From the NCBI GenBank assembly GCA_963714015.1, contig OY970223.1, positions 2,528,001 to 2,592,000 on the forward strand: 64,000 bases of DNA. The letters run 5' to 3'. Every line of letters begins with the position of its first letter. Position 1 is the stretch's first letter. The position numbers were made by a program, and so were the translations under genes. The notes under the pieces were generated by a model. That model was not told the origin of the DNA, did no database searches, and saw only the letters and a program-made list of their open reading frames with translations. This DNA comes from Vulcanimicrobiota bacterium. Its GTDB lineage: Bacteria; Vulcanimicrobiota; Vulcanimicrobiia; Vulcanimicrobiales; Vulcanimicrobiaceae. Of the stretch, positions 1-64,000 are shown one piece after another.

Positions 1-121
1 ATTTGACCGGGCCTCAAGTCGAAGCGGCCGTCGCCGGCCACACACTAGGTAAAGCCGCGATCGTCGGACTCTACCAAATGCGCTAAAGGAGCCGCGCACT
101 CCAGCGAAGCAAGACTAGCGC

Positions 122-571
122 ATGCGTTTGCTTATCGCCACCGCCGCCCTTGCACTTCTCGGCGCGCTTACTTCCCCGGGAGCCTCGCTGGCGCAATCCG
201 CCGCGCCTGCTCCCACCGCTACACCGTCGGAAAACCCGGCGCACACCGCAATCGCCAAGGCGCAGCTCGCCGCCTGGACGAGCGGGAAAATCGACACATC
301 CGACTATGGCGAACAATTCAAAACCCTTCTCACGCCCAGCGCCGTCAGTCAGGTCGGCTCGCTGATCGCTTCGGGCGGGGCCGCGACCTTCGACGGTTAC
401 AAGGGAATGGCACAGCAGATGGGCGTGACCGTCGAAACGTACGGAATCACATTTGCAAAGCCGATCTCATTGCCGGCGCAGATGGGACCGACGACGAGCA
501 AATGGATGGAAGCGATCGCTTTCGATTCGGATGGAAAGATCGTCTTCTTGCGTTTCTTTCCTCAGCAGTAG
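122..571 (+). CDS. Secreted hypothetical protein
   Basis: 149 aa ORF with an N-terminal signal peptide (MRLLIATAALALLGA...) and a Pro/Ala linker. Confidence 0.7.
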   Translation: MRLLIATAALALLGALTSPGASLAQSAAPAPTATPSENPAHTAIAKAQLAAWTSGKIDTSDYGEQFKTLLTPSAVSQVGSLIASGGAATFDGYKGMAQQMGVTVETYGITFAKPISLPAQMGPTTSKWMEAIAFDSDGKIVFLRFFPQQ

Positions 572-588
572 GAACGCGCCGAGACCGT

Positions 589-2073
589 CTACGGCCAGCG
601 GTACGCCGCCAAAGCGTTCCACTGGTCGGGCTGCGTGCCGTCCCACGCAAAGAAACACTCGCCGATTGCGCCGGCCGCTTTGCTTGCGTCGAGTGATGCC
701 GTAATCTCATTTGCCGGAGGGGATCCGTCCTGCCCGAGCGCGTTCGTTTGGCCTCCCACGCTGATCGGTATCGGGCGCCTCGCCAGCGACTGTACTTCGT
801 CAAACGATGCGCGCACGATTCCGGCCACCTGCGCGGGACCGCCGGCGTCTGTGCGCAGCATGCGCCAGTACGTCATGGGCTGCAGCACGTCGGTATACCG
901 CGCGATCTGCCGGTACGGATACATCTGCTGCGTGAGATGCTCCAAGTAAGGATCTTCGATCGTCGCCATCAGCAGATACTTCGGGCCTAACGCGGCGCGA
1001 AGGTACGCCATGTATTGCCACAGCGCCGGCAGACCTTGTGGTGCGCCGCCCATAAAGTCCCCGCCGCGTTCCAAATCCACCGCAACTCCGGCAAGGCGCG
1101 TACCGCGCGCAGTCCGGTAGTACGCGGTCCGCACGCTCGTCTGCAGATCCTCGAATGTCGTGTCACGCGGCACCGTCCAGCCGATCGTTCCGATGCCGCG
1201 CCGCGCGAGTTGGTCGACGATCGCGTCGATCGTCGGCTTTGCTTCAGGAGTGATCTCCCAATACGCGCCGTACGCGGTACGGAGTTCGACGTAATGCAAT
1301 CCCGCTCGCGCCGCGCGATCGGCGAGGGCCGCGGGATCGAGGTGTCTGTAGTAGATCGCATCGAGCGGATTGGTCGTGAAATACAGCCACATTGCCTTTC
1401 CGCTCACGTTGGCAATGCGAGTCGCGGGCATCCTCGCGGGAACCCTGACACTGAGTGCGATCGGAGCGAAACCCGCGCGATATAACGTATAACGATAAAA
1501 ATGACCGGGTTCTGCGCTGCCGTCGCGATACGTTGAACTCGGCCCCGCAATGATTGCGAGCGTATGCGAAGTTCCCGCCGAATCGTAGCGCACGACGCGA
1601 GCAGTGCGCAATTCCTGCGGAAACCATCCGATCTGCACGAGATGCGGCCCGAGCGCTTCGGCCACGACGCGCGGCGCGTGCCATGTGCGCGTGTCCGTGG
1701 TCGCGCTGACGATTCCCAGCGATGGATAGTTGCACCGCACGCTAAGATGGAGGACACCGTCACGCGACGTCTTCACGATCGCCGACGGCTGACCGAAGCG
1801 CAGCCGCGTCTGCCATTGCACGTACCCGTCTCGTGAATTCCAGTCGAGATCGCTATTGGCCATGATGCGCGTCGGCTTTCCCTGAGCGTCGTAGAAGCGC
1901 GCAACGACGAGCCAGCGAGCGTTGCCGTCGGGGTCGAAACCGAGCGGGCGCGACGCAACCGCGAACCGCACTGCCGGGCGCCCGAAATACACCGGCGCGG
2001 TCGAAGTCGGCTTGGGCAGCGGTGTGGCCTGCAGGAGCAGCGCAACGGCCGGGACGGCGATCGAAAACCTCAC
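589..2073 (-). CDS. Secreted protein with an FN3-like segment and a C-terminal glycoside-hydrolase-like TIM barrel
   Basis: 494 aa; signal peptide; 'STYRDGSAEPGHFYRY' FN3-like stretch; 'GVAVDLE' and 'LQPMTYW' GH-like motifs. Confidence 0.55.
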   Translation of the reverse strand: MRFSIAVPAVALLLQATPLPKPTSTAPVYFGRPAVRFAVASRPLGFDPDGNARWLVVARFYDAQGKPTRIMANSDLDWNSRDGYVQWQTRLRFGQPSAIVKTSRDGVLHLSVRCNYPSLGIVSATTDTRTWHAPRVVAEALGPHLVQIGWFPQELRTARVVRYDSAGTSHTLAIIAGPSSTYRDGSAEPGHFYRYTLYRAGFAPIALSVRVPARMPATRIANVSGKAMWLYFTTNPLDAIYYRHLDPAALADRAARAGLHYVELRTAYGAYWEITPEAKPTIDAIVDQLARRGIGTIGWTVPRDTTFEDLQTSVRTAYYRTARGTRLAGVAVDLERGGDFMGGAPQGLPALWQYMAYLRAALGPKYLLMATIEDPYLEHLTQQMYPYRQIARYTDVLQPMTYWRMLRTDAGGPAQVAGIVRASFDEVQSLARRPIPISVGGQTNALGQDGSPPANEITASLDASKAAGAIGECFFAWDGTQPDQWNALAAYRWP

Positions 2074-2137
2074 CCGGCGATTATACGGTCATACGTTGCA
2101 GCAGGTCTTTTTTTCAGCCGTCTGCTAAGAACGATGC

Positions 2138-2356
2138 GTGAGCGAAGTGCGCATCAAGGTCCGCGAAAGCGGCCCCTATCTGGTCACCGGCCCGGTCATG
2201 CTGACGGATTGTGACGGCCAGACCTACACAATTACCGGTGAAAACGTGGCCCTTTGCCGATGCGGTCAATCTTCGACCAAACCGTTTTGCGACGGAACGC
2301 ACAAAATATGCGGATTTACCGCAACGGAACGCGCGCCCCAACCGGCTGGAGAGTAA
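2138..2356 (+). CDS. CDGSH-type iron-sulfur domain protein
   Basis: 'GPYLV' and 'ALCRCGQSSTKPFCDGTH' motifs. Confidence 0.9.
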   Translation: MSEVRIKVRESGPYLVTGPVMLTDCDGQTYTITGENVALCRCGQSSTKPFCDGTHKICGFTATERAPQPAGE

Positions 2357-2359
2357 TCG

Positions 2360-3532
2360 ATGCCTTCTTACATTCGCGCAGGCAGCCTGCCCGCGAAACG
2401 ACACATCCAGTTCCGGCGGCCCGACGGCGGGCTCTACGCCGAAGAGCTCTTCTCGACTAAAGGCTTCGAAAGCGTCTACTCGCTTCTGTATCATCTCCGC
2501 CCGCCGACGGCGACGCTGGACGTGCGGCCGTGGAACCGCCCCGCAGTCGTTCTGCACGACAACGATCCGTTGCGCAACCGGCACTTCAAAACGTCGGCAA
2601 TGACGCCGGGCGAGGACGCAATCGAATCGCGCACGCCGCTGCTCGGCAACGGCGATCTCCTCATTTCGATCGCGGACGCGAAGCGGCCGATGGAGTACTT
2701 CTACCGCAACGTCGGCGGCGACGAACTGATCTTCGTCCATCGCGGAGAAGGCATGCTCCGTACGCCGTTCGGCGATCTCGCATACCGCCCGCACGACTAT
2801 CTCGTAATTCCGACCGGCACGACCTATCGCGTCATTCCGTCGTCCCCGACGCGCATGCTCGTGCACGAAAGCGCCGGCATGGTGAAGATCCCCCGCAAGT
2901 ACCGCAACGAGTTCGGCCAGCTCGACGAGTCGGCTCCCTACTACGAGCGCGACTTTCGCGTACCGGTGCTCCAAGATCCCGTCGACGAACGCGGAGAGTT
3001 TGAAGTACGCGTGACCAATAACGGACGAAGCGCGGTCTATCTGGTTCAGAATCATCCTTGCGACGTCGTAGGCTGGGATGGGTTCTGTTATCCGTACGCC
3101 TTCAACGTCGACGAATTTGCGCCCATTACCGGAAAATTGCATCAGCCGCCCCCGGCGCATGCGACGTTCGAGGCGCCGGGCGCAGCGTTCTGCGCCTTCG
3201 TGCCGCGGTTGTTCGATTACCATCCTCTTGCCATTCCCGTACCGTACAATCATTCGAGCGTCGATTGCGACGAAGTGCTCTACTATGTCAGCGGCAACTT
3301 CATGAGCCGCCGGGGCGTCGAAGAGGGTTCGATTACGCTGCACGCCGCGGGCGCGCCTCACGGCCCTCAGCCGGGAGCGGTAGAGGCCAGCCTGGGAAAA
3401 ACGTCAACCGACGAGATCGCGGTTATGGTCGACACGTTCAAGCCGCTGCAGTTGGCGGAACAAACACTCGCTATCGAAGACGAGAAGTACTACCGGTCTT
3501 GGATCGAGGAGCCCGCACCGCTGACGCGATAG
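2360..3532 (+). CDS. hmgA: Homogentisate 1,2-dioxygenase
   Basis: 'PAKRHIQFR', 'HQPPPAHATF', 'PYNHSSVDCDEVLYY', 'ITLHAAGAPHGP'; clustered with hppD and fahA. Confidence 0.93.
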   Translation: MPSYIRAGSLPAKRHIQFRRPDGGLYAEELFSTKGFESVYSLLYHLRPPTATLDVRPWNRPAVVLHDNDPLRNRHFKTSAMTPGEDAIESRTPLLGNGDLLISIADAKRPMEYFYRNVGGDELIFVHRGEGMLRTPFGDLAYRPHDYLVIPTGTTYRVIPSSPTRMLVHESAGMVKIPRKYRNEFGQLDESAPYYERDFRVPVLQDPVDERGEFEVRVTNNGRSAVYLVQNHPCDVVGWDGFCYPYAFNVDEFAPITGKLHQPPPAHATFEAPGAAFCAFVPRLFDYHPLAIPVPYNHSSVDCDEVLYYVSGNFMSRRGVEEGSITLHAAGAPHGPQPGAVEASLGKTSTDEIAVMVDTFKPLQLAEQTLAIEDEKYYRSWIEEPAPLTR

Positions 3533-3737
3533 CGCCGAAGACCACTGCACTGATCACGATAGCGGCAAGCTCCCGCCACACGAAGGCGTCCCATTCGTAA
3601 TGGGTCTTGACCGGCTGCTCGAGCTGCACGGGCGCATAGGAAGATCCGGCCGCATGCTGTTGTTCCCGCTGAAAGAGCCACGCGTTCCCGAGCGTCAGAA
3701 GCAGCAAGAAAATAAAGCCCAGGAGCAGCAAACGCAT
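3471..3737 (-). CDS. Small membrane protein
   Basis: 88 aa with two hydrophobic segments, directly downstream of fahA; overlaps the hmgA 3' end. Confidence 0.5.
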   Translation of the reverse strand: MRLLLLGFIFLLLLTLGNAWLFQREQQHAAGSSYAPVQLEQPVKTHYEWDAFVWRELAAIVISAVVFGAIASAVRAPRSKTGSTSRLR

Positions 3738-3745
3738 TTAGCGTG

Positions 3746-5020
3746 CTAGACCTCCGCCGGTAGAATCGTGCCGCTGACGGATCCCAGGCCGATGCGCGGC
3801 TTTCCGGGAGCGCTGCAGTAACCGCGCAGTGTGACGGTATCCCCGTCTTCCAAAAACGAGCGCCGTTCTCCGGACGGGAGCTGCACCGGACGTTCGCCGC
3901 GCCACGTCAGCTCGATGAAGCTGCCGCAACTGTCCGGCTCTCTGCCCGAGATCGTACCCGAGGCGTACAAGTCTCCCGGACGCACCGCCGTTCCGTTAAC
4001 CGTGGCGTGTGCGAGTTGCTGAGCCATGTTCCAGTACATATCCTTGAAGTTCGTGCGCGAGACGATCTGTGCCGGCAGCCCTTGTTCCCGCATGCGCGAA
4101 GTTTCCAACTCGACGGCGAGTTGAATGTCATAGTTCCACGCTTCGCGGCACTGCAGGTAGGGAAGCGGCTGCGGATCTTGCTCGGGGCCGGCAACGCGAT
4201 ACGGTTCCAGCGCGTCGAGCGACACAACCCACGGTGATACGGAAGTTGCAAACGACTTGCCCAAAAACGGCCCTAGCGGCTGATATTCCCATGCTTGAAT
4301 GTCGCGCGCACTCCAATCGTTGACCAGCACGACGCCGAAGATGTGATCGCGCGCGCGGCCGGTCGTAATGCGCGTTCCCATGGCGTTACCGGGACCCGCG
4401 ACAAAGCCGAGTTCGAGCTCGATGTCGAGGGAGCGCGACGCTCCGAACTGCGGCGCTTCCTCCGTTGGCGCTTTGCGCTGGCCGCACGGCCGAATCACGG
4501 GCGTGCCGTCGACGACGATGGTGCTGGACCGGCCGTGATACCCGATTGGGATCCACCGCCAATTCGGCAGCAGCGGATCGCCGCCCGGCCGAAAAAGCCG
4601 TCCGAGATTGGTGGCGTGTTCGATCGAGGAGTAGAAGTCGACGTAATCGCCGGCCGAAAACGGAAGCAGCATGCGCGCGTCACGCTGCCGCACGAGAAAT
4701 CCGTCGCGGCTTTGCGCCGAAATCTCCGCCGAGCCGGCGTCGAGCAGCCGCGTGAGTCGTTCGCGGACGCTCGACCAGACGCTGCGGCCGGCCGCAAGCA
4801 GCGGATTCAACGTGGACGCCTGCAGAATGCGCCGGTCGACGGTTTCTTCGAACAGATCCTCCTGCGCCGCTAAATAGAGATCGAAGATGCTCGCACCGAT
4901 CGCGGCGCCGATGTGCGGCTCGCCGTCCTGCGCGGCAAAGACGCCGAGCGGAAGATTCTGCAGCGGAAAGCCGGACTCGGCATCGACCGGAACCCAAGAA
5001 TGCATTTCGCCGGAGTTCAT
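3746..5020 (-). CDS. fahA: Fumarylacetoacetase
   Basis: 'FPLQNLPLGVF', 'DYVDFYSSIEHATN', 'LDIELE', 'NDWSARDIQAWEYQPLGPFLGKSF'. Confidence 0.96.
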   Translation of the reverse strand: MNSGEMHSWVPVDAESGFPLQNLPLGVFAAQDGEPHIGAAIGASIFDLYLAAQEDLFEETVDRRILQASTLNPLLAAGRSVWSSVRERLTRLLDAGSAEISAQSRDGFLVRQRDARMLLPFSAGDYVDFYSSIEHATNLGRLFRPGGDPLLPNWRWIPIGYHGRSSTIVVDGTPVIRPCGQRKAPTEEAPQFGASRSLDIELELGFVAGPGNAMGTRITTGRARDHIFGVVLVNDWSARDIQAWEYQPLGPFLGKSFATSVSPWVVSLDALEPYRVAGPEQDPQPLPYLQCREAWNYDIQLAVELETSRMREQGLPAQIVSRTNFKDMYWNMAQQLAHATVNGTAVRPGDLYASGTISGREPDSCGSFIELTWRGERPVQLPSGERRSFLEDGDTVTLRGYCSAPGKPRIGLGSVSGTILPAEV

Positions 5021-5892
5021 TTATAACAGCGCGAGCGCTTGCAGATCGTCGACCGGCTCGGCAAAACTGCAACTGCCGTACGCCGCAAAGCCGCGGTCGC
5101 GCGCTTGCTGCACTTGCCCCGTCGTTGCGCGCAGATCGCGCCAGCGCAAGCCGTCTTGATCGAAGGCAAAGGCCTGCGGATCCTCCGACTCCAAGCACTC
5201 CGTCAGGGCCGCTTCGCCGGCGCCTCGATCGGCGAATACTGAAGCAAAGAGCAGATTCAAAAAACCGTGCATCACAAAGCCCGTCTTCGGATCTTTGTGC
5301 CGGATCGGGTGATGCAGACCGGCTGTCGCTTTGTAGGGAACGCCGTGCCGCGCGGCCGACGCGAGAAAGGCTGCGATTTCGCGCGGCTGCGGAAACGCTG
5401 CGGGTTCCAAACCGCCGCAGCGGATCTTTGCGCCGAAGCCGCTCTCGCGCAGCAGTGCCATCGTGCGATCGAGCGTGTTAAGCCAGTCTTCGCCGCGCGG
5501 CCATTCAACGTAACGCGGATAGTGCACGGTCTATCCGCGTTCCGGATGCGTTCGGCGACTTTCGCGATCTTCTCGGGTTCGATGCGCGATTCGAAGACTT
5601 CGATTCGCGCGCGCGCCCCTTCGGGCGTGAACCAGCCGCTACCGGGATCGACGATGGCGCTCAGCCGAAAAGGCGCGGCATCCGGCGGTATTGCGGACTG
5701 GAGTTCGGAGAGTCGAGAGAGCGGCACGATGAATCGTCCCAGCATCCACGCGTAAGGACCGTTGCGGGCAGCCTCGTACTCCGCGGCGGCGGAGGCGGCG
5801 TCGAGCTCGGCCGGCGGGAAAAGCCCGGCATAGTCGATCAGGGCCGTAAGAGCGGCGGAAACGGCGGGAAGCGGTGCGGCGGTCGCGGACAT
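5021..5892 (-). CDS. Conserved hypothetical protein linked to fahA (one apparent frameshift near 5525)
   Basis: N-terminal 'LIDYAGLFPPA' (ORF 5272..5892) joins C-terminal 'KIRCGG...YKATAGLHHPIR...HGFLNL...YGSCSFAEP' (ORF 5021..5527); abuts the fahA start. Confidence 0.75.
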
Positions 5893-5929
5893 ACAGGGCC
5901 GCTTCGGCCGGCTCGCAAAGTGCCCTTCA

Positions 5930-7045
5930 ATGACTACGATGAGTTCGCCGAAAGCAAATCCGCTGGCCGAGATCGACTGGGACTATATCGAGTTCTACGT
6001 CGGGAACGCAAAGCAAGCTGCATATTATTACTGCACGGCGTTCGGCTTCGATCAAGTCGCGTACGCCGGTCCGGAAACCGGCGTGAAGGGCCGCGCTTCT
6101 TACGTGCTCACACAGAACAAACTGCGGTTCGTCCTCACGTCGAGCTTGGTGCCCGGCGACGACGTCACGCGCCATGTCGCCGCGCACGGGGACGGCGTCA
6201 AAGACGTCGCGATTCTCGTTCAAGACGCAAAGGCGGCGTACGATGCGGCAATCGCCGGCGGCGCCAAATCCGTGCTCGCGCCGACGGAGCAGCGCGACGA
6301 ACATGGGCGCATCATCCGGGCGACGATCGCCAGTTACGGCGACACGGTTCACAGTTTCATCCAGCGCGACGGTTACGCCGGAGTCTTCATGCCGGGATTC
6401 ATTCCCAAACCCTGGAGCCCGCCGCTCACGCAGAAACCGGGACTGCAGTTCATCGACCACTGCGTGGGCAACGTCGGCTGGGGCGAGATGGACCCATGGG
6501 GCGATTTTTACGCTCGCGTGTTCGGATTCTCGCAACTGGTCTCGTTCGACGACAAGGACATATCTACCGAATACACGGCGCTCAAGTCCAAAGTGATGAC
6601 TGACGCCGACCACCGCGTCAAATTCCCGATCAACGAACCCGCCCAAGGCAAGAAAAAGTCGCAGATCGAGGAGTACTTGGATTTCTACGGGGGTCCCGGA
6701 GTCCAGCACATCGCAATACGGACCGACGACATCATCGCCACGATTCGCGCGCTCAAGGCCAACGGCGTCGAATTTCTCGACACGCCTGACTCCTATTACG
6801 AGGATCTGGAAGGGCGAGTCGGACGAATCGACGAGGCAATGCAGGTACTGCGCGATTTGCGGATTCTGGTCGACCGCGACGATTTGGGGTACATGCTGCA
6901 GATCTTCACCAAGCCGCTGCAGGATCGCCCGACGGTGTTCTTCGAGATCATTCAGCGCAAGGGGTCGCTGAGCTTCGGCAAGGGAAACTTCAAAGCGCTC
7001 TTCGTATCGATTGAGAAGGAGCAGGAGAAACGCGGAACTCTGTGA
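5930..7045 (+). CDS. hppD: 4-hydroxyphenylpyruvate dioxygenase
   Basis: 'IDHCVGNV', 'SQIEEYLDFYGGPGVQHIA', 'LQIFTKP', 'FGKGNFKALF'. Confidence 0.96.
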   Translation: MTTMSSPKANPLAEIDWDYIEFYVGNAKQAAYYYCTAFGFDQVAYAGPETGVKGRASYVLTQNKLRFVLTSSLVPGDDVTRHVAAHGDGVKDVAILVQDAKAAYDAAIAGGAKSVLAPTEQRDEHGRIIRATIASYGDTVHSFIQRDGYAGVFMPGFIPKPWSPPLTQKPGLQFIDHCVGNVGWGEMDPWGDFYARVFGFSQLVSFDDKDISTEYTALKSKVMTDADHRVKFPINEPAQGKKKSQIEEYLDFYGGPGVQHIAIRTDDIIATIRALKANGVEFLDTPDSYYEDLEGRVGRIDEAMQVLRDLRILVDRDDLGYMLQIFTKPLQDRPTVFFEIIQRKGSLSFGKGNFKALFVSIEKEQEKRGTL

Positions 7046-7935
7046 TTCCGCGTGGTCCGGTAAGCGCCGTCGACGCGGTCATGCTCGAGGCGCGAGCAGC
7101 GGATCTCGCAAAACGATCGATAAAAACTACGGCGAAGATAGCCGGAATTCGTCTCGCCGTCGCATGCATGGATTTGACGACGCTCGAAGGTAAAGACTCG
7201 CAAGGCCGGGTGCGATCGCTGTGTGCAAAAGCGATCCGTCCTGCGGCGCATCTGCCGGAGATCCCTAGTGTGGCCGCAGTCTGCGTGTACCCGAGTTTGG
7301 TGGCCGTAGCAAAAGAGGCGCTGCAGGGAAGCGGCGTTAAGGTCGCCTCCGTTGCGACGGCGTTCCCAAGCGGCCTCTCCTCACTGGAAGTACGCCTTGC
7401 CGATACGCAGGCCGCGATAGAGGCGGGCGCCGACGAAATCGACATGGTGATCGACCGCGGCGCGTTCTTATCCGGACGCGAGCGCGAAGTATTCGAGGAG
7501 ATCGTTGCGGTCAAACGTCTCTGCGGCGACCTGCATCTGAAAGTCATTCTCGAAACCGGTGAGCTCGGAAGCTATGACGCCGTCCGCGGCGCGTCCGACT
7601 TGGCGCTCGAAGCGGGCGCCGACATCATCAAAACCTCGACGGGTAAAGTCGGCACGAACGCGACGTTCCCGGTAGCGCTCGCGATGTGCGAGGCGATCCG
7701 GGATTATTGCCGCAGCACCGGCCGCCGCGCCGGTCTAAAGGTCGCCGGCGGCGTGCGAACGACGAAGCAGGCGCTCACGTATCTGGTCATCGTGAAAGAA
7801 ACGCTCGGCTCCGACTGGCTTACGCCGGATCTGTTCCGTATCGGCGCCAGTTCGCTGCTGGACGACCTGCTGATGCAGTACGACAAAGAGCTGACCGGAA
7901 ACTACGCCGGTCCCGATTATTTTCCGAAAGATTAA
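7042..7935 (+). CDS. deoC: Deoxyribose-phosphate aldolase
   Basis: 'DLTTLEG', 'EIDMVI', 'LKVILETGEL', 'IKTSTGK', 'FRIGASSLL'. Confidence 0.95.
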   Translation: MIPRGPVSAVDAVMLEARAADLAKRSIKTTAKIAGIRLAVACMDLTTLEGKDSQGRVRSLCAKAIRPAAHLPEIPSVAAVCVYPSLVAVAKEALQGSGVKVASVATAFPSGLSSLEVRLADTQAAIEAGADEIDMVIDRGAFLSGREREVFEEIVAVKRLCGDLHLKVILETGELGSYDAVRGASDLALEAGADIIKTSTGKVGTNATFPVALAMCEAIRDYCRSTGRRAGLKVAGGVRTTKQALTYLVIVKETLGSDWLTPDLFRIGASSLLDDLLMQYDKELTGNYAGPDYFPKD

Positions 7936-7940
7936 CGAGA

Positions 7941-9381
7941 ATGACGCACCGCCTTTGAGTACGCGCCAGCGCCCGAGTCGACGAAGCCCCGCATCGAGGA
8001 ACAGTACGAGCTCTTCATCGGGGGCGAGTGGGCGGCGCCGCGCAGCAACGGTCACTTCGAAACGGTGAACCCGGCAAACGAAGAGCCGCTGGCGCGCATC
8101 GCGTACGCCGGCGCCGAGGACGTCGATCGCGCCGTGCGCGCCGCCCGCAAAGCGTACGACAAATATTGGCGCAAGATGCGGCCCGCCGATCGCGCAAAAT
8201 ACGTCTACCGTATCGCGCGCACGATCACGGAACGGTCGCGGGAACTTGCAGTACTCGAGACGCTCGACGGCGGCAAACCCATCCGCGAGTCGCGAGACTT
8301 CGACGTTCCGGCCGCGGCGGCGCACTTCTTTTACTATGCGGGATGGGCAGACAAGCTCGAGTGGGCGATGCGCGCGGGGCGCGAACCTGCGCCTATCGGC
8401 GTAGCCGGTCAGATCGTACCCTGGAATTTTCCGCTGCTCATGGCGGCTTGGAAAGTTGCGCCGGCGCTCGCATGCGGAAACACCGTCGTGCTCAAACCGG
8501 CCGAGACGACGCCGCTGACGGCGCTCGCGCTCGCGAAGATCGCCGAGGAAGCGGATCTTCCGCCCGGAGTTCTCAACGTCATAACCGGAGACGGCGAGAC
8601 GGGAGCAGCGCTCGTCTCGCACGACGGGGTGGACAAGATCGCCTTTACCGGATCCACGCAGGTCGGCAAGGGCATTCAACGCGCACTTGCCGGCAAGGGG
8701 AAGCGGCTGACGCTGGAACTCGGCGGAAAGGCAGCGCATGTGGTATTTGCGGATGCTCCGATCGATCAAGCGATCGAAGGGATCGTCAACGGCATTTACT
8801 TCAATCAGGGACACGTCTGCTGTGCCGGATCCCGTCTGCTCGTCGAGGAAAGCATCCATGACGAAGTCGTCGTGCGGCTCACCGAGCGTCTGCAGACGCT
8901 CAGGCTGGGCGATCCGCTCGACAAAAACACCGATATAGGCGCAATCAACTCGCGCGCGCAACTCGAGAAGATTCAAGAGCTCGTCAAGAGCGGAATCGAC
9001 GAGGGTGCCGTGCTCGTTCAGCAATCGTGCGCGCTGCCGGAACGCGGGTACTTTTTTCCGGCCTCCTTCTTCACGCGCGTCCAGCAGTCGCATCGCATCG
9101 CGCGAGAAGAAATCTTCGGCCCGGTGCTTTCAATACTCACTTTCCGCACGCCGGACGAAGCGATAGAAAAAGCAAACAACACGCCTTATGGTTTGTCCGC
9201 CGGAATCTGGACCGACAAAGGCAGCAAGAACATGTATGTCGCTCAGCACATGCGTGCGGGAGTCGTGTGGTGCAATTCGTTCAATCGTTTCGATCCGAGT
9301 TCGCCGTTCGGAGGGTTCAGAGAATCCGGTTTTGGACGCGAGGGCGGCGTCCACGGATTATATGAATACCTGGCTGGCTGA
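7941..9381 (+). CDS. Aldehyde dehydrogenase (deoC-linked); one extra base shortly after the ATG
   Basis: ATG at 7941, then AFEYAPAPES in the frame of ORF 8065..9381; 'PWNFP', 'FTGST', 'LELGGK', catalytic 'VCCAGS', 'EEIFGP'. Confidence 0.92.
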
Positions 9382-12269
9382 CTCAGAAGCGTTTGCGTCG
9401 CTCTTCCGGCACTCGCCGGCCGGAATCGCCGCGCTCGACATGCGCGGCGCATTCGTGGCGTGCAACGCGGCATTCACTCGAATAACCGGCTTCGTCGCGG
9501 ATCGCGTTATCGGACGCACTCCGGCGGAATTGGACCGCATCGCGCTGCGCTCGTTCGTCGAAGAAGCGCTCGTCGCGGCGCAAAGCGGCGATTCGCTGAA
9601 GCAGGATATCGAGTTCCTTCGCTTGGACGGCGCTGCGGTTTGGTGCGAGGTCACGAGTATCCCGGTCGGCGGAAGCACCGGCGTCCATCTTTTCGTCATT
9701 TTTCAGGACATCACGTGGCGCAGTTCGGGAACGGCGCCCAATGCCGCGGCGGAGATAGGTCAGCTCCGCGCCAACTTCCGTTTGATGTTCGAGCACAATC
9801 CCTCGGTCGTGCTCGCAATCGACTTGGACAACCGGATCATGGACGTCAACCCCGCCGGCGTTCGCATCAGCGGATACCGGCGCGAGGAGATCGTCGGGCA
9901 GAACGTCGCTTCGTTCGTTCCCCCGAGCCAGCGTGACCGTCTGCGCATGCTGCTCAAACAAGCGTCGAGCGGTGAAACGGTCAGTTTTCCAATCGACGCC
10001 TATGCCGCGGACGGCCGGCTCATTCAATATGAGGCTACGGCGCTGCCGACGATCTCACAGAATCGAGTCGTCGGGATCTACGGTTTGCTTGAAAACGTCA
10101 CGGAACGAATGCGCGCGGAACGGACGGTGGCCGCTCAGCGCGAAGAGCTGCATGGATCTGGAAAGCGACTTTCGATCGCTCTTCGAGAACAATCCGGACG
10201 GCGTCTTTCTGCTCTCCACGGATGGGGCGATATTGGACCTCAACGGCACTGCGTGCCGGATCAGCGGGTCGTCGCGCGAAGAGCTCATCGCCCGGAACTT
10301 CCGGTCCTACCTGGAAGGCGAAGCGCTCGACCGCGCATGGAACTTCTTCACGCGCGCAGTCAACGGCGAACCATTGCGGTACGAGCTCGAAACGAAGAAC
10401 ACGGACGCGAGCGAACTCGTCTTGGACGTCACGCTCTTCCCGAAGTACGCGCAAGGCCTCGTCGTGGCGGTCTACTGCGTCATGCAGGACATTACCGAGC
10501 GGCGGCAGGCTCAGCGAAAACTCGAACATCAAGCGGCGCGCGTACGCGATCTTTATCATCTGGCGATCGCCCCCGAGCACGGCGAGACGCAAGTCATGTC
10601 CACGCTGCAGACCTGCGCCAGACTTCTGGGAATGGACGGCGGCGCGATCGTCGATCTGACGGGTGAGCCGAAAATCGAGATACGTTACGATGAAACAGCT
10701 GACCCTGCGTTCGACGAGGCGGCAATCCTCACGCTGGCCAAGCGGATTTCAGATCGCAACGACGCTGCTTCAGCCGGCGCGGGCGATCCGCGCGACCGCT
10801 CGCGCGGATCTTGGGTCGGTGCGCGTGTCATGGTCGCCGGAAAACCGCAGGGCGTGCTGCTTTTTTACTCCGGAATCAGCCGCGCCGCGTTCGAGGAGAT
10901 CGATCTCGACACCATTGCGCTGATGTCGGCGCTCGTGGGCAGTGCTCTGGAACGCCGGCGCACGCGCGGAGATCTTCGCGCGCTGGCATACTTCGACTCG
11001 CTCACGGGATTGCCGAACCGAGCCTTCTTTCAGGAGCGCCTGCGCGACTCGCTGCTCGATATTCGCGGCCGCGCGGAACCCGTCGCCGTGATGTACTTCG
11101 ATCTGGACCGCTTCAAGGACATCAACGATGCGCTCGGTCACGCAATGGGCGATCGCTTTTTGCAGCTCGTGGCCCGGCGCCTCTCCGATGCAATCGGCAA
11201 GACCGGTCTCGTGGCGCGCATGGGCGGCGACGAATTCGCCGTGCTGCTTCCGAATTGCGCGAACGTGGAGCAAATCCAGCGCCTGGCCGAGAGTTTGCTC
11301 AAGACGATCGAAGAGCCGTACCAGCTGGACGAGTTCGAACAGTTCGTCACGACCAGTATCGGCGTCTCCATATACCCTGTCGATGGCCGCGACGATCAGA
11401 CGATGATCAAGAACGCCGACATCGCCATGTACGAGGTGAAGGATCATGGCGGCAACGGCTACCTGTTCTATCACGAATCTCTCGAAGCGCCGATACACAC
11501 GCGGCTCGCGCAAGAGAAGATTCTGCGTCGCGCGATCGAAAGCGAACAGTTCGTGCTGCACTATCAGCCGATCGTCGACGTCGTAACGGAACGTCTGGTC
11601 GGCGTCGAGGCGCTCGTGCGCTGGAACGATCCGCAGCGCGGTCTCATCTATCCGGATCAGTTCATTCCGACCGCCGAAGCCAGCGGGCTGATCGTTCGTC
11701 TGGGTGAATGGATCTTCGAAACGGCGGCGCGGCAATTGCGCGAGTGGAACGCGCGGTACGGCGATCTGTACCTGGCGGTGAACGTTTCCGCGCGGCAGTT
11801 TCATCAGCCGAACCTCTGCCAGCGCCTGGCCGAAATCCTCGATTCGATTGGCTTGGCTTCTCACTGGATCGAGATCGAGATCACGGAGAGCATGGTCATC
11901 GCCGACATCGGCCACGCAGTCGATACGGTGCACCGCCTCAAGAACATGGGCGCCCACATCGGCGTGGACGACTTCGGCACGGGGCATTCCTCGCTGAACT
12001 ACCTGCGCCGCTTCGAAATCGACCACGTGAAGATCGACCGGTCTTTCATCGCCGGCATTGGAAGCGAACGCAGCGACGAAGGCATCGTGAAAGCCATCAT
12101 TTCGATGGCGAGCAGTCTTGGACTGCAGACTGTTGCCGAAGGCGTGGAGACACGCGACCAGCTGGAGTTTCTGCGCGTGCACGGCTGCAATCGCGCTCAA
12201 GGGTACCTCTTTTCGAGGCCGCTCGACGCCGCGTCGTTCGAAGCGCGAATTGCCGAACTGCTCGCGTAG
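9362..12269 (+). CDS. Multi-PAS + GAF-like + GGDEF + EAL diguanylate cyclase/phosphodiesterase (frameshift near 10152)
   Basis: PAS repeats across ORFs 9188..10666 and 9933..12269; 'GGDEF', 'EAL' and 'DDFGTGHSSL' motifs. Confidence 0.9.
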
Positions 12270-12314
12270 CGCGGCTGCATAGGAACCCGAACCGAGACTC
12301 GGTAAGCATTCGGA

Positions 12315-13578
12315 ATGAATACGCTTGCAGCGGAGCTGGACCGGGCCTCCCTTGCGGATTGGTACCGTCGCAACCGGGAGCGTTCCGCCTTTCTATTCGG
12401 GCTCGTCGATCCGAGCGCTTACTACAGCCGCCCAATTGCTTTGCGCCACCCGTTCGCATTTTACGAAGGGCACCTTCCCGCATTCAGTTACCTGACGCTC
12501 AACGAACGTTCGCTCGGCGAAGCGCCCATCGATGCTACGCTCGAGAAGCTCTTCGAGCGGGGAATCGATCCGTCGAGCGTTCAGGCGGCACAGCGCCACG
12601 AGCGCGGGGATTGGCCGTCGCGGGCGCACATTCTGGAATTCGGTGCGCGCTGTGACGAACGCGTGTATGCAGCGCTCGCGCGGCAGTAAGCTCGTCGAGG
12701 ATGGGAATCCGCGGTTGGTGCGCGGTCAGGCGGTCTTCACGGTGCTCGAACACGAACCGATGCATCACGAAACGCTGACGTACATCCTCAACCGGCTATC
12801 ACCGGAGTTAAAGGTTCACATACCGCAACGTCACCGCGATACGAAGCCGCCGCAGAATACCTTCGCCGACGTCCCCGGCGGGATCGCGACATTGGGAGCA
12901 GATCGGGACCGGATTCCGTTCGGCTGGGATAATGAGTTCCAAGGGCATGACGAGCACGTCCCCGCGTTCTCCGTGCAGCGATATGCGGTAACGAACGGCG
13001 AGTATTTGCGTTTCGTGCGCGACGGGGGCACCGTCCCGCCATTTTGGACGGAACGCAACGGCGAATTCAAGCTGCTCGGCGCGTTCGAAGAACTTCCGTT
13101 GCCGCTTTCGTGGCCGGTATACGCGACGAACGAGCAAGCCCGGGCGTACGCAAAATGGAACGGATCGCGGCTGATGACGGAACCGGAGTATCATCGCGCC
13201 GCCTATGCTTCGCCCGCTGCGACCACGCGACGCTTCCCTTGGGGAGAAGCGCAGGCGGACGCAACTCGCGGAAACTTTGATTTTGCGCGCTTCGATCCGG
13301 AGCCGGTAGACGCGCATCCCGCGGGCGCCAGCGCCTGGGGCATCGAGCAGCTGGTGGGCAACGGCTGGGAGTGGACGCAGACGCCGTTCCAACCATTCCC
13401 CGGCTTTGAACCCATGGCGAGCTACGCGCAGTATAGCGCCGACTTTTTCGACGGCAAGCATTTTGTCATGAAGGGCGCCTCACCGGTAACGGCGCGCGAA
13501 TTGCTCCGGCCTTCATTCCGGAATTGGTTCTACACGGACTACCCGTACATGTACGCGAAATTCCGCTGCGTGCGCTAG
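12315..13578 (+). CDS. egtB: EgtB/OvoA-family iron-dependent sulfoxide synthase (DinB_2 + FGE-sulfatase); frameshift near 12685
   Basis: 'RHPFAFYEGH', 'FERGIDP', metal-binding 'HEPMHHET', 'FGWDNE', 'GNGWEWT', 'RPSFRNWF'. Confidence 0.75.
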
Positions 13579-13642
13579 AGGGCAGAGCAGGCAGGGCTGT
13601 CCGGCCGGCGTGCCGCAGAACCAGCGTCGCAAGGAGAAAGAC

Positions 13643-15094
13643 GTGAGCACTACCCTGACTGCCAAAAAGACGCCAATCACCGTCGCGTACGGCGACGGAA
13701 TCGGACCTGAGATTATGGACGCGACGCTGCGCATGATCAACGCCGCGGGCGCGCAGCTCGAAATCGAAAATATCGAGATCGGCGAAAGCGTTTATAATCG
13801 CGGACTTTCGAACGGCATCGAAGACACGTCGTGGGAATCCCTGCGAAGGACGAAAGTCTTTCTGAAAGCGCCGATCACCACACCCCAGGGCGGCGGCTTC
13901 AAATCGCTCAACGTCACGGTGCGCAAGACCCTGGGAATGTATGCCAACGTGCGTCCGTGCGCGTCGCTGCATCCCTTTATCGCAACGAAACACCCGCATA
14001 TGAACTTGGTCATCGTTCGCGAAAACGAAGAGGACGTGTACGGCGGCATCGAGCACCGCCAGACGAATCAGGTCACGCAGTGTCTGAAGCTGATCTCGCG
14101 TCCCGGCAGCGAGCGCATCGTACGCTACGCCTTCGAGTACGCTCGCGCCAACAAGCGCAAGAAAGTGACCTGCTTCACCAAAGACAACATCATGAAGATC
14201 ACGGACGGATTATTCCATAAGGTCTTCGACGAGATCGCCGCCGAGTATCCGGACGTCGAGAACGAGCATTGGATCGTCGATATCGGGGCCGCCAAAATGG
14301 CGGATACGCCCGAAGCCTTCGACGTGCTGGTAATGCCCAATCTTTACGGTGACGTGCTCTCGGACGTGGCGGCGCAGATTACCGGATCCGTCGGCTTGGC
14401 CGGTTCGGCCAATATCGGCGATCACTGCTCGATGTTCGAAGCAATTCACGGTTCCGCGCCTAGGCGCGCGGGACAGAACCTTGCGAATCCTTCCGGACTG
14501 ATGCATGGCGCGCTGCTCATGCTCGTGCATATCGGCCAAGGCGAAATCGCCGAGAAAGTGCACAACGCGTGGTTGCGCACCATCGAGGACGGCGTGCACA
14601 CGTACGACATTTATAAGGAAGGCATCAGCCGCCACAAAGTCGGCACGCGAGAATTTGCGGACGCCGTTATTGCGCGCCTGGGCGAAAAGCCGCAGCAGCT
14701 CGAGCCGGTGGAGTACGCTAAAGGCGTGCAGATGGACATCGCTGCGCGCGCCGAAGGTACGCGCGCGGCGAAAGAGCGCGTAGGCGTAGACGTCTTCATC
14801 GACAAGGCCGGCGGCGATCCCGATCGCCTGGCTGAACAGCTCGCCGCGGCAGCAGTTGACGGCGCGAAGCTGACGGTAATAAGCAATCGAGGAACCAAGG
14901 TGTGGCCCAACGGAAATCCCGACACGTTCTGGAGCGATCACTGGTGCTGCCGTTTCGAGGGTAAGCCGTTCACGGCAGATCACGTCGCGCGTTTGATTCA
15001 ATCGGTCGGCGCGGCCGGTTTCGACGTCGTCAAGACTGAGGGTCTCTACACGTTCGACGGCGCCCGCGGATACTCGTTAGCGCAAGGTCAGTAA
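13643..15094 (+). CDS. icd: NADP-dependent isocitrate dehydrogenase
   Basis: 'GDGIGPEI', 'LKAPITTP', 'SLNVTVRK', 'NLYGDVLSD', 'FEAIHGSAP'; GTG start at 13643 behind an AGGAG RBS. Confidence 0.95.
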   Translation: MSTTLTAKKTPITVAYGDGIGPEIMDATLRMINAAGAQLEIENIEIGESVYNRGLSNGIEDTSWESLRRTKVFLKAPITTPQGGGFKSLNVTVRKTLGMYANVRPCASLHPFIATKHPHMNLVIVRENEEDVYGGIEHRQTNQVTQCLKLISRPGSERIVRYAFEYARANKRKKVTCFTKDNIMKITDGLFHKVFDEIAAEYPDVENEHWIVDIGAAKMADTPEAFDVLVMPNLYGDVLSDVAAQITGSVGLAGSANIGDHCSMFEAIHGSAPRRAGQNLANPSGLMHGALLMLVHIGQGEIAEKVHNAWLRTIEDGVHTYDIYKEGISRHKVGTREFADAVIARLGEKPQQLEPVEYAKGVQMDIAARAEGTRAAKERVGVDVFIDKAGGDPDRLAEQLAAAAVDGAKLTVISNRGTKVWPNGNPDTFWSDHWCCRFEGKPFTADHVARLIQSVGAAGFDVVKTEGLYTFDGARGYSLAQGQ

Positions 15095-15095
15095 C

Positions 15096-15833
15096 ATGCT
15101 GGGGCTTACGCCCGTCGACGTACTACAGCGCGCCGAAGACGTTTGGCACGCCCAGAGCCTTCCGCCGTTCGTCGAGTTCACGAGCCGGGTTCAAGGTCAG
15201 AGCGATCCGGTCGTCGTGATCGTTCGAACCGAAGATGGGGCCATCTATACGCAGAGCCTTCCTTCTTCACCGGCTCAAGGTGCCAAGGCGGTCGCCGGAT
15301 CGCATTTGACGGGCCCGGATGGTTCGCCGCTAGGATTCTGTTTCAGCAACGCTCATTGCAGCGGCGTGCTGCAGGCAGATCCGTTCTCAACTCCGCCTCC
15401 CTCGCCGACGAACGCCAAGACGATTGCAACCGTGCATGCCTACGCCGACGCGTATTCGGTTACGTTCGGGCCCAAGAAAAAATTCAAAGGGCACAAAGTT
15501 TACGACCTCGCGATGCAGCCCCGCCACGATCCGGGCCGCTATCAGCTGCGCGAGATGCTCGTCGACGCAAACGACTATCGCGTCTGGGAACTCACGTACG
15601 AGTCCGTTCCATCTCGTCCCGGGCTCCTGTTGCGCTACGATTTCGGACCGGTGAAGGACACGTGGTACCTGCAGTACATTTGCGTTTACCTGCCGAGCCG
15701 ATTCAAAGGCGACCCCGGCGGGTGCACGCTGGAGTCGACGGGTTTGTGGAACTTCTCGTTTCCCAAACTCGTTCCGGATTTCTATTTCGACTCGAACCTT
15801 TTCACGCCGACGCCCACGCCGCCCAATTACTGA
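15096..15833 (+). CDS. Hypothetical protein
   Basis: 245 aa ORF starting 1 bp after the icd stop. Confidence 0.6.
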   Translation: MLGLTPVDVLQRAEDVWHAQSLPPFVEFTSRVQGQSDPVVVIVRTEDGAIYTQSLPSSPAQGAKAVAGSHLTGPDGSPLGFCFSNAHCSGVLQADPFSTPPPSPTNAKTIATVHAYADAYSVTFGPKKKFKGHKVYDLAMQPRHDPGRYQLREMLVDANDYRVWELTYESVPSRPGLLLRYDFGPVKDTWYLQYICVYLPSRFKGDPGGCTLESTGLWNFSFPKLVPDFYFDSNLFTPTPTPPNY

Positions 15834-15917
15834 ACCGTGCGCATCGTAAGCCTGCTGCCGAGCGCGACCGAAAGCCATCACGCCTAACGTCGCGTAACTC
15901 CGCTAATCTCCAGGATT

Positions 15918-16934
15918 TCACTTGACCGGCGCAACGGAAATGATGCCGTGCACGGCGTCGTAGGTTACGACGCGATCGAAGAATGCCCGAATTCCGGTAT
16001 TCGTCAGCGGACGGCTGACCGTCGTTTCTATCTTGATTTTATCGCCGTATGACATTCCGGCCGTAATCGACGTTGCCGGCGCGGTAGCCCCAGATGGAGC
16101 AAAGCCTATGCGCGTCGCGGGACTTACTGTACCATCACGCTGCGGAATCGAACCGGTGTCCGAGTCTCGTATCCACGCCACGCCGTTTCCGGTATCGAAA
16201 GAGATTCCTAAACATGTGGCGGTGGGTACGTCGTTCACGAAGATACAAGCTCGCCCATTCTGCCATCTCGCGCCGTTGCCGTTCGCGGCCGTCAGCGGAA
16301 ACCGAACCGCGCCGGACGATGCCGGATCGCCCAAAGCTAAGTCTCCACCCGCCGGGGTAAGTCGAATGCTGTACACCGAACCATACGGCGACGGTAATGC
16401 CAGTATTGGATTGATAACGGGCATCGCGCCGGTAATCCCCGCGCCGAATATGCCATACACGCCGCCGTGCGCTTGAGGACTTTCGAGGCTCGGAATTTTA
16501 CATTGCGGGTAATTTGCCGCACACTTCGCGGAAGTGAGATACGCAATGGGAACCGCAGGTGTCGTCAAACCGCCGAAATGCAGGGGCGCCGAACACATCA
16601 CGCCCGCATAGGTTACGCGGCCCGGATTGCCGACCGTGAAGGAAACCGGCTTTTCAGAGCATGACACGCCGCTGCCGCTTCGATCGAGTTTAGCGGCTGC
16701 AAATACGTGCAGCCCTTCGGACGCAGTGTCAAAGGTCATCGGCAGCGGCGGCAAACTCCCCATCCCGATATTGATATTTGCCTTATACGTGCCGAACCGG
16801 GCATTGCGCTCGACAACAAGCGGAATATGAATGACGTTACCTGAAGGAGCCGGTGACTGCGCATTCGCGCCTGCGCTCGCGGCTATGACCGCAATGAAAA
16901 CCGAAGATACCCGTAGCGCTGCCAAGCGATTCAT
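15918..16934 (-). CDS. Secreted pepsin-like (aspartic protease fold) protein
   Basis: Signal peptide; two D-T-G/A motifs, 'FDTAS' and 'FDTGN'; 'GIFGAG' and 'NTG' flanking motifs. Confidence 0.55.
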   Translation of the reverse strand: MNRLAALRVSSVFIAVIAASAGANAQSPAPSGNVIHIPLVVERNARFGTYKANINIGMGSLPPLPMTFDTASEGLHVFAAAKLDRSGSGVSCSEKPVSFTVGNPGRVTYAGVMCSAPLHFGGLTTPAVPIAYLTSAKCAANYPQCKIPSLESPQAHGGVYGIFGAGITGAMPVINPILALPSPYGSVYSIRLTPAGGDLALGDPASSGAVRFPLTAANGNGARWQNGRACIFVNDVPTATCLGISFDTGNGVAWIRDSDTGSIPQRDGTVSPATRIGFAPSGATAPATSITAGMSYGDKIKIETTVSRPLTNTGIRAFFDRVVTYDAVHGIISVAPVK

Positions 16935-17018
16935 CGCACCTCACTCCGTAGAGAATGCCGGTTACGCACCAGCATATCAGGCCCGATTCGACGGCTCAGG
17001 AGAATCGCATGAGAATCT

Positions 17019-17597
17019 TTACGGCGTCTCATTTAGCGCGATCAGGAGCGGTCCCGAGTCCTCTATGCGAACTCGTGTGATGCTCGCCGGCGTTAAGCGC
17101 ACCTTGAGCGTTTCCCGGAACGCCGGATCGCGATCGGCGAAAAGCAGGTGGAGCATTGCGTGAAGCGGACCTGCGTGCGTGACGACGAGCGCGCGTTCGC
17201 AGCTCCTGTGCCGCAAATCTTCAAGCGCCTTGCCGACTCGATCGCACACCGCAGAGAACGTTTCACCGCCGATGGGCTCGTATGCCGCTGCCGCGTGTTC
17301 GCGATTGCCTGACTGCGGCCAGCGCAGCACGATCTGATCCCAAGTCAGCCCTTCCCACAGGCCGAAGGAAAATTCGCGCCACCGCGGATCGACCTCGACG
17401 CGTCCTTCTCCGCAGATGGTGCGCGCCGTTTCCAGCGCGCGCGAAAGATCGCTGCTGACTGCGTAATCGAAGCTCTCCGCCTGCAGCGCGCCGGCCAAAG
17501 CTCGCGCTTGCGCGCGGCCTTCCGCATTCAGCGGAAGGTCGCTGTGGCCCTGAAAACGCCGTTCGCTATTCCAGTCCGTCGCGCCGTGACGAACCAA
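17019..17597 (-). CDS. Histidine phosphatase family protein
   Basis: 'RHGATDWN', 'SSDLSRALETA', 'VVTHAG'. Confidence 0.9.
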   Translation of the reverse strand: MVRHGATDWNSERRFQGHSDLPLNAEGRAQARALAGALQAESFDYAVSSDLSRALETARTICGEGRVEVDPRWREFSFGLWEGLTWDQIVLRWPQSGNREHAAAAYEPIGGETFSAVCDRVGKALEDLRHRSCERALVVTHAGPLHAMLHLLFADRDPAFRETLKVRLTPASITRVRIEDSGPLLIALNETP

Positions 17598-17618
17598 CGT
17601 GAGGAGAATCGGAGGGGA

Positions 17619-18179
17619 TTACGTTTGACCGTGCGTCGTGGTGTCGTGCTGCTCCAGCAGATCCACCATGTCGTTGGCATGCTCTTCTTCCACCGCCAGA
17701 ATCTGTTCGAGCATGCGGCGCGTCGTCGGATCGTTCTCGCCGAAAAAGCGCACCATCTCCCGGTAGGATTCGATAGCGACGCGTTCCGCGACGAGATTCT
17801 CCTTGATCATGTCGATCATGTCTTTGCCCTCGCGATACTCGGAGTGGCTGCGCGAGCTCAAACCGTCCGGGTTGAAATTCGGCTCGCCGCCGAGTTGCGT
17901 AATACGCTCGGCAATCATGTCGGCGTGTTCCTGCTCTTCGTTTGCGTGCTGGAGGAATTCCTCGGCAACGGACTCCTTGTAAATTCCGCGCGCCATGTAA
18001 AAATGACGCTTGTAGCGCAGCACGCAGACGATCTCCGTCGCTAAGGCTTGGTTGAGGACGTCGACGGCCCGGTTCACATCGCCCCGATAGTCGCTGGTTA
18101 CCGGCCCGCGCATCATGTTCTCACGCGCGCGACGGCGAAGTTCTTGAACGTCCGAAAGAAACGGCGTTGTACTAGTCAT
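17619..18179 (-). CDS. Bacterioferritin/ferritin-like protein
   Basis: 'LNQALATEIVCVLRY', 'EEQEHAD', 'ENLVAERVAIESY', 'EEEHA' diiron ligands; AGGAGG RBS. Confidence 0.9.
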   Translation of the reverse strand: MTSTTPFLSDVQELRRRARENMMRGPVTSDYRGDVNRAVDVLNQALATEIVCVLRYKRHFYMARGIYKESVAEEFLQHANEEQEHADMIAERITQLGGEPNFNPDGLSSRSHSEYREGKDMIDMIKENLVAERVAIESYREMVRFFGENDPTTRRMLEQILAVEEEHANDMVDLLEQHDTTTHGQT

Positions 18180-18198
18180 GTTAATCCTCCTATACCCA

Positions 18199-18830
18199 TT
18201 ACAGTGCCTGTCGCGTAAGGTCGGCCGCGAGCCCGGCGAGATGGCGGTCGACGCACTCGTGCAGCAGCGTCCACCGGCCGTCCTCGATCTCGAACTCGGC
18301 ATACGACGCATTGAGCGCCCGCACATGCCGCAGCTCGCTAATCGGGCGGCCGCTGCGGTCCAAAAGGGCGATTCGGACCACGACGTCATGCGTCATCACG
18401 AGCGTGTCGCCAGCCGGTTCGAAGGCTGCAGCAAACGCCTTCCAGCGCTCGAGTACGTCTTCCAAACTCTCGCCGCCGGCAAAGCGCACGCGTTCGGGAT
18501 GCTCGCGCCATTCATAGTACAGACTCGGGCTCCGTGCGCGCGATCTCTTCGCGATACCGGCCTTGCCACGTACCGTGGCCTATTTCGACCAGAAGAGGTT
18601 CGATTTCGATGCCTACTCCCGTTCGCGCGGACAACGGAAGGGCCGTCTGTACGCAGCGAGATAGCGGGCTCGAGATGATGCGGCCGACGCCCTTGTCCTG
18701 CAACGCAGCGCAAAGCGCTTGCGCCTGCGCTTGACCCAGCGGCGAAAGCGGAGTCTCCAGCCGGCCTTGGTATCGTCCGACCGCGTTCCACGTAGTCTCG
18801 CCGTGACGAGCTGATTCGAACGATCGGCAC
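18199..18830 (-). CDS. Histidine phosphatase, probable metal-independent phosphoserine phosphatase (two apparent frameshifts)
   Basis: Reconstructed 'ARHGETTWNAVGRYQG...SSPLSRC...EIGHGTWQG...GGES...VMTHD...NAS'; coupled to the serA stop. Confidence 0.75.
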
Positions 18831-20417
18831 TAGAACGCTGCGGCGTCCACGCGCCGCATGCCGCCGATTTCACGCACCCGCTGCAACTCTTCCGGCGTTA
18901 TGGGCCGATCGACGGCGAGCACCATGAGCGCTTCCGAAGATGCGGCATTTCGCGCAACTTGCATCGTCGAGATGTTCACGCCCGCGTCACCTAAGATCGT
19001 GCCGACGCGTCCGACCATGCCCGGAACGTCTTCGTGACGCGTCAGAATCCATGCGCCTTGCGGAATAGCGTCGAGCTCGTAGCCGTCGATGTCGACGACT
19101 CGTGGTCCGCCCGAAAGCACGGTCGCCGTGATTCTGCGATCGCCGGCGAGCACGGAAAGGAACGATGCAAAAACGGATGACTGCGGTTCCGGCACGAGTT
19201 CGACGCTCAATCCGACCTCGGTTGCAACCTTTAGCGCGTTGACGATTGAAACGCGTCGCTCGGTCGTCGTCTGCAGCAATGCGGCGAGGAACGCAGCTTG
19301 CACGGGCCGCGCATCCGCTGCCGCGAGTTCTCCGCCCAAATGCATGCGCAGACGTGAACGGAGCGCCTCTTCGAAAATCTGCGGAACCAGGCGTCCAAGA
19401 CGGTCCGCTACCTCCACGAAACTCTGAACTTTTTCGGCCTGCGCACCCGTCGGAGCCGGAGCATTCACGGCGCCGGCAGCCGGTTTTCCGTTCAGTGCAT
19501 CGGCGACGTCGCGCGCCAACTCCACTGCTATTCGCTCGAGAGCCTCGTGCGTCGAACCGCCGAGATGCGGCGTCGCCAAAACTCTGGGATGCCGCTGGAG
19601 CTGCTCGCTGGAAGAACCCGGCGTTGGAGGCTCCTGCGCGAGGACGTCGATCGCGGCCGCGGTAATCACACCGTTATCGAGTGCGGCGATGAGCGCCTGT
19701 TCGTCGATCGCGCCGCCTCTGGAGCAATTGACCAGCACGGCAGTCCGTTTCATGCGCTGCAGCCGGTGCCTGTCGATCATTGCGCGGGTATGCGCGTTGA
19801 GCGGCACGTGAAGCGTCACGACGTCCGCCGACCCAAGCAACTCGTCCAGACCCGCGGGTTCTACGCCAAGCGCTTCGGCCCGCGCTTGCGGCACGTACGG
19901 ATCGTGCGCGATGACGCGCATGCCGAATGCGCGCGCTCGAATCGCAACGGCGCCGCCGATGCGTCCAAGGCCGATGATTCCAAGTGTCTTGCCGTAAAGC
20001 TCGTTTCCGACGAACGGCGCGCGTTCCCATCGACCTTCCCGGATCGACGCGTTCGCTTGGGGAAGCCGGCGCATGACCCCCAGCAGCAGCGCGAACATTT
20101 GCTCCGTCGCTGCGATCGTGTTCGCCGCGGGCGTGTTGACCACGAGGATTCCGGCTTCGGTGGCGGCATCCACGTCGATGGCATCGACGCCCACGCCGGC
20201 ACGTCCGATCACGCGCACGTTCGGCGCTTGCGCCAATAGATCTCGATCGACGCGCGTTTCGGAACGAACGATGAGTCCATCCGCGTCGCGCAATGCAGCG
20301 TATCAGTTCTTCCCGCGGACTCCCAACGCACGAAACGACGTCGATCCCACGCTCTCGCAGTACGGAGCGGCCGCTCGCGGCAAACGGTTCCGCAATCACG
20401 ACTCTGGACGACGGCAT
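18830..20417 (-). CDS. serA: D-3-phosphoglycerate dehydrogenase (frameshift near 20295)
   Basis: 'IGRAGVGVDAID', 'GLGRIG', 'TPHLGGST', C-terminal ACT 'DVPGMVGRVGTILG'; N-terminus MPSSRVVIAEP lies in another frame. Confidence 0.93.
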
Positions 20418-20468
20418 AGCCGCGAGTTCCACCCAGGGCCGGTCGCCCCTTGCGTCGTAGGTCGAATC

Positions 20469-21317
20469 GTGTCCAAAGCGCAAGATCGCCTCGCCGTCCG
20501 CAAGATGTACAAATTGTACGTCAACGGTGCGTTCGTGCGATCGGAATCCGGCCGAAGCGATCCGATCTGGGACGGCAAAGAATTCGGCGCGAACGTCGCG
20601 CGCGGTTCGCGTAAAGACGTACGCGACGCGGTCGTAGCAGCGCGCGCCGCACAATCCAAATGGTGGAGTCTGGCGCCCGGGAATCGCGGGCTAATTCTCT
20701 ATCGGCTGGCGGAGATGATGGAAGCGCGTCGCGCGGAGCTCGTCGAGCACACCGGCGACGAGGCGGAAGTCGGCGCGGCGATCGATCGAACGCTTTGGTA
20801 TGCCGGTTGGTGCGACAAATATAACGCGCTGCTCTCGTCACGCAATCCGGTCGGCGGACCGCACTTCAACTTTTCCACCGCGGAACCCATGGGCGTCGTC
20901 GGCATTCTTGCGCCCGACGAGCCGGCGCTGCTGGGACTGGTTTCCGTTCTGCTGCCGCCAATCGTCGCCGGTAACGCGGTCGTGCTGGTACCCTCGGAGA
21001 AGGATCCGCGTACCGGGATAGTTTTTGCCGAAGCGCTTGCAACGAGCGACATGCCGGCGGGCGTTGCCAACGTCATTAGCGGTTATCGCAACGAACTGGG
21101 GCCGGTGCTCGCGCGGCACATGGACGTGAATGCAATCGCCTTCATCGACGGCGATGCCAACGCGGAACTGCAATCATTCGCCGCCGACAACGTCAAGCGC
21201 ACGCGCGTTTTGCCGCGGCGTTCGCGCCGGGAGTATTTCGCGGACAACGCTCAAAGTCTGGACGAGATCGCCGCGTACAGCGAGATCAAGACGATTTGGC
21301 ATCCGGCGGGTATTTGA
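20469..21317 (+). CDS. Short (~282 aa) aldehyde-dehydrogenase-like protein
   Basis: 'KMYKLYVNGAFVRSESGRS', 'WYAGWCDK', 'EPMGVVG', 'EIKTIWHPAG'; no LELGGK or catalytic Cys region. Confidence 0.85.
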   Translation: MSKAQDRLAVRKMYKLYVNGAFVRSESGRSDPIWDGKEFGANVARGSRKDVRDAVVAARAAQSKWWSLAPGNRGLILYRLAEMMEARRAELVEHTGDEAEVGAAIDRTLWYAGWCDKYNALLSSRNPVGGPHFNFSTAEPMGVVGILAPDEPALLGLVSVLLPPIVAGNAVVLVPSEKDPRTGIVFAEALATSDMPAGVANVISGYRNELGPVLARHMDVNAIAFIDGDANAELQSFAADNVKRTRVLPRRSRREYFADNAQSLDEIAAYSEIKTIWHPAGI

Positions 21318-21517
21318 ACGAAGAGCTCGTTCGTTGCGAGATCGCGCGCTACTGCCCGTTCTGATGGAACGCCATGGGCTCTCGGCAGCCGGACCAGACC
21401 TCGAGACCCCTTTCAATTTGACCGATTTGGCGGAGGAGGCGGCCCGAATTGCATATTTTGGTAAAGTCGTGATTTCAGGGTAGGGCAGACAGGGGGGCGG
21501 CGACTAAAGGGCTCGCG

Positions 21518-22342
21518 GTGAGCTATCGCCTCGTGCCGATGCATCAACGCCTGGCAAATGCGTTGAACTACGGAGAGTTCAAGGTTTTCTATCAGCCCGT
21601 GGTATCGATCCGCGACGGAGAGATCTTGGGACTCGAAGCCTTGTGTCGCTGGCCGCAACGCGATCAAACTTACGCGGTGCCCGAGACGTTCATCGCGCAA
21701 GCCGAGAGTTCGGGCTTCATCATTCAACTCGGCGACTGGGTAATGCGCACAGCGGCCGAACAGGTCTCGCGCTGGCAGAAACTCTTCAAACGCCGCATCC
21801 GCTTGGCGGTCAATCTCTCCGCCAGGCAATTCCACCACTACAACTTGGTGCGGCAAGTCGAGGATACGCTCAAAAGCACCGGTTTGAGTGCCGTCGATTT
21901 GGAGTTCGAGATCACCGAAACGATCGCGATGCACAACGCCGAAGAGAGCGTCGGCGTTATGCGGCAGCTCAAGGCGCTCGGCATCGGTCTCTCACTCGAC
22001 GACTTCGGCACCGGTTACTCCTCGCTCAGCTATCTGAAGCGCTTTCCGATCGACGTTTTGAAGATCGACAAGTCGTTCGTGCGGGACATCCCTGAGGATG
22101 CCAACGATCTCGCCATCGTTTCCGCAATCATCGCGATGGCGCACGCGCTCGGATTGAAAGTGATCGCGGAAGGCGTCGAAACCGCGCCGCAATGGCATTT
22201 TCTGCGCGACTGCGGCACGCAAATGGGTCAGGGCTATTTCTTCGCTCGCCCGCTCCCCGCGCCGGAGGTCGAAACACTCCTGGCCCGCGGCACATCCTTG
22301 CCGGCCGACGCCGCTCCAGGCATTTCCTCAGTGTCCGCCTAA
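21518..22342 (+). CDS. EAL-domain c-di-GMP phosphodiesterase
   Basis: 'YQP', 'EAL', 'EITE', 'DDFGTGYSSL', 'KIDKSF', 'EGVE', 'QGY'. Confidence 0.92.
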   Translation: MSYRLVPMHQRLANALNYGEFKVFYQPVVSIRDGEILGLEALCRWPQRDQTYAVPETFIAQAESSGFIIQLGDWVMRTAAEQVSRWQKLFKRRIRLAVNLSARQFHHYNLVRQVEDTLKSTGLSAVDLEFEITETIAMHNAEESVGVMRQLKALGIGLSLDDFGTGYSSLSYLKRFPIDVLKIDKSFVRDIPEDANDLAIVSAIIAMAHALGLKVIAEGVETAPQWHFLRDCGTQMGQGYFFARPLPAPEVETLLARGTSLPADAAPGISSVSA

Positions 22343-22375
22343 TCGTCGCCCCTGACCGGACCCCGGGTTCCTTGC

Positions 22376-22463
22376 GGAGAGGTGGCAGAGTGGTCGAATG
22401 CACTCGCTTGGAAAGCGAGCAGAGGTGTTGAGCCTCTCGGGAGTTCGAATCTCCCCCTCTCCG
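22376..22463 (+). tRNA. tRNA-Ser (anticodon GGA)
   Basis: GGAGAGG/CCTCTCC acceptor stem, CTCGC-TTGGAAA-GCGAG anticodon arm, long variable arm, GTTCGAATC T-loop; CCA not encoded. Confidence 0.95.
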
Positions 22464-22468
22464 AATGA

Positions 22469-22745
22469 ACGCGTGGACAAGGCGAGAACTCCCGAGAGGC
22501 TCAACAAGGCTTTAAACGTCGCTGATGCCGGCTGCGAAGCAGACGACATCAGCCTCTCGGGAGTTCGAATCTCCCCCTCTCCGAATGAACGAAAGACCGG
22601 CCCTCTATGGCCGGTCTTTCGTTAATCACGCGTGGACAAAGCGAGAACTCCCGAGAGGCTCAACAAGGCTTTAAACGTCGCTGATGCCGGCTGCGAAGCA
22701 GACGACATCAGCCTCTCGGGACTTCGAATCTCCCCCTTCCGAATG
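22469..22745 (+). repeat. Two ~120-bp tRNA-linked direct repeats (about 22469-22588 and 22628-22745), each ending in a copy of the tRNA-Ser 3' part
   Basis: Near-identical units acgcgtggacaa...agcctctcgggagttcgaatctccccc(t)ctccgaatg; each also carries the reverse complement of tRNA bases 22426-22446. Confidence 0.93.
22588..22623 (+). terminator. Intrinsic terminator-like hairpin between the two repeats
   Basis: aacgaaagaccggcc-ctctat-ggccggtctttcgtt perfect stem. Confidence 0.8.
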
Positions 22746-22891
22746 TTGCCGCATTATGGCGAGCAGCACATGCCCAAACCGGTTGTTCACCTGCTCGACC
22801 ACCAATCTGACGCCTCGCCGGGAACGTCTTTGCCGCGTTACGCGTTTAGTAGCAATAGATAGCATGTACGCCGGACGCTCGGCAGGTCGGA

Positions 22892-23662
22892 ATGGCGAAA
22901 ATACTCATACAGACGACGCTTACCACAGCGGATAAAGACGCGCGGGCGAATCAGTTCAAACAATTGGTTCGAGTATTGGAATGCGAAGGCCATGAAGTGA
23001 TCGCGCGCGATCGCGATCCCCAGCCCGACGGCAGCGATCCGGTGATCTCGGCGCTTGCCGAATCCGATTTCGACGAACTCTGGCTGATTGCGGCAGATCG
23101 CGCAAACGGTCTGTCCCCGAAAGACGTTCGCGGAATTCTGCGTTTTCGCGAACGTGGCGGCGGCGTGCTGACCGCCCGCGATCACGAGAACATCGGTACC
23201 TCGCTGCTGAATTTAGGTATGCTGGGCGCCGTAAACCACTTTCACGCCTACAACCGCGAGCGCGGCCGCCGTCCGGTGCGTCATTCAGGATATCGCGGAG
23301 AGTATCAGCGCATCGTCCCGCTCGAACCGGTGCATGAAGTGCTGCGCAGCGCAAACTCGCCGACCGGCATCATCGAGTATTTTCCGGCCTATCCGAATGA
23401 AGGTGCGATTTCGGTTCCACGTCACGCGCCGTACGCGCGCGCCATTGCGGCTTCTTCCGGGTCCGGTGACGGAAAAACGTTCAACGTCGCCATCACGATC
23501 GAAAATGAACCGATCGACGGCGGACAGAGGTGCGGCCGCGCGATTGCCGTTTCGAGCCTGCACTACTTGACTGATGCCGACTGGTCATCGGCCAAGGACC
23601 GCAATCGCTTAGAGATCTACAAAGACTACGTGCGCAACATCGCGCGCTGGCTCGCGCCGTAG
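22892..23662 (+). CDS. Conserved hypothetical protein (possible class I glutamine amidotransferase-like fold)
   Basis: 256 aa; 'FDELWLIA' and 'RERGGGVLTARDH'. Confidence 0.65.
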   Translation: MAKILIQTTLTTADKDARANQFKQLVRVLECEGHEVIARDRDPQPDGSDPVISALAESDFDELWLIAADRANGLSPKDVRGILRFRERGGGVLTARDHENIGTSLLNLGMLGAVNHFHAYNRERGRRPVRHSGYRGEYQRIVPLEPVHEVLRSANSPTGIIEYFPAYPNEGAISVPRHAPYARAIAASSGSGDGKTFNVAITIENEPIDGGQRCGRAIAVSSLHYLTDADWSSAKDRNRLEIYKDYVRNIARWLAP

Positions 23663-23663
23663 T

Positions 23664-24410
23664 CTACGACTCGGAAAATTCCTCGACTGCCGCCTGCGCA
23701 TGAGCGAGCCAAAAGTCGAATGACGCGCGCGCTTGCGCTTCCAGCATCAAATCGCCTTTGACGATCTCGCGATGAATCTGATGGTGCAGCGTCGAGCGTT
23801 CCCCGTAGTTCGTGTCCATCACGATGTCCGCGGCCAAAACCCCCGCGGCCACGTCATCGGGTAACTTGAGGTTGGGCGGCAACGTCGAGATCACGATCTC
23901 CGGCGCGGTCACCGGCCAGGGTTTGGCTTCATAACGCTCGCAGATCCGGGCGACCTTTTGCGCGTCCCGGCCCCAAACGAACGTGTAGGCATCCGTAACC
24001 CGCAAATGTGAGAGGATTGCGCGCGCCGTCGGGCCGGTGCCGAGCACCGCGACGCGTTCGAGCGCGACCGGCTGTCCGAGCAACGCCTCCAATGCACTTG
24101 CGGCGCCGATGCCGTCCGTGTTCGTTCCGAGAACCGTTCGCCCGAAGAAAATCGTATTGACCGCCTGCGCCAGTTCCGCTTCTTCATCGAGCTCGTCGCA
24201 GGCTGCGAGCACTTCTTCTTTCAGCGGCGTGGTAACGTTGATTCCGGTATAGTCGTCCATTCGCATACGGCGCACGACGTCGAGGCCGTTTCCACGCGGT
24301 ACGCGAATCGCGACATAGCTTCCGTCGATGCCGGCTTCTTCCAGAAAATGACGGTGAAGCCGCGGGCTGCGGCTGTGCGCGACCGGGTCGCCGATGACGG
24401 CGAGCTTCAT
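23664..24410 (-). CDS. aroE: Shikimate dehydrogenase
   Basis: 'VIGDPVAHSRSP', 'NVTTPLK', 'AVNT', 'NTDG', 'MLEAQA'; ATGA overlap with the upstream gene. Confidence 0.92.
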   Translation of the reverse strand: MKLAVIGDPVAHSRSPRLHRHFLEEAGIDGSYVAIRVPRGNGLDVVRRMRMDDYTGINVTTPLKEEVLAACDELDEEAELAQAVNTIFFGRTVLGTNTDGIGAASALEALLGQPVALERVAVLGTGPTARAILSHLRVTDAYTFVWGRDAQKVARICERYEAKPWPVTAPEIVISTLPPNLKLPDDVAAGVLAADIVMDTNYGERSTLHHQIHREIVKGDLMLEAQARASFDFWLAHAQAAVEEFSES

Positions 24411-24895
24411 CGCCGGCGCCGTTCCGGCAGCATCACGCGTTCGAAGAACCGGAACATCATGGTTATCGGAAAATCCTTGCTTTCGATCGGCTCGGTAAGT
24501 ATCGTGTACAACCCGCCGCAAAGTTTTGCGCCCAGAACGTCCGTGAAGAGCTGATCGCCCACAACCGCTACCTGCTTTCGCCGCATCTGCAAATGGTGAA
24601 GCGCCCGTAAAAAGCCGAACGGCAGCGGTTTGAGCGCATTGGGAATGCACTCGATTCTCAATTGCCGCGCAATACCGCGCACCCGCTCGCTGAAATTATT
24701 GGAGACCATCACCATTGAGAAGCCTCGCTCGTGGGCCTCTTCTACCCAAGCCAGATGCTCGGCAGCCAGTTCGGTCTCCCGGAAACCCAGCAGCGTGTTG
24801 TCCAGATCGATGATCAGCCCGCGAATTCCCAGGGCCTCGAGCTCGGCCAATGAGATGTCATGCAGGCGCGGCGCAAATCGGTCGGGTCCAAGCAT
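24407..24895 (-). CDS. yqeG: YqeG-family HAD IIIA phosphatase
   Basis: 'DLDNTL', 'VSNN', 'ALKP', 'VGDQLFTDVLG'. Confidence 0.88.
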   Translation of the reverse strand: MLGPDRFAPRLHDISLAELEALGIRGLIIDLDNTLLGFRETELAAEHLAWVEEAHERGFSMVMVSNNFSERVRGIARQLRIECIPNALKPLPFGFLRALHHLQMRRKQVAVVGDQLFTDVLGAKLCGGLYTILTEPIESKDFPITMMFRFFERVMLPERRRR

Positions 24896-25039
24896 TCAAG
24901 TAGCGTTTGCGGGAACTTCTCCCCACTATCCTCGGAAGTTTCCACAACGAGCCCACCCAGCTGACACGCTATCCACCCTTTATTTTTAACCGCCCACAAC
25001 TAATTGCGCATTCTGGACAGCTTCCTCACAAGGACCGAG

Positions 25040-25055
25040 GCCCCATATCTTGTAT
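25040..25055. promoter_or_regulatory. Putative NrdR box
   Basis: gccCcATATcTtGtat resembles the NrdR consensus acaCwAtATaTwGtgt and lies about 125 bp upstream of nrdJ. Confidence 0.6.
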
Positions 25056-25180
25056 GTCGGATATTCCAGTAGTACAATTTATGGGCATCCCCAGCGGAGC
25101 CCCGGGTACTATCGAACAGGTGTTCGATGCATCGCTCTAGAAGTGAACGGGTCCTCCACCCATCGGAGGAAGGAGCCTCA

Positions 25181-28100
25181 ATGAAATTCCGCCGCACCTA
25201 CTCTGCTCCCGGCGATCCCTACGCCGGCCTCACGTTCGAACCCCGCACGTCGCGCATCGTCAACCCGGACGGATCGGTAATTTTTGAGGCCAAAGACGTG
25301 ATGGTCCCGGCCGGCTGGAGTCAAGTCGCCGTGGACGTCCTCGCGCAAAAATACTGCCGTAAAGCAGGCGTGCCCAAGGCGCTCAACCGGGTGCCCGAAG
25401 ACGGCGTGCCGGAGTGGCTGTGGCGCTGCGAACCTGCAAACTCCGAATTCGGCGCAGAGCGCGATGCGCGCCAGGTTTTCAATCGCATGGCGGGCTGCTG
25501 GACGTATTGGGGATTCAAAAACGGATATTTCGACACCGAAGAAGATGCGCGCGTCTACCACGACGAGATGTGTGCGATGCTGGCGCGCCAGATCGGCGCA
25601 CCGAATTCGCCTCAATGGTTTAACAGCGGTTTGCATTGGGCGTACGGCATCGCCGGTCCGTCTCAGGGTCACTATTACGTAGATCCGAAGACCGGCGAAT
25701 GCAAAGCTTCGACCAGCACCTACGAGCATCCGCAGGTAAGCGCGTGTTACATCCTTTCGATTGAAGACGATCTCGTGAACGAGGGCGGAATCTTCGACGG
25801 AGTCATTCGCGAGGCGCGCATCTTTAAAGGCGGCTCCGGCAGCGGCGCCAACTTCTCGAAGATTCGCAGCGCCGGCGAGAAACTCAGCGGCGGCGGGACG
25901 AGTTCCGGCCTCATGTCGTTCCTGAAAGTTTTCGATCGCGCCGCCGGCGCCATCAAATCCGGCGGCACTACGCGACGCGCCGCCAAGATGGTCGTGCTCA
26001 ACGCCGATCATCCGGACATCGAAGAGTTCGTCAACTGGAAAGTACGCGAAGAGCGCAAGGTGGCCGACCTCGTCATCGGCTCGAAGATTTTCGAGAAACA
26101 AGTTAACGCAATTATTCGCGCCGCGCACGACACGCGCGTGCCCGAGCAAGCGCGTCTGGACGCGGAGTTGAATCCACACTTGCGCGATGCGATGCGCAAA
26201 GCGCTCGTCACGGGCGTGCCCTCCGGCGCAATTCAAAGTGCGCTGGACTACGCGCGTCAAGGATACACGTCACTGGAGATAGAGCAGTACGACACCGGCT
26301 GGGATTCCGAAGCTTACGCGACCGTAGCGGGTCAGAATTCGAACAACTCCGTGCGCCTGACGAACGCGTTTTTCGACGCCATCGGCAGCGACGCGGATTG
26401 GGATCTCACGTCCCGCACGACCGGCCGCGTCGTCAAGAAAATCAAAGCACGAGACCTTTGGGATCAGATCGGCGTCGCCGCCTGGCAATGCGCCGATCCC
26501 GGCCTGCAATTCGACGATACGCTGCAAGAATGGCACACGTGCTCGAACGACGATCGCATCAACGCGACAAATCCCTGTAGCGAATACTGCTTCATCGACG
26601 ATACGGCATGCAATCTCGCATCGCTGAATCTCGTGAAGTTCCTCGAGGACGACGGCGTTTTCAATGCGAAGCGCTTCGCGGAAGCATCGCGGTTTTGGAC
26701 GACGACTCTCGAGATTTCCGTCACCATGGGGCAGATGCCGTCCAAAGCGATTGCGCAAAAGAATCATAAGTACCGGACGTTGGGCCTGGGTTACGCGAAC
26801 CTGGGAACGCTGTTAATGCGTTTGGGTCTGCCGTACGATTCGGAGGAAGCCTTCGGCTGGTGCGCGGCCATCTCGGCGCTCATGACCGGCACTGCGTATC
26901 GCACCTCCGCGGAAATGGCGCAGCAAATCGGGCCGTTCGCTCGTTTCGAGCAAAATGCGTCTTCTATGCTTCGCGTCATTCGCAACCATCGCCGTGCCGC
27001 GTACGACGCCGCCTCGGATGAGTACGAAGCCCTCACGGTCAAACCCGTAACACACGCTCCTTCACTTTTCACGCAAGAAGTTTGGTCCATGGCGCGCAAA
27101 ATGTGGGACGAAGCGCTTGCTATGGGCGAGGTCAGTGGTTATCGCAATGCCCAAACGGTCGTGATCGCTCCGACTGGAACCATAGCTTTGGAAATGGACT
27201 GCGACACAACGGGCATCGAACCTGACTTCGCTCTCGTCAAGTTCAAGAAGCTCGCCGGCGGCGGTTATTTCAAGATCGTCAATCAGTCCGTCGAATCCGC
27301 GCTACGGCGCCTCGGTTACAGTGAGCATCAGATCGAGGAAATCGAGACCTTCGCAAAAGGTACGGGTTGCCTGGAGGGAGCACCCCACGTCAACACGGCG
27401 ACGCTGAAAGCGAAAGGCTTTGACAATGAAGCCATCGCGCGCATCGAAGCGGCGTTACCCGGCGCCTTCGAGCTACCGTTTGCGTTCAACAAATACGTGC
27501 TCGGCGAGGGCTTCTGCAAAGAACACCTCGGCTTAACCGACGATCAGCTCGGCGACTGGAACTTCTCGATCTTGCGCGACGGCCTAGGCTTCTCGCAACA
27601 GCAAATCGAGGAAGCATCAGATGTCATCTGCGGTCGCATGACGCTCGAAGGCGCGCCGTATCTGAAGGATGAGCATCTGCCGGTCTTCGACTGCGCGACG
27701 GCCTGCGGTAAGCACGGTTCGCGCTACATTCGGCCGCTTGCGCACGTAGACATGATGGCCGCGGCTCAGCCCTTCGTCAGTGGCGCAATTTCCAAGACGA
27801 TCAATCTGCCGCAGCATGCGACAATCATGGACGTCAAGGAAGCCTACCGCTACGCCTGGGAACGGATGATCAAAGCCGTCGCGCTGTATCGCGACGGGTC
27901 CAAACTCTCGCAGCCGCTCGCGGCAACGTACGATTTGGGCGGCGACGTTCAGGAAGAGGAGCCCGTTCAGACGCCGTACCAGACGCCGATGCAAGTCGCG
28001 GAGCGGATCATCTACCGCTACATCGCCAAACGCCGGCGTCTGCCGGAGCGCCGCAGCGGATATACGCAGAAGGCGATCATCGGCGGACACAAAGTCTACC

Positions 28101-28769
28101 TACGGACGGGAGAATACGACGGCGGCCAAATCGGCGAGATTTTCATCGACATGCACAAGGAAGGTGCGGCGTTCCGATCGCTAATGAACAATTTCGCGAT
28201 TGCCGTCTCGCTCGGGTTGCAGCACGGTGTTCCGCTCGAGGAGTTCGTCGAAGCGTTCACCTTCACGCGGTTTGAGCCGAACGGTCCGGTCGTCGGTCAC
28301 GATCACATCAAGATGGCGACGTCGATCCTCGACTACATCTTCCGTGAACTCGCGGTGAGCTATCTCGGCCGCTACGATCTGGCGCACGTTCAGCCGAGCA
28401 TGGAGATGGACGCGATGGGCCCCGGCGAGGAAGAGTTCGTCTCCGAAGAAACCGGCGAAGTCCATTACATCCCGGCCGGCATTCGCGAGAAGCTGCATCC
28501 CACCAGCACGCACTTGCACCCGGGCGCGCAAGTGCAGAATTCGGCCGTCGCTCCCGCCGTCGAGGAACGCCGGCAAGAACGGCGCGATCCTGCACCGGCG
28601 TCAGCCGCCACGGGCGTCGCTACTGCTCCCCGATCGGAGCAAATCACGGCCTCTCGCGCCAAGGGTTACACCGGAAACGCGTGCAGCGAGTGCGGACAAT
28701 TGACCATGGTTCGCAACGGCGCTTGCGAGAAGTGCGACAGACTGCGGAGCCACATCGGGGTGTAGTTGA
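25181..28769 (+). CDS. nrdJ: Adenosylcobalamin-dependent class II ribonucleotide reductase (one extra base near 28741)
   Basis: 'PNSPQWFN', 'SACYI', 'TNPCSEY', 'IAPTGTI', 'ISKTIN'; the C-terminal CxxC...[14 protein letters not shown] is restored by removing one base. Confidence 0.96.
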
Positions 28770-28944
28770 AAAGGTCCGGTATTTCATCTAATGTTACAAT
28801 TCGGCTCGCGGGAGTGGTGCTCGTGAGCCGCTGAAAACAAAGGGCGATCGACGAATGTCGGTTACCCTTTGGCGTTCAGCCTAAAGGTTTTCCCGGATTT
28901 GCGTAACGCAAGGAGTTACGTTCGTAGCGTTTAACGTTACGCCC

Positions 28945-30043
28945 ATGGATGGAGCATTATCGCTACCTGCCGGTGCCCGCGTCGTGCTGCCTGCCGATGT
29001 CGCCTTCCTCGACCCCGAAGAGCATATCTTCGCCGCGATGCTGGAGGGATGGAGACGACAACAGCAGAGTCGAGCCCTTCGAAAGGACACGATAACGGGG
29101 CGCCTCAAAGTGATCGCGAGATTTCACGCATTCACGGATCGATATCGGTGGCAGTGGACTGCGCAGGACGCCGTTGATTTTGGCGCGGATCTCTCGGGCA
29201 GAGTCGCTCTAAGCACGCTGCGGCAATATCAATGCGCGGGCCGACTTTTTTCCGATTATATTACTGATCCGCGCTATGAGTGGGTCGAAGAGTGTACGCG
29301 GCGCTTTGGGGCAGCGCCGATCCAGATCTGGGACGAATGGAACACGGCAGCCCATACAAGTGAATTCGAAGGTCTCCCTGCCCGCCGCCCGTTGACCTTT
29401 GAGGAAATCCAACACCTCTTCGATTACGCGGATTCTCGTTTTGCGAAGATTCGAGCTGACCGAAAAAGGGATCCCTGTCAGCGTTCCGAGACGCAGTCAT
29501 GTTCAAAGTTGCGTATGCTTATGGGCTGCGCCGACGCGAGGCGTGCCGACTGGATTTGGCAGACTTTCGAGCCAATCCGACAATGAAACGCTTCGGCCGC
29601 TTCGGCGCTCTGCACGTGCGCTATGGCAAAGGCGTAAAAGGAAGCCCTCCGCGCCGACGAGTTGTCCTTACGGTGCCGCAATTCGGCTGGATCGTCGACG
29701 TCATCGAGCAATATTTGCATGAGATTAGACCGCAGCTTGATCCCGGTGGCCATCCCGGCCTTTTCGTCAGCGAGCGTCGCGGCTATGTGACTCCGAAGCG
29801 CCTTGGAGAACGTTTTACGCAGCTTATCAAGGCTGCGAAACTGAGCGACGAACTTGAACTACATTGCTTGAGACATAGTGCTATTCTACGCATCTGGCGG
29901 AATATGGTTACGATCCGCTGTTCATACAGCACCAGCTCGGCCACACCTACGCCTCGACAACATCAATCTATACGCATGTTAGCAGCGATTTCAAGAATCG
30001 GCAAATCGTCAAAGCTCTCGAACGTCTCTACAAGAACAACTGA
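28945..30043 (+). CDS. Tyrosine recombinase/integrase (frameshifts near 29466 and 29880)
   Basis: Reconstructed catalytic set: 'YGLRRRE' (R), 'YGKG' (K), 'HCLRHS' (HxxR), 'QLGH' and 'SIYTHV' (Y); stop tga at 30041-30043. Confidence 0.9.
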
Positions 30044-30049
30044 GCACCT

Positions 30050-30379
30050 ATGACTAAGAAAATGTCGGCTAACTGGAAACTACGGGACCGCCTGGAAGAA
30101 CGCTGCATTCATTCAACGGCGGATCTTGTTCCGCTGCTAGCGGAGCGCGGCATACACCTGTCTCGTATGCAAGTCTACCGTTTGGCGGCCCAGGAGCCGC
30201 AACGCATATCACTAGATGTCCTTGCAGCTCTTTGCGATGTTCTCGAGTGTACGCCCAACGATCTAATCTCCATTTCCGTCTCCAAGAAGCAACAGCGTAA
30301 GGCCGTCGGCGAAACTCGAGCGGTGCCAGGAAACATTCGGCCGATACGCGCTAACATCCGTAAGCCGCACGACGACTAA
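30050..30379 (+). CDS. Cro/C1-type helix-turn-helix protein
   Basis: 'WKLRDRL...LSRMQVYRLA...ISLDVLAALCDVLECTPNDLI'. Confidence 0.88.
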   Translation: MTKKMSANWKLRDRLEERCIHSTADLVPLLAERGIHLSRMQVYRLAAQEPQRISLDVLAALCDVLECTPNDLISISVSKKQQRKAVGETRAVPGNIRPIRANIRKPHDD

Positions 30380-30385
30380 AAGCCC

Positions 30386-32658
30386 GTGCCTTACGAAAAG
30401 CGTGTTTACTTACCCGCTTTGTTGCTTGAGCTTTCCAAAAGCATTCCGTCTGTCTCGCAGAAGCAACTGAGGAGCTTCATCGTCAAGGCCATGCCGGATC
30501 CGCACTTCCACGGCACAATGCTTCGCTATGTCCAAAAGCATCCATACGCGCTGCGTTCTGGCCGAAGCGACATGCCACCAGCGATGATTCGCTTCGCTGA
30601 TCTGCTCGTCCGACACGGCGTACCAAACATAAAAAGGCCCGTTTGCGCTGTCTGTAACGAAGCCAAGACCCTGCCGTACAAACACGCGAGCGGTCGAGTT
30701 TGCGGAGCCTGCTTTGTGTCGCGAATTAATCTCGCAAATTGCTCCAGGTGTCATCGCCGACGTCAAATCACAACGCGCGATGAGAACGGGCCTATCTGTC
30801 CGTTGTGCTGGGGTAATGACGCACGAAATCTAGCAGCATGCACGGTATGCAACACCTACGGTCCCGTCGCCGTTCGCCCTAAAGGAAAACCGATTTGCCA
30901 GCTTTGTTACGATCGCCCACGGCGGCGCTGTGCTGATTGCAAAGCGCTTCGATACATCCACAGCACTAAAGAGGGACGGGATGTTTGCAGAGATTGCTAC
31001 TCTGCTCGTCGTCGCAACGTTGAATCCAATTGCATAGTCCGACATCGGAACACGCGCCGCCGTTCTTGCACATCTTGCGGTAAAACGCGCGCGTGCGTAG
31101 ATTATCTCACGGATAGACCCCTCTGTGTACCGTGCGCTGGCCGGCCGCACCGAAGATGTGCCGGTTGTAAAGACGCCCGTCCTGTTCAAGCAGTATGGGA
31201 AGGGGGACCCGTTTGCAGCACGTGTTATGCCACGTATTTAGACGAGCTGCGCAAATGCTCGCGCTGTCTCAAGATGGAACAGCTCGTGCCAACGCGCGAG
31301 GGTGCCCTCTGCCGGCCATGTCTTGGCACAACAGGCTCGCGATACCTGTGTGAAATGTCGCGGCTACGACAACCTGTACGAAGCGGGAACGTGCGCTCGA
31401 TGTGTCCTTCAAGCGAGAGTAGAGGAGATGTTGTCCGGCCCGGACGGCGCGATTCCCATCGATCTGCAACCTGTGCTGCGAAATCTTGTAGATGATAGGG
31501 ACCCACGTGCTGTACTCGGTTGGCTTCGAAAATCCGGTGGAGCGACGCTTTTGCGCGAGATCGCTCGCGGGAAGATTGAACTTTCACACGCCGAGCTCAA
31601 CCGAATCGGCTTCAGCAAACCAGTTATCTTCCTTCGTTGGCTACTGATTGCTAGCGGCGTGCTGTCCGAGAACGGAGCCACCGCAAGTCGACTCGAGGTT
31701 TGGCTTGACAGACTTCCTGAAGGACATCGATCACAAAGACGTGTTCATTCTTCGCACGTATGCCAACTGGCGTCTATTCCCACGGCTCCGCCGCAAAATT
31801 GACCGAAATCTGTTGACAGATTCCGGGATCAAATGGTGTCAAACTCGCCTACGCGTAGCTGCTGCGTTCCTTTCTTGGCTGCGCGAGAGCGATATACTTC
31901 TGCAATCGTGTTCGCAGCATCACATCGATGCTTGGCTAAGCAGCTCCCCATCGACAGCATATGGAATTCGCGACTTTGTTCGTTGGACATGGAGTCGTAG
32001 GTTCTCACGAAAGCTTACGGTGCCCCGTAGGTCTATAAAGTTGCCGGCCGCTGCCATCGACGAAAAGCAACGATGGGCAGAAGTAGAAAGGCTACTGCAC
32101 GATAACGCACTTCCTTTGGATCTGCGGTTGTCCGCGCTGCTAGGGCTAGTATTTGGACAACACTTAAGTCGTATCTGCTTGCTCACGGTCGAGAACGTGA
32201 CGCGAAAGGGGTCCAAGATATACGTAAAGTTCGGGAAAGATGATGTCGTCATGCCGCCAGACATCGCCCGTCTGGTGAACCAACAAGCGCAGATCAGCGA
32301 ACAGAATCCGAAAGGGCTCATGCCTAATGAGCAACGCTGGCTCTTTCCGGGGCAGGGATTCGGTACACACCTTACGCCGGACGCCTTAGGGCGTCGTCTC
32401 ACCGCCCTAGGCATCTACATGCGCCCTGCTCGGAATGCTGCACTGATGCATCTCGCTGCGCGTCTGGAACCGGTAATTCTGGCACAAATGCTGAATCTGC
32501 ACGAGAACGTTGCCGCCGAGTGGTGCCGCGCCGCTGGCCGCACGTTCAACAAATATGTCGAGCTTCGGGCATCCGCGAGTACCCTTCCACACGAGGGCAG
32601 TCGCAAGCTTCGAGATATGGCTGTTCCATCAACACCGACGTCCAGGAGATACAAATGA
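30386..32658 (+). CDS. Large Zn-finger-repeat protein with a C-terminal degenerate tyrosine-recombinase-like domain (frameshifts near 31335 and 31712)
   Basis: 16 CxxC motifs over ORFs 30386..31495 and 31302..31802; C-terminal 'GLVFGQHLSRI', 'WLFPG', 'RPARNAALMHLA...LAQMLNLH...KY'. Confidence 0.75.
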
Positions 32659-32888
32659 CGCTTCGCCAGTTCTTTTTGATCTATTTCACAAGCAACGTGG
32701 CTTTCATGTTCATCGGATATGAAATAAGCAAAGCGTCCTCCGTTCCCTGGTTGGTTGTGGTGGCGTCCGTAGTCGTCGCCGCACTACTGGCACTGAACAG
32801 CGCGCGAACTCTAGGCAACTCCTACGCGCGCGAGGACCGCGCAAATGCGGCTCTTCAGCACGTTGTGGAGAACCGCCGTCCCAGTTGA
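32655..32888 (+). CDS. Small two-TM membrane protein
   Basis: AGGAG RBS, ATGA overlap with the upstream stop, two hydrophobic helices. Confidence 0.6.
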   Translation: MTLRQFFLIYFTSNVAFMFIGYEISKASSVPWLVVVASVVVAALLALNSARTLGNSYAREDRANAALQHVVENRRPS

Positions 32889-33053
32889 CGACGACGGCCT
32901 GCGACTGTGGCCATTTCAGCAGAGGGATTACCCTTTCGCCCTCTAACTTGAGGAATATCGCACTGCACGTGTGGCCCTCCTAAAGGCGTAGCCACGTCGT
33001 GCTACTGATCGCCAAGTCCGCTAACACCTGACGGGGCGATTAAGGAGACGATT

Positions 33054-34909
33054 ATGACCAGGCAATACGAGCCGATGGTCCTTCATAACATTGGCTTTGC
33101 GTTGCGCCGTCTCGAACAAGACTGCGCGCCTCATCAAGAACTGCGCGAACTGGCGCAAAACGCAATTGACGCTCACCGCAACCAAAAACGAATCGACCCG
33201 CATCATAGGGGCGAGATAGTTGTAGACGTAGTTGGCCGCTCGTTCCCGAGTATGGCTTCAAGATGTGCTTCATCGATAACGCGACCGGCATGACGGGCGA
33301 CGACATCCAGAACTACATCAATCGGCTCTTCCGTTCAGGCAGTGAACAAGCCTTAGACAAGAATTACGGAATCGGTGCCAAGGTTGCCGCCGGCGTCAGA
33401 AATCCAGAAGGACTCACATACTTTTCCTGGGTCGATGGCAAGGGCGTCGTTGCGAACCTGAAATATTTTGCGGAAAACGCTGACTGGGGCCTGGAGCCTT
33501 TTGAACGCCCAGATGGTACCTACGGTGTATGGGCGCCCGTCGCGGATTCTGTAAAGCCGAAGCAAATCGACCGGCACGGCACGATGGTCGTTCTTCTTGG
33601 AAAATCTGCGGATCACAACACGATGCTGCCGCCGGAGAACGTTACAAGCAAGACGCGGTGGCTTTCAAAGTATTTCAACCTGCGCTATTTCCGCCTTCCC
33701 GATGGAGTGGAGATGCGGGTTCGCCTCTTCACATCTCCGGACCCCGATCAATGGCCAACTGTCGAGGTAAACTCCAATCCACTGGGTGCGCAGCTTAACA
33801 GAGTCACCGGACAAGAATACATATTGAACAAACTCGCGTCAGCGAAGGGAACGGTTCGGCTCTCCGGTTGCAAGGCGCACTGGTGGATAATGCCGGCAAG
33901 AGAAGACCGCAGAGACGTAGGTCATCAGCAGCATCACGTTGGTGGACATATCGCAGCGCTTTACCAAGACGAAATCTACGACATGCGAATCGGCAACGAC
34001 GGGTACAGCGAGTTGCAGCGTTTTGGCGTCCTATTCGCATACAAGCGCGTGATAATCTATCTAGAACCGGACCCAAGCACGGTGCTTCCCGACACGTCAC
34101 GTTCTCGACTTCTGATGGATGGTCAACGCCTACCGTATGTCACCTGGGCGCGAGAATTCTCTGAAAACATGCCCAAAGCTATCAAAGCCTTGGACGACGA
34201 GATCCTTGCGAAGGCGGAAAAAACACCACGAGCCGAGTCCATTGCTAAACGCCTTGAGCGCATTAAACACCTTCTTCAGCCGAGCCGCTATCGTCGGTCT
34301 ACTAAAGGCGCGATACCGGTTGACCCTGATGACTTGATTCTCGGTGGAATGCCGGAGAGCAAGAAGGATGGGAAAGTCACTCCTATCGGCAACGGGCGCT
34401 CGGGCGGCGTGGCTTCCAGTGGAAGACGTCTTGCTGCATTCATCTCACCAAATGATGAAGCGCAGCAGCGCGCTACTCCCGCAGTTGCTCCGCTCAATAT
34501 CCCGATGATCGAATGGGTAAGCGTTGCAGCAGGAACTCGAGAGCCGGGCTTTCAGGAAGACCGTGCAGCATGGTATCTTCCAGAGTCGCGCACAATATTC
34601 GTGAATCGAGACTTCCGCGGCTTTGCCGATATGCATCGCGACTTCTTGAAACGGCACGGTGCAGTTCCGAACGCGGCTATCAAGATCTGGCATGCAATAG
34701 AAGAGTGGGTCGGCCAGCAGCTGTGCGAGGTTGTCATAGGAATCGAGGGTTACGCCGGCTCGCAATATTGGCTGCCGGATAGCGTTAACGCAGCCTTGTG
34801 CCCCGAGGCCTTAACTGCGGCCGTGATGTCCCGCTGGTTCGTGTACGGACAGGTTTCCCGCGCACTTGGAAGTGTCTTGCGTACGCAGGACGCGGAACAG
34901 ACCGCGTAA
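33054..34909 (+). CDS. GHKL (Hsp90/MORC-like) ATPase (frameshift near 33231)
   Basis: N-box 'LRELAQNAIDA', G1 'IDNATGM', G2 'NYGIGAK', G3 'HGTMV'; TAAGGAG RBS. Confidence 0.8.
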
Positions 34910-34970
34910 GCGCCGTCTGATCTGCGATGCACGCGCTCACTTCACGGCCGTTCTTCTGCAAGGTGGTACA

Positions 34971-37900
34971 ATGATCGACTTGCCGCTACCGCTACTCCAG
35001 GGCATTGAGAATGGATCCTGCGTGCTCTTTTTGGGAGCTGGCGTAGGATCACATTACGCCCGCACTGGGCAAACGATGCCGGACTCTGCATCGCTTGCAT
35101 TAGAGATAGTCAGCATTTTCAACTGGACACGCGCGGCAGCATAAATCTCGCCGAAGTTGCGGAGTTTGCTGAACTTCGCAAAGGGAGGGCTGCCCTAAAT
35201 GCGTTTGTTCGCGAGCGCCTCTCAAACTTCGCTCCGGACGAAATAGCCCAATGGCTTACCACCGTTCGTTGGCGAAGCATATTTACGACCAACTACGACG
35301 ACGGTATTCTCGCCGCGTATAGGAATAATCCACACCCGCCTCAATTAGCGGTTCCAATAACATCTACCGGTGGTATTCGATACTGCGACCGTCGCTTGGA
35401 AGTGCCAGTCTATTTTTTGCACGGGTTCATCGGCGCGGGTGATGAGTCGCGTCTGCTCATAACGGAGACTGACTACATCCGATTCAGGGACCGCCGCGAA
35501 ACTTTGTTTTCTCTGCTCAAGGAACAATTCGCGCAGTCGACGTTCCTTTACGTCGGCTACTCGAATCGCGACCAGAATTGGAAGACCCTCTTGGATGAGG
35601 TTCAGCGCGAATTCAGTCCTAAACCCACTCCACTATCATATCGTCTAACTATCGACGAGCCTTCGATGGCGGATGCACTGCTTGAAGCGCGAAATGTCTA
35701 CACGCTGCATTGCTCCCTCTCGGACTTTTGTATGGCTGCGCGCGCGCAGCTTCATGCTGTTGAAATGACGTCTTCGGCTTTGGAGAAGCTCGAGCGCGAT
35801 ATCCCGCCCGACTTTGCTGAAGACTTCACCGACAATCCAGTTGCCGTGGCTCGTTTCTTCAACTCCTGGCAGTATGTCAATCAGTGCGACTTTTCCCAGC
35901 CTTCAAATGCGCACGCTTTTCTTCGCGGCGACCGGCCAAACTGGGGTCTCATCGCTCAGAAACACTTCTTTCAACGCGATGTCGAGGACCCGCTCTATGA
36001 TGAGATGCTGGACTACGCAACGAGCGGCGCACTACGCGAAAGCTTAACCCTATTGGGTCACGCTGGCTCGGGCGTAACCACTGTACTCATGTCGCTGGCG
36101 GCAAGACTAGTCCGTGAAGGCGCGGGCCCCGTATATTTCCTAAGGCCTGGAGCACAAGTCCTCGAGGGGGATGTGCTATTCGTGGCCCAACGTGACCCTC
36201 ATGTAAAACCGTTCTTCTTTGTCGACAACGCCGCGATCGAAAAAGAGCGCCTTCGACGGCTTGTGCAGCGCGTTCAGAGTTCTCATGCGAACGGGATGCT
36301 CGTCCTCGGAGCACGTCTCAACGAGTGGAGAGAATCCACTGTCCGCCTAGCAACTAAAGAACGTCAACTTCTACAGCTTGGCCCTGACGAGATACCGCGA
36401 CTTTTGACGCTCCTGGAAAACAGCGGCGAACTTGGCGTTCTAGCCGATCTATCCCCCGAACTACGCGTGGTGAAGATTCAACAAAGTAACTCGAACGATT
36501 TGCTCGTGACGCTTCGCGAGGTTACCGAAGGACGCTCCTTTGACGCGATAATCGAGGACGAGTATCTCGGTATCCATTCCGAGCTTGGGCGCCGATTCTA
36601 TCTCATGGTCGCGTGCTTTTTTCAAAAGCACCTATTTGTTAGGGATACGCTGTTAGCGCGACTGCTCGATGTAGATACTGAAGAAATGTTCCGTGAGACG
36701 AACGCAGCCACCGAAGGCGTGGTGCTATACGAAACAGTCGATGAGGCAAACGGCGTGTTCGCCGCAAGGGCGCGGCACCGGGTCATTGCGCAAATAGTTT
36801 GGGAGCGTTGCGGATCGCGAACCGAACGCGAGGACCTTCTGCTACGCGCAATGTCCTTCCTTAACCTCGCTTACAAATGGGATCGCGATGCTTTCGATCT
36901 TTTCGTAAGGTCTGACGAGCTTGTCGATTTTTTCGGAACTCTCGAAAAGAAGACGCGATATTTCGATACTGCGATCAACAAAGACCCCGACAATCCTTAC
37001 GTGCGCCAGCACTATGCGCGAATGCTTTCCAGGGAAGGTCGTGACTTGCTTGCGCTCAGTCAAATCAACGAGGCCCTTTCCATAAACTCTAACCCGAGAG
37101 CGCTGCACCACACCAAAGGCCTGATCTTGGCGCAACTCGCTCTCGGCTCGCCTAGTCCGGATGTCGGTCGACGCTATCTTCTTCAAGCCGAGGATGCATT
37201 CAACACTTGCATTCAAAAGAGCCCTCGGGACGACTACGGTTATACTGGCCTCGCGCATCTGTACCTCGAATGGGCTAAGCGATGTGAGAACGTCGATGAC
37301 GCGACCGGCTACACCGCCCGAGCGGAGTCCCTGATCAGCGATGGACTGCGTCGCGCTAGCATCCACGAGTCTCTGTGGCTTGAATCAGCCCGCGTTGAGG
37401 CATACCTTGGTGATTCTGAAGCACGAATCCAAGCGCTTGAGAAGGCGCACGGGAGCTCGCCAAGCAGCCCGATCGCAGCGTTCTTGTTAGCACGCGCGTA
37501 TAGACGCGACGGCAGAGCTGCAGAGGCCGAACAACTCTTGCAGCCAATCATTCAAACCGCCGTTGAAGAGTTCCGCGTCTTTATAGAGTACGCGAAATGC
37601 TTGATCGCTCTAGGGAAGCCGTATAAAGAAGCTGCGGCAGTCCTCCGCTTGGCGTACCTTTCGGGCCTTTCTGATCCTCGCTATATTGCGACGCTCGGCG
37701 GCATGCTTTGTCTAGGCAAGGACTATACGGCAGCACTAGACGTCTTCAGCGAAAGCGCGAAGCGCGGCTTTTCATTGGGCGAACGCACGCGGATTTTCTA
37801 CCGACCGCGTATAGACGGTAGAGGTGACCGAATCCGCCTCACGGGACGGATCAGCAGCGTCAAAGGGAACTATGCATTTATCATAGCTGCGGATTTCGGA

Positions 37901-38110
37901 ACCGATGTTTTCTGCCCTCGCTCGCGTCTTGATGATGTGCTGACAACTGAGGGCACATTCGTCGAGTTCGATCTTGCTTTCAGTTCGCGAGGGCCTATCG
38001 CAGACAGCATAAGCCTCGCCCCAAAGGCGGCAGCAATGGCCACCGTGACTCCGCCTTCAGCCGGCGTTGACCAGCTACCTGATGAACATGTCGGCGGATG
38101 CGATTCTTAG
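34971..38110 (+). CDS. SIR2-like + STAND-type P-loop NTPase + TPR + C-terminal cold-shock/OB-fold protein (frameshift near 35111)
   Basis: 'VLFLGAG', 'IFTTNYDD', 'YFLHG' and 'LYVGYS' (SIR2); 'GHAGSGVTT' and 'FFFVDN' (Walker A/B-like); helical repeats; 'GRISSVKGNYAFI...DVF...VEFDL..SSRGPIA' OB-fold. Confidence 0.82.
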
Positions 38111-39042
38111 GCATGTCCCACTATGGCTACCTTTTGCGATCGTTCTTGCGACTCAAGTCATTACACTATTCTTTCTTCACGAGCGAGAATCTCGGACGCT
38201 CCGCTGGTGGGCAAGAAATCTAGTCATACTACTTGGCATTACAAGCGCAGCGGTTGCGTACTTGTTCCAGGTTCGTTCCCAAGAGATTGCGCAGTTAGTC
38301 CGGGCTCAAGTGAACCTTACAGATGCGTCAATGGCGAAACAGGCAACTCACCTCCGCAATCTGCAGGAACAGCTTTCTCAGGATAAGCCGCACATCGCTA
38401 GAACTGAGCAGCTCGCGAAGACATTAACCATTGCGTTGACGCAGGCACAAGAGAAACTCGCCTCGCAGCAACAACGTGTCACGGCGCTGATTGTCTCAAC
38501 ACGACAGACTGAGGAATGAATCCTCGATCGCGTTCTCGCACTCGGTAGCCGCTCTCAACGTTTCGCGGCGAGTTCAGAGTACAACGCAAAGGATTTCCAG
38601 AGAAGCTAACGAGCAACTTTCCCTCGCCGAACAAATGTCGCGCGAGGCGGCAGCCAAGGCGGGGATCTACAGATTTTCGCCGCTGCTCCTTTCCCGTATG
38701 ACAGCGATACTTTCGCATGCGGGTGTCGGCAAGGCGGCTGTTTCATGTGCTCCCGGCCTTGAGTCGCCATGCGATGATTTAGTGTCGGCGTTCTTAGCGG
38801 CGCGCTGGACAACATCCGTTCTACACGCGGCCTCCTTCTGGGGCGGCCTTGACGTTGTGCCAGCTGGGGTGATGACGGAGGCAGGGCTTGTTGTTCTTTA
38901 TGGACCTCGCTCTGAACGTACTGCAGACGAGTTGATCAACGTGCTGCGAGCCACCGGACTAAGGCTCGAAGCAGAGCCCGATTCAAGCGCCTACGACGTT
39001 TCAATAGTTCTGCGCCACGTTGAGGGAGCGCTGTCGCAGTAA
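38088..39042 (+). CDS. Membrane-anchored coiled-coil protein (probably one gene, frameshift near 38495)
   Basis: Two TM helices followed by a Gln/Ala-rich coiled coil that continues into ORF 38491..39042. Confidence 0.55.
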
Positions 39043-39090
39043 ACCTTACACCGAATCCATATCCTCGATGAGGTCATGCGACAACGAGCC

Positions 39091-39128
39091 GAATATGTAC
39101 TGGTCGGAATATGTACCCCTACCAGTAA
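39091..39128 (+). repeat. Junction site copy A
   Basis: GAATATGTAC TGGTCG GAATATGTAC CCC TACCAGTAA. Confidence 0.9.
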
Positions 39129-39309
39129 ATGATACGCTTCGGCGGCGTGGCGAATCGTGGCGCCAGAATACGCCGGGTTTTGAATACCCGGAGGCAGTAC
39201 CCGTTATATCGAGCGACGGCGACGAGGCGGCGCCCTCTTACTTCTTTTTCCGCCAATATATGTACGGCTGAAGGTGTAACGCCGGACAGTTCAGGAACGT
39301 AGATTTCGT

Positions 39310-40692
39310 ATGCTGCAATTGATTCTTGCTGCCGCGCTTACGGAGCCCACCCAGCACAATTATTCCACCGCCATGAAGAGCGGGAAGATTCCCGGAATGC
39401 AGGTTGTAGTCGTCGACCACGGTAAGGTCATCCTCGACGATGCGCTGGGTGTCAAAAACGTCCTCACTCAAGCGCCGGTCGACGTACACACGCGTTTCGA
39501 GATCGGTTCGATCACCAAACAGTTCACCGCGGCCGCTATCCTGCAATTGCGCGAGCGCGGAAAACTTTCACTAGACGATGTACTTAGCAAGTACGTTCCG
39601 CAATACGTGCGTGGCCGGAAGATTACGTTGCGGCAAATGCTTCTACAGATCAGCGGCATTCCGGATTATAGCGAGACTAGCACCTTCAACAGCCTGGGCG
39701 CCTACCGGAACGGCCGAATTGTAATTACGAAGCGTGGTGACCTCGCGGCGGTCGTTGAGATCATCCAAGGCAAGAAACTCGACTTCACACCAGGTACGAA
39801 GTGGGAATACAGCAACACGAATTACTATATGCTCGGCTATATCGTGCAGCGTGTTTCAGGAATGCCATGGAGCGCATATATTCGGCAGCATATCTTCGCG
39901 CGTGCGAATATGAGCGAGAGCTCATTCATGCAGGACGAACCGGGCATGGCTGACTTGGCAACCGGTTACACCCGGTACAAAAATAGAATCGATCCGACTG
40001 GCAATTATGCTGGATGGGCCGGCGGAGCTGGCGCGATCGTTTCAACCGCCGCAGATCTAGCGAAATGGGACGCAGCACTATTTAACGGCAAGATCATCAG
40101 CGCGGTGGATTTAAAATTGATGACCTCGCCAGGACCGTTACCGGCGCTTGACGGAAACGCGCGGTATGGCTTCGGCTGGGTGATCGACAGCTACGACGGA
40201 CAGGCGCGCTTGTGGCATAACGGTGGCACGATCGGCTTCAGCGCGAGCAACGAAGTCTATCCGAAGCAGTCACAAGCGATTGTCGTACTGAGCAATCGGG
40301 AGAGCGGCACCGACTCAATCGCGCAGAAGACGTTTGACACGCTGCATCCAGAGTTCGTGGCGACGCAAAACAAAGCCGCGGCGGGCGAAGACCGCGCGGT
40401 CACCGCGCGTATCAAGATCACGTATTCCTCGCTCATGTCGGGGCATCTCGACCGAGCCCAGTTCACCAAAGAGGCCCAAAAGGGCATCACGCCTGATGCT
40501 GTGGCGCCATTGAAGCAGCTTGTCGCGCCTATGGGGCGAGCAGAAACATGGGTCTATCGCGGCAGTCAGGAGAAAAACGGCGCAACGACTTACACGTATC
40601 GCGTGACGTTTAGCAGCGGCATGATGCTGAACGTATACATGACGTTGGACAAAAACAACAAGATTGCTGCGTATTGGGTATCGCCGACCTGA
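39310..40692 (+). CDS. Serine hydrolase, beta-lactamase/class C PBP family
   Basis: SxxK 'GSITK', 'YSN', 'HNGG'. Confidence 0.9.
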   Translation: MLQLILAAALTEPTQHNYSTAMKSGKIPGMQVVVVDHGKVILDDALGVKNVLTQAPVDVHTRFEIGSITKQFTAAAILQLRERGKLSLDDVLSKYVPQYVRGRKITLRQMLLQISGIPDYSETSTFNSLGAYRNGRIVITKRGDLAAVVEIIQGKKLDFTPGTKWEYSNTNYYMLGYIVQRVSGMPWSAYIRQHIFARANMSESSFMQDEPGMADLATGYTRYKNRIDPTGNYAGWAGGAGAIVSTAADLAKWDAALFNGKIISAVDLKLMTSPGPLPALDGNARYGFGWVIDSYDGQARLWHNGGTIGFSASNEVYPKQSQAIVVLSNRESGTDSIAQKTFDTLHPEFVATQNKAAAGEDRAVTARIKITYSSLMSGHLDRAQFTKEAQKGITPDAVAPLKQLVAPMGRAETWVYRGSQEKNGATTYTYRVTFSSGMMLNVYMTLDKNNKIAAYWVSPT

Positions 40693-40819
40693 GGATAAAC
40701 AGCACTTCACGAAATGTTGGGCGGTGGCCGTTATGCCGTTGCCATCAAACGACGACAATGCTTGTGTGGGTGTCGGTCCAAAGCGCGCGGCGTAAGCATC
40801 GCTAAACTGATACGGAGCG

Positions 40820-41971
40820 TCACGCGAGTTCCGGCGGTGGATGCGAATGGCGTAACAAGGAATCGAGAAGCGCCAGGACATCCGGGAATCGCTCCCTTAC
40901 GGCGCGGTCGTTGCCGCCGGCCGGTACCTGGAACTCGCGCACGTTGAATCCGGTGAACACCACCGACGACCCTCGAAGCGGATCGCCGTTCTCCATGTAA
41001 TGGTACGGAAAGTTCGTGAAGAATACGATGGCACCGGGTAGGCCGCTCGTCTGCGGGTTCTGCTCCAGGCGTTTGACCTGCGAGCCGAGCCTATCGAACC
41101 ATCCGGACTCGAGAATGTGCGCCTCGCTCGGCGGGACGTTGATATCGATGAAGACGAGTCGCTCATGCAATGCATTCTTGCGCAACGCTGCCACGAGCAG
41201 ACTCGTTATGTCGGCCTCGATCTCCACAAGCCGCCCGGGCGTCCCCGGATACCCAAGGAATCCCGCACGATGGCGACTCTTGGCCTCGACAGAATACTGC
41301 TTGCCCGTCTTCATGTAGGTCGCGGTGAATTCGCAATGCGTTGATGACCGATTGCTTTCATCTTCGAGACCGATGGAAAAGCCGGCGCGGACGAGCGCGG
41401 CCGCAACGAATGCTTCGTATCGAGCACCCTGAAACTGATCCTTCCGCTGCAAGCGGTCTACCAGGCGCTGAAGCAGCAGCGAATGATGCTCAAGCGTGTA
41501 GATATCGTACGCAAACGCTAGCAGTGCCGATATCTGCGCTGGTGGATTGTCGATTTTATTGATATCGCCGAGCGCGACATCGGAGCGGTGCGCCGCCCAG
41601 AAATCGAACCAGACCTGATACCACTGCATGAGCGGATGCCGATCCTCGAGTGGCAGCGACTGTTCGTTCTTGAACCAGTCTTTCGCGAATACGGCTCCGA
41701 TATACGAAAATAGGAAGTCGTGGAACGTCTTCCATTTGTGGTACAACAGGCGCGACCCGACCGCGACGAACGTCTGGCCCGCGTGGCCCATCCAGATCGG
41801 CGGCTTGACGTAACCGTATTTTTCGATGCGCTCGGCCTCTTGGCGCTGCGCTTCAGCGAGTTTCAACCGGACACTTTCGGGCATCGTCAACCGGCGTGCT
41901 TTTTCCAAACAGCAGCGCTTATGCTTCTTCCCGCTGCCGCACGGGCAAGGACTATTTCTACCAATCTTCAT
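40820..41971 (-). CDS. SEC-C motif protein with a possible PD-(D/E)xK-like C-terminal domain
   Basis: 'KIGRNSPCPCGSGKKHKRCC'; 'GARYE...HCEFTA...VEAKSR'. Confidence 0.75.
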   Translation of the reverse strand: MKIGRNSPCPCGSGKKHKRCCLEKARRLTMPESVRLKLAEAQRQEAERIEKYGYVKPPIWMGHAGQTFVAVGSRLLYHKWKTFHDFLFSYIGAVFAKDWFKNEQSLPLEDRHPLMQWYQVWFDFWAAHRSDVALGDINKIDNPPAQISALLAFAYDIYTLEHHSLLLQRLVDRLQRKDQFQGARYEAFVAAALVRAGFSIGLEDESNRSSTHCEFTATYMKTGKQYSVEAKSRHRAGFLGYPGTPGRLVEIEADITSLLVAALRKNALHERLVFIDINVPPSEAHILESGWFDRLGSQVKRLEQNPQTSGLPGAIVFFTNFPYHYMENGDPLRGSSVVFTGFNVREFQVPAGGNDRAVRERFPDVLALLDSLLRHSHPPPELA

Positions 41972-42085
41972 CTTGACCAAGGCCCGGCCCGCGAGATAGG
42001 GCAGCCTCGACCATTATATGGCCTACACGCTGGGCATGGTCCGCCGCTTTCCACTGGCCTGCGCAGGCCCAGCGCTCAAGGGATT

Positions 42086-42573
42086 CTAAGGCCTCAGGTA
42101 CACCCACTCTCCACGTAGGAATTCGGGACGATCGAATAGGCCCGCATAAACTCCAACGTGAAACTCCGCTGCCTAACCAGCAGCAACGCCGAAGCATACA
42201 GTCAGCAGCACCTGTGGCGCGCCGACGATAAGCACTCTCTTGCGCGCGTTCAGGATGCCAATGAGCGTCGCCAACCCTATAGCCGACCAGATGCCGGGCC
42301 ACCACGTCCAATGCAAGTCGATCAAGGCTGGTATCTGAAGGTAGACTGCGATACTGCAGTTCGGCTGTCCCAAGAAATGTCCCAGACGCTATGGATACCG
42401 CAACCGATAAGGAGACTTAAGAACTTCGTCAGGTCAAGCTGCGATGGTTCAACCCATCGTTTGACGAGAGTGGAATTGGGATTGCGCCATGCAGCGATGC
42501 CGAGCAGCATCGCTAAAACGCCAGCTGGCAAAGCCCCCGCTGCCCAAAGCAATAAGCCGACGCTGCAGACCAC
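42086..42573 (-). pseudogene. Disrupted membrane protein gene
   Basis: Hydrophobic fragments in ORFs 42322..42573 and 42173..42373, joined by a frameshift, with an in-frame stop. Confidence 0.35.
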
Positions 42574-42658
42574 CCCGGATCATTATAGAGGCGCAGTCGC
42601 GACCCTTGCTGTTTCTTCGCGCCTTGCGATTGCGGCCTTCATAGTCTCCGATTTGGGG

Positions 42659-42697
42659 GAATACGTACCGGTCGGAATATGTACCCCTTACCAGTAA
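42659..42697 (+). repeat. Junction site copy B
   Basis: GAATACGTAC CGGTCG GAATATGTAC CCC TTACCAGTAA, then TAGCTAGA. Confidence 0.9.
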
Positions 42698-42959
42698 TAG
42701 CTAGATAGTTAGAATGCGTGAGGCACGCATTATAGGACTTACGCATATTCCGCACTCCCTAGAACCAACGAAAAGCCGACGAACTACGCGTCGGCTTTTC
42801 GCATTCGGGACAGCGCTTTCGGATATTTGATTGCGTGAGTCAAGGGCACGCTAGGCCTATCCTTGACCTGGGTGGATGCCGCTGCTCCTAATGCTGGTCG
42901 TTCAACCGGCCGATACGACCCAGAGTCATATTCGGCACTTATTTGTAATGGAGCACACA

Positions 42960-44003
42960 TTGCGCAAACACGTTTTTGGATTGGCCCTTGCGGGGGCGTC
43001 GGCTATGCTGGTGGCCTGCGGCGGCGGATCCACGCCGTCCGCGATCCCCACGGCATCTCCCGCCCCGAAGCAAACGGCTTCTCCAAGCCCTAAGCCGACC
43101 GCTTCGCCGACGCCGACTCCGACGACCGGCCCGAATTCGCAGATGATCTTCGTGGCGGATCGCACCACCAACGCGATCCTCGGATTCGCCGCGAACGCGT
43201 CCGGCAACGCCGCTCCGACCATCGACATCACGAGCTCCGCGTCGGGCTTCGGTCCAGCACTATCGCTCGCGATGAGCGCAAACGGCACGATGTACGAAGC
43301 CGGCGACAGCACCGATTACATCAACGTATTCAATTGGGGCGACAACGGCAACATCTCGCCGGATTCATGGGTGCAGAACAGCAACCCCGTGACGAGCGAG
43401 GGAGTCGCGGTCGATTCGAGTGGAAACATGTACGAATCTTCGTACTCTTTCCCATGCGAAATCGACGAGTACGCCGCCGGCAGCAGCGGCACGATGGCTC
43501 CCACGAACGTTCTCTCGGGAGCGAATACGCAACTGACTTTCCCGACGGACATGGCGTTCGACTCGAGGAATCGACTGTACGTCGGCCAGGGGGGCAGCTC
43601 CATCCTGATCTTCGCGGCGGGCGCGACGGGCAACGTCGCACCGGTTGCGACCATTGCCGGTTCGAACACGACGTTGACGTCGGTAACGGCGATGTCGTTC
43701 GACGCCGCTGGCCGCCTGCTCGTGGCGGATGCCTCGGGCAAGATCCTGGTGTTCGCGGCCGGGGCTACGGGCAACGCAACTCCGGTGCAGACGATCTCGG
43801 GATCGAACACCGGTCTCTCGGCTCCGAGCGGCGTCGCGGAAGACGCCCAGGGCGGAATCTGGGTTTCCGACAACGGTTCCTCGCCGAACACGACGGGACT
43901 GTATCGGTTCTCTAAGAACGCGAACGGCAACGTCGCGCCGATCAGCACGATCAAAGGCGCGGCGACGCTGCTTGTCGACCCGTTCTACGTGCAATTGCAC
44001 TAA
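42960..44003 (+). CDS. Lipoprotein with NHL/beta-propeller-like repeats
   Basis: Lipobox 'LVACGGG', Pro/Thr linker, repeated 'FAAGATGNxAPxxTIxGSNTxL' units. Confidence 0.85.
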   Translation: MRKHVFGLALAGASAMLVACGGGSTPSAIPTASPAPKQTASPSPKPTASPTPTPTTGPNSQMIFVADRTTNAILGFAANASGNAAPTIDITSSASGFGPALSLAMSANGTMYEAGDSTDYINVFNWGDNGNISPDSWVQNSNPVTSEGVAVDSSGNMYESSYSFPCEIDEYAAGSSGTMAPTNVLSGANTQLTFPTDMAFDSRNRLYVGQGGSSILIFAAGATGNVAPVATIAGSNTTLTSVTAMSFDAAGRLLVADASGKILVFAAGATGNATPVQTISGSNTGLSAPSGVAEDAQGGIWVSDNGSSPNTTGLYRFSKNANGNVAPISTIKGAATLLVDPFYVQLH

Positions 44004-44022
44004 GGCGCGACGGTGTAGAAGC

Positions 44023-44057
44023 GAAACGGCCCGGGTTTTCGGACTCGGGCCGTTTTC
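44023..44057 (+). terminator. Intrinsic terminator
   Basis: gaaacggcccggg-ttttcgga-ctcgggccgttttc hairpin right after the lipoprotein stop. Confidence 0.75.
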
Positions 44058-44434
44058 GTTCGTTCGCTGGAATCTGCGCAGGGCTCGCCGCGCGGCGGCG
44101 GTATCGGAAGGGAAACCAATGAACCGTAGATGCCAGGAAAAACAAACGCCTATCGCGGCCGTCAGTATTATACGCTGACGTATAAGAGTATCGCCGGTCA
44201 ACCGTTGCCGGCCGGAATCCGAACCCGGATATGAAGTCCTTTTCCCGTGACGCACGCGCGGAACCCGTTCGAAGCCGGGCGCTCCGAACACAAACGGCAT
44301 TACGGCTAGACTCTTTCCGATGACGCCGGCCTACAGAAGCTCGACCACCAAAAACCATAACAGGACTTAGATGAGCCCTTCGAGTCAAAACCGGACTTAC
44401 GTTCAAAATGTCACCAGGGCCTAGTTGAAATGCT

Positions 44435-44473
44435 GAGTATGTACCGGTTGGAATATGTACCGGTTACGGGTAA
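44435..44473 (+). repeat. Junction site copy C
   Basis: GAGTATGTAC CGGTTG GAATATGTAC CGG TTACGGGTAA, then AAGCTAGA. Confidence 0.88.
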
Positions 44474-44554
44474 AAGCTAGAACCTTCCGGGTAATCCACT
44501 TAAGAGGGCGACGGCGTGAAGGCGCGGCCGCTCTCTTCCCATTTCTTGGTCGGT

Positions 44555-45073
44555 CTACAAACGAAACAGCATCGCAAGGCCAGATGAGAGAACCTTCATC
44601 ATAAACGCCGGTGAATAGCCTTTGTACGAAGGGATGTCGTCCGCGAATACCTTGCCATTCTGCAGAAAGCTGGTGCAGATACGCATCTGTATCGCCGGCG
44701 CATTAGGCCCGAGTCGCTCGCGGTAGATTGGGACCCAATGCCGCGCGTCATCGAAGCGCATCAAGACCGCCGAATTGCAGCAGCAGGCGACGACCCGATT
44801 TGTCTTGGGATTATGCTCGACCTTATAGTCTTTGAGGAGTTCGGAGCCCTTGACGTAGGTCACACGATCCTTCCGGTAAAGGACATATTCCGTGCCGCCG
44901 TCTGCCCGTCGCACGGAAGGCGCATTCGGCAACGCTTCGATGCGGCTCGAACCTTCCTGGCACGTGTCGCAGTAACAAGCGAAACTACCGATCGGCACGC
45001 CCTTAAGCACCAAAGCGACGGACCCGCAAGAACACTCAGCAAATACCGTGTTGTCGGCGGCTTGAAGCGTCAT
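44555..45073 (-). CDS. GFA/CENP-V-like Zn-binding protein
   Basis: 'CSCGSV', 'CYCDTCQ', 'ACCCNS' cysteine pattern. Confidence 0.75.
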   Translation of the reverse strand: MTLQAADNTVFAECSCGSVALVLKGVPIGSFACYCDTCQEGSSRIEALPNAPSVRRADGGTEYVLYRKDRVTYVKGSELLKDYKVEHNPKTNRVVACCCNSAVLMRFDDARHWVPIYRERLGPNAPAIQMRICTSFLQNGKVFADDIPSYKGYSPAFMMKVLSSGLAMLFRL

Positions 45074-45140
45074 GGGTGTTCGTGTGCCGTGAGGGAGAAA
45101 TTATCCCTCTTTGCGTCCAAGTGTCAACCACCTGACACAT

Positions 45141-45179
45141 GAATACGCCCACGTTGGAATAGGTGCACCTTACCAGTAA
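45141..45179 (+). repeat. Junction site copy D (degenerate)
   Basis: GAATACGCCC ACGTTG GAATAGGTGC ACC TTACCAGTAA, followed directly by a copy of the island left-end motif. Confidence 0.8.
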
Positions 45180-45478
45180 AGCCCCGGATTTTCATCAGAT
45201 GTTACAATTCACCGTCTGATGATCGTGCTCAGAAACGCGTGATTGAAGGGGTTGTCGGCAATACACCGTCAGCCTCTTCTTCTTTTGCCGCCTGCATTTG
45301 AAAGGGCACGTAATGCCGGCCGAACTTTTAACCGCCACGCCGCGCCGCCACGTGCATTCACCGAAACTGACTTATGTCAGCCATCCCCGACATTACGCGT
45401 CATCTTCTTGCGGTCGTGCTCCAAATGCCGGCGCGGAACGTTTTTACCAACGCGAACTGAATTAACTTCGATGGGCCG

Positions 45479-45952
45479 TCAAAGTGGCGCCATGCAGCAC
45501 ATTGAACTAATGCTGCCACCGGCCCAATCGTACCGAACGTAAACACAAGAACCCGCGCGTTCCCCGTGATGAGCGGAAAATATGCTTTGCCAATCTCCAC
45601 CGTAGCCGCCCTCAACTTGTCCCACGCTAATGGGCGCACTCAGGAGAATCCCTACCGACCGCCCACGAACCCATTCGACCCTAAGGGGCGCTGGAAGGAC
45701 GGGGAACGCCAACAACGCCGAACCGGATCGAACGTTGCTGATATGAGTTCGTTTCAGCGCAAACAAAAGTTCCTTAGCTTCCGTGTCCTGAAGTTGTTTG
45801 GAATCGAAAAGAGGCAATAATACTTCACACGGGGCGAGAGTGACATAGGCAAGAGCAGCACATATAACTACGAGAGCAACCGTCCCCGCTACGATAACAG
45901 GGCGCAAGTTCACCAAACGTTCCGAACTTTCGTTTCTATAAACATGACTCAA
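45479..45952 (-). CDS. Hypothetical membrane-anchored protein
   Basis: 157 aa with an N-terminal hydrophobic helix. Confidence 0.45.
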   Translation of the reverse strand: MSHVYRNESSERLVNLRPVIVAGTVALVVICAALAYVTLAPCEVLLPLFDSKQLQDTEAKELLFALKRTHISNVRSGSALLAFPVLPAPLRVEWVRGRSVGILLSAPISVGQVEGGYGGDWQSIFSAHHGERAGSCVYVRYDWAGGSISSMCCMAPL

Positions 45953-46037
45953 ATAGAACTACCATCTTCAAATTCCAAAGCGTTTAGACCGGCAACAGGT
46001 CCATCAATGAACGTGTGAGCTGAGCTCATTTACGTAT

Positions 46038-46276
46038 CCGATGATTCCGCGCGGACGATTGATCGGCGCGCTTTGCTGGGGCCGAAGCACTCGCAAGAGT
46101 CTTACGCGCCCGACGAGTCCGATGCAATAGAGGATCTGGCGGACCATGTGGCCGGCGTGCTCGATGTATTGGGCCGCCCGGCTTCAGGCGACGGCGCCGT
46201 TTTAACCGAATTGAAATCATGCACCGCGCGTTGGCTGATCTTTTCATCGCTCCGATCCGAAATCAAACGCAGTTAG
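46038..46276 (+). pseudogene. Remnant of a GAF-like C-terminal domain
   Basis: 'PMIPRGRLIGAL/LGPKHSQESYAPDESDAIEDLA' with no upstream gene body. Confidence 0.35.
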
Positions 46277-46392
46277 ACTGAGCGGCTTTTGGTGAGAATT
46301 CGCGGCGAGCATAGGGATGCCGCACCTGTAAAGGCCCCGGAATTTTTAAACGGTAGGCGAATGCGGGGCCTTGTTCTTGCATCACGGTTGGC

Positions 46393-46845
46393 TTACAAGC
46401 AGTTAAGGTTCGGGACGGACATTGCATCTGACGAACTCTTGTGCGGGTCGAAACTATATGACATGAAGCGCAGCTTGACTAGCGGCCGCTCAGAAGTGTA
46501 GGCCTCATCCGAGTGACCCGCGACCAGAACACCACGCAAAGTGATGTCCCATCCGCTGCCGGAATTGTCAACAATCATCGCTTTCAAAATCCGCTTGCGC
46601 TGCGACGCCAACCTTTGAAACGTTCTCAAATCTACACGCTTGGTTAAGCCAATAAACAACACGGTCGGAGAATCGCCTTTTCCCCAAAAATTCATCTTGT
46701 TCCCGGTCACGGTGAATAGGTCGACAGCTCCGGTTTCCTTGGAGCAAAATACGGCGCCGGCGACCGGGGCCGGAAAACTCGCGACACAAACGAGGGTCGA
46801 CACGATGATGAGCAGTGATAAAATGCTTTGTCGCAACGAAATCAC
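46393..46845 (-). CDS. Secreted hypothetical protein
   Basis: 150 aa with a signal peptide. Confidence 0.5.
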   Translation of the reverse strand: MISLRQSILSLLIIVSTLVCVASFPAPVAGAVFCSKETGAVDLFTVTGNKMNFWGKGDSPTVLFIGLTKRVDLRTFQRLASQRKRILKAMIVDNSGSGWDITLRGVLVAGHSDEAYTSERPLVKLRFMSYSFDPHKSSSDAMSVPNLNCL

Positions 46846-47443
46846 CCGTCTCCAACCGTCGGCTAACTCCCGAACAAATACGAACGTCGGCTTCTTACCC
46901 TAACCCAACATGGCACCCTCCTTTCCAGGGACGCTCGGATTATGCCCTACGGTGGCGCGGCGTGATTCAAGTACAAAAACTATGATACGCCGTTGTTCCG
47001 ACGCAATTGAAAAGGCCATCGTCCATAAGCAATGACGATAGTGAGGAGCCCGATTGCGTTCTTGTCTGCAAAGTGACGGTACAACGCCATGGGGGTCAGT
47101 TGGCCGTCTTTCGTGGGCTCGCGCATCAAGCGCGACGGTATCGCAACGTTCAAACCACCGCTTCGCAGCGCGAAGGATCCGCTGCTTCGTGCTCAGCCTG
47201 GGGATTAGTATACGGCGTATACATGGGCCTGAATTTGCAAGGCCCTCACCCCAGGCGCCGGCATGTCGTTTGCGGCGCCGACATTTGGGTCCGGGCAAGA
47301 AGAAATCGATCAGGGGTAAAATACGAGAAAAGGCAACATTGTAATGCGGCCAACGACCGGTCACGATGCGGCGTCCGAAATCGGGCCGCTCGACGGCTTT
47401 CAACTAATTTCAGGGGAGTAGTGATATCAGTAGACGCAAATCG

Positions 47444-47815
47444 ATGTTCTTCGCAATCCTATGCTGTGCTCAGTTTCCAGGGTGCAATCAGTCAACGCCT
47501 AATGCGGCTGGATTTATTCCGCTGGCGGCTCCGGTTCTTTCATGGACAGCCCCGTGGGTGCAAGGACCGCAAACCGGAACCATCGCATTCCAGTCGATCG
47601 GCCAGAACGTGACACTGTCGGCGAGCGCCGCTCAGCCCGGCGGTTCAATGCCGCCTTACACATTCACACCCGGAAACTGCGTGACGATGTCCAACCAGTC
47701 AACCAGTGGTAATACGCAAAATGTCACGCTTACCGCCGCCAGCGGGGGGTCCTGCAGTGTGTCGGTTAAGGGCACTCTCAGCTCGTCAACCTCCATACAG
47801 GTGACGGTACCCTGA
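47444..47815 (+). CDS. Small secreted protein or lipoprotein, Ig-like
   Basis: Ser/Thr/Gly-rich beta-strand pattern with a Cys pair; resembles 62614..63114. Confidence 0.5.
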   Translation: MFFAILCCAQFPGCNQSTPNAAGFIPLAAPVLSWTAPWVQGPQTGTIAFQSIGQNVTLSASAAQPGGSMPPYTFTPGNCVTMSNQSTSGNTQNVTLTAASGGSCSVSVKGTLSSSTSIQVTVP

Positions 47816-48003
47816 TAGACATGAAAGATGATGTCGCCGGAAATGCCGCAAAACGTTTGCGGGAAGCAATCTGCTCGCGGACCGGCGCGGGCCTCAGCTC
47901 GCGCTTAATCAGCGGCTCGGCTTGCCAAGCGCCCCGGCTCAAAAAGGAAAGTCTGCGCACAGCCAGGGCGGACGGCACGCGGCAATCAGCGAACGGGCGG
48001 GAC

Positions 48004-50811
48004 ATGACCGTGCCGCTGGAACCGGCAGCCTCAGCGTCCGGCTTTCTGCCGTCCGGGACGGTCACTTTTCTGTTTTCAGACATTGAAGGGAGCACGCAGC
48101 GCTGGGAGCGGGACCGCGAAGCAATGCGAGACGCGCTGCAACGGCACGACGCTCTGCTGCGTGCGAGGATCGAAGCGCACGGCGGCCGAGTCTTTAAAAC
48201 TGTCGGTGATGCGTTTTGCGCCGTGTTCGCGCGCGCGGAAGACGCGATCGCCGGGGCGCTGGAGGTGCAACGCGCGCTAGCGGCAGCGGACTTCTCGGCG
48301 GCCGGCGGCGTGCGCGTGCGCATGGCGCTGCACACCGGCACCGCCGACGAACGCGATGGTGATTACTTCGGCCGCACCGTCAACCGCATCGCTCGACTAT
48401 TGGCGATCGGCCACGGCGGACAGGTCCTTATTTCCGGCGCAACAGCCGAACTCGCGCGGGGCGACATGCCGACCGAAGCGACACTCCATGACCTCGGCGC
48501 GCATCGACTCAAAGATCTCGCGCGGCCGGAACGAGTCTACCAACTCGTCGCGCCCGATCTGCTGCGCGACTTCCCGCCGCTGCGCTCGCTTGACGTTCTC
48601 CCCAACAATCTGCCGCCGCAACTGACCTCCTTCGTCGGGCGCGCAACCGAGGTTGCCGAGATCGGCGCGCTGATCGCACCGCGGCGCGTCGTTACGATCG
48701 TCGGATCGGGCGGCGTCGGAAAGACGCGCACATCGCTGGAGGTCGGCGCGAACCTGCTTGACGGCTCCAACGACGGCGTCTGGTTCGTTGAGCTCGCGCC
48801 TATCGCCGATCCGGCCCTCGTGCCGATCACGATCGCGGGTGCGCTGGGCCTGATCTTACCGGCCGAAGGCGACCCGCTCGACGCACTCGTAAAGTTGCTG
48901 CGGCCGAAGCACTGCCTGTTAATCCTCGACAACTGCGAGCACCTCGTCGAGGCCGCCGCCGCCGCCGCGTCGGCGATCGTGCGCGGTTGCCCCGGCGTGG
49001 CGATCCTGGCTTCGAGTCGTCAGCGCCTTGGCATCGAAGGTGAGCGGACGTACCGAATGCCGTCGCTCGCGCTTCCAAGCGAAGCCGAGGCCGAGCGACT
49101 GACGGCAGCCGGCGCGAGCGCTTACGGCGCAATTGCACTGTTTATCGAACGCGCCGGCATGGCCGACAAGCACTTCTTATTGAGCGACGAGTCCGCACCG
49201 ATCGTCGCCGACATCTGCCGCCGGCTCGACGGAGTTGCGCTCGCGATCGAGCTGGCCGCTGCGCGCGTCGCGATCCTGCGTCCGCGCGAGTTGCGGACGC
49301 GGCTCGATCAGCGTTTCCGCGTGCTGACCGGCGGCCGGCGCGACGCGCTTCCGCGTCAGCAAACGCTCCATGCACTCATCGACTGGAGCTTCGATTTGCT
49401 CGACGAACGCGAACGCCGGCTTTTCCGCCGCCTCGGCATCTTCGTCAATGGCTTTACACTCGAAGCCGCCGCCGTCACGGCGGTGGACGACGTCGGCGAT
49501 GAAACCGGGAGCGACGAGCGCCTAGACGAATTCACCGTCTTCGACGTGCTCGCGTCACTCGTCGACAAGTCGCTCGTCGTCGCTGAACCTGAAGGTGAGA
49601 CGACGCGCTACCGGCTGCTGGAATCGATGCGCGCCTACGCGCGGGAGAAGCTTGACGCCGCCTGCGAGCGGGAACGCCTCGCCGAATGCCATCTGCGTTA
49701 CTTGCGCGACGTGTTCGTGCGCGTGGGCGAAGCATTCGAGCAGATGCCTCGCGATAATGACGTTCTGGCGCTGGCGGTCGAACTCGACGATGCGCGCGCG
49801 GCGCTCGAGTGGGCGGCGCAGAGCGGTCGGGCTACACTTGGCGGTGAGCTCTACGTTGCGACCCTGTTATGGGACCGGCTCGGCCTCCAACGGGAAGCCT
49901 TCGCGATCGCCGAGCGGTACGTGCCACTGCTCGAGCGCGCCGATACTGCTTTGCGCAGTCGCGCCTTTACCCAGTTGTCGTACGCGGCCTTGGCCCTCCT
50001 CCGACTGGCGGAGACGGAGGCTGCGAGCGAACGAGCCGTCTCGCTCGCACGCGAATCGGGCGATCCGCTGACCTTGTCATGGGCGCTCATTCAGCGATCG
50101 AACATCTCCATATGGCACGATCGCTACGCAGAGGCGAGTGCCGAGTTATCGGAAGCGGAAACCGTCGCTCCACTGACGGCGCGCATGCGATTGATGATGG
50201 TCATACAGCAATCCTGGCTGGCCAGGTTGAAAGGAGATTTCGCCGAAGCCGCGCGTTTGCTGGAACGCTACCGTGCGATGGATCGGGCGTTCGGAAACGC
50301 GTCGACCGCCACGCTGCTGCAGTTGGCGGAGCTCGAGCACCAACGCGGCAACACGGAAGACGCCATTGCGCACATTCGTGAGGCGCTAGTCTCCGCCGCT
50401 CCGGGCAAACTCGATCGTCTGTTGCCGTACCTGTACGGAAACTTGCCGGCCTATTTGTTGGCGATCGATGACCTGAGCGGTGCGTGTATAGCGGGACGCA
50501 ATGCGCTCAACTTGCTCCGTAAGACCGATCCCGACGGTATCATTGCGGCGATTGTGATCGAACACGTATCGCTCGCCGCCGCCCTGGCCGGCGATCTCCA
50601 CGCCGCCGCCCGCCTCGAGGGCTATGCCGATGCAAACTTCCGCGCCGCCGGCTATGCCCGCGACTTCACGGAAAGGACCTCGTACGACCGACTACGCGCC
50701 CTGCTGCGCGAACGGCTTACCACTTCCACCCTCGAAGAACTCCTCGCCGAAGGGGCCGGATGGGACGCCGACACCGCTATCACCCAAGCGCTCGAAGCAA
50801 TTGCCGCCTGA
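48004..50811 (+). CDS. Adenylate/guanylate cyclase + STAND ATPase + TPR protein
   Basis: 'FLFSDIEGST' and 'KTVGDAF' (class III cyclase); 'GSGGVGKT', 'LILDNCEH', 'LDGVALAIELAA'. Confidence 0.9.
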   Translation: MTVPLEPAASASGFLPSGTVTFLFSDIEGSTQRWERDREAMRDALQRHDALLRARIEAHGGRVFKTVGDAFCAVFARAEDAIAGALEVQRALAAADFSAAGGVRVRMALHTGTADERDGDYFGRTVNRIARLLAIGHGGQVLISGATAELARGDMPTEATLHDLGAHRLKDLARPERVYQLVAPDLLRDFPPLRSLDVLPNNLPPQLTSFVGRATEVAEIGALIAPRRVVTIVGSGGVGKTRTSLEVGANLLDGSNDGVWFVELAPIADPALVPITIAGALGLILPAEGDPLDALVKLLRPKHCLLILDNCEHLVEAAAAAASAIVRGCPGVAILASSRQRLGIEGERTYRMPSLALPSEAEAERLTAAGASAYGAIALFIERAGMADKHFLLSDESAPIVADICRRLDGVALAIELAAARVAILRPRELRTRLDQRFRVLTGGRRDALPRQQTLHALIDWSFDLLDERERRLFRRLGIFVNGFTLEAAAVTAVDDVGDETGSDERLDEFTVFDVLASLVDKSLVVAEPEGETTRYRLLESMRAYAREKLDAACERERLAECHLRYLRDVFVRVGEAFEQMPRDNDVLALAVELDDARAALEWAAQSGRATLGGELYVATLLWDRLGLQREAFAIAERYVPLLERADTALRSRAFTQLSYAALALLRLAETEAASERAVSLARESGDPLTLSWALIQRSNISIWHDRYAEASAELSEAETVAPLTARMRLMMVIQQSWLARLKGDFAEAARLLERYRAMDRAFGNASTATLLQLAELEHQRGNTEDAIAHIREALVSAAPGKLDRLLPYLYGNLPAYLLAIDDLSGACIAGRNALNLLRKTDPDGIIAAIVIEHVSLAAALAGDLHAAARLEGYADANFRAAGYARDFTERTSYDRLRALLRERLTTSTLEELLAEGAGWDADTAITQALEAIAA

Positions 50812-50851
50812 ATTCGACGCGGTCGCTGCCCGACGCCGGCCGGTAGGACGA

Positions 50852-52223
50852 ATGTCGCGCGTTCCAAGTCTTATTGCCGCTGCACTAATCGCATTTCTGC
50901 CTTCATCCACATTCGCGAAGACGAATACACCCGCATCTCCTGATGAGATTCGGCGATCGCTGGACGCATACGTTAAGGGCCACCCCAAAGCGCTGATGGC
51001 GCTCGCCATGATTAGCGGAGGCAAGACGCAGACCTATTTGGTACGCGGCGCCCAGGAAGATTCGGTCCCACTCGACGATCGCACGCTCTTTGAGATTGGC
51101 TCGGTCACGAAGACGTTCACCGCGAGCCTGCTCGCGGAAATGGTCCAAAGCGGCGCGGTTGGGCTGAATGATCCCATACAAAAGTATCTTCCGGCGGGCA
51201 TCACTGCGCCGACGTTCAACGGGATCCCAATTACGCTTGCATCGCTTGCAGAACATCGGTCCGGCTTGCCGGCGGATCCGCCGAACTCGCCGTCAAAAAA
51301 CCCGTCCAACCCGTACGCCGGTTACACGACTGCCATGTTGTACGGTGTCCTCGATCATTACAAACTGATGCGAGCGCCTGGAGCACAGTACGAATACTCG
51401 AACTTCGGTTTCGCACTGTTAGGCCGGCTTCTCGCCAATCGTGCGCATAAGCCGTACGCTGCGCTTATCGAGCGTCGCATCCTTCAGCCGCTTGGAATGA
51501 AAGACACCGTTGTCATCCCTTCAACTGTCTCGAAACGGCGTCTCGCACCGGCTTTCACCTATGACGGTCAGCCACAGGGTCCGTGGGACCTGGGCGCTCT
51601 AAGCCCCGCTGGGTCGATTGAATCCGACTTGCATGACATGCTCGTGTATTTGCGGGCGAACATGAATCCGCCGCCGGGACCTTTGGGCCGTGCGTTGGTC
51701 TTCGCGCAGCAACCGCGCGTACCCGAGGACAACGAAGATTTAATGGGATTGGCATGGGAAACGTCTCTCCAACACGGTTTCCTCGATAAAGCGGGCGGCA
51801 CGGGCGGATACAGCGCCTGGATTATCTTCGATCGTCGCGCGCGTTACGGGATGGTCTTTCTGGCGAACGCTCCGAATAACGGTGATCTCAGTCAACTCGC
51901 TGCGCATATCATCATGCCGGCCAGCGAAGGGCCGCCGACCGAGTGGGCACTCGTCAAGAGAGAATCGTCTCCGTATAGCGGCAGGCTATCCCATCGCATC
52001 GAACGGCCCGCACTTCGCGCTCTCTATTTTTAAATATATGGGCCGGCTCTACGTTGAGACTCCCCAGTCCTCGCCCGAACACCTCGTCGAACTCAAGGAA
52101 AACCGCTATTCTTGGGACGCCATACATGCGATCATCACGTTCAACCGCGATGCGCACAGCAAGATTACCGGCCTCACTGTGCTGCAGAACGGCCAGATTA
52201 CACGCGCTAAAAAGCAGCCCTAG
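50852..52223 (+). CDS. Secreted serine hydrolase, beta-lactamase family (frameshift near 51987)
   Basis: 'GSVTK', 'YSN', 'KAGG'; C-terminus in ORF 51882..52223 parallels the next gene. Confidence 0.88.
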
Positions 52224-52286
52224 GCTAGCGTCGGGAACCGTATATGTGTTGAAAGTCGACTTTGGGGTCTATCAGAGGGGAGATAA

Positions 52287-53654
52287 ATGCCGCGCGCCTT
52301 AGCAATCTTAGTCGCCACGCTGTTGGCATTTTCCGCTTCCCGTGCATTCGCAGCGGTGAACGGTCCCGCATCACCGCAAGAGATACAGCGAACCTTAGCT
52401 GCGTACGTCGAGGGTCATCCGGAAGCGATGATTGCTCTGGGCATCGTCCGCAACGGAAAGTCCACGATCTATTTAATGCACGGAGCGACGGCACGTTCAC
52501 TAAACGAGGACACGCTTTTTCAAATCGGGTCGATCACAAAAACGTTCACGGCAACACTGCTAGCCCAAATGGTCGATGACGGCGAAGTGAAACTGAACGA
52601 CCCGATCCGAAAGTATCTGCCTACCGGCATCACGGCGCCAACGTTCAAAGGCAAGCCCATCAGGCTAGGCTTACTTGCAGAGCATCGATCCGGCTTGCCG
52701 GACGTACCCGCGAATCTGCCTCAAAAGAATCCGTCGAACCCCTACGCCGGCTATTCTACGCAAATGCTCTATAGCGCGATAAAGCATTTCAGGCTAACGC
52801 GCGCACCGGGAACAGTGTACCAGTATTCGAATTTCGGTTTCGGATTGCTTGGCCGGCTCCTTGCGAATCGAACGCACATGTCGTACGAAGCGTTAGTCCG
52901 GGAACGCATCCTTCAGCCGCTCGGCATGAACGACACGATCGTCATCGGCTCAAAAAGCACAAGGAAATCGCTTGCGCCGGGGTTCAGTTACAGCGGCCGG
53001 CCGCAGGTCCCGTGGGACTTTCCGGCTTTGAGCGGCGCCGGCTCCATCGAATCGAGCGCGCGCGACATGCTGATCTATCTGGAGGCGAACATCAACGCTC
53101 CTGCGGGACCGTTGGGCCGCGCGATGTCGTTCGCACAGCGGCCTCGTGCCCCCGAGGACGAGGATGACGTAACGGGACTGGGATGGGACAACACCATTCA
53201 CGTTCAGCCCGGGTGGGTCTACAAAGCCGGCGGCGACAGCGGTTATACATCGGACATCAGTTTCAACCGCCGGCTGCGTTTTGGCTTCGTCATACTCGCG
53301 AATATCGCGGATCAAGACGTCGATCAAATGGCGTCGCACATTGCTTTCCCTGCAACTGCGGCCGCTCCGATACAATGGAAACTCGTAAAGAAGGAACCCT
53401 CGCCGTATAGCGGCACATATTTTATCGCCTCGAACTTTGGTCACGTTGCTTTATCCATTTTCAAATATAAGGGCGCGCTGTACCTGAAAACCGCCGAGTC
53501 CGCACCGGAGAAACTGCCGGAATTGCGAAACGGGCGCTATGCGTGGCAATCAGAGGATGCGACCGTCACGTTCGACAAGAACGCGCGTGGCGTCGTCACC
53601 GGCCTAATGGTATTTCAGAACGGGCAGACCACACGCGCAAAAAAGATGCCTTGA
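52287..53654 (+). CDS. Secreted serine hydrolase, beta-lactamase family (tandem paralog)
   Basis: 'GSITK', 'YSN', 'KAGG'; signal peptide. Confidence 0.9.
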   Translation: MPRALAILVATLLAFSASRAFAAVNGPASPQEIQRTLAAYVEGHPEAMIALGIVRNGKSTIYLMHGATARSLNEDTLFQIGSITKTFTATLLAQMVDDGEVKLNDPIRKYLPTGITAPTFKGKPIRLGLLAEHRSGLPDVPANLPQKNPSNPYAGYSTQMLYSAIKHFRLTRAPGTVYQYSNFGFGLLGRLLANRTHMSYEALVRERILQPLGMNDTIVIGSKSTRKSLAPGFSYSGRPQVPWDFPALSGAGSIESSARDMLIYLEANINAPAGPLGRAMSFAQRPRAPEDEDDVTGLGWDNTIHVQPGWVYKAGGDSGYTSDISFNRRLRFGFVILANIADQDVDQMASHIAFPATAAAPIQWKLVKKEPSPYSGTYFIASNFGHVALSIFKYKGALYLKTAESAPEKLPELRNGRYAWQSEDATVTFDKNARGVVTGLMVFQNGQTTRAKKMP

Positions 53655-53886
53655 CTACCGCCGTACCTACACATTGTGAGCGAACGTCATACGGCACGGT
53701 ATTTCGTCGCCTTGTTAAACGCCTTACCAATCGGACAGCATGTCGAACTCAACGGCAACGATCGCGGCAATGGCCTGCTCTCCAACCTCGTCCCGATAGG
53801 CCCGAGGTCCGGTCGCACGTCACGTCTTTCCAGCGGGAGCAAGTTCAGTGCGCGAGCGAAATATCGCCCAACGGAGGAATTGCCCG

Positions 53887-54480
53887 GTGCTTTATCAATC
53901 GGTTCTGCTCGTCCATTTACTCGCGGTTGCTTTTGCATTCTTTATGGGCGGCGCGATCTTCGTGTTGCGTTCGATGCTTCCGAAGGCGCCGTCGGTGCCG
54001 GTCGCCGGCATGTTGATTCGTACCCTGGGATTCCTTACAAAGCTCATGCCGATGTTCGGGCTCATGCTGCTCGTTACGGGACTTGCCCTGACCAGGCTGT
54101 CATGGACTTTTTCACTGGCATGGATCGACGTCGCGATCGCAGCGGTGGTGCTGATGGGCCTCGTCGGCGCGACGGTGCTCAAACCGCGCAACATAAAACT
54201 CAAAGATCTGTTGATTTCATCGAGCGAGTTCACACCGGAAGTGCGCGCGGCGCTGGTGGATCCCGTTGCCGCCGTTGGCGAGATGATCAACATCTCGCTG
54301 GCAGTGGCGATGGTCATGGATATGACGTGGAAGCCATCGCTATTCGGTGCAATTTTCTTACTGATCGGCGTTCCGCTGGCGGCCGCCGCGTTGCAAACGG
54401 CGGCGTTCTCGCAGGGCGCGGCGCGGCGCCGGACTGGTGACGAGTCGCCTAAATTGACGGCTGATAGCGGTCAAGCGTAA
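53887..54480 (+). CDS. Integral membrane protein (DUF2269-like)
   Basis: About 5 TM helices, N-terminal 'LLVHLLA', 'MTWKP'; GGAGG RBS. Confidence 0.65.
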   Translation: MLYQSVLLVHLLAVAFAFFMGGAIFVLRSMLPKAPSVPVAGMLIRTLGFLTKLMPMFGLMLLVTGLALTRLSWTFSLAWIDVAIAAVVLMGLVGATVLKPRNIKLKDLLISSSEFTPEVRAALVDPVAAVGEMINISLAVAMVMDMTWKPSLFGAIFLLIGVPLAAAALQTAAFSQGAARRRTGDESPKLTADSGQA

Positions 54481-54519
54481 CCGCGGGGGCCGACGGGAGA
54501 CCGCACCGCGTCGTCTTTT

Positions 54520-55288
54520 CTATGTCGCGTCAAGAAACCGCTCGATCATCGGTACTAGCCAATCGGTTCTGACCGTCAGGCTCATGTGGTCCGTTCCCGG
54601 CAACACCGCGAGTTGAGCGCTCGGGATCAATCTGTACTCTTCAACTGCCTGCTCCGGCCGCATGACGTCCGAATCACCGCAAATGACAAGCGCACCGGCG
54701 CGAATCGCGCGCAACGACTCATGAGGAATATCTTGGAAGTTGCGCATCAAGTTCACGCCTTTATAGAAAAAGCGCTCGAAATCTTCAGGATGCGGCGCGA
54801 CTGCTAAGTAGGCATCGCGCAGCGTTTCAGGCATAATATTCGGCGAAGCCGTCGCAAAGCCGTCCCAGAATGCCGGTTCTGCGCCGTCGTGGTTGAAAAA
54901 GGCAGAAGCGAGGACGAGTTTTCGAACCCTTTCCGGGTGCCGGATCGCGACGTGCAGTGCGACGGTACCGCCGTTGCTGAAGCCGAACAGGTCGGCTTTT
55001 GGGATTTTAACATGGTCGAGCAGCGCGACTGTATCGTCGGCAAACCCCTCGAAGCTGAACGGGCAGATCGGCGATGTCGGCAGTGTGCCCGTACCCCTGG
55101 CGTTCGAAAGCAATAATCTGTCGGCTGCGCGCAAGTTCAGGCAAGATCTTTCCAAACGAGGTCTGGATCGTATCCCCGCCGCCATGCAACAAGACGAGCG
55201 GTGGGGTTCCCTGCCGCGGCTCGCCGTGAACTTCGTAATAGAGTTGAATGCCGTTGATCGGTGCGTAATTGCCGTCGCGTCTGCCCAC
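54520..55288 (-). CDS. Alpha/beta hydrolase (frameshift near 55062; start uncertain)
   Basis: 'LVLLHGG', 'QGYGHT', nucleophile 'GFSNGG', 'GDSD', 'PGTDH'. Confidence 0.85.
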
Positions 55289-55408
55289 AGAGGCCTTTTT
55301 GTCGAACGCGCCGGAGCGAAACCTGCAAATAGGTTTCCGGCCGGTGTCGATTTCCGGTCCTTCGGTTCGACGTGTAGGTAAAAGCCAACTCGACGATAAG
55401 GAGCTCCC

Positions 55409-55789
55409 GTGCGATTCTTAGTCTTGGTCAAACCGAATAATGACGAAGTTGCCCGTTACGAAGGCGGCAGCTTCCCCGATACCTTCAGCGACAGCTTCGC
55501 AAAAATGGCGGCATTCAACCAAACGCTCATCAACGACGCCATGCTTGTGGACATGGGCGGTCTGAAGCCCACCTCCAAGGCCGTCCGCATCGACTACTCG
55601 AGCGCAAGGCCCCAGGTTACCGATGGACCCTTCACTGAAACGAAGGAGTTGGTTGCCGGATTCTGGCTGCTCGAAGCGCGCTCGAAGGAAGAGCTCGTCG
55701 AACGCCTTTTGCGTTGCCCGTTCGACTATGGCGAATCGATCGAAGTCCGTCCGTTGTTCTCCGAGGAAGATCTCGAAGAGTTCCTATAA
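55409..55789 (+). CDS. YciI/DGPF family protein
   Basis: 'VTDGPFTETKELVAGFW', 'IEVRP'. Confidence 0.9.
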   Translation: MRFLVLVKPNNDEVARYEGGSFPDTFSDSFAKMAAFNQTLINDAMLVDMGGLKPTSKAVRIDYSSARPQVTDGPFTETKELVAGFWLLEARSKEELVERLLRCPFDYGESIEVRPLFSEEDLEEFL

Positions 55790-55994
55790 ACGCAGGTAGG
55801 CGGGGTTTTATAGGAAACAGGCAGCGTTTGAGGGGTTTTCGGCGCCGGAGCAGGGCGAAACCTAAGTTTCCCGAAGCTCAAAAAACTCGCCGTACTACGG
55901 AAAAAGTGCGCGGTCGCCCGGTCTCATCATAGACTTATCGGTTTGACCCTAATCGAGAAAACTCCCAATCGCCGGTCTTCTATGGATTGGCAAA

Positions 55995-56816
55995 GTGGTG
56001 ATCTCGATGGCAGATACTCTCTCGCCAACTCGCGCAACCGGCAATCTCTTCTTGGATAGTATGCCGACAGCCGCGCGCGAGGCGCTTCAAGCGCATCTTC
56101 AGCATGTCCCCTTAAAGCAAAATCGCGAGATTTATGCAGCAGGTGAATCGATGGATGCGGTATTCTTTCCTATTCACAGCATCGTCTCGATCGTAGCGGA
56201 TCTGCGTGACGGAGAAACCGTCGAAACGGGCATTGTCGGCCGCGAGGGGATGACCGGTCACACGATTGCGCTCGGCCAATCCGTCGCTCGACACCGTTCG
56301 AATGTGCAGGTGGGTGATTCCGCAAAGTGTATGCCTGCGGACCACTTCCGGGCGGCGCTGAAAAGCGAACCGGAACTGCAAGCCTATGTGGCGCGGTATG
56401 CGTACGCGACGACTATTTGCCTTGCGCAATCCGTCGCATGCAACGGTCATCATCCGGCCAACGAACGCTGCGCGCGCTGGCTCTTAATGGCGCACGATCG
56501 CGTTGAAGGCGACGTCTTGTTATTGACGCAAGAGTTTCTAAGTCAAATGCTCGGGCTTCGGCGCGGCAGCGTAACGATTGCGGCCTCTGCTCTGCAGGAG
56601 GCCGGCTTCATTTCATACTCTCGCGGCCACATTACCATACGCAATCGGAGCGGACTCGAATCGGCTTCCTGCGAGTGTTACGACGCCGTGGAAAAAGAGT
56701 TGAAAGGCGTCATGGGATATTCGATTACTAAAACAGCCGACATTGATGCCGGCCCCGGTGCAACGTCTAAGAGACAGGACGGATCGCCTGTCCGCAGCTC
56801 GGACGGCCGCGCCTAA
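55995..56816 (+). CDS. Crp/Fnr family transcriptional regulator
   Basis: 'VGREG', 'ERCARWLL', 'LTQEFLSQMLGLRRGSVT', 'SCECY'. Confidence 0.9.
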   Translation: MVISMADTLSPTRATGNLFLDSMPTAAREALQAHLQHVPLKQNREIYAAGESMDAVFFPIHSIVSIVADLRDGETVETGIVGREGMTGHTIALGQSVARHRSNVQVGDSAKCMPADHFRAALKSEPELQAYVARYAYATTICLAQSVACNGHHPANERCARWLLMAHDRVEGDVLLLTQEFLSQMLGLRRGSVTIAASALQEAGFISYSRGHITIRNRSGLESASCECYDAVEKELKGVMGYSITKTADIDAGPGATSKRQDGSPVRSSDGRA

Positions 56817-57064
56817 TCAAATCGGCCGCGGCGCGCGATAGGTATTGAGCGGCAGCTTCATGCCGGTATGTGCACCATTCTCATCCGGCGAAACTTGCGC
56901 TAAGAGCGGCTGGTGGTAGCGACAAGGCCGTACGAGGTATGTTTTCGGGACCGGAGCGACGGCGCAGCACCCACACGCCCAAAACAACCGAGCACGGTCG
57001 CGAGCGATGTCGCGGCGAGCGGGCCTGCATAGCAGCAAACGGATCTGATAATCGGATAACCAAA

Positions 57065-57352
57065 TCATTCGAGAACGAACAAGGTGTCGAGTTTCACAAG
57101 GGAAAGTATTCGCGCCAATCGCGGCGCAACGTGAATCAAGCGGAGTTGCGTCTCGGGGTCACGCTCTCTCCACTGACGGAGCTTGCCGACGAGCACCCCA
57201 AGACATGAGCAATCAAGAAGTTCCGTCTTCGATAGATCGAGCACGACGTCGCTGCGGGGCTCGACGGAATCCAATTCTGCTTTCAACTCGACCTTGCGGA
57301 AAATATCGTAACAGCCGCCGTGAAGCGAAACGGGTTCAGATATATGCCTCAC
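57065..57352 (-). CDS. STAS-domain (anti-sigma antagonist-like) protein
   Basis: 'VVLDLSKTELLDCSCLGVLV...RILSLVKLD'. Confidence 0.75.
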   Translation of the reverse strand: MRHISEPVSLHGGCYDIFRKVELKAELDSVEPRSDVVLDLSKTELLDCSCLGVLVGKLRQWRERDPETQLRLIHVAPRLARILSLVKLDTLFVLE

Positions 57353-57374
57353 CAGCGATCCGTGAAAAGAGCGC

Positions 57375-57686
57375 TTAAGGACGCGTTGGAGAGCGCCCAT
57401 TACCGGCAGAGTCAAAGTAGTACGATCCAAACTCCTTGCCCAGGTCCCTCAAAGAAAAAGGCTTGCCCATGGACTGCATGGCAATGCTCTCTTGGTGCGG
57501 CTCTTCGATGCGAACGATCAGCGTCGCCGGGTGCGGTGCCGAAAATGCGTCGAAGAGATCCAGGGCCATGCGGCGCGCGTTTTCAACCGCTTCTTCCGCG
57601 GTCGCACCGACGGCCGCGATGTCCATTTGACTCTCCGCGATGTAACCGTTTCCAAGCTGCGTGACGTGAATACGCAATGGGTCCAA
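57375..57686 (-). CDS. Small hypothetical protein with a HicB-like N-terminus
   Basis: 'GYIAE...AVGATAEEAVENAR'; GAGGAGG RBS. Confidence 0.55.
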   Translation of the reverse strand: MDPLRIHVTQLGNGYIAESQMDIAAVGATAEEAVENARRMALDLFDAFSAPHPATLIVRIEEPHQESIAMQSMGKPFSLRDLGKEFGSYYFDSAGNGRSPTRP

Positions 57687-57851
57687 GGTTCTAAAGCCTC
57701 CTCAGGAACGAGCAGGGAACTATAACAATTGTAGAGTGCCGGGGGGGGGCATCGGTCCGGTGCCGCGCATATAACGGATCAGAAAGTTGGACCCCGTCCA
57801 ACCACCGTTACACCAGCCAAGGGGGCAGCTCCGAATGAGCGCTCGCCGGCT

Positions 57852-60252
57852 CTATGCCAACACGGCGAATGCATCTGCAATAATTTGGCGCAGCGGCGCG
57901 GCGGCACCGAAACGCCGCTCTTGCGAAAATACGTTATCGCCGAGAACGTCACGGATCGTCCGGACCTGTGAGTCATACTCGGCAATCTCGTAAGGCCACA
58001 GCGGTGAGCGAATCGCCTCGCGAAGTGCCTCGGCAGCTCCGCAAAGCCGAGCTGCGGTGCGAAAGTCTTCCTCCCGGATAGAGAGCCGCATCATTCCTTC
58101 CAACGCGTCCGCCGTGAGCGCCTTGTTGACGACGGTTTCGAGCAGATCGAACGTCTGCCGCCAACGCGCGCGCGCAACGTCGTACCGGCCGAGTTTCATC
58201 GCGACGGAAGCCAGGCGGTCGTAGGAATAAACGATCTGCGCCTGGTCGCCCATCTCCGTTTGCAGCGCGAGGCATTCTTCGAAAACGTCGTTTGCCTGTT
58301 CGTACTCGCCCATCTGTTCGAGAATGTAGCCGACCTTCGTCAGCGAGATCGCCAGCCCCGAATTGTTTTCGAGCGCTCGGAATAAATCGATGCTTTGCTC
58401 GCAGACCCGAAGCCCATTCGCCCAGTCGTTCTGCGCGGAAAGAACGGACCCGATACTGGCCAGTGAAGTCGCGATTCCGAAGCGGTCGTCGATCCTGCGG
58501 CGGATCTCGAGCGCCTGCTCGTGCACCTTCCGCGCTTCGTCATACCGGCCCAAGAAAAGCAACAGCTGGCCCTTCGAATTGAGTGACACCGTAAGCTCGA
58601 CTTCATCGCCGATCTCGCGCCACAGCGCGATCGCGCGTTCGCACAGCGGCAGCGCCTGTTCGAATTCGCCCAGGGCGCCCATGAGCATCGCTTTGCCCTG
58701 CAGCGCCTTTGCCTCCCCGAATGCGCTGACGTTCTCCGGCATGCGGTCCGCACGTTCGAGAAAGCGCTCGTACCAGCGGTTTCCTTCCGAAAAATAGCCA
58801 CGCATCCACCAGAAGCGCCACATCATGCCCGCAAGGCGCAAGCCGAGATCGGTCCGGCCGGCGCGGAGCGCCCAATCGAGGACCGCGCGGATATTCGGAT
58901 GTTCCAGTTCCGTGAGCGCAAGCCACCGTGCTTGATCGTTGCCTTTCAATTGCTCGTACGATTCCGTCGCAAACTCCAGATAATACGCGGCCATTCGCGT
59001 AAACAGCACATCTTCTTCACCCGCTTCGGCGAGACGTTCGCGCGCGAACTCACGCAGCAACTCGAGCATGCGCGTGCGCGGCTGGCCTTCGGGATCCTCG
59101 GCCAGGGAGAGCAGACTTTTTTCAATCAGCGCCGCGAGAAGCGCCAGCAGCGAATCGGCGGATTCATTCGTCACGGCGCCCGCTGCCGCAATCGTCGAAC
59201 CAGCATTGAAGAGCGAGAGCGCCCGAAACACGCGCTGCTCGTGCTCGGAGAGCAGATCGTAACTCCATTCGATCGCATCGCGCATCGTCTTGTGGCGTTC
59301 GGGCAGATCGACGGGCCCTTGCTCGAGCAGCGGCAGCCGGCGTTCGAGCCGCGCGAGCAGCGCCGATGGCGGCAGCAGCATCAGTCGCGGCGCCGCAAGC
59401 TCGATGGCGAGCGGCAAACCTTCGAGCCGTTCGACGATCGCCGCAACGACGCGCTCATTTGCATCCGAAAGCGCGAAGTCAAAGTTCACCGCCTGTGCAC
59501 GTTCGACGAAGAGCGCAAGGCCGGCGTCCGCCGCGAGGGGCCGCACGTCGTAGACATATTCCATACGAAGGTGCAAACGTTCGCGGCTGGTCACAAGCGC
59601 CGTGAGGTTGGGACACGCGCTCAGCAGATAGTGCGTCGTACTCGCCGCCGCCATGAGATGTTCGAAATTATCGAGCACCAGCAAGCGGCGCTGGGTTCCG
59701 ATGTGCGCGGCCACCGCCTGCGCAAGAGGCGTGTCCGGTTGCTCGCGCAGGCCGAGCTCGGCGGCGATTGCCTGCGTCACAAAATGCGGATCCGAGATCG
59801 GCGCGAGAGCAACGACGGAGGTGGCTTCGAACAGGCCGCTGCACTGCGCGGCAATCGAGAGCGCTAAGTTCGTCTTGCCCACGCCGGCCGGCCCGGTAAG
59901 GGTGACGAGGCGAACGTCTTTGCCATTGAGCAGGTCGCGAATTTCGGCAAGCTCGCGGTCGCGGCCGAGCAGCGGTACGGCGTGCAGCGCGGTTTTCGAA
60001 GCAACCGGCGCGGGCGCGTCTTTTGCGCGCCGCTTTGAAACGGCTGCGCGCAAATGTCCCGAATCGGCCGGTCGAGAGCTGCAGCGCTTGCGCGATGAGC
60101 ATTAGGCTGATGAGGCGCGGCGAGCGCTGGAACCCGGTTTCCAAGTCGCTGATGGTGCGAACGCTCAGACCGGCTCGCTCCGCCAGCGTCTCCTGAGAGA
60201 TTCCCGCGCCGGAACGATATGCTCGGACCAGGTCGGCGAGTGAGTCCGTCAT
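57852..60252 (-). CDS. XRE-HTH + STAND ATPase + TPR regulator (frameshift near 60070)
   Basis: 'SQETLAERAGLSVRTISDLE', 'GPAGVGKT', 'LVLDNFEH', 'LEGLPLAIELAA', TPR repeats. Confidence 0.9.
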
Positions 60253-60364
60253 GTGCACTCCCGAGCTCGCGCGATAATGTTAGTTTCTTCGTGGAGTTCA
60301 AGCGGCGCCCTCGTAGGATGATTACACCGGCGCAAACGCCGGAATTCGTCCGGAGGACCTCGGC

Positions 60365-60652
60365 GTGACAGTTCCCCAAACCGATCGGCTCGACGACGTA
60401 CCCGCGTTCGCGCAGGCTTCGGCTGCAGCGCGGGAGACGTCGCCTTCCTGGTCTCGGACGGAGTTGGCATCAGCGGCCTCACGTTCCGGCGGCGCCGAGC
60501 GCCCCGGAATTGCCTTCCTAGAGCGTTACATTCACCAACTGCTTGCGTTTCCCGAATCGATCCTCTCGCGTCTTCGGAGTGAGATTCTCGCGACGGGCGC
60601 TGACCTCTACTTACCGCTTCAAGTCGGTGCGCATGCGCGCGCCGCGTCATGA
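60365..60652 (+). CDS. Hypothetical protein
   Basis: 95 aa ORF behind a GGAGG RBS, upstream of a lipoprotein. Confidence 0.45.
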   Translation: MTVPQTDRLDDVPAFAQASAAARETSPSWSRTELASAASRSGGAERPGIAFLERYIHQLLAFPESILSRLRSEILATGADLYLPLQVGAHARAAS

Positions 60653-60669
60653 GAAAGGACCCAACCAAC

Positions 60670-61735
60670 GTGAAAAACCTCAATACGATCGGCCGCATTA
60701 CGGGGGCCATCCTCACCGCATCTATCATTATGCTTCCGCTCGCGGCTTGCAGCGGCGGATCGCCTTCGGTTCCGTCGTCAGCGATGCCGCTCGGCATCGC
60801 GCAGCCGTCATCGCCTGCATCATCGGCGGAGCCTTCTAACACCAACAGCATGGCCTCCCTGGCGAACGAGCCGTTGACGACCAAGAAACTTCTCTTCGTG
60901 AGCGACGCCGAAACCAACAAGGTTTTCGTGTTTAATGCTGCCGCCACCACGCAGAATCCCACGCCGCTGCGCGTCATCACCAACGGCGTGGTCGAACCCA
61001 ACGGCATCACGACGGATCTCGCCGGAAATCTCTACGTTGCCAATTATGCAAATAACACCGTAACCGTGTACGGGCCCGGCGCGAGCAAACCCAAACTCAC
61101 GCTCTCGAATGGAATCAGCTTCCCCTGGGACGTGAAGGTCGACGGCTTTGGAAACGTGTACGTCGTGAGTCTGCCGTGGGGCAACAGCGCATACATCTCC
61201 GAGTTCGCCAAAGGCGCCACCGCGCCGGAGTACACCTGGTACGTGCCGCAGCAGAACCTGGAGATCTCGGGCATCGCGATACTGAATGCGAAGACTTCCC
61301 CGTCCATTTACGCAACTGCATATTCCTTGGACCAAAACGACGTAGCGCACGGGACGATCCTCAGTCTGCTTCCCCGGTCAGTCGACCTGCACGCAGCTCG
61401 GCTATTCGTTCGGACAGACCGGCGGAATCACGGTTGAGCAGTCGCCGGGCGGATCCGGTCAGTTCGAATTTTTGGCCGTCGATCAGTATGTCCCGGGCGT
61501 GGACGAGTTCCAGCCGTTCGTTCAACAGAACCCAATCCAGCAGATCAACACCGGCGGTACTCCCGAGTTCCTCACCCTGAACGCCGCCCGCAAGGATCTC
61601 TTCGTGGCGGATCGCTTCTACGGTTACGTCGACGAATACAGCTTCCCGGCCGGCAAGATTGTAAACCACTTCTCACCCAACGACAGCGGCGAAGTCTACG
61701 GCGTCGCCACAACCCCGGCGAGCACCTACTTCTAG
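60670..61735 (+). CDS. Lipoprotein with NHL/beta-propeller repeats (frameshift near 61366)
   Basis: 'LAACSGG' lipobox; 'PNGITTDLAGNLYVAN' and 'PWDVKVDGFGNVYV'. Confidence 0.8.
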
Positions 61736-61772
61736 ACGCCCAACACAATGCAACGTCTCAGACGACGGAAAC

Positions 61773-61808
61773 GAGGAAGGCTCGCATAGAAGCGGGCCTT
61801 CTTCCTTT
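61773..61808 (+). terminator. Putative intrinsic terminator
   Basis: gaggaaggctcgc-atagaa-gcgggccttcttc hairpin after the lipoprotein gene. Confidence 0.55.
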
Positions 61809-61882
61809 ACTGTGGCAGCCGGTGCAAGCACGAAGGCCGGAAAGAAGAAAGCTCTGACTGCCAAGGAAATAACTCATCCGAA

Positions 61883-62440
61883 ATGATCCCTGAATGGCTG
61901 AGCGCGATAGCCTCTTTTCTAACGCTGCTTGTGGTCGCGGCGTCGGCCGCCGCCGCGCTGATTCAGTTGCGGCACATGCGCGGTGCAAATCAGATTGTCG
62001 CACTCAACGAAATTCGTGAGACCTTTGAAACCGACCGGTTCCGCGACGCCATACGCTATGTCTACCGGGAACTGCCGCGCTTATACGAGGATCCGGCCGC
62101 GAGGGTCGATCTCATTGCAGTTCCCTTGCCCGCGCAATACGAGCCGGCCCGAACCGTGGCGAATTTCTTCGAAAACGTAGGCATGTACGTAAAGCGCGGC
62201 GTTCTCGACGAGAATTTTACGGCAGACATGTGGGGGGGCATAATCCTTACGTCATGGCTGCGAATGGCGCCGCTCATCACGAATCGACGGCACGTTCAGA
62301 AACAACCGCAAATCTGGCAGAACTTCGAATACCTTGCCGCAATATGCCGGCAATTCAAAGAACGCTATCCGAACGGCGCCTATCCCGAAAGGGTGCCGCG
62401 GATGCCTGAAGCCGAGGTTTGGCGAGAATCCGGCTCCTGA
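61883..62440 (+). CDS. DUF4760-like protein with an N-terminal TM helix
   Basis: 'VANFFENVGMYVKRGVLD' and 'WQNFEYLA'. Confidence 0.7.
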   Translation: MIPEWLSAIASFLTLLVVAASAAAALIQLRHMRGANQIVALNEIRETFETDRFRDAIRYVYRELPRLYEDPAARVDLIAVPLPAQYEPARTVANFFENVGMYVKRGVLDENFTADMWGGIILTSWLRMAPLITNRRHVQKQPQIWQNFEYLAAICRQFKERYPNGAYPERVPRMPEAEVWRESGS

Positions 62441-62613
62441 ACCTCCGCTATAAGGAGCCTTACGCCGGATAATTGGCCAGGGCAGGCATTCGTCGCGCCT
62501 TGTATGGCGTTTGTAACCGGACTGTAACTGGTGTCGAGTTTAATCGAAGACGAGCCTTCGCATTATGGCGGCGACTCGATTTTGCTTATCACTCGCTTAC
62601 TTGGAGGACGCGT

Positions 62614-63114
62614 ATGGAGATATTTAGGCTCAGAGCCTTTGCACTGCTTCCGGCGATCCTGCTGCTCTTTGGGGCCGCATGCGGCGGTTCGGGCGGGGCG
62701 GCGGCGGTAAGCCCGTCCCAGCAGCAATCCGGAAACTCTATTCTTCTCTATGTCATGGCCGGCAGCGCTACTCCGGCTCCCGGCACTCTTGGCACGCAAA
62801 GTGTCAACTATTCCTTTACGGCGCCGAATCAATCGGTTCAAATTCTCGTCAACCAGGTGAATTATACGAGCGCCTTTACGATTACGAGCGCTTGTCAGAC
62901 CCCCACGCAATCTCAAGGCGCCTCGGGAGTCGCGACGGCATCATTTGCAGCTCCGGCCTCAAACGGGCCGCAAGCCGTAATGACCGTTACGTCGGGTGCA
63001 AACGGCGGAAACTGCATTTTCGACGTAAAGGGCGGAGCAGGTAAGACAGCCACGGTTTTCGTCGGCAATACCGTTACCACGGGAAATATCAGCTCGAAAG
63101 GAACGTCACGATGA
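62614..63114 (+). CDS. Lipoprotein
   Basis: GGAGG RBS, 'GAACGGSGG' lipobox. Confidence 0.75.
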   Translation: MEIFRLRAFALLPAILLLFGAACGGSGGAAAVSPSQQQSGNSILLYVMAGSATPAPGTLGTQSVNYSFTAPNQSVQILVNQVNYTSAFTITSACQTPTQSQGASGVATASFAAPASNGPQAVMTVTSGANGGNCIFDVKGGAGKTATVFVGNTVTTGNISSKGTSR

Positions 63115-64000
63115 AAGCGCGCGCCTTAGCCGTTGCTCTGGTTCTGTCATTCGGCGCTACCGCATGCGGCGGCGGTTCATCAAAAGTCGCCGGACTTCCA
63201 CCGACCGGCTCGAATTCCGGCCAAACGACGAAGACCCAGTTCGTTATTCATTGGCCCGCAAAGAAAGGCCAATCCAACGCCCGTAAGCGCCAGAGCGTTT
63301 CACCATCCGCGCTCAGCATCTCCGTCACGGTGAACTCCGGTACTCCGCAAGTCGCAAACAATCCCGGCGGCGGTACATCGGCGATTCCGATTGACGCGCC
63401 CATCGGTACCGATACGTTCGTAATCAAGGCCTGGGACCAGCCGAACGGACAGGGGAACCTTCTGGACGCAGCCACCGTCTCGCAGCTAATCGTTGCCAAT
63501 TCGACGAATACGGTGAGCGCCGCACTCGACGGCGTCTGTGCCGCACTTTTGGTGGAACCCGTTCCAAATCAACCGTTCCTGGAAACGACCACAGCCCAAA
63601 TAAGTCTCCCGAACGATCAGCAGCAGTCCATCGTAACGGCTCTGCGTCTCGTTGGGACCCAACCGGAGAGCTTCACCGTGACGCCGGTGGATGCGGACGG
63701 CAACGCGTTCCTTTCCTCGGGCGGTCAACCGGTGATTACGGTAGCAGAAAGCGGCGGCGTCTCACACGTCGGCATTTCGTCCGCGCAGTCGGGCGGCGTC
63801 ACGACATTTACGCTGACGCCGAAGATCGGCGAGCCCAGCGGCGAAACGACTACCCTGAGCGCAACCTCGTCACAGTGCGGCAGCGGAACGCCGTGGGCGC
63901 CCAATTCCGTTTCGCTGAACGTCATCGGAGCCGTTTACGTCGGCGATACTGATTCGGTATTTGCCTTCGATCAGGACGGCAACGCGATTACGTCGGTAAA
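63111..64000 (+). CDS. Lipoprotein, runs off the window end
   Basis: ATG at 63111 (ATGA overlap), MKARALAVALVLSFGATACGGG...; no stop seen before 64000, so it is absent from the ORF track. Confidence 0.8.
   Translation, partial: MKARALAVALVLSFGATACGGGSSKVAGLPPTGSNSGQTTKTQFVIHWPAKKGQSNARKRQSVSPSALSISVTVNSGTPQVANNPGGGTSAIPIDAPIGTDTFVIKAWDQPNGQGNLLDAATVSQLIVANSTNTVSAALDGVCAALLVEPVPNQPFLETTTAQISLPNDQQQSIVTALRLVGTQPESFTVTPVDADGNAFLSSGGQPVITVAESGGVSHVGISSAQSGGVTTFTLTPKIGEPSGETTTLSATSSQCGSGTPWAPNSVSLNVIGAVYVGDTDSVFAFDQDGNAITSV

Follow-up and report, generated by a model that had tools for sequence, protein, structure and literature searches.

Co-oriented candidate att sites stacked behind nrdJ in a Vulcanimicrobiota genome

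The island downstream of nrdJ

The window analyzed here, a 64,000-nucleotide stretch of the genome labeled G000, contains nrdJ followed by an island whose GC content is mostly 0.52-0.58, against a genome mean of 0.61. Four copies of a short motif (A to D) had been placed in it by the first-pass annotation, and all four proved genuine, each on the plus strand at the coordinates given.

25127..28769, plus: nrdJ, class II ribonucleotide reductase, the presumed target gene (Pfam Ribonuc_red_lgC, 4e-125; Ribonuc_red_2_N)
28770..28944, plus: putative left end (L arm) of the integrase-bearing element, attL side (direct repeat D11)
28945..30053, plus: intA, ordinary tyrosine recombinase, broken here (Pfam Phage_int_SAM_4 and Phage_integrase on two overlapping ORFs)
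30050..30379, plus: HTH_26 (Cro/C1-type) small DNA-binding protein (Pfam HTH_26, 4e-14)
30386..32658, plus: intB, large tyrosine recombinase, split here into ORFs 30386-31495 and 31648-32658
33263..39042, plus: cargo of the integrase unit (548-aa unknown protein, SIR2-STAND NTPase-TPR protein, 183-aa unknown protein)
35396-38110, plus: SIR2-STAND NTPase-TPR defence-type protein (Pfam SIR2_2, nSTAND_NTPase5, TPR)
39070..39130, plus: right-end site A (core copy 39091-39130; profile E 6e-12)
39131..42648, mixed strands: unit 2 cargo (serine hydrolase, SEC-C protein, small unsupported ORFs)
39310-40692, plus: serine hydrolase, beta-lactamase family (Pfam Beta-lactamase, 1e-74)
40820-41980, minus: SEC-C motif protein (Pfam SEC-C, 1e-7)
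42649..42698, plus: right-end site B (core copy 42659-42698; profile E 3e-15; flank comparison)
42699..44354, plus: unit 3 cargo, with an NHL-repeat beta-propeller protein at 42876-44003 (Pfam NHL and other beta-propeller repeats)
44355..44427, plus: second type of unit end, GGACTTA(G/C) boxes and then ...AATGTCACCAGGGCCTAGTTGA
44428..45180, plus: integrase-less, putatively mobile unit C-GFA-D (site C, GFA-like gene, site D)
44435-44474, plus: site C of C-GFA-D
44555-45073, minus: GFA-like gene (Pfam GFA)
45114-45180, plus: site D of C-GFA-D (core copy 45141-45180)
45178..45290, plus: L-arm-like sequence right after site D (82.6% identical to G168 8808-8916; repeat D11)

The C-terminus of nrdJ (...CGATSGCS*) is conserved. 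Owing to a 1-nt indel near 28741, it is read here in the +1 frame and ends with the TGA at 28767-28769; the final hexamer, AGTTGA (28764-28769), bounds the insertion point on the left. The L arm holds AAAGGTCCGGTATTTCATCTAATGTTACAATTC and GTTAC boxes ahead of intA and likewise lies 3' of the nrdJ stop in G168, a genome of another genus. The two copies of direct repeat D11, one after the nrdJ stop (28770-28802) and the other after site D (45178-45210), are 82% identical. In G168, positions 8808-8916 sit between the nrdJ stop and intA, and the similar stretch at 45178..45290 may be a relic of an older G168-type element's left end, or else the flank that originally followed nrdJ.

The "three-gene module" of the first-pass annotation is indeed a trio, but it consists of IntA, the HTH_26 protein and a single large IntB, and both recombinase genes are interrupted here. 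A tblastn search with the intact 368-aa IntA of G168 recovered three pieces (28963-29457, 29466-29879, and 29882-30040), and frame changes are visible in intB, which is unbroken in G089 (728 aa) and G421 (743 aa). Since IntA lies in three frames and IntB in two ORFs, the local module is probably dead. One break falls in a GAAAAAGGG run, so the breaks could instead be assembly indels. The HTH_26 gene is kept between IntA and IntB in G168, G089, G145, and G421, and its product is also conserved on actinobacterial plasmids. The N-terminal half of IntB is rich in cysteine, with 16 CxxC motifs within the first ~340 aa. An AlphaFold model of the C-terminal half (pLDDT 87.7) had Cre, XerA, XerH, Tn1549 Int, and lambda Int as its best Foldseek matches (probability 1.0), and a tyrosine-recombinase fold is thus predicted for this half.

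The cargo units are in mixed orientation and have their own expression signals. PADLOC gave a weak ThsA SIR2 match for the SIR2-STAND NTPase-TPR protein, and the NCBIfam matches of the serine hydrolase were far under the class C beta-lactamase cutoffs.

Motif copies and their occurrence in relatives

The motif, ~45 bp long, has four copies in the 3.56-Mb genome, on one strand and within a span of 6.1 kb. A 24-nt core pattern (up to 3 mismatches) matched B, C, and D, whereas none of 100 dinucleotide shuffles contained any match. A profile built from the four copies matched only A to D in the whole genome (E 5e-14 to 2e-11; next E 4.9), as did a profile from 28 unique copies drawn from many genomes (E 8e-19 to 6e-12; next E 3.9). 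A genome-wide operator was rejected, since the profile matched nothing but A to D in 3,562,638 bp.

Across the family the motif takes the form GAATA-N11-GTTGGAATA-N8-TTACCAGTAAA. When the 28 unique copies were aligned, strong conservation was limited to these three blocks and dropped sharply past ...CAGTAAA, directly after TTACCAGTAAA. The ~40-bp element with two 10-bp direct repeats, as initially described, holds for the spacing of the boxes, 16 bp apart, but the element is longer, with a weaker box (TGCCAA-N9-CACAT) immediately 5' of it. The full repeat GAATAYGTAC is a trait of A to C and is absent as a family-wide feature; in copy D both 10-mers are degenerate (GAATACGCCC / GAATAGGTGC). The palindrome was said to be kept even in the divergent copy C, but copy A reads CTACCAGTAA after a 1-nt deletion. 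An inverted TTAC-N2-GTAA core is less likely than a counterpart, in the element, of the nrdJ terminus ...GY AGY TRR A that also marks the place of crossover. The location of the sites is mostly intergenic, as claimed, but B covers the final codons of ORF 42158-42697, for which there was no Pfam match, and A overlaps ORF 39020-39271. No Rfam family was matched by the motif.

The right flanks differ among copies: some begin with an nrdJ-type hexamer (AGCTAG, as after site B, or AGCTAA) and others with L-arm-like sequence. These flanks would fit a lambda-like identity core or, alternatively, a 6-bp coupling sequence of the Tn554/SE kind. Contrary to the earlier proposal, not every junction is made by the motif. 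The second end type at 44355..44427 combines GGACTTA repeats with a AATGTCACCAGGGCCTAGTTGA stretch that mimics the final ~18 nt of nrdJ; in G421 it borders the intA element on the left (97% over 37 nt), and a variant in G145 is followed by nrdJ-downstream-like sequence.

When 401 genomes of the phylum were scanned with a motif pattern, 6 contained it, all of one family (5/296 in the family, 0/104 outside it). Related genomes of Eremiobacterota and contigs from soil carry the motif, with 1-7 co-oriented copies per locus in profile scans of the retrieved contexts. As in the genome studied, these copies lie behind nrdJ and are not scattered. The motif had nrdJ upstream of it, on a common strand, at 14 distinct loci (G000, G001, G013, G089, G145, G168, G211, G251/L039, G269, L032/L033, L034, L036, L037, and L031/L038), and the motif followed the orientation of nrdJ in all copies, whatever the direction of the cargo.

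An IntA relative was found in 8/301 family genomes. In all five with a close homologue and usable context (G000, G168, G089, G145, and G421), the motif comes after IntA-HTH-IntB and shares its strand, as the first-pass annotation had expected of its recombinase module. In G421 the motif match is weak (E 0.03); the ~2.2 kb retrieved upstream of intA showed no nrdJ, and the contig extends only ~0.8 kb more. Two distant IntA relatives (33.9% by tblastn; 35-38% in the genome search) were without the motif. Conversely, five genomes (G211, G251, G269, G001, and G013) have motif arrays without a close IntA, so the sites outlast the enzyme, and their activity is putative. In contig L035 the motif, L arm, and intA are joined directly. 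A glyoxalase block has opposite orientations with respect to the motif in G211 and G269, an inversion that does not fit simple cassette shuffling.

Origin of the array

Over 753 bp, C-GFA-D shares 98.7% identity with G168 19933-20684, whereas nrdJ is only 72.5-74.9% identical between the two genomes. Both ends of this homology break exactly at GT|AAA, with unrelated flanks, so that the predicted coincidence of breakpoints with the motif was borne out for this unit. Removing C-GFA-D from the G168 flanks recreates a motif-plus-flank layout that is intact in G089 and L034. Additionally, A to D are 70-83% identical to one another, while A (92.7%) and B (94.7%) are closer to the G251/L039 copy and C (92.5%) to a G211 copy; the four copies would thus have independent origins.

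We consider it probable that the motif is the right-end, integrase-distal att site of elements that insert, with site and orientation specificity, at the last codons of nrdJ. The array is best read as att-type right ends that successive site-specific insertions have stacked, a tandem accretion with units resembling CIMEs. The role of each site as the right end of a unit, proposed earlier, agrees with this, as does their nature as recombination junctions. The machinery would be the conserved trio of IntA (a tyrosine recombinase of ~370 aa), the ~110-aa HTH_26 protein, and IntB (~730-745 aa), the latter with eight putative paired zinc-ribbon-like CxxC repeats ahead of its recombinase domain. The two GAATA-containing boxes, 16 bp apart, may serve as arm-type protein-binding sites, although any pairing of protein and box is conjectural. 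TTACCAGTAAA would be the element's counterpart of the nrdJ terminal ...TGY AGY TRR A, and strand exchange would take place in or beside GT|AAA, the exact crossover nucleotides being surmised. Each fresh insertion at the same core would shift older material distally, leaving a co-oriented stack with a right-end site retained at every junction. Some stacked units, small (0.7-3.6 kb) and without a recombinase, may have been inserted in trans or carried along in a CIME-like manner, any movement on their own being conjectural. The transfer of C-GFA-D between genera as a unit indicates that such units can do one or the other.

A functional analogue of the integron is a less probable explanation, and we regard it as unlikely. 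Here the resident IntA/HTH/IntB would routinely excise and insert single integrase-less units behind nrdJ, each bearing its own recombination site, and the stack would be a gene reservoir. Many units are indeed small and recombinase-free, spanning 0.7-3.6 kb in this genome, 2.0 and 2.35 kb in G211, and ~1.1 and 1.6 kb in L036. A single integrase module heads the array in G000, G168, and G089, and the 750-bp C-GFA-D has exact site-core boundaries in two genera. Furthermore, 15 other genomes hold a GFA homologue, and the 10 further family loci scanned were ordinary and motif-less, which suggests capture from the host gene pool. Against this, C-GFA-D is the only unit found in two places, arrays lacking the module persist in five genomes, and units of mixed orientation carry their own expression signals. 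L-arm remnants or the second end type lie at several junctions, as decayed whole elements would leave, and the sites and IntA are not of the integron type. For this and for the favored reading alike, it is a point against that no excised circles or alternative junctions were seen in the only public runs covering part of the region, which are low-depth contig sets without joints. Of the non-autonomous cassettes originally proposed, at least one integrase-less unit, C-GFA-D, is common to two genera.

It is very unlikely that the motif is an operator for an island regulator such as the HTH_26 protein, repeated at cargo promoters through co-regulation instead of recombination. Sites A and B do lie ~180 bp 5' of plus-strand genes, direct-repeat boxes with 16-bp spacing are typical of many DNA-binding proteins, and the module includes a conserved HTH gene. 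Yet C is at the 3' end of the minus-strand GFA-like gene, D is on the promoter side of that gene with only an unsupported 99-aa ORF after it, and promoter-like matches in the region are at chance level (4 observed vs 3.6 expected). Moreover, the copies keep the nrdJ orientation despite varying cargo direction, conservation ends at ...GTAAA regardless of the next gene, homology between genomes breaks exactly where the motif ends, and the genome holds no further copy. Least probable is a local repeat without a dedicated enzyme (MITE/REP-like, or in-situ duplication with homologous recombination), as the copies are short, repeated, noncoding, and clustered, but A to C match other-genus copies at up to 95%, more closely than the four match each other, and the copies stand in one orientation behind nrdJ without scattering in any genome examined. 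On its outer side, moreover, the shared unit's left breakpoint in G000 shows no motif homology, so homologous recombination between repeats cannot account for it.

Under serial insertion, the array in this genome is most likely a frozen record, probably a fossil rather than an active platform, because intA and intB are interrupted.

Comparison with known systems

Tandem integration is reportedly known for SGI1. As outlined in parts of a review (PMC5704250), integrative elements and CIMEs accrete in tandem (ICESt1/ICESt3-type, IME tandems) through successive site-specific insertions at the 3' end of a single conserved gene. There, as here, att sites bound and divide a composite array, and internal units without recombination genes retain att sites and adjoin one integrase-bearing element. 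The target here is nrdJ instead of a tRNA or fda-type gene, a two-recombinase trio replaces Int plus Xis, many units, at 0.7-3.6 kb and 1-3 genes, fall far below the usual size of CIMEs, and the host belongs to an uncultured lineage of Eremiobacterota. Genes for conjugation or mobilization were not seen here. The ssrA-specific islands of Dehalococcoides, in the portion of their description consulted (PMC3146451), are likewise numerous and specific for one conserved single-copy gene, with a syntenic integration module in only 16/31 and cargo phylogenetically discordant with it; their target, the tmRNA gene, and their recombinase module differ.

The trio itself recalls Tn554 (TnpA/TnpB/TnpC), SEs or strand-biased circularizing integrative elements (IntA/Tfp/IntB/Srap), and GInt, as covered in parts of PMC10214605 and PMC9345347. 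By layout, these pair an ordinary tyrosine recombinase with an unusually large one and have a small protein between or next to the two, insert with strong site and orientation specificity, and have no visible transfer machinery. The nrdJ-terminus-type hexamers beside some right ends accord with the 6-bp footprint of SE and Tn554. Unlike in those systems, the middle gene here encodes a Cro/C1-type HTH protein and 16 CxxC motifs are arrayed in the IntB N-terminus; no TnpC or Srap counterpart was identified. In one of these papers, SEs are reported from Gammaproteobacteria only and Tn554 from Staphylococcus and Enterococcus only.

With integrons (IntI, attI, attC), the array shares one recombinase locus at the head of co-oriented sites that divide unrelated genes, as well as units without their own recombinase. 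Integron identity, and with it the integron-like platform first suggested, was rejected: no attC-like folding or single-strand hairpin common to the sites was found, there is no R''/L''-L'/R' architecture, and IntA scored 60.7 bits against an integron-integrase cutoff of 265, in line with the initial remark that the sites are not canonical attC and the integrase is not IntI-type. In addition, cassettes of 1-3 genes lie in both orientations, and the entire structure appears to be itself inserted at a chromosomal att site. The array thus resembles tandem island accretion more than an integron, and would be integron-like by analogy only.

The motif at loci behind nrdJ

The first-pass annotation had placed four copies of a junction motif on one strand, and all four were confirmed at their coordinates on the forward strand, downstream of nrdJ and of a recombinase trio. 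The features of this region are as follows.

25127-28769: nrdJ
28770-28944: L arm, the left end of the integrase-bearing element
28945-30053: intA
30050-30379: HTH_26 gene
30386-32658: intB
39091-39130, + strand: site A
42659-42698, + strand: site B
44435-44474, + strand: site C
45141-45180, + strand: site D
44428-45180: the C-GFA-D unit, with a GFA-like gene

A pattern of the motif core allowing up to 3 mismatches matched B, C and D and none of 100 shuffles, a 1-nt deletion being the sole reason that copy A was missed. The window belongs to one 3,562,638-bp contig (GC 60.9%), and an nhmmer profile built from the four copies found only these four in the whole genome (E from 5e-14 to 2e-11, the next candidate having E 4.9), as did a profile from 28 unique copies of many genomes (E 8e-19 to 6e-12; next E 3.9). 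The motif is thus not scattered genome-wide upstream of core genes, the distribution that the first-pass annotation held to speak against its own proposal, and, with no fifth copy in the genome, a genome-wide operator is ruled out. GC is lower around the copies (mostly 0.52-0.58 at 29-48 kb) than farther upstream in the window (about 0.60-0.64). Over 28-48 kb no Rfam match was obtained at E<=1, and promoter and terminator scans of the region gave counts no higher than in shuffles. A tRNA as the attachment target was rejected, as the window has a single tRNA, tRNA-Ser at 22375, and the island starts 6 kb downstream of it. The four sites are 70-83% identical to one another, and A-C are closer to copies in other genomes: a copy of the related genome G251 (contig L039) is 92.7% identical to A and 94.7% to B, and C is 92.5% identical to a copy in G211. 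This argues that the sites came in separately and not via local duplication.

Alignment of the 28 unique copies revealed a strongly conserved succession of GAATA, 11 nt, GTTGGAATA, 8 nt and TTACCAGTAAA, with a weaker box, TGCCAA-N9-CACAT, upstream of it. The perfect 10-bp repeat described earlier holds for copies A-C but is not a feature of the wider family. Information content falls to background directly past the terminal GTAAA, a drop that reads as the signature of an element terminus and not of an operator. The sequences 3' of this terminus belong to a few recurring types: an arm similar to AAGSYCCGGWATTTCATCWRATGTTACAATTC; AGCTAG or AGCTAA followed by A; and a hairpin-containing sequence with CACTTACGC. 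Every one of these types is also seen directly behind the nrdJ stop codon in some genome. Furthermore, of 14 relatives, 13 have an nrdJ that itself ends in ...GGN TGY AGY/TCN TRR; the end in G017 could not be read cleanly. From this terminus pattern and the shared post-terminus types, TTACC AGT AAA looks like an element-borne counterpart of the nrdJ terminus.

Of the 28 right ends, 4 have behind them an exact AGCTAG or AGCTAA, hexamers known as nrdJ termini from other lineages, and 3 more have near variants; in some copies the match reaches 9 nt. The hexamers could be ordinary displaced target flank, with which the 9-nt extension is compatible, or a Tn554/SE-like 6-bp footprint or coupling sequence, taken from the donor's left flank to the new right junction. 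No convincing inverted repeat between the two ends of the element was found by eye, where only GTTAC-type boxes recur. On the minus strand at 45100-45127, a near-consensus promoter-like TTGACA-16 nt-GATAAT (11/12) is directed into the GFA-like gene. Reverse-complemented, the conserved TGCCAA/TGTCAA box ahead of the motif gives the -35 hexamer of this site, so that in many copies the box may serve as an inward-facing promoter element.

Scanning 185,579 species genomes for the exact pattern gave 5 loci, 3 of them in Eremiobacterota MAGs with the full motif (2, 3 and 1 copies). The matches in Hyphomicrobiales (L003) and Bryobacterales (L005) have the 20-nt pattern alone, the rest of the motif being absent, and were set aside as chance; about nine chance matches to this pattern are estimated for a collection of that size. 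With mismatches tolerated, 6 of 401 genomes of the phylum had the motif, including G000, the genome to which the window belongs; all 6 are from one family (5/296 there, 0/104 in the other families), and a metagenome scan found it on nine soil contigs, with three copies on one.

Motif copies in related genomes and contigs, counted by profile scan of the 20-58 kb fetched around matches
G089: 7 copies, two weak
G168: 4 copies, one weak (E 0.05)
G211: 3 copies
L036: 3 copies
G001: 2 copies
G013: 2 copies, second partial
G269: 2 copies, second partial
G145: 1 copy
G251: 1 copy
G421: 1 copy, weak (E 0.03)

Within each locus all copies share a strand, and nrdJ is upstream on the same strand in 14 distinct loci. 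The exceptions are the 1.2-kb contig L035 and G421, in which nrdJ was not found in about 2.2 kb upstream of intA, the contig stopping about 0.8 kb beyond. In G015 (L060), the nrdJ stop codon is followed immediately by a partial motif (ATATGTACGCCTTACC), beyond which there is no element. In the motif-less G008 (L055) and G009 (L050), the nrdJ terminus is tandem-duplicated past the stop (CTCGTAG T CTCGTAG and CTCGTAA T CTCGTAA, respectively), and these short duplications may be footprints of an earlier insertion and excision.

The recombinase trio and the island boundaries

The three-gene recombinase module proposed in the first-pass annotation is present, with a different make-up: IntA, an HTH_26 protein and one large protein, IntB. 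Intact IntA has 368-377 aa and a Pfam Phage_integrase domain. IntB is a single open reading frame of 728 aa in G089 (L040:1351-3534) and 743 aa in G421. Its N-terminal ~340 residues contain 16 regularly paired CxxC motifs, a spacing that suggests about eight zinc-ribbon-like repeats, an unusual appendage on a tyrosine recombinase, and this half is a candidate for recognizing the repeated GAATA boxes. Searches of the two IntB halves (30386-31495 and 31648-32658) against Pfam, PDB sequences and PADLOC gave no matches. The recombinase domain was recognized only by PHROGs (phrog_1 integrase, 9e-7), by a profile match to XerD (E 0.008) and by fold search, in which a model of the C-terminal half from 25 homologues (pLDDT 87.7) retrieved Cre, XerA, XerH, Tn1549 integrase and lambda integrase at probability 1.0 in Foldseek. 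The C-terminal half is accordingly modeled with a tyrosine-recombinase fold. With NCBIfam, the recombinases showed a weak match to the gamma-mobile-trio recombinase GmtY (29.1 bits; cutoff 340).

In G000, the IntA alignment is spread over three frames, and at least two frame changes break up IntB. The number of breaks, four in 3.3 kb of recombinase genes vs one in 3.6 kb of nrdJ, suggests true decay. One IntA break lies inside a GAAAAAGGG run, so the frame breaks could also be assembly errors. The local copy of the element is probably inactive.

Of 301 family genomes, 8 carry a relative of IntA. Co-occurrence of motif and module, on which the original proposal depended, was borne out in all five close IntA genomes with usable context, each having the trio and then the motif; the two distant IntA relatives are without this arrangement. 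The trio stands at the head of the array in G000, G168 and G089, and motif arrays without a close IntA were found in G211, G251, G269, G001 and G013. Beyond the phylum, 231 plasmid records from actinobacteria contain full-length IntB homologues (~30% identity, >95% coverage), with 99 from Streptomyces, 54 from Rhodococcus and 19 from Arthrobacter among them. Both plasmid contexts inspected, from Rhodococcus (L085, NZ_CP040720.1) and Streptomyces (L086, NZ_CP108636.1), have the same trio order, with a tyrosine recombinase, an HTH protein of ~109 aa and a large protein of 700-840 aa annotated 'hypothetical protein'.

The 33 nt behind the nrdJ stop (28770-28802) are 82% identical to 45178-45210, behind site D, and 45179-45286 shares 82.6% identity with the G168 interval that separates the nrdJ stop from intA. 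On contig L035, a motif copy runs straight into an arm of this type, with intA next. Taken together, these three observations point to the L arm as the integrase-proximal (left) end and to the motif as the integrase-distal (right) end. A motif-plus-arm junction is the expected content of a tandem array or an excised circle. Insertion is always straight behind the nrdJ stop, with intA pointing away from nrdJ (G000, G168, G089 and G145).

In G000, the annotated nrdJ frame ends in ...DRLRSHIGV* because of a 1-nt indel about ten codons before the end (28735-28769); the ...CGATSGCS* tail of all relatives is in the +1 frame, with its TGA at 28767-28769. This frame change reflects either a mistake in the assembly or damage to the redox tail. 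The open nrdJ frames of G251 (L026:636-5447) and G269 have 1604 and 1556 aa, respectively, vs 1212 aa in G000, and tblastn of nrdJ is broken by long gaps in G145 and G089, which suggests inteins or other insertions in the relatives' genes. On the far side, synteny with G001 (same genus), G007, G168 and G211 returns only at about 54.5-55.8 kb, at an OmdA/YCII block. Consequently, the motif-free DNA from 45.3 to 54.5 kb, including an adenylate cyclase-AAA-TPR gene (47821-50811) and its neighbours, is variable as well. In G168, this flank block has one more motif copy behind it.

Units exchanged at the sites

The C-GFA-D unit is 98.7% identical over 753 bp between G000 (44428-45180) and G168 (19933-20684), two genomes whose nrdJ genes are 72.5-74.9% identical and whose IntA proteins are 56-75% identical in pieces. 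On the left, identity begins at AAATGCT, preceded by ...CCTAGTTG in G000; in G168 it is preceded by ...TTGCCAGT, with which a further degenerate motif copy ends. At its right edge, the identity stops at ...TTACCAGTAAA, followed by GCCCCGG... in G000 and TGCGTTAG... in G168. With the unit removed, the G168 locus has the motif-plus-flank arrangement that is intact in G089 and contig L034. Outside the left breakpoint G000 shows no homology to the motif, so homologous recombination between repeats fails to explain these boundaries; they are explained by site-specific exchange at GT|AAA.

The left neighbour of the unit in G000 is not a motif but a second end type (44355-44427), composed of two GGACTTA(G/C) boxes about 31 nt apart and then AATGTCACCAGGGCCTAGTTGA, an ~18-20-nt mimic of the nrdJ 3' terminus. 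The same sequence adjoins the intA element on the left of intA in G421. In G145, a variant (24510-24680 of the context) has AGCTAA as its last hexamer, followed by nrdJ-downstream-like sequence. The last hexamer is that of the genome's own nrdJ in both G000 and G145.

GFA homologues were found in 17 of 348 family genomes, the near-identical unit only in G168. Ordinary homologues (68-83% identity) are present in 15 further family genomes, and none of the 10 such loci scanned, among them L083 of the unpublished genome G270, has the motif. Between G211 and G269, a glyoxalase block is inverted and on opposite sides of a motif, an arrangement that does not fit neatly with the proposed scheme. Public reads on 28600-47000 (a soil run with 13% of the sampled words and two runs of the same study) gave short low-depth contigs without joints or circles, which provide no argument for or against activity.

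The array cargo includes a SIR2-STAND-TPR protein (35396-38110) in G000; DUF4238, TCAD9/APH, AbiEii-like AAA and KAP NTPase genes in G089; and DNA methylases (R-M), a type III restriction-like protein and an E1-like ThiF/DUF6791 protein in G168. Given these defence-type genes, the system may be one route of defence-island assembly in these bacteria.

These results describe the nrdJ 3' end as an insertion hotspot in Eremiobacterota, together with the grammar of its attachment sites, and tie it to a conserved recombinase trio in which the large protein has no annotation beyond 'hypothetical'. For this phylum of uncultured soil bacteria, there are essentially no descriptions of mobile elements. 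Judged by title or abstract, none of the papers found on Eremiobacterota integrases and mobile elements deals with such elements, and nrdJ is mentioned in none of the papers listed for nrdJ, integrases, genomic islands and attB. The sharply defined sites would make a simple recombination assay feasible.

Comparison with known accretion systems

The first-pass annotation had proposed an integron-like platform, with recombination junctions dividing the DNA behind nrdJ into non-autonomous units. This mechanism is right in kind, but the array is not an integron on any of the three features tested (integrase, attC sites and cassettes). IntA of G168 and G089 scored 60.7 and 37.1 bits on the IntI-type profile TIGR02249 (cutoff 265) and 37.8 and 21.4 bits on NF011946 (cutoff 435). 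Folded as DNA, both strands of the four copies gave z-scores of -2.65 to +1.27 and no common hairpin, so attC-like sites were rejected; attC sites are imperfect inverted repeats acting as single-strand hairpins, whereas the motif consists of direct boxes. Integron cassettes are mostly promoterless, with one gene each in one orientation behind Pc, in contrast to cargo on both strands with 1-3 genes per unit here.

A less likely interpretation is that the trio represents a so far undescribed kind of site-specific accretion machinery, which would mobilise in trans integrase-less mini-units of 1-3 genes, each with just an end site, and stack them behind an essential gene. If this were true, the trio system would be a double-strand-DNA functional analogue of the integron.

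Tandem accretion with CIMEs, described for ICEs and IMEs (PMC5704250), involves an array at one conserved att site with repeated sites in direct orientation, as found at the 14 nrdJ loci, and recombinase-less internal units that keep their att sites, as do units 2-4 of G000 behind the trio at the array head. Under this model, single and composite units would be excised by att x att recombination; the low-depth contigs of the public reads contained no joints. The array also resembles the gene-specific island families of Dehalococcoides (PMC3146451). According to PMC10214605 and PMC9345347, the hallmark of Tn554, SEs and GInts is the combination of an ordinary and a large tyrosine recombinase with strict site specificity and no transfer genes. 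IntA (368-377 aa) and IntB (728-743 aa) reproduce this pairing, and insertion behind the nrdJ stop is likewise site and orientation specific; the likeness drawn here is one of organization. With the trio on actinobacterial plasmids, element types with an ordinary plus a large tyrosine recombinase reach well beyond the hosts named in the SE/Tn554 literature cited. The nearest known frame for the nrdJ arrays is tandem accretion by a Tn554/SE-like two-recombinase element, rather than an integron.

Follow-up and report, generated by a model that had tools for sequence, protein, structure and literature searches.

What are the hairpins that follow the junctions between units stacked downstream of nrdJ in the window, the 64,000-nucleotide stretch of DNA analyzed here? 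The initial annotation held that the downstream halves of five segments, among them one at 39129..39254, fold alike despite sequence divergence, and read them either as a promoter plus a structured leader or small RNA or as a single-strand site analogous to attC. The strings it quoted, including a shared tail, GCGACGGCG and four -10-like hexamers, are all present where it placed them, and the segments are indeed unit starts: the first adjoins the nrdJ stop codon and the other four follow a right-end motif.

The target gene, nrdJ (25127..28769, +), encodes a B12-dependent ribonucleotide reductase, as recognized by NCBIfam model NF005736 above cut-off, by its 3' end pattern and by its relatives; its frame is broken near the 3' end in the assembly studied. 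The insertion point of the units lies directly 3' of its stop codon (28767-28769). Unit A, which bears the recombinase, has a left end (28770..28944, +) that starts at the base right after this stop and comprises a box (28780-28798), hairpin 1 (28802-28830), a terminator-like hairpin 2 (28839-28870) and two further boxes (28902-28920 and 28923-28941) upstream of the integrase start. Its cargo includes a gene with SIR2-like, nSTAND NTPase5 and TPR regions (34970-38110), apparently broken near its start and likely an anti-phage gene, and a 548-aa ORF (33263-34909) that has no Pfam match. Right end 1 (39091..39127, +) has the form GAATA-N7-GTYGGAATA-N7/8-TACCAGTA. The start of unit B (39128..39254, +), the segment originally flagged, holds two decayed features, a right end (39166-39206) and a terminator-like remnant (~39210-39250). 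This old right end ranks sixth genome-wide with the right-end matrix and equals a genuine right end at 21 of 26 nt, so that the 'hairpin 1' assigned to the segment overlaps it. The cargo of unit B (39310..41980) consists of a beta-lactamase-family serine hydrolase (+) and a SEC-C protein (-).

Right end 2 (42659..42696, +) is followed by two 8-nt footprints (42697..42712, +) that resemble the last codons of nrdJ (Ser-stop). Next stands unit C (42713..44428, +), which belongs to a second end family and has its own left end, its own right end (~44360-44421), a bidirectional terminator-like hairpin (42770-42800) and an NHL-repeat cargo (42876-44003); it is closed by a copy of the final 7 nt of nrdJ in the host genome, TAGTTGA (44422-44428). 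A cargo-less 44-nt unit (44429..44472, +) holds little beyond right end 3 (44435-44472), and a unit of identical type lies between two right ends in G148, a genome of a different genus. Unit D (44473..45178, +) is made up of a footprint (44473-44480), a short left end, a hairpin (44502-44537), a convergent GFA gene (44555-45073, -) and right end 4 (45141-45178), and recurs in G148 with 98.7% identity over 753 nt. Left end E (45179..45286, +), with a box (45188-45206), a weak hairpin 1 and a terminator-like hairpin 2 (45245-45279), is of the type that G148 and G152 have ahead of their integrase (83-85% identity); no integrase lies downstream of it, and no right end was detected for this unit. 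The variable region runs on past E (45286-64000), with no further right ends in it; at least six relatives have the stretch 55334-55790 behind nrdJ, and one has 46029-46276 there. On the far side of nrdJ, at 22375-22750, stands a tRNA-Ser(GGA), then two partial 3'-half copies with inverted arms and spacing of 120 and 159 nt; these copies look like remnants of earlier integrations.

The conserved right-end motif, 38 nt in length, closes each unit and occurs four times in the whole genome, each time directly ahead of one of the window segments. A strict pattern finds it in 10/348 family genomes, an improved pattern in 22/234 related genomes (reversed control, 0), and a shorter pattern in 29 metagenome stretches; viral contigs gave 0 matches. 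In 18 of the 22 motif-bearing genomes it lies downstream of nrdJ and shares its contig and strand; one has a weak nrdJ match, and three have the motif on separate contigs, near their ends. Among the 45 units that are closed, size ranges over 0.56-20 kb, with a median of 1.8 kb. The same left segments can directly adjoin nrdJ in one genome and come after a right end in a different one. Footprints of 8 nt matching the nrdJ end, by a pattern written after examples had been seen, follow 9/47 right ends and 5/59 stops (G237, locus L040, being one of the five post-stop cases), as compared to a background of 1.3%, and are absent after the other right ends. No conclusion hinges on G237, and G424 (L049) was viewed only. 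Every unit would thus once have sat directly behind nrdJ, as we infer from these traces. In G221 (L150:1538-1590), about five nrdJ-end-like footprints are stacked after one right end, which suggests repeated insertion and loss.

The recombinase unit carries three genes in a row: a tyrosine recombinase (28945..30053, +; Pfam PF00589), frameshifted in the assembly studied; a Cro/C1-type HTH protein (30050..30379, +; Pfam HTH_26); and a large third protein (30386..32658, +), in pieces here and about 720 aa long in relatives, with a Cys-rich N-terminal part. All but the HTH gene are frameshifted in the window, but the trio is intact in relatives, whose integrase keeps the full catalytic motif (invariant R199, K232, H310, R313, H336 and Y345). 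The third protein has no family match, no full recombinase catalytic motif, a profile match to the integrase at only E 0.2, and no relative with a solved structure that we could find. Inside its gene, at 31754-31779 (-), lies a right-end-like double box that lacks the terminal TTACCAGTA and has the fifth-best score in the genome. The integrase is present in 6/401 genomes of the phylum, and in five of those six the trio stands directly behind the nrdJ stop. It was not detected in 20 other motif-bearing genomes (17 of the 22 plus three from the strict-pattern set; 82-97% complete), in searches that had no positive control of their own but used a query that matches three relatives with E-values no higher than 1e-32. 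Other phyla yielded three trio matches, one of them behind nrdJ (actinobacterial contig L028). On actinobacterial contig L029 (7970-8400), the trio and a similar box follow a broken-off tyrosine-recombinase-like gene, not nrdJ, and the trio there appears to have a different target. The third protein also matches 238 plasmid records, mostly from Streptomyces and Rhodococcus, with the same order of the trio. The cargo in G053 (L009:13801-15956) includes a nucleotidyltransferase and a nuclease, and we take it to resemble a CBASS-type operon.

The end family of unit C is also present in G119 (L012:100-200), G148 (L008:9540-9650), G210 (L072:315-460) and G253 (L170), where its ends show repeated boxes of the GCATAA-N6-TTA type, presumably similar to dif. 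It likewise uses the nrdJ stop. No other tyrosine recombinase, as a candidate for this family, was seen in the nrdJ flanks examined.

Part of the proposed common fold stands, namely one terminator-type hairpin. Against shuffles, hairpin 2 scores z -3.9 at 28839-28870, -5.0 at 45245-45279, -5.8 at 42770-42800 and -2.4 at 44502-44537. Four of the five window segments pass a terminator test on the sense strand, B only via an irregular stem, and unit D passes only on the antisense strand, that of the convergent GFA gene. A dereplicated sample (47 post-right-end and 59 post-stop segments, those below 170 nt dropped, first 150 nt scored) has terminator-like hairpins in 22/47 and 30/59 cases, or 52/106 overall, as compared to 28/188 and 35/236 shuffles, 4/47 and 7/59 segments further downstream and 41/250 other ORF ends; the thresholds were revised twice, and the earlier counts (17/47 and 17/59, then 15/47 and 23/59) point in the same direction. 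The sense strand folds better in 35 of the 52, and antisense passes (13/47 and 24/59) fit bidirectional use. Many tails read CUUCUU rather than pure U, and that of hairpin 2 in unit A is short. When a strict consensus is demanded (loop of 3-8 nt, 5 T in 8), a scan misses all four hairpin 2 sites that the initial annotation quoted and shows no excess (22 vs 20.0 +/- 4.5).

The frequency of such hairpins also varies with position relative to nrdJ. In an enlarged set of 61 post-right-end and 68 post-stop segments, 61 of which are unclosed or too short to class, terminator-like hairpins occur in 17/24 first-position units as compared to 8/21 displaced units (Fisher p 0.038) and 8/23 nrdJ flanks with no right end within at least 5 kb (p 0.020), both p values being overstated because genomes and cassettes are related. 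Such a gradient fits a terminator that is needed only beside nrdJ, not an RNA with its own promoter. In the subfamily of left ends typified by 28770 and 45179 (five sequences), 88% of cells in hairpin 2 are paired and 6/14 pairs show two-sided change. A single terminator does not explain why 26/61 post-right-end segments have at least two hairpins, as compared to 24% of shuffles. Overall, hairpin 2 probably replaces the nrdJ terminator that insertion has displaced. Because it is most likely a terminator, the finding as first worded is mostly ordinary, and the alternative that the initial annotation itself had named, ordinary terminators, is the one largely favored by the data (52/106 vs 12-16% in controls).

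The remainder of the common fold is not borne out. Hairpin 1 is stable at 28802-28830 (z -4.0) and 42713-42731 (z -4.7), weak at 39143-39175 (z -1.3) and weak at 45213 (z +0.6, -4.2 kcal/mol), where the winning fold pairs 45213-45222 with the upstream box; the segment at 44473 has a single hairpin only. For the flagged segment (39129-39260), the fold is no more stable than those of its shuffles (z +0.17), and the second hairpin is absent from the minimum-energy structure. Nor can the five segments be aligned as one conserved RNA: pairwise local alignments score 15-43, with a shuffled maximum of 44 and a 99.9th percentile of 34, and 28770 vs 45179 (score 43) alone stands out. Covariation follows the same division, both hairpins keeping their pairing through changes within the 28770/45179 subfamily of five but not across the five window segments. 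Hairpin 1 holds only in this subfamily.

The shared promoter fares no better. The hexamer TACAAT belongs to a palindromic box, TGTAACA-N5-TGTTACA, of which it forms the right half; the box lies 9-14 nt inside 24/106 segments. Ahead of the integrase start the box recurs twice, at spacings (+133 and +154) that are equal in the window, G148 and G152, and the Cro/C1 HTH protein is a candidate binder of the box. A sigma-70 scan reports only 42688 among the five segments and no overall excess. That site, TTACCA-16-TAGAAT at 42688-42715, scores 9 of 12 and spans junction 2, so that the right end and the footprints both contribute to it; it may be due to chance.

A small RNA confined to the one subfamily is the strongest of the rivals, though still unlikely: left ends of the 28770/45179 type would carry a promoter and a two-hairpin RNA of 70-75 nt, ending at hairpin 2 and serving integrase regulation or recombination. 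TGtTACAAT, which has the look of an extended -10, is found in four members, but across the boxes as a whole the TAnnnT hexamer survives in only 4/24 and is gone from 20. G-U pairs number 50/561. Hairpin 1 has 71% of cells paired and two-sided change in 5/7 pairs, the whole structure beats 500/500 shuffles for cells paired, and GTG is invariant in the loop region; these values come from just five related sequences, from which the structure was itself chosen, and RNAalifold favors another pairing for the hairpin 1 region. In E, hairpin 1 reaches only -4.2 kcal/mol. Among box-bearing ends, one stable hairpin is found in 28/28 (73% of shuffles), but two hairpins in just 7/28 (16% of shuffles). At the gathering threshold, an Rfam search of the window returns tRNA-Ser only. 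Neither is there a guide-like match to the target; a guide-RNA idea was rejected upon comparing the 40 nt after the box with 67 nrdJ 3' ends, as evidenced by median z values of -0.4 (sense) and +0.2 (antisense), with z>2 in only 2/28 for each. As a separate observation, hairpin 1 of unit A (28806-28825) equals the nrdJ 3' end of another genome at 17/20 aligned positions (z 1.3), with no such match in other left ends.

Somewhat less probable again is passive capture, in which the hairpins are 3' flanks of host nrdJ genes, or terminators of convergent neighbors, caught along with the units and unselected. This idea overlaps the replacement of the nrdJ terminator by hairpin 2, in that the hairpin is a terminator in both. 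Genomes that lack a nearby right end do have the same hairpin type behind nrdJ (8/23), the hairpin of unit D serves the GFA strand alone, and the left segments split into many unrelated groups. The box-bearing left ends, however, are clearly derived from the element and have a stable hairpin without exception (28/28), and the enrichment in first-position units also counts against unselected carriage. Last, and highly improbable, is the view of the hairpins as folded single-strand sites analogous to attC: it can cite an integron-like layout, in which small units form an array that has a single recombinase, and a strong ssDNA fold of junction 2 on both strands (z -4.9 and -5.9), but the remaining three of the four window junctions fold no better than shuffles (z between -1.2 and +0.1), the 47 right ends have median ssDNA z values of +0.6/+0.2 (right ends and junctions as DNA, on either strand, -0.1 to +0.6 over 47), the joint is conserved in sequence and not in structure, the hairpins do not span the joint but stand 30-130 nt away (stem ends, 46-131 nt), and the integron integrase model TIGR02249 gives two intact relatives 37-53 bits against a cut-off of 265; folds spanning the joint (45/94) were counted with no control and left out of this assessment.

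The model that we consider likely is built on hairpin 2 as a replacement terminator. Site-specific mobile units would insert directly behind the nrdJ stop, each newcomer pushing older units downstream. Insertion would separate nrdJ from its terminator, hence the units would carry one: hairpin 2, acting as an intrinsic terminator for the nrdJ mRNA, would also shield the integrase or cargo from read-through and could stop a convergent cargo gene, such as GFA in unit D. The '-10' would be half of a palindromic protein-binding box, recombination would use a double-stranded, sequence-conserved right end together with the left box, and the recombinase trio would act in trans on cargo-only units. The sequences themselves establish the positions, the ends, the sharing of units and the hairpin statistics, from which termination, binding of the box, mobility and the sequence of insertions are deduced. 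Three public DNA runs cover mere fragments of the region; no informative joints, circles or excision products were seen. A bolder version, to which we give slightly less than an even chance, is that of an independently evolved, integron-like platform, in which a trio present in few genomes would act in trans throughout the family to place cargo-only cassettes at the nrdJ stop via double-stranded ends, not attC, the cassettes bringing the nrdJ terminator and a second end family competing for the site. It is quite improbable that, in addition, a small RNA is made by one of the left-end subfamilies.

The hairpins, then, are ordinary, and it is the surrounding cassette system that matters. The trio is common on actinobacterial plasmids, where it is annotated merely as an integrase, an HTH protein and a hypothetical protein; the nrdJ system supplies it with ends, a target and non-autonomous passengers. 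The cargo-less 44-nt unit, along with cassettes of 0.6-2 kb, suggests minimal needs in cis, which makes the system directly testable. It could become a compact tool for site-specific insertion at the end of a conserved protein-coding gene, rather than a tRNA, and would also account for a hypervariable locus in the family.

Several features recall known systems. Like intrinsic terminators, the hairpins have a GC-rich stem and a pyrimidine/U tail, often with an A-rich stretch in front (bidirectional), about 45-130 nt after the stop codon; in contrast, their loops can reach 16 nt, CUUCUU tails are seen, and they fail the strict consensus scan. Integrating elements can supply a terminator to their target gene. 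Our search of the open literature, to which subscription papers and supplements that may list the trio would be additional, found no description of nrdJ-targeted elements or arrays.

Going by the portions of the sources available, SEs, Tn554 and GInts (PMC10214605, PMC5385486) and GMT islands (bioRxiv 10.1101/2023.03.28.534373) begin at the 5' end with a multi-gene tyrosine recombinase module and, like the nrdJ units, have a fixed target (here the nrdJ stop) and cargo behind the module. A short target-derived footprint marks their right junction (6 bp for SE and Tn554, PMC10214605), and a similar footprint follows 9/47 right ends of the nrdJ arrays. Copy-out movement through a circular intermediate is a further mark of such elements. 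Unlike in those elements as there described, a single catalytic recombinase is joined here by a Cro/C1 HTH protein and a large protein without the full catalytic motif, the target is the nrdJ stop, and there are arrays of cargo-only units (median 1.8 kb). Where those elements have two catalytic tyrosine recombinases, the trio has one full motif only, and the GmtY and GmtZ models give 15-17 bits against cut-offs of 340 and 600. Actinobacterial Tn554-related TBSSR tandems, in the available part of their description (PMC3414803), similarly pair a short and a long gene on actinobacterial plasmids, the long protein carrying a catalytic motif at its C terminus and being joined by a TnpC-like partner; the nrdJ trio, with an HTH gene between the two and that motif lacking, is set apart from them by description, not by sequence comparison.

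Integrons, to the extent covered by the accessible portion of PMC3053210, likewise stack small units at one site, move them between genomes and have arrays that persist with no recombinase nearby. The attC site is described there as palindromic from inverse core to core, with a bottom strand that folds, crossover at the base of the stem and a recombinase that binds it specifically in single-stranded form. The nrdJ arrays have neither a palindromic attC nor an IntI, and their units, unlike the cassettes of that account, have two different ends, take cargo in either orientation and bring their own terminator. With one catalytic recombinase and no attC, the nrdJ system belongs neither to the SE/Tn554/GInt/GMT elements nor to integrons. 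As far as these sources, in the parts available, describe the known systems, it works like an SE, Tn554, GInt or GMT element (PMC10214605, PMC5385486, PMC3414803, PMC8138268, bioRxiv 10.1101/2023.03.28.534373) and shares the layout of an integron array.
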